A stretch of DNA of 39,131 bases, taken from Basidioascus undulatus (lineage: Eukaryota). Where the stretch lies: positions 1-39,131 of the forward strand of contig JTLS01000038.1 of the NCBI GenBank assembly GCA_000826855.1, in the 5' to 3' direction. A program made the position numbers and the translations under genes. Shown in pieces: positions 1 through 39,131 of this stretch (the stretch's first letter is position 1; each line of letters starts with the position of its first letter). The notes under the pieces are model-generated. The model was not told where the DNA came from, did not search any database, and was given only the letters and a program-made list of their open reading frames with translations.

Positions 1-1184
1 CGTGTCGAACGTTGTCGGGTTCTAGAAGGCGGTCATGGTCGATGGACAAGCCGGGAGGAGGGCCGGGTGTCAGTTTCGTTAATGCGCTGGACAGACAACA
101 CTGTCCGGCCAGATAACGGCGGGCGGTCAGGACCATGACAGGCTTGCATTTGAGAGGATAGAAAAAAATCCTCGAGCTGTGCGGGAGACGTGGAGGGTAT
201 TTGCTACCCCACATGATAGAAAGCTTGCTCGCAGCGCCGAGGAAGCTTTTCGCGATGCTGGCTGGTGACCAATGCGTAAATCAGGATGCCATGTCTTACT
301 TAGAGGCCATGCTTGGTCTCAAATGTGAAACATTTGCTCTTACACGTTTGACACACAGAAGAGAGAGAAAACGCATTCGGGGTGCGGACGTGGTGAGTGT
401 CGGGCATTGGGTGCAGTTGGCTCCTTCTTCCAACGTCCGGCAGGCGCAATCATACAACTTCCAATACAGGAGCTAATGCACTTCCCAATTACGTCAAATA
501 CCACTGTATGGTGAAAATATAATAGCCCAAGGCCTGAGCGGGGATTTCGGTAACGCTAATCAGCCCCAGTGCAACCCGGTCCCAGAAAACTGGTTTGACA
601 GCAGTGCGAAGATCTCGGAGGTTCCTCAGCATTCTTCATCGCAAGTGAGGAGTTGCGTCTTCCTACCCCCGATGCGATAGGCCGATATTGGCTCTCAAGC
701 CATTCGGAACACGTGTTTGCCAAACTTGCTTCACCGCTCCGCTCAGCAGAAGAGGGACGGTGTCGATGTCCTAGTTCACACATACAGGTCGTGCGGCTCG
801 AAGTACGCAAGTACACAATACTAACGTCCATTGGGGATATTGATATTTTGAAAAGCTTGAAGTACAAACGTCCAGGTTGTGTTTGTGCTGGTTGTGTTGC
901 CCAGAAATGAGCGCTCAGTATACGAGCGCGGCCCGCTCCGCAAGCTTTAGCTCGACGTTGGCCCGCCCTACTCCGCCTTCGCCGCCGCCGTGGCCCTCAC
1001 GTTCGCCTCGAGAAGGAAGACGTACCTGGATAAACGCGAGGGTTACATTTATATAACTTGTGATGCCCAAGGTCCTCATCGCAGCACGCATTGCCCTTTC
1101 CCCCCTCAATCTTCAACCTCTGTGTGCTGACTGTCGCTTTGGAATCGCCCTCCGCGGCCTTTTCACCCTTATCGGTTCAATTCG

Positions 1185-2833
1185 ATGGACCGCCATTTTC
1201 AAAATTTCTCACCTGCGCCCTACCCAGCTGTAGGCGTGATTTACGGTCAAAATGCCCCTACCGGATCCGAGGAACCGATGTCGTGGGCGCCCTCTGTCCC
1301 AATACAAGTAAGTCCAACTCTTCATTCACTTTCGAGACGGGCACCCAAGTGTCCGAACCCAAGCGGATGTCTTGTATCTGGCCTCTTTCGCTTGGCTGAC
1401 TGTCCTTGGTTGCGATCTCTTCTGCCCCGCACCTGCAGACCTTCCATCCCCCGATCTCGTATGAGGCGCAGAAACGCATCGTCCACGACCGCATCATCGC
1501 GACCCACCACGGGCTGACGTTTCCCGAACCAGCACCCGCTCCGGTGGAGTGGGTGCCGCCGTTCGAGCAGCCTCCCGCCTCTCCTCTCTTGCCGCACTTC
1601 GGGTCGCCGTCTCAGTCCCACAGTTGGGACGAGACCGAGCTGCCGCTCTGGAACTCCTCTCCGTACCCCTCTTCCTCTCCTCTTCCTCCACCATCGCCGC
1701 ATCCGGCATCGCCCTGGGAGCACCAGTACCAACGGGCTGCGGGCCCGGCACCGTCGTCTGTACCGCAATCGACGTTTTCATTGGCTCCGCCGTCAGCAGC
1801 GCCTCGGTACGACACGCTCAGTCGAGCGTACACCGCCCCGGAACTCGGCCTAGATGCCTCTTCCAAGCACGACTGGACCGCTGGAATGTCTTCCATCGAA
1901 TCGCCTCCGACCGCCACGGGTACTCGAGCGCCTCCTGCAGCTGCACCGGCCAGCAGCGCGTCTTCCGGCTCCTCCTCCACACCAGCTTTTCTCTACTGGC
2001 CCGACTCGAGCCGAGCCGAGCAGACTCTCTCGCCCACCTCGTCCGACTGCCTTTTAGAGAGCTTATCTCCGCGGCAGCAGCGTAAGGCAACGGAGGCCGC
2101 AGCGACAGGGAAGCAGATACCCGCCCGCGCGTCCAGCCGCAAGAAGCGGAAAAAAACTGAGGCCGACGCCCAGGGGATGGATGTCGAGGATACGGATGAG
2201 GAGGTTTCGAAGAAAAAGAGAAAGAACGCTGGCGCGGTGAGTGCTCTGCATATCCTGCGATATGGCCTTAGGCTGACCTCAAGGGGAACGTGACAGTCTC
2301 GGAAGTTCCGCGTGATCAAGAGGAAGAAGGTGGACGTGAGCGTTTGTTTCCTCTGACTTACGATATGTGGCCATCGTCGTGTCTTTCGCTGCTTACGGGT
2401 CTCTTGTGGGCATCGTTTCAGGCCTTAGAGCAGGAACTCGAGTCCCGCAAAGCGAAGCTCCAATTTGTCGTCAACAAGTGTCTGGCGATGGGCGTAGGGC
2501 TAGCACGTGCCGTTCATAAGGGTTCTATCCAATAAACACCCCGGTTCTCATCCAGTTGACCACTGCCCCTCATTGTATTACGCAGGAGGACGCAAACTTC
2601 GACGTCGATGCCGTGTTCCGCCCCTACCCGCGCGACAAGAAGGGACACATCGACCTCTGTGGAGGAGGCGTCGTGAAGCCGGAGCCGAAAATGGAGCAGC
2701 GTCCTCGGCGGAGGTACAACAAGCGCAAAGTGAGTTCGAAGAGGACGAGAGGCATCGCACAGATAGAATGCTCACCTCACAGCCGAAGAACGCTGTCGCC
2801 GCCATCGACGCCGACGCATCCGCGGCGGCCTGA
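1185..2833 (+). CDS. bZIP transcription factor, paralog 1 (Pro/Ser-rich N-terminus, canonical N-x7-R basic region)
   Basis: Manual splicing: MDRHF...VPIQ|GTAAGT..CAG|TFHPPISYEAQKR...EEVSKKKRKNAGA| intron 2237-2296 |SRKFRVIKRKKVD (2297-2335)|..|ALEQELESRKAKLQFVVNK..|EDANFDVDAVFRPYPRDKKGHIDL..|PKNAVAAIDADASAAA* (2783-2833). KRKNAGASRKFR..LEQE fits the bZIP consensus. Confidence 0.8.
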
Positions 2834-3375
2834 GGGCCATTTTTTCGCGGCCACATATTGACTCGTTAAAAGAATCGAGGAGCTGATGACCTAGTCGACA
2901 AGTGATACGGGCCATATTCAAACCTATGTCTTCTTCTTTCATGGACGTGGAAGTGCGGACGGACGGGATTGTGGGCGCCTGGAACGACTGTATTCCCCAC
3001 TGGCTATAGGTAGGCATGTGATGCGCACGTTTAGGTTGCACCAGTTCACTGCAAGACTGTTTAGCACAAGCCAAACAGCGTAAGTATGGCACGTTGTGAG
3101 CGGCAGAAGGCGACGTTGCACTTTCGCGAAAGCATCTCAAAGCCGGCCGCCTGGCACGGTCCAGTACGCCGCAGTGGCACCCGACAAGAAAGTAAACTGA
3201 ACCGCTGCACAACTGGCACAAGGAGAATATTAGGAAGAACCGCCGACCGCAAGCCGCAGCCCCGCATGGTTCGATACTGCCTTAAGACCTCCAGGTTCGG
3301 ATCCACAAACGAGCGCCGTGCGGAAATGTCCCATGAACGAAGCGCACCACCTCCACACATCCGTCCCTACCCCAT

Positions 3376-6219
3376 CTAATCCTCCTCCATTCCCGCGCCC
3401 TCCTGGCCGACCCCGAGTCCCTGGAATTTCTCCGTCCGCCCGGGGACCTTCCCATCCGCCCTGAAGCCCACGCGCGTCTTCTCGCGCAGGCCCTCGACGT
3501 CCGCGCCCTCGTCCTCGGCCCACTGGAGAACGAGGTGGCGGCCGAGCAAGTGCGAGTGCTTGAGCGCCTCGAACGCGTTCTCCGCCTCGCGCCGCGTCGC
3601 AAACTCGAGGAACGCGAAACCGCGCGTCTTGGCGTCGAACTTGCGCGGGAGGCGGACGGACTTGAGCTGACCGTGGGCGCTGGAAGTGCGAAAGTAAGGT
3701 CGTAAACTTCGTGCTGCGACGGGCAGGCAGAGGGGGACGGAGAGGAGGAGGGAAAGGGGAGGGATAGAAACGCACCCGAACAGCTCGCGCACGTCCTTCT
3801 TGCTCGCCTCGAACGGCAAGTTCTTGACGATCATCTTGGTCGTCTTCGTCTTGCCCATCGCCTCCTTGCCGTCCTTGCCCTCGTCCTCCTCGCGTCCGCG
3901 GTGAGCGAACTTGACCTGCAGCGCGTGGCCGTCGAGGACGAAGCCCTGCATGCTGGCCGCAGCGCTCTTGGCGTCCGCGGCGTCCTTGAACCCGACGAAG
4001 CCGTAGCCCATGCTGAGGCGCGCGCCGGGCTTCTTCGGGTCCGGCTTGGTCTGGATACGGGCGAACACGAAGCCGGGGAGGGACGCGAACGTCGAGGAGA
4101 ACTTGGACTCGACCGTGGCGAAGGAGAGGTTCTTGACGAAGAGCGTCGCGCCCGGCGCGGCGGAGGAAGACGTCGACTCGACTGCTGCGGACTGGTCGGG
4201 GAGTGTGACGACCGCGCTGGGGGCGGTGACGACGGCCTTCGCGTCGGTCGGCGCGGCGCCGCCTTCCCACATCCCGCCGGGGCCCTTCTCGAGATAGAGG
4301 ACCGAGTTCCCCATGCGCTTGTACGCGAGCGCGCGGAACGCCTTGCGCGCCTCCTGCGGGAGGATGAACTCGACGATGGCGATCGTGCCCGCGGGAGGGA
4401 CGAGCACGCGCGCGAGCTCGCCGTGCGGCGCGAACGTGTCGCGCACCGTGTCAGCGCTCGTGCCGTAGGGAATGTTCTTGACGAGGATGGTCGTTTCGGA
4501 GCGCGGCTGCTTGTTCGCGTGCGCGGGGTCGAAGGCCTCCAAGTTCACGCCCGAGGAGGAGAGGAAGGATTTCGTTTCGGCGATGACGTGCGTTTCGGCG
4601 AGCGCGAGCCGGACGGCGGCGTTGTCGGAGGAGGGGTCGAGGATGTCGGCTTTGGAGAGCTTGAGGCGGTCGGCGACGGACGAGAGGACTGCATCTTGCT
4701 GTAGGAGTGGGCGGGCGGCATTCAGTAGCCGAATTGAGATCGGAGGAAGGGGATAAGAAGACGGGAACCGACGCACGTTCATGAACAGCCCACTCCAGCT
4801 CCACTCCCTGCCCTCCGCGCCCTCCCTGCGGTCTTTCGCGCGAACCTTCTTCACGCTCATCTTCCCCGGCTCCTCCTTCTGCTTGCGGTTCACGGCCGGA
4901 AGGACGTGCATGATGCGTCCCTGGAACGTACTCCCGTCGAGCGCCTGGAACGCCGCGAGCGCGGCGTTCGGCTGCGCAAACGTGACGTAGCCGATCCCGT
5001 GCGGGGTCTTGGTCGTGGGCGAGAGCGGGATGTGCGTCTGCGAGACGACGCCGTACTTGGAGAAGAGCGCGGCGAGCTCGGATTCGGTGCAGGAGAAGGC
5101 GAGGTTGCGGACGAAGAGGCGCCCCGTCGAGAGGATCTGCTCGGACGCTTCGGCAAGCCGGCGCGCAGCGGCTTCGGCGGGGGTCTCCTTGATCTGTGAG
5201 GCGGAGGGGGAGGGTTCAGGGGTGGTGGTCCCAAGTGCCACGGAAGAGGAAGATACACACCTCGTCTTCCTCCTCCTCCGACTCGGACTCCACCTTCTTC
5301 GCCTCACGATTCCCCTCCTCCTCCGGAATATGCCGGCGCTTCATCCTCAAGCGCATGTACTCGAGGTCCGTCAAGCCCTCCGCATCGACATCCCTCATCG
5401 CGGCGTCCTCGCACTCAGCACTTTCTCCATCCACCTTCTCCTCCTGCGCCTGCACCTCCGGCGTCGGCTCCCTCGCGCGCTTCTTCTTCTTCTTCGGCTT
5501 CACCTCCTCCACCACCGGCTCGGGCTCCTCCGCTTCCGCTTCCGGCTCGGGTACGGGCGCGGGCTCGGACGCGGCAGGAACCGAGTCCTCCCAGCTGCGG
5601 CCCTTGCCTTTCGGCTTGGACCCCATGACAGAGAGGAACTCGTCGAGCTGCGCGGAGGACTTGGATTTCTTGGCGGGTGGAGCGGAGGAGCTGGCGGTGG
5701 GTGCGGCGGAAGAGGGCTGTTTCGACGCGGAGGGTACGGGGGCGGAAGGAGGCGGAGGGGAGAGACGGCGTCGTTTGGGTGGGGGTGCTCGCTGAATAGG
5801 CTTCTCCTGTGATGAATGGAAGTAGCCTTCAATCAGTTCAAGCTCAAGGACCGCTGGCATCTCCCTTCACCGCCCATCGCGCCACCCAGGAGTTCGCAAG
5901 ACTCACATCGCTAACGACATCCACGTTCAACTTCCACGTCCCCCAGTACGTCCCATTGAACCATTCCCTCGCATCACGCGCCTCCTCCTCCGTCTTGAAC
6001 CCGACAAAACCAAAGCGGCGGCTCGTGCCGTCGCGCTTGCGGGCGAGCTTGGCGTCGGTGACGGTCCCGCCGCGCTCGGCAAAGTGCGCGCGCAGGGTGT
6101 CCGCAGTCGCGTCGGGGGGGAGAGATTTGATGATGAGTCGTGACCTGGGAATGGAGGTAGAGCGGAGCGTGAGTCTGGGAAGCTGCAGGGGCAAGTGACG
6201 GTGCCGCTCAGACGGACAT
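3376..6219 (-). CDS. MRD1: Multiple RNA-binding domain protein 1 (five RRMs, RBM19 orthologue, 40S biogenesis)
   Basis: Spliced N-terminus MSRLIIKSLP..RRFGFVGFK. Further RRMs: RLFVRNL, TILVKNIPY, TLFVKNL..MGYGFVGF, KMIVKNLPFEA..RGFAFLEF..HLLGRHLVLQWA. Linker WSGLFMNQDAV..AVRLALAETHVI is typical of Mrd1. Introns include 6145-6217, 5194-5260, 4699-4776 and 3680-3775. Confidence 0.95.
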
Positions 6220-7197
6220 TAGGCCATTCGATCGAGATTTAGGCGGCGAAAGAGAAGGCGGCTCAGATGAGAGTAGATTGTGCCCTAAGATTGGTAAGTC
6301 GTATTTTAAATCTGGAGAAAGGTGAGCTTGAGCTGGGAGACGAGAGTGTGGCAGGAGGTCAACCGCGATTCGAAAGATTTGGGTGGGCCGGCGGACTTTG
6401 CTTCCGAGGGGAGATGGTTGTTTGGCGCTTCAAAGCCGTGGCGCATTCGCACGAGTGATTCCAGTGCCTCTCGAGAAGCAGGCAATATCCAGAAAACCAG
6501 GCCTTTCATTCTTCCAGTTTAAAGACGAAGAGTCAATGAGGAAGAGGGCACCAGCCCGACGCGTGAAAAAGTGATTCACAAACCACGCCACCGCGCTTGA
6601 AAAGGGTGCTCCACGCATAATCTGAGATTACCCGGGGGAATGTAAAGGTCAAAGAAACAGCAAGTCACAGAGAAAGACAATCAGGTTAAACGAGAAAAGG
6701 CCAAGACCCTACGCTGTGCCCCCTTAGGGCCCCGGTCTGCAGCTTGACTCCTCTTTTTCCCAAACAGGCACATGTTCAAGTGCTCTTCACGTTATTCCTT
6801 ATCTGAAACCTATTCTGAAGACCTCCTCCCCCGTCGTTGTACCGCCAGCTCTTACAGTCCCTTCCTTACATACGCGCCGGCGATCGCGCGATGCCGTATC
6901 TCGGTCGGCTTCTGCTTTTGGGGGTTCGTCGTGACGCTTAGGAATATAATTACCAAACCAGTGTCCATTATTGCATGTAGCTTAAAGCTGTCGTGCAGTC
7001 ACCCTAAACCAACATATCACATCATGCAACATTGCGCAACTCAACGTCCTCCTGGTTAACAAGCGCGATCCCGTGTTCCCTGAGCCTCATGCTCTGTTCG
7101 ACGACCCAGCCCAGCACATTATGGCTGTCACACCTCCGCCAAGCGAAGAACTTCCGTCGTGCACGCGTGAGACAGACACCACGCAATTGCTTGGGCC

Positions 7198-8010
7198 TCA
7201 TTTACACCAAACTGTTGAGAAAAGCGGTGCACTTGTTGCGCCACTCCTGGCTGTTGTGCATGATGATGCGAATAAGGCCAAGTGAAGGGGGAAGGGCACG
7301 GAAAAGATCGGGTGAAACCGGTAAAGTTTCAAGGAGCAGGATGGGTAAGTTTGGGCATGTGCTGAGCAAGACCCAATCGGCCGTGGTGTTGGGGTAAACG
7401 CCAGTCGCAACAGTTTCAGGCGGGGAGCGTACTTCCACATAAATGCAGACTGTTGCCAATCCAGATAGTCGCTTCTCAGATAAATCCTGAGCTCGGTGAG
7501 ATTGGCGAAATCGGAGTCTGCTAGCCATGAGCCACCACCGACGTGGATTATCTCACTGCCCAACCGCAAGTTGGTGACCATTGCGAGGCGAAGGGGACAT
7601 GGCATGGATGCGGCTCCGCGAATGTAGACCACTTCGCATGGAGCCCCAAGGTACGCAACTGCGATAATTAATCGATGCATGACAGAGTCAAGCCGGGTGC
7701 GCTCATGAGGACGAGCTGAGCTTTGAGCACCCGAAGTGTGGAGGACGATGCCGACACCAGAACGGTCAGGGTGTGCAAACCCACCGGAAGTACCCGCAAA
7801 AACTTCCCGTCGATCCTGTGAACCTAAATGCTTCGAGACGTGGGAGCATGGCGAGCAGTATGGGAAGCGTTGTCGCATCGAGCGAAACGGATGCCAGGGG
7901 GGCCTTCGGCTCGATGTGAACGACGACCGAGCGAATTTGAGAGGCCAGATCTGCCTTGTTTGTGCAAGCGCGAAGTGTTAAGTGTCGTGATGAGGGCTTC
8001 AGCGAGTTTC
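7198..8010 (-). pseudogene. Probable decayed F-box/RNI-like (LRR) protein gene
   Basis: LRR-like segments in different frames: ADLASQIRSVVVH..LPILLAMLPRLEAFRFTG, then NLTELRIYL..APRLKLLRLAF. No clean spliced model found. Confidence 0.4.
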
Positions 8011-8888
8011 TGTGTGCAGGGCGATGTCTCGATAAAAGCTCCGCGCGCCCACATCCTGTATGCGATGAGACGGCACATCGCAATCCCTTTATGGAAGCAC
8101 TGTCGAGAGACACACCTTTAGAGATCTGCAGATGATGGTCAAAGCTTGGCAGCGAAGGCGACCTGGTCGTGCCCATAGCTAGCAAGCTCGAAGATGCGTG
8201 CGATTATCTCGACGGGGACAGTACAGAACGGGCTCGAGTCCGTCGCGCGACGCTTTGATGATCTTGCAGCAACGAGTGGCAAGGAGATGGTGATGGCGAA
8301 GGGTAAGGAGAGGGTGGCGAGCGGGCTGGGAACGTTCCTGGCCTGTGAATTCTGTGTGCGCCGACAGCCAGCACGGTTCTATGAACACTGGGGTTTGTTT
8401 AGGGCACGAATGTATTTCGAAAAGGAATTTGTTATTACAATACTTGCTGCGCAGCATCCTAGTCTTGATATGATCTAAACGAGGCCTGACGTTCCTCAAC
8501 CTTACGGTGAACAGCCGTTGAAAGCGTAAGGGCCACCTCGCTCTCGACCTCACTCAGGCTGAACGTCTCCATAAGGTTGGCCGGCGCATTGTGCAAACCA
8601 ACGTGTGTGCCTTTCTGGTGCTTGTACTGAAAGAACCTGCAGACGGCACTGCAGGGCTTCAGGTTGGCTTTCAAGTGTCCATTCGCGCATATATAAAAAT
8701 ATTATCAAAGGCAATTTGTTCGACTTTTAACTTTTCATTAACAATGTCGCATACCACAGCAGCAATGCCATCAGCGCAAAGAAGACACAGCTCTGAGCGG
8801 CGTCCGTCCCACATTCCGTCGGCCGCAGCTTTCCTCGCACTTCACCCACATACGAATATGGCTGGCAAATTCCCCTGACGTAGTCCCG

Positions 8889-10655
8889 TCAAGCTGCAAC
8901 AGCTGTACCAGCCCCGGCAGCGGCAGCAGCTTTCTTCGTCTGCACATGAGGGTTCGGCGAGTCAGCGTCGAGTGCGCCCATGAGCAATCACGGAAAGAGA
9001 GCCTATCAGCGTCAGACTCCCCCCCTTCTTCCTCCCCCCCGAAGGCACGGTGTTCGCGCTCTTCGTATTCGCCTTTTCCCTCTCTTCCTCGGTACGGAGG
9101 TCGATGTGCCCGCGGCTGTCGCGCGGGTAGTGGGGGAACAGCGCGGGGACGTCCATTCCTGGACCCTTAAAATTTGCGAGACAAGAAGACATTGGCATTC
9201 GTGGTAAGATACGACGGTCAGGACGGTGCTGATCCTGGGTACACACAAAGTCTCCCCCGTGTCGCAGGATCTTATCCACAACGAAACGGCCGCGCCCACT
9301 GACCGCCTCGATCTCTTGCTCCAAGGCCTGCGAGAAGGTTCCACACCAATTTACAATTAGTTATCAAGATGCAAGACAAGATCTAGGAGAAGAATGAAGA
9401 GAAGGGCTCACAGCCTCCCGCTCCCGCTTCTTCTTGCGGAACTTTCGCGACTGTCGAGTCGTGCCCAATCAGCACACCACCGCACCGCGCCCAGCGCAAC
9501 AAGGTAAAAAAGACTCACCGAACCCGCCCCCTTCTCCCTCCTTTTCAAAGCGGTCTCCTCGTCCGTCTCCTCATCCAGCTCCTTGCCCTGCGCCGCAGCC
9601 TCCTCCCTCTGCCGCTTCTTTTGCTCGCGCAGCTTCTCCGCCGTTGCTGCGCCGCCCGCCGAGCCGCGCTTCTGGGGAGGCGGTGTCGGCTCGCGCAAGC
9701 GGGGACTCGAGGACAAAGCGCCGGAGGAGGTCGTGGCAAGGGAGGGGAAGGTGCTGGAAGCCCAGGCTGTCGAGCGGAAGGAGGCGGTGGTGGGGCCGAC
9801 TGCGGCAGAAGGGAGAGTGGATCCCACGGGAAGAGTGGAGTATTGGGGGAGCATCGGGGGAAGCCACGCGTTGTGCTGCCGCTTCCAGGTCGGCTCGTCA
9901 TACGGCGGAGGAGGCGGAACCGTCGTTGGCTGAGCGGCCTGCAGCGACCCTGCCGGGGACGTGCCAGACGTCCAAAATGCTAAAGACGTCGCGGCTGTCG
10001 CTCCGGCACCGAACTCCGGAGCGGTGTATGCGCGAGTGAGCTCGGGCCGGGGGACCGCCGCCGGCTGGTCGAACGAGACCACCGACTGGGGCATTGAAGA
10101 TGACAACGGCTGGAGGGGCCGATGCCACGAGGGTGCCGAATGTGGCTGCGAACGAAGAACGGGAGGTGGGGTGGAGCACAGTGGGGAGTTCCACTGGGGT
10201 AGGGCGGTCTCCTCGCTGTAACTCTCGGCCGGAGAGGTAGCGGCAAAGGTCCTCGGAGGAGTAGGAGCGGGAGGCTGCTTGAATGCGGTCCACTGTGCTG
10301 GAGCAGTTGGTGGGTTGGGACTGTGCAGGCTCGAGTAGGCCGCAATGTTTCGGTACTCCACGACGCGTTTTTGAGCGTCGTAAGATGTAGGGGGATAGTA
10401 GACCTGTTGTGAACAATAAAAGGACATGATATGCGGTCAGTCAACAACTTGTGTCTGTTAAGGACTGGGACGCACTGTTTGATCGGCGGAAGATCCCCAC
10501 GGCGGCTGTACAACGGTCGGCGCGTGTGCCGACGGGTGCTGATCCCACATTGATGTGCTCCCCGATGGGTTAAGTACTGGAGAGGGGCTGGTATAATGAT
10601 TGATCATCGAAATGGAACCGCGAAAGCAGTGAGTACGAGGAGGAGGACTCTGCAT
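8889..10655 (-). CDS. bZIP-like transcription factor, paralog 2 (basic-region Asn replaced by Gly)
   Basis: Homologous to paralog 1: YYPPTSYDAQKR, LTRAYTAPE, EETALKRREKGAGS| intron 9451-9518 |SRKFRKKKREREA (9412-9450)|ALEQEIEA..FVVDK, YPRDSRGHIDL, last exon TKKAAAAAGAGTAVAA* (8889-8939). Start codon uncertain (10655 or a downstream ATG near 10607). Confidence 0.78.
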
Positions 10656-11739
10656 GTGAAGAGGCAGATGGGGGAGATGACGAGGATTGCGACCGCACTA
10701 GTGTTGACGAAAGCTTAAAGGGTAAAAGTTGGACCGCCAGACCCTCGATCGACGGAGATGGAGGTCTCGACATGCGCGCAGGGACGGAGGGCGCGCAGGG
10801 ACGCAGGAAGGCTTGAGAGGCGGGCCGCGTCGGGACAGGACCACGTCAACGGGCAACTCATTATGTACCGATGCGTACCGATTTTTGAAGCACCCAGTCC
10901 CAGTCGAAGGTTCAGTGCAATTTTATGGCCTGTTATTCTGATCAAAGTCCATTTAAGTGGTTACTTCGAGCATCAGCAGGAACTGACCACTCGCTATCCT
11001 GCCCATGTGAAGCAGGTTTGGGAAACACGTGTTTCTACCTGCACGGTGCGTGTTAATGGGAAGTTTCACGTTCCGATTGGTATGTTTGTTTCTTTGGAGA
11101 AAAGCACAATAACTGCGTTGTAAATGGCGGAAGGTAGTTTCCAGCTCTTTGTCGTCTTTGCCCAACATCGCTTGCCGTGTCCGGCGTCCGCTGCCGTTCA
11201 CCGTACTCGGACGTCCCTTGTTCTGGATTTTCGGGAGACATCCGCAACACACTACCAGGCTGAAACTAGACAGCAACCGAGACTCACAGCAACCACATAA
11301 TGTGCCGCACTGCACCCGCATCCTCCAACCCCCTCCACTCGTCACGCACTACTCAACCTTGAGTTCAACGCCGAGTTTCCCTTCCGACTGAGTGACAACC
11401 GAACAGGAGAAATCGTTCAACAGCGGGTCGAAGGCGCGCTGATACTCTATATGTCCCTTGGGAGGCGAGGGCGGCACAAGGCTTCCAGCTGCCGGTCAAG
11501 GTGTTTGCCCTGTGCAGTGCAAGAACGGGCTCAACGATCTGATGCACGGGTGTATGTTGGTATGAGATTTATGAAAGGCACGTACGATGGATCCCCTGTC
11601 CCCCAAACAAATTGACGACATGGCGGAGGTCCGGACTCGTACCGCTGTTACGAAACCGGAAATGAAGTGCCCCAGCAACGCGTCAAAATTGACTGTGGGA
11701 ACGAAGGGGGGAAATGAGAAAATGAGGAGAACTGACAAC

Positions 11740-12300
11740 ATACCGCTCCTCCATGAGCTGCTTGCGGAACCTCCGAGACTACCACGTTTGCTTGTCAGCC
11801 CAATCCTCGATACCGCGCGTGTAGAAACCTTACCGCCTCAGAGTGAGGCGCCTTATTTTCATTCGACACCTCATCCTCGTCCCTCTTCCGCTTTTGCTCC
11901 ACAAACATGGGCTCGGGCGCCTGCATCGCCTGTCGCGGCGGTCGTCCGCCTCGGGCTGACCCACGCCGATGCCGTGGGGGAAAGCTGATGGAGTCGCAGC
12001 CGGTCGGGCCCGTCCAGGGCGACTGCTCTAAATAGGCCGCTTCTGGAGGGTAAAGGGAAGTCTGTGTAAAGAGATGACAGAAGATGTGTGGAGGAGGAGA
12101 CAGAACCGCTGGCCGCAGCCGTGGAAGGGGCCGGGGCGTTTATGGCGGTCGCATGCGGCTCACCGTAGGCTTACCAGTGGTCCAAACCGCTTCCGACTTC
12201 GAGGCGGTCTCAGAATGTGGAGCGGTGACTGTGCGAGCGAGCGAGTGTGTCGTACGGAGGGGCTGTCGGCGGGGGTGCAAACGTAAAGTGCACTGCGGCA
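11740..12300 (-). pseudogene. bZIP-like paralog 3, degenerate and apparently 5'-truncated
   Basis: Minus strand reads TFAPPPTAPPYDTLARSHS (paralog 1: FSLAPPSAAPRYDTLSRAYT), then KRKRDEDEVSNENKAPHSEA|GTAAGG intron 11779-11833 TAG|SRRFRKQLMEER. The intron is at the same position as in paralogs 1 and 2. Apparent frameshift near 12285. Zipper exon not found. Confidence 0.6.
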
Positions 12301-12620
12301 TACACGACTCACGCTCTGTAAGTGCTGTACTTTATAATTCGCGCTGCGTCCTTGCTCACTCGTGCATGCAGCGGCTTCTGCACCTTTGCTTCTTGATTGT
12401 CCACTTGCGTATGATACCGATATACCCTCCTCTCCCATCGGGGTACAAGTCGTCCTCGTTTAACACTTTGTTCCGGTAGGCACTCGCCCGAGGTACCCCT
12501 CGGTCGCCGTGCAAACACATCAGACGGCGCGGTGCACACGACCGTTCAGCCGCATTCAGCTGCATACTCGTTCTCAACTTTCCACGCAATCCTAGAAAGA
12601 ACTCTTCATATCCGCCCCAT

Positions 12621-14603
12621 CTATCCCTCCGTGCCCATCTCCCCCTCCCTCGTCTCCTCCCCCTCCCCCTCCGCCTTCGCCTGCTTCAACCTCCTCACAA
12701 CATGCCCCCACAAACTCTCCGCCAGCGCCCCTCCCTCCCTATCGCCCTCAAGCCACTGCATCTTCACCCTCCCACTCCTCTTCCCCTCCACCTCCTCTCC
12801 CACCTCACCCACCTCACTAACCACAAACCTGCACCGCACCCTCTCCCTCACCTCCACCCCGCCCCGTCTCCGCGCAGCGCGGGACCAGCTGTCGCCCCTC
12901 ACGTCCACCTCCACCACGCCGGCGTCCTGAGAATCGGGGTGTGACAGCGTGAGTGAGGGGAGGGCAGAGAGGGTGGCGAGGAGGACGGAGGACGCGGAGG
13001 AGGGCGAGAGCGGGAGGGCGGGCGTGGTGTGTGTTGTTGGGGCGGGAAGGGAAGCGCGGAGGGACTTGGATGGGGGGCGGGCGAGGGCCTGCGCGGCGGA
13101 GGGATGAGTGGCGAGAGGGGAGGAAGGGGAGGAGGGACGCACGGGGGGAAGACGCTGCGGAAGGAAGGACCATGCGACCGCCCAACGCCGCGTCGAGGCC
13201 TGGACGAATTCGCCGAGGGCGTAGTTGTCAATCTGTCCTTGTGCGTTCAGATCAAATTTGGTAGTTTGGGAAAAGAAGAAGGAAGTAGGACGAAGGAAGG
13301 GAAATAGACGGACTTCCTTCTCCCGCAAGTACGCAACCACCTCACCCACGCTCGACAGCTTCCCGAGCAGGGTGGAGTACCACCGCACGCTGCACCGCAG
13401 GCGCAGGCTCTCGTTTATCATTCGCTTCGCGAAGGATACTTCCCCGCCGGGGGTGATCATTTCGTGCGGGGAGGCGGTGCAGGCCTGGTCCTCGCACGAA
13501 GTGAGGTCAGATGGTGGTGGGAAGGGGATGGGGATGAGGATGCGATCGAATGAAGAAGGAAAGGGGAAGAAAAGGGGAATGCGGAAGGAGACCCACGGCA
13601 TGCGGGCCTAGCTCCTTGCCCTCGGCTGAGCGCGATATGTCCGATGCGGAGGAGTAGAAGGGCGGGTTGCAGATGGCGAAGTCGAGGCTGTCCAAGCGTA
13701 TTCCTAGGATTAAACAAAGCAAAGAGAACATGGAGTGGAGAAGTAGTGGGAGATGAAAACGTGACCCACGTCGGCTGCAGTTCAAACAGCGTCGGGGGAA
13801 AGATGGGCCCCGCCGCGTCAGTGTGCACGAGCTGGATCCGGTCGGCGAGGTTGTTGAAAGCGACGTTGGCGCGCGCGTGGTGCAGGGAGGTGGTGTCAAT
13901 GTCTGTGTCCGCATTGGGAGATCAGGGGTTGTTGGGGAGGGGTAGGGCAGGGAGACACACCGGTGCCGTAGAAGGAGACGGAGGGGGAGAGTCGGCAGCC
14001 GAGCAGCGGGTAGATGGGGATTGAGCCGGTGCCTCTGCGGTTGGGGAATGTGAGTCGGGAGAAGGAAAGGAGGGTGGGGGGATGGGAGATGGGGACTTGC
14101 ACGTCTACCCCCACCCACGGCGCGCTGCGGTCTGGCCGCGTGTAGTCCACGATGTCCTGGATCCAGAGGAGGTAGTCGAGGCGGTTGGGGACCTGCGCCC
14201 TACACTCTCATGAGCACATCCAAACGTGCAACTCAGTGCACGCTTACTCACCGCAGGACATAGCCGATCCTCCGGGATGGTAACATGCAGCTGGAAATCA
14301 ACGAGGAGCAGTGCCCTCGTCAACTCCCTGTCCACCCACGCACTCCCTCATTAGTTCCCTACCCCTGCCACATCTATACACACACACACACCTCAGTGCA
14401 TTCGGATCCTGAAAGTCCAGCGTCGATCCCTTCCCCCCCGGTAGCTTCTTGAGTCTGCGCAACGAACAGGAGAGACAATGAGCTCATCGATCGGGGACGA
14501 AGGCGATGTGAGCGAGCACGGACAGTCGAGCGAGGGGAGGATGTGCGGCTGCGAGGGCCTCGAAGTTTGGAGGATTGGCGGAGTAGCGATTCCGAGGGTG
14601 CAT
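12621..14603 (-). CDS. METTL16: METTL16/Mtl16-family U6 snRNA m6A methyltransferase (Methyltransf_10/RlmF-like)
   Basis: MHPRNRY..PPNFEALA, LTRALLLVDFQL..RLCPAVPNRLDYLLWI, motif I DVGTGSIPIYPLLG, GTDID, catalytic CNPPFY, EMITPGGEVSF, WYSTLLGKLSS, EFVQASTRRWAVAWSF. Confidence 0.92.
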
Positions 14604-14806
14604 GGCGGTCAGTGTGCGAGACGGGGGAGAGTGACTGGAGATGGGCGAAGGGCAAGAGGGAAGACGCGTCCAAGTCGCGTGTGGAACTGAGAGCGCCGCT
14701 TGGCGTTCGACCGCCATCATCCACCGCACTCTACACTTCCTTTCCCATTAATCGACAGCAATTCATCAAGTCCACACAGATTCTACGGACACTTGTTCAC
14801 GCACCC
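14604..14806. promoter_or_regulatory. Compact bidirectional promoter and 5' UTRs shared by METTL16 and HRQ1
   Basis: Divergent ATGs at 14603 (-) and 14807 (+) have only 203 bp between them. Confidence 0.6.
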
Positions 14807-17800
14807 ATGCCCTCCCGCGCTCAACGCGCCCACCTCGTCCGGCACTCCGACCCCGTCCCGCCAAAGCCCCGCCTCAAGCGCAGCGCTTCCTCCGCCTCGG
14901 GGTCCAGTGCGGGCCCAGCGCCCAAGAAGGGCCGGGGGAAGGGAAAGGGAAAGGAGAAGGAGGTAGAGCTTCCTAAGGTGGAGTGGCCGAAGCACTTTGT
15001 CGAGCTGGAGAAGACGTTCAAGGTGCGTGCGAGGCGGTTGCCGCTGGTGGGGCTGGGGCGGGAGACTGAGCTTAAGGAGGGAGGTAGGCGTTGAATACGG
15101 TCATTGCGTTCTGTTCGACTAGAAGGACTATCGCGGTTACCTTCAACCAGATCATCAGCAGCGTGGAGGGACTGTTGAAGAGGTGCGCCGTCGGCTCCCA
15201 CTTTCCCTCTTCTCGCGCTGATTCCCTCTCCAGACCTCTCGAGCTGTTCGAAGTAGCGCAGATCAAGTGCGCTTCTCTTTCTACTACCCTCTCCCACACC
15301 GCCCACTCATGCCCACCTCCAGAGCCCTCCTCCCCGACATCGTCCGCTTCGCCTACATCGAGCACGCCCTCATCCGCGTGCACCTCGACTCCTTCTCCGC
15401 CTCCTCCTCTGGAAAAGGCAAGGGCAAAGCAAAGGAGGACGTTTACGCGCCACCCGAGGAGCGTGATCCCGACGCGCCGGACCATGTCCTTATCCTCGAG
15501 TTCACGGACGGGAAGCGGGCGCCGCCGAAGTGCGTCTGACGCCCTTTGTCTCGAGGACTGGGAAAGCTCTGATCTTGGTTGGGTCGAGGGCACAGGAAGG
15601 ACGCCGCCCCCGAATCGTTCTCCCACCACATCCCCGTCTCCCCCGCCGAGACGCTCAAGCTCATCGCCAAGCGCAACGAGCGCTTCGAAACCGCCGTGAA
15701 CGAGTGCGCCGCCCTTCCGCCTCTCACCGTACGCTCGCACTCAATCGTCCCCGCTCCATAGACTCCTCGCTGCCACCCAGAACACGCCGGACGACCCCGT
15801 CGAGCTCCTCCTCTCCGCCGCGGCAGACCACCTCCCCGTGCAGCCAGCCTCCGCCTCGAAAAAGGCGCCCGCCGCCAAAGCGCCGGCGCGCATCCCGGGC
15901 GTGGGCCAGCGCGCCAGCGTGGAAGCGCTCATTGAGGAGTGTGAAGCGCAGGAGTGGTACAAGGACCAGATACTGCATCGGGAAGTGTTTGAGGCGCGGG
16001 AGCCGACGTGGGGTGCTTCTTGCTCCGCCGGGGAGGTGAGAGACAGAGAGCTGATGAGGTGGAGAGGCAGGGGAGATAGAGGAGGAGATACCGGAGTCGG
16101 TCAAGGACGCGCTGATGTCCATGCGGGGCGTCGTGCGTCCCTTCCCCTCACCATCACACGCTCTCTTCTCCGCTCATACTCTGCCCCGCAGGACCGCCTC
16201 TACTCGCACCAAGCCCGCGCGATCGCGCACCTCGCCTCCGGCAAAAGCGTGATCGTCTCGACGTCCACCGCGTCTGGCAAGTCGCTCGTGTACATGGTGC
16301 GTCCCGTTCCCCTCTCACCCTCCCTCTCTGCGACCTTCTGAAATGAACGCGGGGCCGGACAGGTTCCCGTTCTCCGCGCGCTTTTGCTTGACAGAAACGT
16401 AACCGCATTCTTCATCTACCCGACCAAGGCGCTCGCGCAGGATCAGAAGGGCGCGGTGCGCGGGTTGGTCCAGGCCGTCGAGGGGCTGGGGGAGGTCATG
16501 GTGCGTAGCCCCACCGCCTCCTCTTCCTCTTCCTTTCGCTTTTCTTTTCCCTTTTCTGGATCGGCAACTGACTTAAACTTGTTTGGTAGGTGGAGACTTT
16601 CGACGGCGACACACCGAGGGAGAGCAGAGATACCGTACGCGAGGTGCGCGTGAATCGGTAGAGGTAGAGGAGGAAGATGAGGCTGATGCTTTTGTGGCGA
16701 GGAAGGTTTCTTCGGTTATCTTTACCAACTTTGATACGCTCCACCACTCCATCCTCCCCCGCGAGGACAGCTGGCGGCGCTTCTTGGGCAATCTGCGCTA
16801 CGTCGGTACGTCTCCAGGCAGTTCCTAGCTGCCTAGCAGCTGGACAGCTGACTAATTTTGACCTCCAACGCTCAGTCGTCGATGAGCTGCATTATTACAA
16901 TGGCGTGCACGGCACGTGAGTGGACCGCTGTGTTTGCGGGGCTGACACGAGACTGATGAGAGGGAGAGCTTTGCAGCCATGCGGCCCTCATTATGCGGAG
17001 GTTGAGGAGACTGTGTGCGGCGATGGGCAGTACGTCCTCCGTTTGTTCAGTGGACAGAGGGATCGAGCTTATTGAGCGGAGCCGCAGACACCAGCGTACA
17101 GTTCGTCTCGGCTTCAGCGACGATCGGGAATCCCATCGTGCGTCTTGCTCCTCTGTGCAGGCATGCGTACGCCACGCTGATTCTTTGGCAATTTCAGGAG
17201 GTCGGCTTGAGCTGCAGTGCCTTTACTATGCAAGAACAGCGCGCGGCTAACGCTTACGACACCGCAGCACTTCGAGAAGATCTTTGGCGTGCCGAACGTC
17301 CAGCTGGTAGACGAGGACGGGTCTCCCTCAGGCCGTAAAGTGGGACTTCTACCTCTTCTTCAGCATCCTTTACGCAAGCCTCACCTCATCTACACACAGG
17401 ACTTCCTCATCTGGAAGCCGCCCCTAATCGACGAGCTCCAGCCCACCGGCCCGCGCGTGAGCCCCCTCGCCGAGGCGTCCCAGCTGCTCCGCTTCCTTGT
17501 TGCACGCGGGACAAGGACGATCGTTTTTTGCAAGGTGCGCTCATGTTCTATCAGACCTCCCTAAAGCATACCACCCGCTGATAGTATCCCTGTTGGTGGG
17601 ATGGACGCGTGTACAGCATCGGAAAGTCTGCGAGCATCTGATGAAGACCGTCCGCGCAGACTTGACGACCGAGGGGAGGACGGACATCGCCCCCAGGATC
17701 ATGTCGTATCGCGGGGGATACAACCAGGCGGTGCGTCTTGCGCTTTGCATGAACTGCTCGACCGCTGACACGTTGGGGAACCAGGATCGCCGCAGGATCG

Positions 17801-20049
17801 AACAGGAGCTGTTTACGGGCCATCTGCTGGGTGAGTTTCTGTGAGGGGGAGACGGAGCCGTGAAGCTGACTGACTGGTTGAATGTGTAGGCGTCATCGCG
17901 ACGAGCGCACTGGAACTTGGTATCGACGTCGGCTCGCTCGACGCTGTCATCTGCCTTGGTTTTCCGTACAGCCTCGCTAGCCTGGTAAGTCTTGGTTTCT
18001 TTCCTCTTGAAAGGAGCGATTTTACCGCTGACAACGTTCACAGCGCCAACAAACAGGCCGGGCGGGGCGGACAAAGGCCGACTCACTCGCCGTGCTCATC
18101 GCCGAGCAGCTTCCGCTCGACAGCTTCTACGCTGCGCATCCGAAGAAGCTGTTCACTCGGGTAAGCTGAGCTCGTACTCGCGCGCGCCAGGAAAAAGGGA
18201 TCACAGCTGAGCTTCTTTCTCCCTTTCCGCAGCCGCCGAGCGACCTCGTCGTCGACCTCTCCAACGAAGTCGTCCTCGAGTCGCACCTCCAATGCGCCGC
18301 CGACGAACTCCCCGTCTCGCTCACCGAGGACGTCCCTTACTTCGGCGACGCCCTCCCGCGCATCGCGAGGGACAAGCTCGAGCCCGACGCCGAGGGGTGG
18401 TACCACACCAACGCACGCTTTAAGCCGTTCCCCGCGCAGCACGTCTCCATCCGCGGCGGCGTCGAGGCCGGGTACACAGTGTACACTGTGGGCGCGGACA
18501 GGACCGGCAGGAAGGTCGAGCGCGTGTTGGAGGTCGTGGAGGACTCGAGGGCGGTGTTTGAGGTACGCACGCTGCCCGCCGCGTGGTCTGCGCACGGATA
18601 CTGACGAGATCTTCGCGTTGATGAAGCTTTACGAGGGCGGCGTAGTACGGCCTCCTCCTTCTTTCGCGAATGGGGCCGATAAAGCTGAGGCTTGGAACAA
18701 TACCCGATCAGTTCATGAACGCCGGCTTCACGCACGAGATCCTCGAAGTCTCGCATGACGAGAAGACCGCGCGGGTCCGGCAGGTAGACGTGAACTGGAC
18801 TACAACGCCTCGGTGCACAGCCTCCCTGCCGCTCAGTCCGTGGGTTTACAGCTGACCTCGCTAGCGTGCAGGGACTTCACGTGCGTCTTTTTCCGGACTG
18901 GGAATCGGGAGGCGAGCGAGGCTAACTCCTCGATCATGCAGAGATATCGACCCAATCGAGACGTACCGCGTACGCGCAATCCGAGATTCTGCGTCCACGG
19001 CTTACTATGGCAAGATCCGGTTGCGGACGGTCGTGTTTGGGTGAACCCTCATTTTTCGTGGCAGTCTGGAGACCCGTCTCACTCTCCTCACGCTCGCCAG
19101 ATTCTTCAAACTTCGGTACGTTGTTCCGCACTCTGTCGCTTTCAGCGCGAGAACCCTTGCTGATAACGCTGCTGATGCAGACACTTCACCATCCTTGACG
19201 TCGTCGACCTCGACACGCCTCCGTACGAGCGCTACACGAAGGGCTTGTGGCTAGACGTTCCAGTCAACGCGCTTCACTTGATGACGATGAAGAACATCAA
19301 TCCTGCAGAGGTATTCGACCGTCAGTCCTAGCTGGTACAGCGGACATAACTGACTGCTTGATCTCTTCAGGCCATCCAAGCTGCGCAGTACGCCCTCCTC
19401 AGCCTGACGCCGCTCTACTCGATGTCATCGTCGGGCGACATTCGCACAGAAGAGAAGAACGCGCAGAAGGAGTACGCGAAGCGAGAGTCCCAGCGCAAAC
19501 GTCCTGCTCGGTACGCGGCTTTAAGCTTTAACTCGGGTTCAGTCGACGCTGACAGGCTGTGGCAATTACAGCCTCATCTTATTTGACGCAGCAGGCAGCA
19601 ATAGCGGCGTCTGCGCCAAGGCGTTCGACCATATCTCTGCGCTGCTGCACAGGGCACTACAGGTTCTCGAAGACTGCCCTTGCGAGCATGGCTGTCCTTC
19701 TTGTATGTCGGGCGCACTCGTTTGATCAGCCGGGAGCGAAGGCGGCTAACGAGCATGTTTTGCAGGCATCTACATCTCCCAGAAGGACGACAGCGTCCCC
19801 GGGAGCAAGTTCGGCGCACTCGTCGTTCTGTCCGCACTCGCCGGCAGACCGATGGACCCCGACTCGGTGCCTGATCAACTTGACAAGTTGGATCCGCGCA
19901 CACCGGGCGAGACGTGCGTTGCTTTCATATGTTGGCGTTCTGTCACGTTGCACTGACATTCGGGTCGTTGTGTCGTCGACAGCGTCGTCCCCGCTGAAGC
20001 GCTGGATGCAGAGGGCATTGTTGTGGAGGAGCCGGATGTCGATGATTGA
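14807..20049 (+). CDS. HRQ1: RecQ4-family ATP-dependent DNA helicase with C-terminal DUF1998 Zn-binding domain
   Basis: Highly intron-fragmented. LYSHQARAI, Walker A TSTASGKS, YPTKALAQDQ, VVDELHYY, SATIGNP, TIVFCK, YRGGY, ATSALELGIDVG, QQTGRGGR, RDFTDIDPIET, and CPCEHGCPSC near the C-terminus. Last exon ends EEPDVDD*. Confidence 0.93.
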
Positions 20050-21726
20050 TGGAGCCTAGTAGAGGACGCTCGATGTTCATAGTTCGCAGCTTGAGGTCGC
20101 CAGCAGTTCGTGGCGGCTAATGTGATGACGGTGACATTGGCGAGCGGCCTCGAGTCGAACCTTCCCGTCGCACGGTCGGTTTGTCCTGATAATGAAAAGG
20201 GTATACTGTTTCAAGCGGTTTGAACATGTCTTGATGTCTTTTTTCTCTTCGAGTCAGCTTAGCCAGAGTGTGTCCAGCAACGGGAGTGCAAGTGGTCGAA
20301 AGCACAGCTCCTCGCTTTGCTGTGTCAGCAGCGTACTTCCCGCTACGGCATGATTATCTCTATGGAAACGTAACATGCAAGTCGTCTAGAAACGGTCAGG
20401 ACGATGGAGTCCTGTACGTAAGTGGATAAATAAATCAGAGACTACATGAATGGATAAATGAATCAAAGGCAAATGTGGCAAGACCGGAGAGTACGAGCGC
20501 GCTGGGGTGGCAAGAGCGTGATTATGGTGTACAGTGCTAAAAAGTGCAGAGTATTGGAAGGAACAAAGGAAATAATAAAGTACGGAACATGGGGAAACGA
20601 CGAGAAGCAGGCTACTAAGAGGGGGAAAGAAAGGAAACTAGGCGATAGCGGTGCTCTTGACCTTGGTCTTTGGCCATCACCACCTGTGCGCTTCACGGGC
20701 TCCTTCCCAAATTCAAAGCACCCGGTGAGCTTTACCCCTCCATCGTCTCCATGAAGCTCCCTCTCACGACTGTGCTCCCCATGCAGCAGAATCATGAGCA
20801 GCGACTAGACTGGGGACTCGAACCAGAAGCTTGTGCAGCAGGTCAAGGTGCCATCGTATAGTGAGTGCGCCGTCTCGCTGGTGGTGTTAAGGCAAAGAGA
20901 TTTGTTCTGATGGATCCGGGGGCTCCGCGATCGCCTACGCTGTTGCTCTCCAGCGCGCCCTCCCCTCGCCGGTCACGAGCGGATCGCTATATCATCCTCG
21001 AGCTCGCTTTCGCCCTGTTCCTGGTCCTCTGGTCGTGCGAAGTCCGCATGGCTGTCCATCAAAGACATCTTCCACCCTAGCTCGTCCACGACGGCAGGGA
21101 GGCCTTCGTCCTGTCGGCGTGCCACGCGCTCGCCGGGGCCATTCCTCTCTACACTCTGCTGGGGTATGTCGCTCTGCGTTTCAATTTCCCTGACCAAGAA
21201 GCCACCTGATGATTCTTGCTTACAGCCCTCTTCAATTTCGGGAGCGCCGTCGGGCCGGCGCATGCGTAGCAGGCCGCGAAGCTCCCGCACACAACTGCCA
21301 CACTCGCCGCGCCTTCGACGACCCCGGCTCCGTCAGTATCTCCTTACTTTTGAACGAGTCCCTTTTTAATTGAGCCTCAAAGGGTCTTCCCATGTGTAGG
21401 GCATTCCGAACTTCGGCGTCGCGCTCGTCCCCTAGAGAGCATGCTCATCGCTCGCCTGTCCGGCGCTATCGATTCGAATGGTGGCGTTGGACTGATAGTG
21501 CTGGTGCCGCCCGTCACAGACGGATTATATGGCTCGGGTATCGTTTGGGGATGTGCGCTGGGGTATACACGCTCGACGCTGTGGTGAGCTGGCTCGGCTT
21601 TTGACGTCCTGCTTGCTGACTATAGATTGAAGCTCCATATCCCCTTCAACTTTACTATTGATTGAAGAACACTGTACTAAAACTGTAATTGAAACACACT
21701 TCATCTTTCCTCCGACTCTCTTGACC

Positions 21727-21820
21727 GCACGCGCTCGCAAGTTCCTCCTCACGCATCTCGAACATCGCTCGCTCTCGTTGTCGCACATTTTGTCCCTCCG
21801 TGCATACCTTTCGCATTCGC
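21727..21820 (-). pseudogene. Degenerate Zn(II)2Cys6 binuclear-cluster remnant
   Basis: CERYARRDKMCDNESERCSRCVRRNLRA follows Cx2Cx6Cx6Cx2Cx6C spacing, but Cys2 is Tyr and Cys6 is Ala. Confidence 0.45.
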
Positions 21821-22225
21821 AATTTTCAATCATCTTTCGAGACCAGCTACATGTTCCGTCGATGAGGGGATAGTCTCGGCACCTAGATTTTCTCCGTCAT
21901 TCGCTGTCCATGAAAGTGCAGGAGCTCCAATTGGTTTTCTCTTTTCTTTTTCTTTTTCCCGTTTATCTTCTCACAAGCGGAAAAGGACAGCTGTGTGCGC
22001 TTGCGTGGGCAGTCCAAATTGTGCAGACTGCAGCTGTCGCGTTGACCTCGGGCGCGTTTGAGTTTCATCTCCGCGCGACGCGTGCCTGCAGGCTGTGCTG
22101 CCTTCCTTATCGCGAGCTCAGTGACTCGGCGATCCCTGCCTCTGCCCGGACCACCATCACCCTCCAGCACCTCCCACCTCCTTCCCATCCTTTTTCCACC
22201 CTTCAACCCCAAATCCCCTTGCACA

Positions 22226-23280
22226 ATGCCCGACCCCGCGCCCAAGAAGCTGATTTTCTACGACCTCGTCCCACGCCCGGGCGGGCCGCTCTTCTCCCCC
22301 AACACATGGAAGACGCGTCTCGCGCTGCTGCACAAGCGCGTGGAGTTCGAGACGCGCGAGCTGAGCTTGACGGAGCTGCGTGGGGAGATGAAGGAGCGGA
22401 CGGGGTGGGAGAGACCGCTTGGTGGGTGGTTCGTTCCTAGAGCTGGAAGCCGAGGGAGGCTGATATGGGAGGGAGATGGGGGATAGTGCCGATTATCGAG
22501 ACACCTGAGGGGGAGTTCATCAGTGACTCGCTTGCGATTTCCGAGTGCGTACCTTCTCCACACTTTTCACCATCCACTCCTCACCTCTCCCGCACAGGTA
22601 TCTCGAGACCCACTACCCGACCTCCGGCCCGTCGCTCTTCCTGCCCTCCACGCCGTCCCCCTCCCCGGATGCGCTCGCGTCCGCCCGGAACTTCGCCCGA
22701 CTCTTCGACGCCGGCTTCGGCTCGTCCGACGCGCAGTGGTCGACGTGGTTCGAGCTCGCTGCGCCGGGGCTGGCGGAGTTGTTTGAGGGGGAGGAGAAGG
22801 AGTACTTCGTTAGTGATGCGAAGCTCGGGGAGAAGGACGGGTGGCGGAAGATCGTTGAGCTGCCGAGGGGTGCGTATCCTCCCTTTCCCCTTTTCTTTAT
22901 TTCATGAAGTGCCCAGCTAACGCCTTGTACGGATCACGCGAGCAGCTCCCCTCCTCGCGCGCGCCCGCGCTTCCCTCCTCCCTCTCCGCAGCCTCCTCAC
23001 CTCCTCCTCCTTCCTCGCGTCCCCCACCCACCCCGGCATGATCGACTACATCGCCTTCGGCCGCTTTGCGATGTGCGTGTCCGCCGAGGGGGGGCTCGAC
23101 CGTGCGCGGCGGGAGGGAGAGGCGGCGCGTGTTTGGGTCGAGGAGGTTGGGGGGTGGGTGGACAGGGTACGTGATGAGAACGGGTTGAGTGACGGACTAA
23201 GCTGACCTGGTTGCGGTGGGAATACACAGATGCTTGAGCTCGGTGGGGGGGAGGTGAAGGAGCTGCTTGGCAGGCAGTAA
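22226..23280 (+). CDS. Glutathione S-transferase, GSTFuA/LigE(beta-etherase)-like type
   Basis: MPDPAPKKLIFYDL..FSPNTWKTRLALLHKRVEF, cis-Pro loop VPIIE, ISDSLAISEYLETHYP, PGMIDYIAFG. Four short introns. Confidence 0.88.
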
Positions 23281-24101
23281 GGGGTGGGTGACGAACGTTG
23301 AGAAGAGTAGAGGATTCGCGGACGGACTGTTTTCCTTGTTTTTCTCAAGGGTTGATGGTACCGGTTCAACGGATTTCCACAACTGCTGTATGCGGAATCG
23401 AAAGCCTCGTGCAAGTATTGTCACGCAGCCTGCTCCTGCGTGATGGACCGACGCCTTCCTACATGAGTGTCTGGCTGACGGCGTCTTGCTACTGGAAAAA
23501 GATCGGAAAGAAGTACTTTTGACAATGTATCCGGCTGGAAGGGGGGAAAGACATCCAGCTTGGCGAGAGGGCGGATTAGCACACTGTGACGGCTTCGAGA
23601 CGCTGATCTCTTCGCAGTACAGTTTTCGGACAGTAGTTCTCTGCATTCTGCGGCGGTTTTACCAAGAAAAGGATGTTTCCTCACAGCTGCACACCCCAGA
23701 TGCAAAGATGTGAAACGTGAGGGTGACGACTGGTGCGGTCGCTGCAGAATAACTGCGTTTGACTGTTGACAGCTTTCAGCTTCTTTTCACAGCCAAATAT
23801 ATAAGTGATACTTTCTCTTTCATCCTATACCATCTCGTTAAATAGAAGAAAGTACCGGTAGTGTGCTGGACGCGCCTGAGCGCCCACCATCCCATCCGAT
23901 CCGCGCTCAACGGCGAGCATGCGCCTGGCAACGCCCGCCATGAGCCGGCTGTCAGCCTGGGTTGCCCTCGGGCATCATTGGCAATCCGTGCGCTGGCACG
24001 TTCGCCATCGCCCTGCCCATCAGCCCACTTTGCAATTCTATCTCTTGCGTTCTCTGCCAGTCTCTTCCTCATCCGCTCCTCCTCGACCCAACTCACCCGC
24101 C

Positions 24102-25204
24102 ATGCCCCTAACCGCTTCCTGGAAGCCGCTCTCGCTCGCGCCCTCCGCGTCCCAAGCACTCACGCGCTCCTCCCAAGCGCTCATCGCATACGGCGGGAAG
24201 GCGTACATCTTCGGGGGCGAGCTGAAGCCGCGCACGCCCGTGGACGGCGCGCTGCACACGCTCGACCTCCAGTCCGGCGCGCTGCAGAGCGTGGAGGTCA
24301 GCGCCGGCGAGGGGCCGGCGCCGGTCCCTCGCGTGGGCGCGGCGCTTGCTCGCGTGGGCGAGGCGCTGTATCTCTGGGGCGGGCGCGGGGGGAAAGAGAT
24401 GAAGCCTTTGGAGGGGGACTTGTGGAAGTACGCGCTGGGGGGAGGTGGGAAGTGGGAGAGGCTTGAGACGACGGGGGACAACCCCGAGGAGAGGAGCTTC
24501 CACGTTCTGACTGGCATCGAGCCTGTGCGTCTTCTCTTCCCTTTCCTCCTCCGGATAGCATTGACGCTGCCACCCGACAGCACACGCTCTACCTGCATGC
24601 CGGCTGCCCTGCCTCCGGACGCCTCTCCACGCTGCACGCGCTCGACCTCCGCACGCTGACCTGGCGGTCGCTCGCGCCCGCGCCGGGCCCGGCTCGGGGT
24701 GGAACGGTGCTTGCCTCTCTCCCCTCCGTCGGGCGCGCGGGTTCGCTTGTCCGCTTCGGGGGGTTCGCAGGGTACGAGCTCGGCGGCCCGCTGGACGTGT
24801 ACGACATCGCTTCGGACGCGTGGGAGTCCGTCCAGCCGGCGGGGGAGGCGCCCGCGCCTCGCTCCGTCCACGCGCTGCTCGGCGTTCCCCCCACACAGAC
24901 GAAGGACGGCACGGAGCTCGTGGCGGTCATGTTTGGCGGGGAGCGAGACCCTGCGCCTGCGGAGCTCGGGCACGACGGCGCGGGGTTCTTCCACTCCGAT
25001 GTGTGGGGGCTGAAGCGCACTGCCGGGGGCGACTGGAGCTGGGAGAAGGCAGTTGCGAAAGATGGGAACGGGCAGCCCCAGGCGAGAGGGTGGTTCGCTG
25101 CGGACGTAGTTGAGAAGACGGGGGAGGTCGTCGTCCAGGGTGGACTGAATGAGAAGAACGAACGCATCGGGGACGCTTGGGTTCTGAGGGTCGAGGAGGC
25201 TTGA
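24102..25204 (+). CDS. Kelch beta-propeller protein resembling plant nitrile-specifier proteins
   Basis: One intron at 24525-24580. Kelch blades: RSSQ..YIFGGELKP, PRVG..LYLWGGR, RSFH..LYLHAGC, RGG..FGGFAGYELG, PRSVH..FGGERDP..LGHDGAG, RGWFA..VQGGLNEKNERIGD. The blade order resembles Arabidopsis NSP5 as I recall it. Confidence 0.85.
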
Positions 25205-25549
25205 TGCATGCGCTGGGATTGGGCATTTTGGGTTGGAGATGTTCACATCGCCGTCGCCGACTCGCCATGTGTGCTGTTGATTGAGACTGCCTGCGGAAGC
25301 TTGAGCCTGCCTGCTGATGGCGGTGTTCTTGAGCGGCGAGCAAGCTTCTGCCCATTTCTTGTCGCACTTTCAGGCGATCTGTATGCCAGGTGCGCAGTCG
25401 CAGAAAGCGCCGAAAAACTTCGCGTTCACTGCGCGTAGCCGCAGCTATGCCGTGCAAGTGTCAGCCTTCAACAAGTAGGGCACTTGAATCAATCGCTTCG
25501 CTCGGAACAAGATGCAGTAACCCAAACGGTCTCTTCTACTTTTCGAAGA

Positions 25550-26979
25550 ATGGAAAGCGCTTCAGCCCGCGTTTAAGTGCAGCGCGCCCCTCAGTCCAAA
25601 TGTCGTTCTTGCAGCTACCCATACCCTCATTCCCATCGTGCCGACCGACCACTAAAAGGTCCATACCGAACGCAATGACGCGCAGAAATGGACTGACAAG
25701 GGGCGTTGAAGAGTGCCTCGATGTCGCTCTCCACGTCAATCAAGCCACATCTTCAGGAGGCGCAGGCGGGTGAAAGGGGAGACGATGTCGGCAATTGCTT
25801 TAGTCTGGAAAGGGACACGAGCGTCAGCAACTCTCATTCAGGAGGTGGCATTTATAGAACGGTTCAAAACTCCGTACGGTGAAAGGCCCCTCTGCACGGC
25901 CAGAGTATTAAAGCATCTCGAGCGAGAGATATAAGCACGGCATGAGCGACAGCAAGCCGTCTTGCAGAGCGATTCCTCTCCCGTAAAGTTCGATCCGCGG
26001 CGCTGAAAGCTCAAGTCCGCGCTCTCCAATCAAGCGGCAGACCGTTTCGACCGTGGCTAGTGTCGTTCCCCATTCCATACTGGTAACTCCCAGGCTTGGC
26101 CAGATTTAGCTCGGCCAAGGGGCTACCGACTCCGGAGCGCAGGAAGTCGCATGCCTCGAGGAGGCATCAGCCGGTGGAAAAGCGGGAACGCCCCTAGAGA
26201 GAGGTCAGCGAAGACTCCAAGATGCCCCTCGTCCAGCCCTGTCGCGAGAGACAGCGACACAATGTCAGGATGGGCGAGAAGCCGAAGCGCATCGCATCCC
26301 TCGGACGAAAAGACAATGCCTTCCAGGGTGAGATTGGGGCCCCGAAGGGTGTGGATTTGACGAGCATCTCCCCTGCTCGGCCTCGCCAGAGAGGTCGAGG
26401 CGCAAAGCGCGAAGAGTGCTGGAGGAAGCGGCTATCGAACGCTTCAAGAAGTCGGTGATGGAGGGATAAACCACACAGCTGCCATATATGACCCGAAGGA
26501 ATCGGAGCTGGAGAGAGGCTCGAGACCTCCCGGTCCGCTCTCCCAGTATTCGTCCATTGGACCGAGAGACAGGTCGAGGTGGGTGAGGGAGGTGAGCTTC
26601 GACGCGGCGATCACGAGACGCATCGCAATGTCCTCATCGACTCCCCCTCAAGATGTTCTATCTCAACGCTGCGGAGGATACGCGCACTCGCGCCCAAGCG
26701 CTTGAGGAGTTCCGCGCACGTCTTGAACCGATCGAGCGTGCCCGGGTCCTCTTGACCCGCAGAGTTTGATCGTCCCTCTAGAATAGCGACTTTGCGGATG
26801 TAGCGATCGAACGTGGGCGGAATGGCCGGCGCATGCGCCATCAGATCGAGCTGGATAGTCGAGTAGAACGTCGGGAGTGAGAGCTCGTGAAGCGCACGGT
26901 GCGAGACAGATCAGGTATCGGCAGATTCCCGAAGCAGTGCTTGATCAGCTCGTAGGGAACGGTGAGTAGAGGACGCCAT
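25550..26979 (-). pseudogene. F-box/LRR-like protein pseudogene
   Basis: F-box-like LLTVPYELIKHCFGNLPIPDL is out of frame with the downstream ALHELSLPTFYSTIQL. Later LRR-like LTSLTHLDLSL and LRALRLDLS lie in shifting frames with stops. 3' boundary approximate. Confidence 0.55.
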
Positions 26980-29423
26980 GAAGAGAGGGGGACGAAGAAC
27001 TTATGAGCGCTGCGACGTGAAGCCGCAACGAAATGATCTGATGCCGCAAGCGTATCGCCTTGCGTAAAAATTTGCTTCACAACTTCCAGTCCATCTTTTG
27101 ACCCACTTGCACCATGTTTGAACCTCATTACCATCCATTCTTGTGCTCGCGGGTTTCTTTCAGTGTTTTCTTCACCTGGCGGATGTGTATTTCAACTCAT
27201 CGTTCCAGAGCGCGCTGCACGGAGGACTCCCACCTCCTTCGGCACCCACCACATTTCCATTCCAATCCAACCGTTACAGTGAAACAGATCCCAATCCAAA
27301 AAATTGTACAAGCGGTTGTGACGGTTTCTAGAGCTTCGCGGGCTTAACCCGCAGAGTATGGTCAAAATTGAGGGGGATCATCGTTTCCACTTTGAAGGGC
27401 ACAGTTGAGAAGAAGCCATCCATCGTCCTTGTAATGGCCCAAAAACTCCGGATACCCCAGGCGATAGCATGGCTGTCGATCACTAGGGCTTCATTTTGAA
27501 CAAGACCTTTGTTTTTTCGTCTGCACGGATCTCCGCCTTTGCAACGATCGCAGGTTCCCTGCCCCTACGGCCGTCTACATCCCTGACATATTAAATAACC
27601 AAAGCATTCGGTCTTTAGAGCTCCGTAAACACCCGCCATGTCGTTCAAATGATCATGATGCTTGGTATGAGCATGCCACCTTTTCCTCCTTGTCCAGCAA
27701 GCTGGCAGCGGAGTCCATCGTGTGGAATAGGACAGAGAGATGAAAGTCTTCCTCCCACTGCATTCGTCTTTATGGAAAACAAAGCCTTCAGGATACCGAA
27801 TTATTGAAAAACTGGCGGTGATATTGATATTTCCCAGCTTCCCCCCAAGGCAGAGGGACAAGAAGAAGAATCCGCAGGGTCGCTGCGTAATCGCTGGGTG
27901 AGTAACTAGCGCGGTATTTGCTTTAAACTGACCCAAAGGAATACTTCCTGTCGAATCTCTTAGGTTGGGGTAGCCTGAGAGTGTTGAGGAATGAATCAGG
28001 AAATAATCAACGGCTTCGCATGTAGGTAGTACGTAGTTAGGCAGGAAACGATACGGCAACGCGACGCGTCAACGCTTGCCGATGAGCTTGCTGCTCCTCT
28101 CCATCACGAGTTGCCTGTAGACTACTGTCCAATGGCAGTTTGTTCCCAACCCCCATTCTCGTCAACGCCATGTCTGCATCCTCACCGAACCACCTGCGGA
28201 GCTGAACATGGCCCCTATCATCGCGTTCAGCGTGGCATGCGGAAGTGTCGGTGTCTACCCCGCGCTCGTATCGAACCGCCTCCATCTTCCACCAGCTCCA
28301 GAATCACACACTGGGGTCGGTCGGTCTATGGCACAGTGCGGGAGGAGAAGCCATGTTTGCGAGGTGCGCTCTTCTCCTTCCGATACAGTGTTGACTCTCA
28401 GCACTGTTCTCTGATCTGTTATCCACTCTTCCGGCGCAGCGGTTGTCCCGTGTCTGAGCGTGTTGGGCGCACACTACGTCGCGGACGAGGCGATTTCTGC
28501 TTTGTTTCGAAGGTGATTGCCGGGCGCTCGATTACCACTGCTTTTCTGTCGGGAAAGGCACTCGGCGTCCTCCGCGCTGACCCCAGCAGGTGGGCGCTGA
28601 GCCTCGGGCTCACGCCCGGGCTGCACGCTGCGCTCCAGCCGCTTCATGTCTTTGCTGACCGGTGGGTCCCGCCCCATATTCTCTTCGAACCTGAAAGCGA
28701 TAAAGTCATCTGCATCACGCACCCGCTCATGCATCTTAGTCTCGCGATCGTGACCGGCTCCACCTCCCTTTCCGCCCTCCTCACGCCGGCGGAGCGAGCT
28801 CGTCCCAGCCTCTCTAAAAGTACGTCCGCCCTACGCTCTTAGGGTCCCCGGTCCGCTTCTCGGGTTCCTTGTACCCACGACCAAATCCTCCATCGCCTTC
28901 ATCCGGGTCTCGTTCGCCCTCAAGGCCGCACAGGCATCCCTTTACACCATCCTCACCTGACTCTACACGCAGCCGCTCGCAGAGCATGCGAGCGTCCCCA
29001 TGCGCACGAACGGAAGCGTACGGGAGTGGGCGAGAGGTTGTGGGTGCAATGAGAGAAGCGGGCGAGGGACGGTGGGTTGCGAGGTTGGGTGACTGTGGTC
29101 GCCGCTGCGGGGGCTGCGTCTGGCCGTTGTTGCAGTGGTACTTCGACTTCCATCTCGAAGAAATGTGATTTAGCTTTTGCATGTGTCCCATAATCAACAA
29201 CGCCGTTTTTTCGACAGTCGAGTATGATGGCACAGCGACCTCACCAGCTTGCGTCCGTTCATCGTTAAGCTGCCACCAATAAACTGCTTGGCGCTTCTGT
29301 GCGTAGTGAGCCGCATTGGTAACTTGTAATCTGAAGTGTTCTCACAACAACAGACGGTGGTTGGAAAAAAGAAGTTGTTCATGAGGAACCACATGGCAGT
29401 ACCGTTGCATGTCGCACGAAGCT

Positions 29424-30419
29424 TTACTCGAGCGTACGACCCTCAAACTCCCACAGCTCACCCTCCCTCGCCCAGTCTATGATCCACTCCTCCAGTGTCC
29501 ATTCTGCCTGAGGTTCCTCAAGCGGGACCACCCACTCCCACTCCGAATCGTCCTCGCGGCGCAGCATCTCCCCCATCCGGGTCAGCTCCTCCTCCGACTC
29601 TGGCTCAAAGTCGTCCGCATCGTCCCACACCACAGACCGCATGCCCGGCCAGCGCGCGGCGGACGAAGTCGACATAGTCTAGAAAGCCGTAGTCCACCTC
29701 GGCCGTGGTGCGGTACGCGCCATCGTCGTCAAACACGCCGCCGAAGACGCACGGGAACAGGCTGGAGGCGTGCACGAGGTGGCGGAGGTTCGGGAGCCGG
29801 CAATACCCGCAGAGCCGCTGAAATTTCGAGATAGGGGCGATCGACGGAGGTAGGTCCACATCGTAGAAGAGGCTGAAGGAATCTCCCACCAAGACGAGTT
29901 CCTCTAGAAGGGGTGTGAGGGACGCCAGTTGAATGCATCCCTGTCGGAAGTGGGAGAAGCACGAGTTCTCGACGTTGAGAGCAAGTCGCTTCAGGTTTGG
30001 ACCGACTGCAGTCAATATAATATGCCTCGGAGAGCAGGGGCGAGGTCGTCGGCCTCCGATAGAGATCCGTTCTAGTCCGACTCTTCTTCGTCATTATCAT
30101 CATCGTTCGATTCCTCGTCCTCTTCCTCTTAACTGTCCAGGTGGACGTGGACACAAAGCGATCGAACCTCCGGTGCGCGCCTTCCTTCGAAGCTTAGCCC
30201 CCGAAAGAGCATTCGATGCAAGAGCTCGAGTCCCTCCCGGTCGGTGACATTGATCGAGGAGTATAGCGCTAGAAGCGCGGTGGTGTGGAGGTCATGATTG
30301 ACGAGGCACAGCGCGGCGAGGGTGGGTGCATCGCGGGTGTACGAGAGAGGATGCGATGGCTCGGCGACGGATTCGATAATGTGGTGAAGGACATCGAGAG
30401 GAACGGGTGTGCGGGACAT
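29424..30419 (-). pseudogene. F-box/LRR-like protein pseudogene
   Basis: MSRTPVPLDVLHHIIESV..TLAALCLVNHDLHTTALLALYSSINV (F-box-like). In-frame TAA and TAG sit in an acidic Glu/Asp tract. Frameshifts lead to PNLKRLALN..LLEELVL..LPNLRHL and a Trp/Glu-rich end. Confidence 0.7.
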
Positions 30420-30695
30420 AGTGGGAGGATGCGACCGGAGGATGAAGGATGAGAGGAAGAACAAGTGCTGCAGACCTCGGATTGCGCAGCCGCACCTACC
30501 TCTTAAGTGCAACGTATCCATGGGAGAGCCTGGACGTCACGGTCAGGGCCGTCGGGGAAAAGTGAGAGCGGGGAACTTTCACTTCTCTTCCCGGTATACC
30601 CCTATACCCCTTAATTTTTATTCTCTCTATTACCCGTAGTTCTGTTAGTGACTCTCGAAATACCCAAAAGCCTAAAGTTACATGCAGCTGCGTCG

Positions 30696-31942
30696 AAGGA
30701 CAAAGTGAGGGCTGTGCCAAGCTGTGTAACTTCAAAGCGAGTGCGCTGTCTTCCAGTTTCCAATTATCAATCATTAATATCTGATTTCGACAGTCAAGCC
30801 CAACAGTAATTGGCCTTCCAAATCAACAATACCAAGTTACAGGATGGATGCATGGGTAATCCGCTAGCTGTGCAAGTCCCAGAAGAAGTGCCGGTCAAGG
30901 TCGAGCTGCTGCCGCCGCTCGCAGAGAATACTAATTTAGTTTTTCCAGCTGTCCGTAAGCAAAGTATAGTCATTTCGCTAAGACTTGACTACAGAAGTAT
31001 AAGCATTCGGGTTTAGGCAAGGGGAAGGCGTAAGCAACGTGTAAGTAAAGTATAAGCAATAGTACTTAAAGTGTAGTCAATTTGCAAAAGACGGCAGAAT
31101 GCTTCCCAGGGTACCGAAAATCACCGGCTCTGTTACAGGCTTGGACGATGTGGCGAAGGATGTCGAGAGGAACGGGCGTGCGCGACATGGGGGGGGGGAG
31201 GACAATGAGCACCGGGTGTGTGTGTCGTGTATGAGGGAAGAGATCAAGGGGCGAACTTGGGAAGTGCGTTTGGGGGAGGAAGCCCGTGCGAGGTCCGTCG
31301 GGGAAACTGAGTGCGCGGTGCCAGAGTGCACTGATCCGCGCTTCTCTTCCCAATGTGCCCCTACGTCCGCTCATTACATGCTATTTTCTGGTCTGCTTGC
31401 AACATCCGTTTGTAGATATAATCCTCAAGTCCTCCCATTTTATCGGCCTTGCCGCCAATCGTCAGTTCTGTGAGTCCCGAGCAGCGTACCAATCACGTAG
31501 CCACACCTACCTCTTCCTCTCGGTTCTGAACTTCTGCACCTACCCAAACGTGCCTCTCCCATAAATCGTTGAACAAAATAAAATTAGGGTAGTTTCCATC
31601 ACAACCTGCAGCTCGACTGTTTCCGGGGATACAATATCGCCGGTAAGTCGCGGCGATGCGCCGTCGCGGAGGTGCAAAAGTCTACTTGGGCACCCCGGCG
31701 GGTGAACCTCAGGCGTTTCAAAAGACCTCAAAGTGCCCCGAAGATGGGTAGGTGCTCAAAAGGTGCCAGCGGGACCAGGACGCTGTACGAAGGCTGAAGA
31801 AGGCCCTGTAGTGCGCAGACGGCGAGTCACGACTGGGGTTTCTCATCGCGGGCAGTGGCGGTACGATTAATGTGTCAAACTTCCTGGTCTTAGCCATTTG
31901 TGAGTCCATACATCCCACGCCTCAAGGACAAAGTGAGGGCTG
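30696..31942. repeat. Dispersed direct repeat with identical 19-bp core AAGGACAAAGTGAGGGCTG at 30696-30714 and 31924-31942, followed by degenerate similarity
   Basis: Read directly. One copy lies upstream of each MSRTPVPLD start. Confidence 0.8.
31066..31188 (-). pseudogene. Truncated 5' duplicate of the adjacent F-box-like gene
   Basis: MSRTPVPLDILRHIVQAC versus MSRTPVPLDVLHHIIESV at 30419. Similarity is lost after about 17 codons. Confidence 0.65.
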
Positions 31943-32926
31943 GACCAAAGCATGTTGCTTCACAGCCATCAGCGATTGAGCTGTCTTCCGAGGTTCGTCT
32001 GTGAAAATCGACATGTCTTGCTACCCTTGGACATGCAGTGATTGACTTGGGAGATCAGTTGTTTCTATGAGTTACCTGAGAAGGCGAAAGCCACACGATA
32101 GCCGGAAGAGGCGCTGCTGGGACGGACGAAAACTGGCACTGCGGGCCTGGTGCATTGTTTAGAGGACGCCAGGCAGGTTCTGGAGGTGGCATTGCATGCT
32201 GTCGATTCATCATACTTACGTTTGGTAACTCCGAAACAAACAGGCCCGTCAGTGGGTCGGTTCGCCAACGCCTCGGTCTGTCCTCGACGGAGGTCGCAAG
32301 CAAGCAAGGTCGGCATTTGGAAACGACGGTCACCTGAACTACGGATTGCCCACGAGATAGTGGTATGCTAATTTGGGTAATCTTTTTGAGAGGCCGTGCA
32401 AGAAGTCTGCTAAACGGGTTGAAACGCTTTATGGGCTGTGGGCTGTGGTCACGTTGACCGCTTTCAAACACGCAGAGCAGCGACGAGCAGGGTCCAACAG
32501 GGAGGCAGCCGGCCAGAGTTGTACACGATTTGAGATTTGAAACCAAGAAATAGGTCTTTGGTGAGTTAATAATTGTTGTGAAGAAGTCAGGTGGTCACAA
32601 CGCTTTCGCTCTCAGGAAGACAACGGCCGGGCATGCTAGCTCCACTGATTCCCATGAATGATTCAAAGCGACGCTGTTACATACAGAAGAATTAGCTTCT
32701 CCAGGACACGTGTTTCAAAAGAACGTTGTATTTAGAGATTCGGGGGTGTGGGAAACCATCGCACAGTGTTACGTAGTTTGGCGACGTGACTGCTTACATG
32801 CGATCATCACGTTCCTTATCGCGCCTTGGGGCCCTGGCCTTGCCCTTCCCCTTGCTTCTCCCTTCACCATCTCCTACCGCACAGACCGTAGCCCACCCGG
32901 TAACCGCATACCCATCTCCCTCCAGG

Positions 32927-35900
32927 ATGTCGCCCTCGCCCACCGGCAAAGGCAGCGGCAGCTCGCGCTCCCCCGCGACGCCCCCCTTGCCGACGCACCT
33001 CGTCCGGGACCGCCGCGACTCGTCCGAGTCCGCGCGCTCCTCGACGCCGCTTCTCCTGCCAGACACGCCGCACCCCACCTCTGTCCCGCACCGCCTGCGC
33101 GTCCTCACCATCGCCGCCCTACTCCTCACGATCCCGCTCGTCCTCATCTTCTCCCCGCGCCTCCTCCGCTCTCTCCTCCCCTCCTCCCCCCACCACAGCC
33201 CACACCACTCGCACCCACCCCCGTACTGGACCGGCACGGCCACGCGCGCTGGCCCGAGCGCAGGCGCGCACGAGACGGCGCATTGGCCGCCCAAGGAAAC
33301 GGACGGGAAGAAGGACGAGAAGTACTTTGGCACGCCGGTTGGGTACGAGGGCCCTACGCCCACTGGCGCGGAGCCGGAGGCGGTGCAGACGGCGCCGGTG
33401 TACTCTATCAATAAGGGCGCGTGGCCGCTTGTGCCGCCGCAGAGCAAGGATGGGGGAAAGTCGTACTTGAAGGCGTTCCAGTGAGTCCGGATCCCAAGCA
33501 CGCAGTTGGAGTGAAAGCCTGAGTGCGCTCCACAGCCATCTCGGGAACCTCTGCCCTGCGTTCACTGCCGAGCCGTACATCCACGACATCACCCCTGTCA
33601 TTCCACCGGGCTACGAGATTGGGCAAGTGCACCTCCTTCACCGGGTACGTTCCTCTTCCGACTCCAATCTCCTCGACTTCCATCCTCCCTTCCCTGGCGT
33701 CTTTCTTCTCTCCTCCCTCTCTTGCCCTACTCCCTCTTTCCTTCCCTCTTTCCTTCCCTCTTTCCTTCCCTCTTCCCTTCCCTCTTCCATTTCCTCCATC
33801 TCCTCGCTTCCCCCTGCCTGCCCTGCGGCCAACGACCCCTTCCCTTCTCAGCACGGTGCCCGCTACCCGACCTCAGCCGGCGGACCCGTAGGGTTCGCCA
33901 TAAAGGTGCACGAGCATGCACAGCGCGGGAAACTCGCCTTCTCAGGCGAGCTCGCGTTCTTGAACGACTGGACTTACAAGCTTGGTGGGCCTCCCCCCCT
34001 CTCCTCTTCCCTCTTCCTCCCTTCTCTGGGAGGTGGTGACTGACAGAAATGATGCGTTCGTGTGCGTGCAGGGGCCGACATCCTCACCCCTTTCGGGCGC
34101 GAGCAGCTCTTCACCTCGGGCGTGGGGTTCCGTGTGCGGTACGGGCACTTGCTGGAGGGGTTCAAGAGGCTCCCTGTCTTCCGTACTACCACTCAGTCTG
34201 TCTCCCTCCTCCCTCCCCTCTCCCTCCTCCCTCCCCTCTCCATCCTTTCCCCTCCCCTCCCGCACTCCCTCTTCTCTCCCGTTCCCCAGCTGACACCTCC
34301 CCCGGGCCACAGGGACCGCATGCTCAAATCCGCGCACGTCCGTACCCCTCCCCCCCCCCCCCTGCCACCCTCCCTCCCAAAAACCTGACTGTTGGCGTTC
34401 TGTGCGAAACGGAGAGCAGAACTGGCTCGCCGGCTTCTTCGGCATCCCCTACGAGGAGCAGGTCCACCTCTCCGTGGGCGTCGAGGCTGCGGGGTTCAAC
34501 AACTCGCTTGTTCCGCAGAGTGCGTGCTTGCCCTGTCCCCACCCCCCCTTCCTCGATCTGTCCCGAACCAAATTTGCTAATGGGAGTGCGTGATGGGATT
34601 ATGGGGGGAAATAGAGATCTGCCCGAACGCAGTGAACGCCAACGCACGCAGGGGAGGACTGAATGCCGCGAGGCATATCGTGCGTCTTCTTCCTCCGCCC
34701 TTCCTCTTTCTTGAGAAAGGAAGGTTGTTGATTTGGTGGGCGAGAGCAGAACATTTCCCTCGCCCACGCTGTGGAGCGCCTCCAGCCGCTCGTCCATGGG
34801 ATGAACCTGAACGTCGCGGATGTGTATAAGATGCAGGAGCTGTGCGCTTACGAGTGCGCCGCTTCCTTCCCCCTCTCACCTTTCCCCTCCCGTCCTATGC
34901 CCATTTCCCTTCCGCCTTTCTTCTTTCCTTTCTCCGCTTCGAGGAACGCTGAACGCTGAATCGCGCGCAGGACCGTTGCCCTAGGGTGGAGCGCCTTCTG
35001 CACGCTCTTCACCGAGAAAGAGTGGGAGGTGCGTTCTTGCTCTCATCCTGGCTTTTACATAATCCCGCTGATAGAACCCCTCCGTCTCAGTCCTTCGGAT
35101 ACTCCCTCGACCTCATCTTCGACCAAGGCTTCGGCTTCGGGTCCCCCACCGGTAAGGCGCAGGGGATCGGCTATGTGCAGGTGCGCTCTTTCTCTCCCTT
35201 TCCCTGTCTTTTTGGAGAGAGTATGCTGAACAGGGTAGGGGGAGTAGGAGCTCCTCGCCCGCCTCACTGGCGAGCGCATCGAAAGCCACAATAGCAGCAC
35301 GAACGCGACGCTCGATGATAGTCCCGTCACGTTCCCGCTTGATCAGCCTATTTACGCGGATTTCACGGTACGCTTTCTCTACTGCCCTTTCCCCTTCCCG
35401 CCCCTCCCTGGACCTTTCTGGTCCTCCCCCGCCGCTTCTTCCCAAACCGCGGCAGCTAACACGGGGACACCCGGGCATCCAGCACGACACCGTCCTCACC
35501 TCCGTCGTCGCTGCCCTAAACCTCACGCAATTCGCCTCGCACCTCTCCTGGGACCGCGTCCCGCGCTTCAGCCCACACAACCCCCGGTGGAAGACGTCCG
35601 TCATCGCGCCCTTCGCGGGCAATATCGTCTTCCAGGTCCTTCGCTCCCCTTCCCACTCTTCTCTTTCTCCCTCCTCCACCTCCCCGTCTTCCCACTCTTT
35701 CGCTTCTTCCGAATCGCACCTCGAGTGGAAAGGCGTCCGCGTCGTCCTGAACGATGCGGTCCTCCGCCTGGACGGGCTGGGCGCGTGCGGCGCGAGCACG
35801 GGGAGGGAGGTCGGGCTGTGCGAGTTGGGCACGTTTGTGCGGGCGCTGAGGGAGACCGTGAGGGAGGTGGACTTTGTGGGGGACTGCGTGAGTGCTTCTT

Positions 35901-36027
35901 CTTCTGAGGGAGGAGCAGAAGGGAGGGAGATGGATGCTGATAGGGGTGGGGCCAGTTCGGGGACTATGTGGTTGGCCCTGATGAGGTCATCGAAGATGGG
36001 AGGCCACCGAGGAAGTACAGGTCCTGA
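32927..36027 (+). CDS. Histidine acid phosphatase/3-phytase-like protein with N-terminal transmembrane anchor
   Basis: Hydrophobic LTIAALLLTIPLVLIF. After splicing: LLHR|HGARYPT (RHGxRxP), LTPFGREQLF, FRTTTQDRMLKSA, MQELCAYET, YADFT|HDT (HD), PFAGNIVFQ, VRVVLNDAV. Last exon FGDYVVGPDEVIEDGRPPRKYRS*. Confidence 0.9.
33731..33790 (+). repeat. Intronic 12-bp polypyrimidine tandem repeat (TCCCTCTTTCCT) x3-4
   Basis: Read directly inside the intron that splits the RHG motif. Confidence 0.85.
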
Positions 36028-36630
36028 GTTGGAGACGAGAGGGGGTTGGGAGGCAAGAGAGACCGGAGGCGCAGAGGAGAGGAAGGGAGGAGTTTTTAGG
36101 GGTTCTTTGATGGGAACAGATGATGGATTCGCATCGTACCGCATCGTACTATAGATGCTTCGCAGCCGCGTATTGGCACTGCAGGCTGTCAGGCGCTACT
36201 GGGGGTAGCCGGGCGACGGTGTATGCTGCGAGATGGAGGGCCAGCTCCTAGGCGTCCAGGACACGGTGCGGATCGGCTTGCAGGGAGCTAGGACGTGCTA
36301 AATCTTGCACCGGTGCAGGGTGCATTTGGGACAGTGTATGTGCAGGGAAGATGGGCAGTTATGATGAGCGCTGCCTGAGAAGTTGGCTGAAAGCGTGGAA
36401 CCTAAAGCCGCTGCGGCTCACATCCAACAGTACCGACCACCTAAGGCGCCTAGCAGTATTCTCTCTACCGGTCTCCCGCTTATTGTCTAGTCTTCAAGGA
36501 GAAACGCAAGCCTACCCAAAGCATCAAGCAATCTCGACACGCGAAGTAGTTTCGTCACCTTTACAAGCTCTACGCGTACCTGCCCTTCTTACCAGGTCTG
36601 CGTCCTCTTCCTCTTCCTCGCTCGTCCGCA

Positions 36631-38898
36631 ATGAATCGCCTTCGCGACTCCAAGATATGGCGATATATCAATGGATCCGACGATGATTACCCCGTTGCAG
36701 CTCTGCGCGACGTCCACAAGAACGAAGCTCGGGTGGAAACCATCAAGACCGTCAGCTGGTTCCCTTGCGTACGCTCCGTCCTACTCGCGAATGGGCTCTT
36801 TTGGGATCTTTGCGCTCAATGAGGATACAGGCGTGCCTAATCAGTGGGACGGTATTACCTGTCGTCATTATACCGGTCCTCAACATTACCCTCGTACGTA
36901 GTTTGAGGCTCGATTAGAACCTGCGGCAGCCGCTGACCTCTTGGAAGAAGATTGCTGCTTTTGTTGCGTCTGTCACCCTCGTATACAAGAAGGATATTGG
37001 ACTAAGCTACTCTATGAGTAAGCTATTCCTTTCGAGCACCACCCTAGCGTACCTTCGAGCAGCTCACCGTCGTGGCAGTCCCGATCCTGTCCTTTATCGT
37101 CTCGCTCCTCCTGGTCTTCAAGAACTCGACAGCATACCATAGGTGTGTCGCGTCGTATTTCTCAAATAGGCGGACGTTGAATGAGTATTCGTGCAGATGG
37201 TACGAAGCCAGACAAACGTTTGGGACAGCATGCTCTTATGTCCGTGCAGCAACAGGCGCCCTCTTTTGGTTAAGGCTGAACATCGGGACGTTCCCCATAG
37301 ATACGCAACCTCTCTCGCCGCATATGGGCTGAGGCCCAGCCTCAAGAGAACCTCCCTATGATGCGGGAGCGGGTCTGCAAGGAGAAGCTGAGGGCGCTCC
37401 AACTCCTGTGAGTGAACTTCTGCATCCCCTTTCTCGGGAACTCCAGACTCAAAGCGCCGTGCTACGGGAAAGCGGATGCTTCATCATCTCCCTCAAGCAC
37501 TACGTGCGGGGCGAGCCCGGTCTGCACTGGGAGGACTACGAGGACTTTGTCCCCCCGGACTTCGACGCGTCCGTCAGCGGCTTTGGAGACCTCGCTTTCT
37601 TGGACATGCGCGCTGCTTCGACGATGCCCCCGCGTTCGCCGCCGCCCGACGCGCTGCCCAAACCCGACTTCCGCGACGAGGCTGCGTTTCCGTACAGCTC
37701 GATCCAGAGGAACGGCAGGGCTGCGAGAGAGGCACGGCCCCTACTCGTCACGACCCACCAGGACATCGATATGATTCATCTCCCGACTGGACCTTCCGTG
37801 CCATTGCCGCTCCTGTTCGTCATGTTTCTCTCCTAGCCTGGAGGACTGGAGGAAGTCCTGCTAATATAGATCCAACAGGGTGACGCTCGAGCTCACAGAG
37901 TGCATCGAGCGCTGGCGACGAGCTGGAATCGTTAGCAAGTCCGGTGCGTCGTCGGAGTGTCGCCGTTGCCTGCCCTGCTTCAGCTAAATGACTTTGCCTT
38001 GGGATAGCTGCGTCTGGTATGCAGAAATCTGTAGGCGATATGTGCGAGATAGTCATGCCCCACGAACGGGTGAGTAAGAGGCACGTCTTGCTTTAGGGTC
38101 TTCGCCTCACGTCAACCTCCCTTCTCTAGCTTGCAAGGACACCGGTGGTAGGTCGACATGCTTCCGTTGCAAATCCGACCCAACTCTGTTGGGATTAATG
38201 GAGATACACATGAACAGCCAATCATGTATTTCGTTCACCTCAAACAAGTCAGTACTAGTCTTCTTTTCGTCTTGTCATTCTAACTCTGAAAGGCCGGGAC
38301 AGTGTGTGCTCCTCTACCTCTGCGCCTTACCATTTGCCCTGGGTCCGCTTTCCTCCTCAGCCTCTGCTACTTCCACTGAAACCACTGCTAGTGGGCGAGA
38401 TGGGATGGATAATGGTCCCATTCGGTAAGTTAGGACCTCAGTGTCACGTGCCACGCTGCCTACAGGCCATGTTCACCGCTTTATCTCAGTCACTATCGTC
38501 GCGTTCACGCTGATGGGTGCGCACTCGAATTTTCCGATGTGGAGCGCCGAGGCAGCTGAAGAAGACTACTTCGCAAAGGCATCGAAACGATCTCATGGTG
38601 CGTTCATCCCAACCAGCCTCTGAAGCTTCATTAACTTCATTCCCCTCACAGGAAAATTGAGCGCCCCTTCAGTGCGTCCTCATCCTCTTCCCAAATGTCG
38701 GCATACTCACCATCCACTTCCAGAGAAAAGTAGGAACGGCGTCCCATTAGGTCACCATTCCCAGGGCTTGTTCGACCCTCAGGTAGCGTACTGATCCGGC
38801 ACCAGCGCCGCACAGATCTGTTCTGCGCAGACATCAAGGCGGAGTTGCGATACCTGTGGGAGGACATTCAGAGGCAGGCGGAGGGGGCACTGCCATGA
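36631..38898 (+). CDS. Bestrophin-like UPF0187/YneE-family anion channel, many small exons
   Basis: VPILSFIVSLLLVFKNSTAYHR|WYEARQTFG (family motif LLVFRxxxAYxRWWEGR), SLKHYVRGEPG, VHLKQCVLLYLCALPFAL, MGWIMVPF, VAFTLMGIETI..IERPF, DLFCADIKAEL. Exon boundaries near the 3' end are uncertain. Confidence 0.75.
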
Positions 38899-39131
38899 AG
38901 CTGGCTTGGAAGCAGCTACTACTGCCCCCCCGCTTAACAAGACTGCGCGTGGGTCAAGCCCTGAAAGATGGTGTTCGCGAGACATGCAAACCTTGCGCAG
39001 ACCGAAAACGCTTATAATCCTATATCACAAACACGAAGATCGCGATCTCCTCAGTCAGGTCCTAACTATACCCCCAAATCCGCTCCTCCCGGAGTCCTCG
39101 TCCCCGGCCCCCTGGATCTCCCCCCCGGCCT

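Follow-up and report, generated by a model that had tools for sequence, protein, structure and literature searches.

The window analysed here, a 39,131-nucleotide stretch of the Basidioascus undulatus genome (GCA_000826855.1, contig JTLS01000038.1, positions 1-39,131 of the forward strand), carries two intact six-exon genes derived from bZIP factors, designated copies 1 and 2, and a third, pseudogenic copy. Both intact genes are under purifying selection, and their basic region is, by sequence comparison, closest to that of the Cys-3/MetR bZIPs. We place good confidence in this descriptive account, which covers the gene structures, the pseudogene, the selection, a common promoter box, the residue states and the duplication history. 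The whole proposal including its mechanism, in which copy 1 would be a DNA-binding factor and copy 2 its co-regulated, DNA-binding-impaired partner, is tentative. The features are as follows.

706 to 734, + strand: copy 1 promoter box, 29 nt, palindromic ACACGTGT, with the E-box CACGTG at 710-715, 451 nt before the ATG
1185 to 2833, + strand: copy 1, 411 aa (gene model, splice enumeration and Cys-3 profile); modelled exons 1185-1307, 1439-2236, 2297-2335, 2422-2502, 2586-2729 and 2783-2833
2210 to 2335, + strand: copy 1 basic region, KKKRKNAGA and, beyond the interrupting intron 2237-2296, SRKFRVIKRKKVD
2422 to 2502, + strand: copy 1 post-basic exon, a short amphipathic stretch with d positions L, R, V and M (one Leu)
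2586 to 2657, + strand (copy 1), and 9165 to 9097, - strand (copy 2): private C-terminal motif DVxAxFxxYPRDxxGHIDL (alignment)
3376 to 6220 (start approximate), - strand: unrelated MRD1/RBM19-like multi-RRM gene (four stretches matching PF00076; RBM19 PDB matches)
8889 to 10607, - strand: copy 2, 453 aa (gene model, Cys-3 profile and pN/pS); modelled exons 10607-10476, 10403-9519, 9450-9412, 9327-9247, 9165-8992 and 8939-8889
9247 to 9327, - strand: copy 2 post-basic exon, d positions L, V, V and H, with SGRG (two Gly) in mid-exon and Gly at one a position
9412 to 9548, - strand: copy 2 basic region, KRREKGAGS and, across the splice junction, SRKFRKKKREREA (gene model, alignment)
11007 to 11035, - strand: copy 2 promoter box, 29 nt, 400 nt before the ATG at 10607
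11450 to 12308, - strand: copy 3, a frameshifted pseudogene without its 5' part

Gene models and alignment agreed that three homologous copies lie near the positions proposed in the first-pass annotation, with the MRD1/RBM19-like gene between copies 1 and 2. Its term "three bZIP paralogs" is correct as to descent and incorrect as to the copy carrying His, which is no gene; because that copy is a pseudogene, there is no three-state N/G/H series. Copies 1 and 2 each have five phase-0 introns at matching positions. Intron 2503-2585 of copy 1 is of the GC-AG type, the last donor of copy 2 is weak (GTGATT), and copy 2 would comprise 469 instead of 453 aa if an in-frame ATG at 10655 serves as start. 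The introns predicted at 2237-2296, 9518-9451 and 11833-11779 are phase-0 and GT-AG and lie directly before SR[K/R]FR, as had been claimed, and the gene models reproduce the spliced basic regions given earlier. Among 90 (copy 1) and 555 (copy 2) splice combinations, the modelled junctions scored highest against a Cys-3 profile. An acceptor followed by SR[K/R]FR occurred three times in the window and never in 100 shuffles, a partly circular comparison since the pattern was built from these copies. Across the 32-Mb genome this pattern occurred at four places, three at the locus and one elsewhere, and its reversed control at three; the fourth place (C1563) has a preceding stop and no basic region, and was rejected as non-homologous. 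A genome-wide search found no extra family copies elsewhere; C1620 gave one weak low-complexity match (E 0.09). Rfam returned no hits.

Copy 3 is descended from the copy 1 lineage. It starts at residue 147 of copy 1, contains at least four frameshifts (near 12285, 12236, 12159 and 12068) and a further one near 11612, and has lost both donor and acceptor of intron 3. Its Cys-3 profile score of -1.5 bits was matched or beaten by 394 of 500 shuffles, and the idea that it is a gene had to be dropped.

The residues at the Asn position are in register, as had been stated: N (2225-2227), G (9530-9528) and H (11845-11843) each stand eight residues before the invariant Arg. Copy 1 retains N-x7-R after splicing (NAGASRKFR, 5/9 identical to NTAASARFR) and, in agreement with the earlier reading, all five DNA-contacting residues, N, A, S, F and R. 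Copies 2 and 3 have G-x7-R and H-x7-R instead, and copy 2 keeps the contact residues S, F and R only, having no Asn at a position where 68 of 68 Cys-3 relatives do. The Gly may be the direct homologue of the Asn codon, a change from N to G (15 mismatches) being tied with one from N to K plus a one-codon insertion (14). Replacing the Asn weakens the binding of bZIPs 17- to 34-fold and alters specificity in Zta (PMC8756438). The basic region of copy 2 holds two Gly (GAGSS) and no Pro, and its mean helix propensity is no worse than that of copy 1. R-x9-L, with the first Leu nine residues past the Arg, is present in copies 1 and 2 and lost in copy 3.

We compared the copies with a profile built from 68 Cys-3-like proteins, one match of which lies in a cluster with a member named 'Regulatory protein cys-3'. 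Copies 1 and 2 scored 17.0 and 15.7 bits, against maxima of 4.3 and 2.7 in 500 shuffles each, and the match stopped at model positions 46 and 42, respectively, of 66. An exon-by-exon scan of the contig with PF00170 and PF07716 gave no match; our own profile gives 16-20 bits. Genes of this kind escape exon-level Pfam scans, and fungal bZIP counts may miss them. The genome holds four further, more conventional Cys-3/MetR-type copies. They took ranks 1-4 for both copies among the other own-genome bZIPs, and the nearest of 12 was in each case the Cys-3 orthologue L007 (13/28 identical), in a comparison that omitted L002, which the motif search had missed, and in which the scores of the mis-cut L030 and of L027 (zipper mis-spliced) are unreliable. 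Maximum-likelihood trees placed copies 1 and 2 inside the Cys-3 group with support of 97/94 when L030 was excluded, and of 96/93, 97/93 and 95/94 when L027 and L004 were also excluded.

An intact leucine zipper, as assumed in the first-pass annotation, is present in none of the three copies; copies 1 and 2 keep one of five heptad leucines (LRVMA and LVVHG). LLL at d3-d5, found in 64 of 68 Cys-3 relatives, is absent from both, as is the C-terminal zipper signature E-N-x-W-L, and their zippers scored zero or negative against all others. In copy 1, five of seven core a/d positions are large hydrophobic residues, and the g-e' pairs K-E and E-K are favourable. Copies 1 and 2 might thus form a short coiled coil not based on leucine, so that an activator/antagonist pair is conceivable. 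Coiled-coil-like Pfam families matched the post-basic exons 0 and 1 times at E<=10, versus 32 times for the L007 zipper exon; dimerisation may therefore be lost altogether. The idea that SGRG breaks the copy 2 helix found no support in AlphaFold, whose best model of that exon is still one helix (pLDDT 77; 57-62 in the other four models).

Exon 5 of copy 2 gave weak ESM Atlas matches (0.77-0.80), EF-hand clusters among them. An EF-hand binds calcium through positions 1, 5 and 12; these are not retained and Pfam found no EF-hand, so this was rejected as a lead, and AlphaFold gave the exon no fold (pLDDT 62, pTM 0.22). EBV Zta has a short zipper with a fold-back tail, for which our literature search found no supporting paper. 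Searches for homologues used single exons as queries throughout, so that relatives sharing just the spliced basic region would escape them. Within that scope, copy 1 exon 2 had no homologue among 8000 scored candidates of 163-520 aa; exon 2 gave no usable ESM Atlas match; a two-sequence exon-2 profile gave 0 matches at E<=0.001 among 1.84 billion representatives; the C-terminal motif aligned with none of 204 candidates among longer proteins; and metagenome scans confirmed 0/595 and 0/189 pattern matches. We found no paper on such a bZIP subfamily in a literature coverage that excludes most subscription papers and supplements.

The promoter boxes of copies 1 and 2 are identical at 26 of 29 positions, compared with 21/29 for the best control in 64 windows, and at <=3 mismatches the box occurs at these two places only in the genome. 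A Met4-type recruitment site consists of RYAAT two bases 5' of CACGTG, as described in PMC3737730; RYAAT is absent from the sequence flanking both boxes, and no CYS-3 site was found in the window.

Neutral evolution of copy 2, on which the first-pass idea could have foundered, was not what we found. Between copies 1 and 2, pN/pS was 0.64 (95% interval 0.57-0.72) and dN/dS 0.43 at a dS of about 1.3, the acidic and basic block giving 0.44 and the N-terminal block 0.56. Being pairwise, these values cannot place the constraint on the branch that followed loss of the Asn, and an alignment guided by protein depresses pN. The five intron pairs were unalignable (z -1.0 to 0.4). In 2000 drift simulations, a copy-2-like reading frame survived 0.1 substitutions per site in 1.7% of runs.

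On these grounds we propose that a bZIP gene of the Cys-3/MetR type underwent duplication and remodelling within this fungal lineage, its C-terminal leucine heptads giving way to a short non-leucine amphipathic helix and the private C-terminal motif. An old, local inverted duplication around the MRD1-like gene would have produced copies 1 and 2, and a 5'-truncated piece of copy 1, later inserted upstream of copy 2, would have decayed into copy 3. Copies 1 and 2 may be co-induced through their common CACGTG box. Copy 1 would bind DNA by its intact NxxASxxFR contacts, as a dimer held by the short helix. Copy 2, having no Asn, would bind weakly or without sequence specificity. It would work by way of partners, either copy 1 or some other factor bound to DNA, being recruited to adjust output as a co-regulator, a role probably nearer to yeast Met4/Met28 than to a dedicated blocker. 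A more elaborate version appears quite unlikely: the short helix and a folded-back YPRDxxGHIDL motif would form a new dimerisation module insulating the pair from the four canonical Cys-3 paralogues, as a co-induced activator/attenuator switch in which the Asn loss of copy 2 was selected.

The basic region might instead come from a Yap- or Gcn4-like subfamily, or resemble Cys-3 by convergence, and the sulfur-regulator comparisons would then not apply. AU tests on 34 columns leave room for this, rejecting neither a position outside the Cys-3 clade (p 0.415) nor grouping with Yap-like (0.408) or Gcn4-like (0.233) bZIPs; intron positions match none of the four other Cys-3-like loci exactly (+12/+51/+132 versus +16, +66 and +133), and no similarity to Cys-3 proteins was found beyond the basic region and first heptad. 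Four trees with bootstraps of 95-97, the REAALEQ hinge of copy 2, identical in L007, and the ranking of the Cys-3-like loci speak against such an origin, which we consider improbable. That copy 2 is a redundant duplicate early in decay, its Asn lost by recent relaxation without function, would suit a locus that has already yielded one dead copy, as well as the longer branch of copy 2 (1.92 versus 1.1 for copy 1 in the ML tree), its weak last donor and the Gly in its helix; at <=0.05 substitutions per site, about 11% of simulated frames stay free of stops. Against it, 453 codons, ten splice sites and the promoter box are intact at a dS of about 1.3, and the change at the Asn site takes three bases, or else one substitution together with a codon insertion, more than a single recent hit; we consider decay rather improbable.

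Two further readings concern mechanism. The first-pass annotation likened copy 2 to CHOP/DDIT3, an analogy that breaks down where it requires a conserved leucine zipper, the first heptad leucine alone being kept. A CHOP-like dominant-negative copy 2 could still pair with copy 1 by the private helix and block or redirect its DNA binding. Copy 2 is intact and constrained, has no Asn and two Gly in its basic region, and has three attractive and no repulsive g-e' pairs with copy 1 by charge-pair count, and its post-basic exon is an unbroken helix in the best AlphaFold model; in CHOP itself the basic region contains Gly and Pro, and an activation domain is also present (PMC5712004). We nevertheless think this unlikely, with one Leu in five d positions in either copy, Gly at a core a position, basic residues and SRKFR conserved in copy 2 where a pure sponge would not need them, and a common box suggesting joint rather than opposite regulation. 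It is similarly doubtful that neither protein is now a dimeric DNA-binding bZIP and that both are cofactors working through N-terminal motifs, the basic region serving nuclear localisation or partner binding. In favour of this are the loss of the zipper heptads before the copies split, the scarcity of Pfam matches in the post-basic exons, several basic clusters, the N-terminal position of the strongest long conserved block (65/142 identical) and the degenerate basic region of S. cerevisiae Met4 (PMC11502921); it has to contend with copy 1, which over long divergence has kept its R-x9-L spacing and exactly the five positions that contact bases, and with an amphipathic heptad pattern persisting for about 3.5 heptads.

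Should copy 2 be expressed and have a function, it would be a case in which the most invariant base contact of bZIPs was lost naturally and under selection, and in which the dimerisation surface of the same gene was also rebuilt; otherwise, the locus is an ordinary lineage-specific duplication with one dead copy. Among known systems, Cys-3 of Neurospora, MetR and MetZ of Aspergillus and Cys3 of Cryptococcus have the same NxxASxxFR contacts as copy 1, and the Cys-3/MetR sulfur regulators share the REAALEQ/ALEQ hinge and R-x9-L spacing of the pair; paralogue pairs such as MetR/MetZ are known in the family (PMC8550094). They differ in zipper heptads (LLL at d3-d5, EN.WL) missing here, in the private N- and C-terminal motifs and intron positions of our pair, and in the Asn that all 68 relatives keep and copy 2 does not. 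Copy 2 resembles CHOP/DDIT3 in Gly in the basic region, a retained N-terminal regulatory region and coexistence with DNA-binding paralogues, whereas in CHOP a conserved leucine zipper mediates pairing with C/EBP and ATF partners. SKN-1 of C. elegans, as described in PMC4756839, combines a bZIP-type basic region without canonical leucine zipper with an extra N-terminal basic cluster, and by that description is alike; it is, however, a CNC protein with helical support and no zipper remnant, whereas in our pair the basic region leads into a short amphipathic helix. Met4 and Met28 of Saccharomyces belong to the Cys-3 family of bZIPs, have no DNA-binding activity of their own and are brought to CACGTG by Cbf1 (PMC11502921 and PMC3737730). 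They too are Cys-3-family paralogues with degenerate or absent DNA binding that act in complexes, with CACGTG upstream. Their dimers form via leucine zippers and their sites are of the form RYAATNNCACGTG (PMC3737730), whereas our boxes have no RYAAT and the pair arose independently in a basidiomycete-like genome. A functional copy 2 would thus have followed independently, in parallel with Met4/Met28, a route on which factors of the Cys-3 family surrender direct DNA binding.

The window, fungal and rich in introns, is an entire contig (C2303, 39,131 nt) of a eukaryotic assembly of 32.1 Mb in 2992 contigs. Its main features were as follows.

1185-2833, + strand: copy 1, predicted gene of six exons, 411 aa
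1823-1840 (+), about 10040-10020 (-) and 12240-12220 (-): RAYTAP/RTVTAP motif of copies 1, 2 and 3
3376-6220, - strand: MRD1/RBM19-like multi-RRM gene, separating copy 1 from copy 2
7198-7977, - strand: open frame of 259 codons lacking any Pfam match, located between copy 2 and the multi-RRM gene
10607-8889, - strand: copy 2, predicted gene of six exons, 453 aa
about 12605-14605, - strand: RNA methyltransferase gene (PF05971), immediately upstream of truncated copy 3
15700-16341, + strand: DEAD-box helicase exon
23880-25204, + strand: Kelch-repeat exon
35156-36154, + strand: histidine-phosphatase exon

Copies 1 and 2 each have five introns, all of phase 0 and at matching positions. The three splice junctions named in the first-pass annotation are present in the sequence, and blind splice-site enumeration with Cys-3 profile scoring ranked the modelled junctions first, among 90 combinations for copy 1 and 555 for copy 2. 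We infer from these that both genes are spliced as modelled. Intron 2503-2585 of copy 1 is GC-AG, with a GT donor there in copies 2 and 3; its retention would bring a stop 10 residues on and remove the C-terminal motif. RAYTAP, which we take to resemble an R-x-x-T-x-P phospho/14-3-3 site, is identical in copies 1 and 2 and reads RTVTAP in copy 3. Copies 1 and 2 face the MRD1/RBM19-like gene from opposite strands. Short direct repeats (30379-30428/31148-31197, 84% identical; 30696-30754/31924-31989, 73%) may mark another local duplication.

Pfam bZIP models matched 13 and 12 genomic places and none on C2303, because introns split the domain into three short exons. Four of these places are conventional Cys-3/MetR-type genes (59-112 bits; L005 on C855, L006 on C592, L007 on C2883, L009 on C2958), all with leucine zippers. 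The Cys-3 orthologue L007 has basidiomycetes as its best named relatives (Flagelloscypha, Rhodosporidiobolus, Sporobolomyces, Wallemia). bZIP genes seem to have duplicated often here; L005 and L006 share about 69% DNA identity, and L010 and L011 are additional Atf-like copies beside L003. A Cys-3 profile built from all 68 of 68 homologues of L007 gave 17.0 bits for copy 1 and 15.7 for copy 2 (the highest among 500 shuffles of each were 4.3 and 2.7), the match spanning the basic region plus roughly two heptads. Among 12 other bZIPs of the genome, L007 was nearest to both. Copies 1 and 2 appear, from sequence comparison, to be a lineage-restricted, remodelled Cys-3-like pair that includes a maintained Asn-less member.

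The Asn position is kept in 68 of 68 L007 relatives. The five contact positions, following the NXXASXXCR scheme in the part of PMC8756438 available, are N, A, S, F, R in copy 1 and G, S, S, F, R in copy 2. The copy 2 codon is explained by N to Gly (15 mismatches) or by N to Lys plus one codon gained just after (14), and the predicted Asn contact is gone under either history. In Zta, Asn to Ser weakened binding 34-fold and Asn to Gln 17-fold, with the preferred base altered; copy 2 carries Gly, a replacement outside the set tested there (PMC8756438). Further Asn-less members could be present in supplementary alignments of fungal bZIP surveys.

The N/G/H difference among three copies, noticed at first pass, is largely real, and its reading as three alleles gives way to two live genes and one pseudogene. 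Copy 3 is the pseudogene. Its likeness to copy 1 begins at 12308, equivalent to residue 147 of that copy, with the methyltransferase gene about 300 nt upstream; 5' of this point no convincing homology was found (copy 1 score reached by 6 of 100 shuffles, copy 2 score by 1 of 100). A frameshift-aware alignment placed four frameshifts in about 440 nt of copy 3, against none in copy 2. Donor and acceptor of intron 3 are both gone at homologous positions, followed by a further 2-nt deletion. Copy 3 matches copy 1 at 69% of exon positions and at 68-72% of positions in two introns, as expected without selection. Since these introns are still closer to copy 1 (z 2.3-5.7) than to copy 2, copy 3 arose later, from copy 1. 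Its best reading, from ATG 11926, scored -1.5 bits against the Cys-3 profile, reached by 394 of 500 shuffles. As a pseudogene, its His is uninformative on specificity. The stretch separating copy 3 from the methyltransferase gene contains a TATAAA at about 12335.

Codon comparison argues that copies 1 and 2 are maintained under constraint. With 158 of 391 aligned codons identical, pS was 0.62, pN 0.40, pN/pS 0.64 (bootstrap 95% 0.57-0.72) and dN/dS 0.43. By block, the values were 0.44 (acidic plus basic), 0.56 (N-terminal) and 0.53 (post-basic exon, 0.26-0.98). Taken individually, the basic region (22 codons, 0.24-1.22) and the C-terminal motif (24 codons, 1.06, 0.51-2.87) gave no significant result. 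All five intron pairs were at background similarity. In 2000 runs of simulated neutral change, the copy 2 frame stayed stop-free in 10.5% at 0.05 substitutions/site and in 1.7% at 0.1. A 29-nt box containing ACACGTGT lies 451 nt upstream of copy 1 and 400 nt upstream of copy 2, identical at 26 of 29 positions and found nowhere else in the genome; the best match among 64 control windows was 21. In the copy 2 promoter, a 17-nt unit occurs twice (10774-10807).

The intact leucine zipper assumed at first pass did not hold. The heptad d positions read LRVMA in copy 1 and LVVHG in copy 2, versus LLLLL in L007 and L009, and 64 of 68 L007 relatives have LLL at d3-d5. Past the first heptad the copies scored +23 with each other yet at most 0 against every other zipper, which dates the loss of the canonical zipper to before their split. 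At E<=10 the L007 zipper exon (query length 48) matched 32 Pfam families, mostly coiled coils, against 0 for copy 1 (query length 37) and 1 for copy 2 (query length 30). The loss may be incomplete: large hydrophobic residues fill 5 of 7 core a/d positions (4-6 of 7 in other bZIPs of the genome), a crude count of favourable g-e' pairs gave net 4 for copy 1 with itself and 3 for copy 1 with copy 2, weaker with Cys-3 paralogues (-1 to 2), and AlphaFold drew the post-basic exon of copy 2 as a single helix. A motif private to both, DVxAxFxxYPRDxxGHIDL, follows a Gly-containing turn.

We established that copies 1 and 2 are constrained paralogues, of which only copy 1 has the Asn; both carry a predicted non-leucine helix after the basic region and have a promoter element in common, and the third copy is dead. 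Tentatively, at rather less than even confidence in the whole, we suggest that the shared box would co-induce both genes, that copy 1 would bind DNA, and that copy 2 would act as a partner-dependent co-regulator. A CHOP-like inhibitor (CHOP as described in the available part of PMC5712004) would fit the lost Asn and the favourable pairs of copy 1 with copy 2 and sits poorly with the d positions; we consider it unlikely. No likelier is that both copies are cofactors that do not bind DNA, a role in keeping with the altered zippers and at odds with the contact residues of copy 1.

Decay of copy 2 seems less probable again. A non-Cys-3 origin, combinable with any of these, is improbable; trees on 34 columns nested the copies within the Cys-3 group, with placements elsewhere not rejected by AU tests (p 0.23-0.42). 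No exact intron position was common to the copies and other Cys-3-like loci, and outside the basic segment and about two heptads nothing matched Cys-3 proteins or any database searched.

The RYAAT flank typical of Met4 sites is absent at the boxes of copies 1 and 2 and no CYS-3 site was found in the 39,131-nt window, so a sulfur link is not established for them. MetR has a paralogue, MetZ, according to the part of PMC8550094 available. In S. cerevisiae, as far as the available parts of PMC11502921, PMC3737730 and PMC6695392 describe, Met4 has a degenerate basic region, Met28 lacks direct binding, and both are recruited at CACGTG by Cbf1, which offers a precedent within the Cys-3 family for giving up direct DNA binding.
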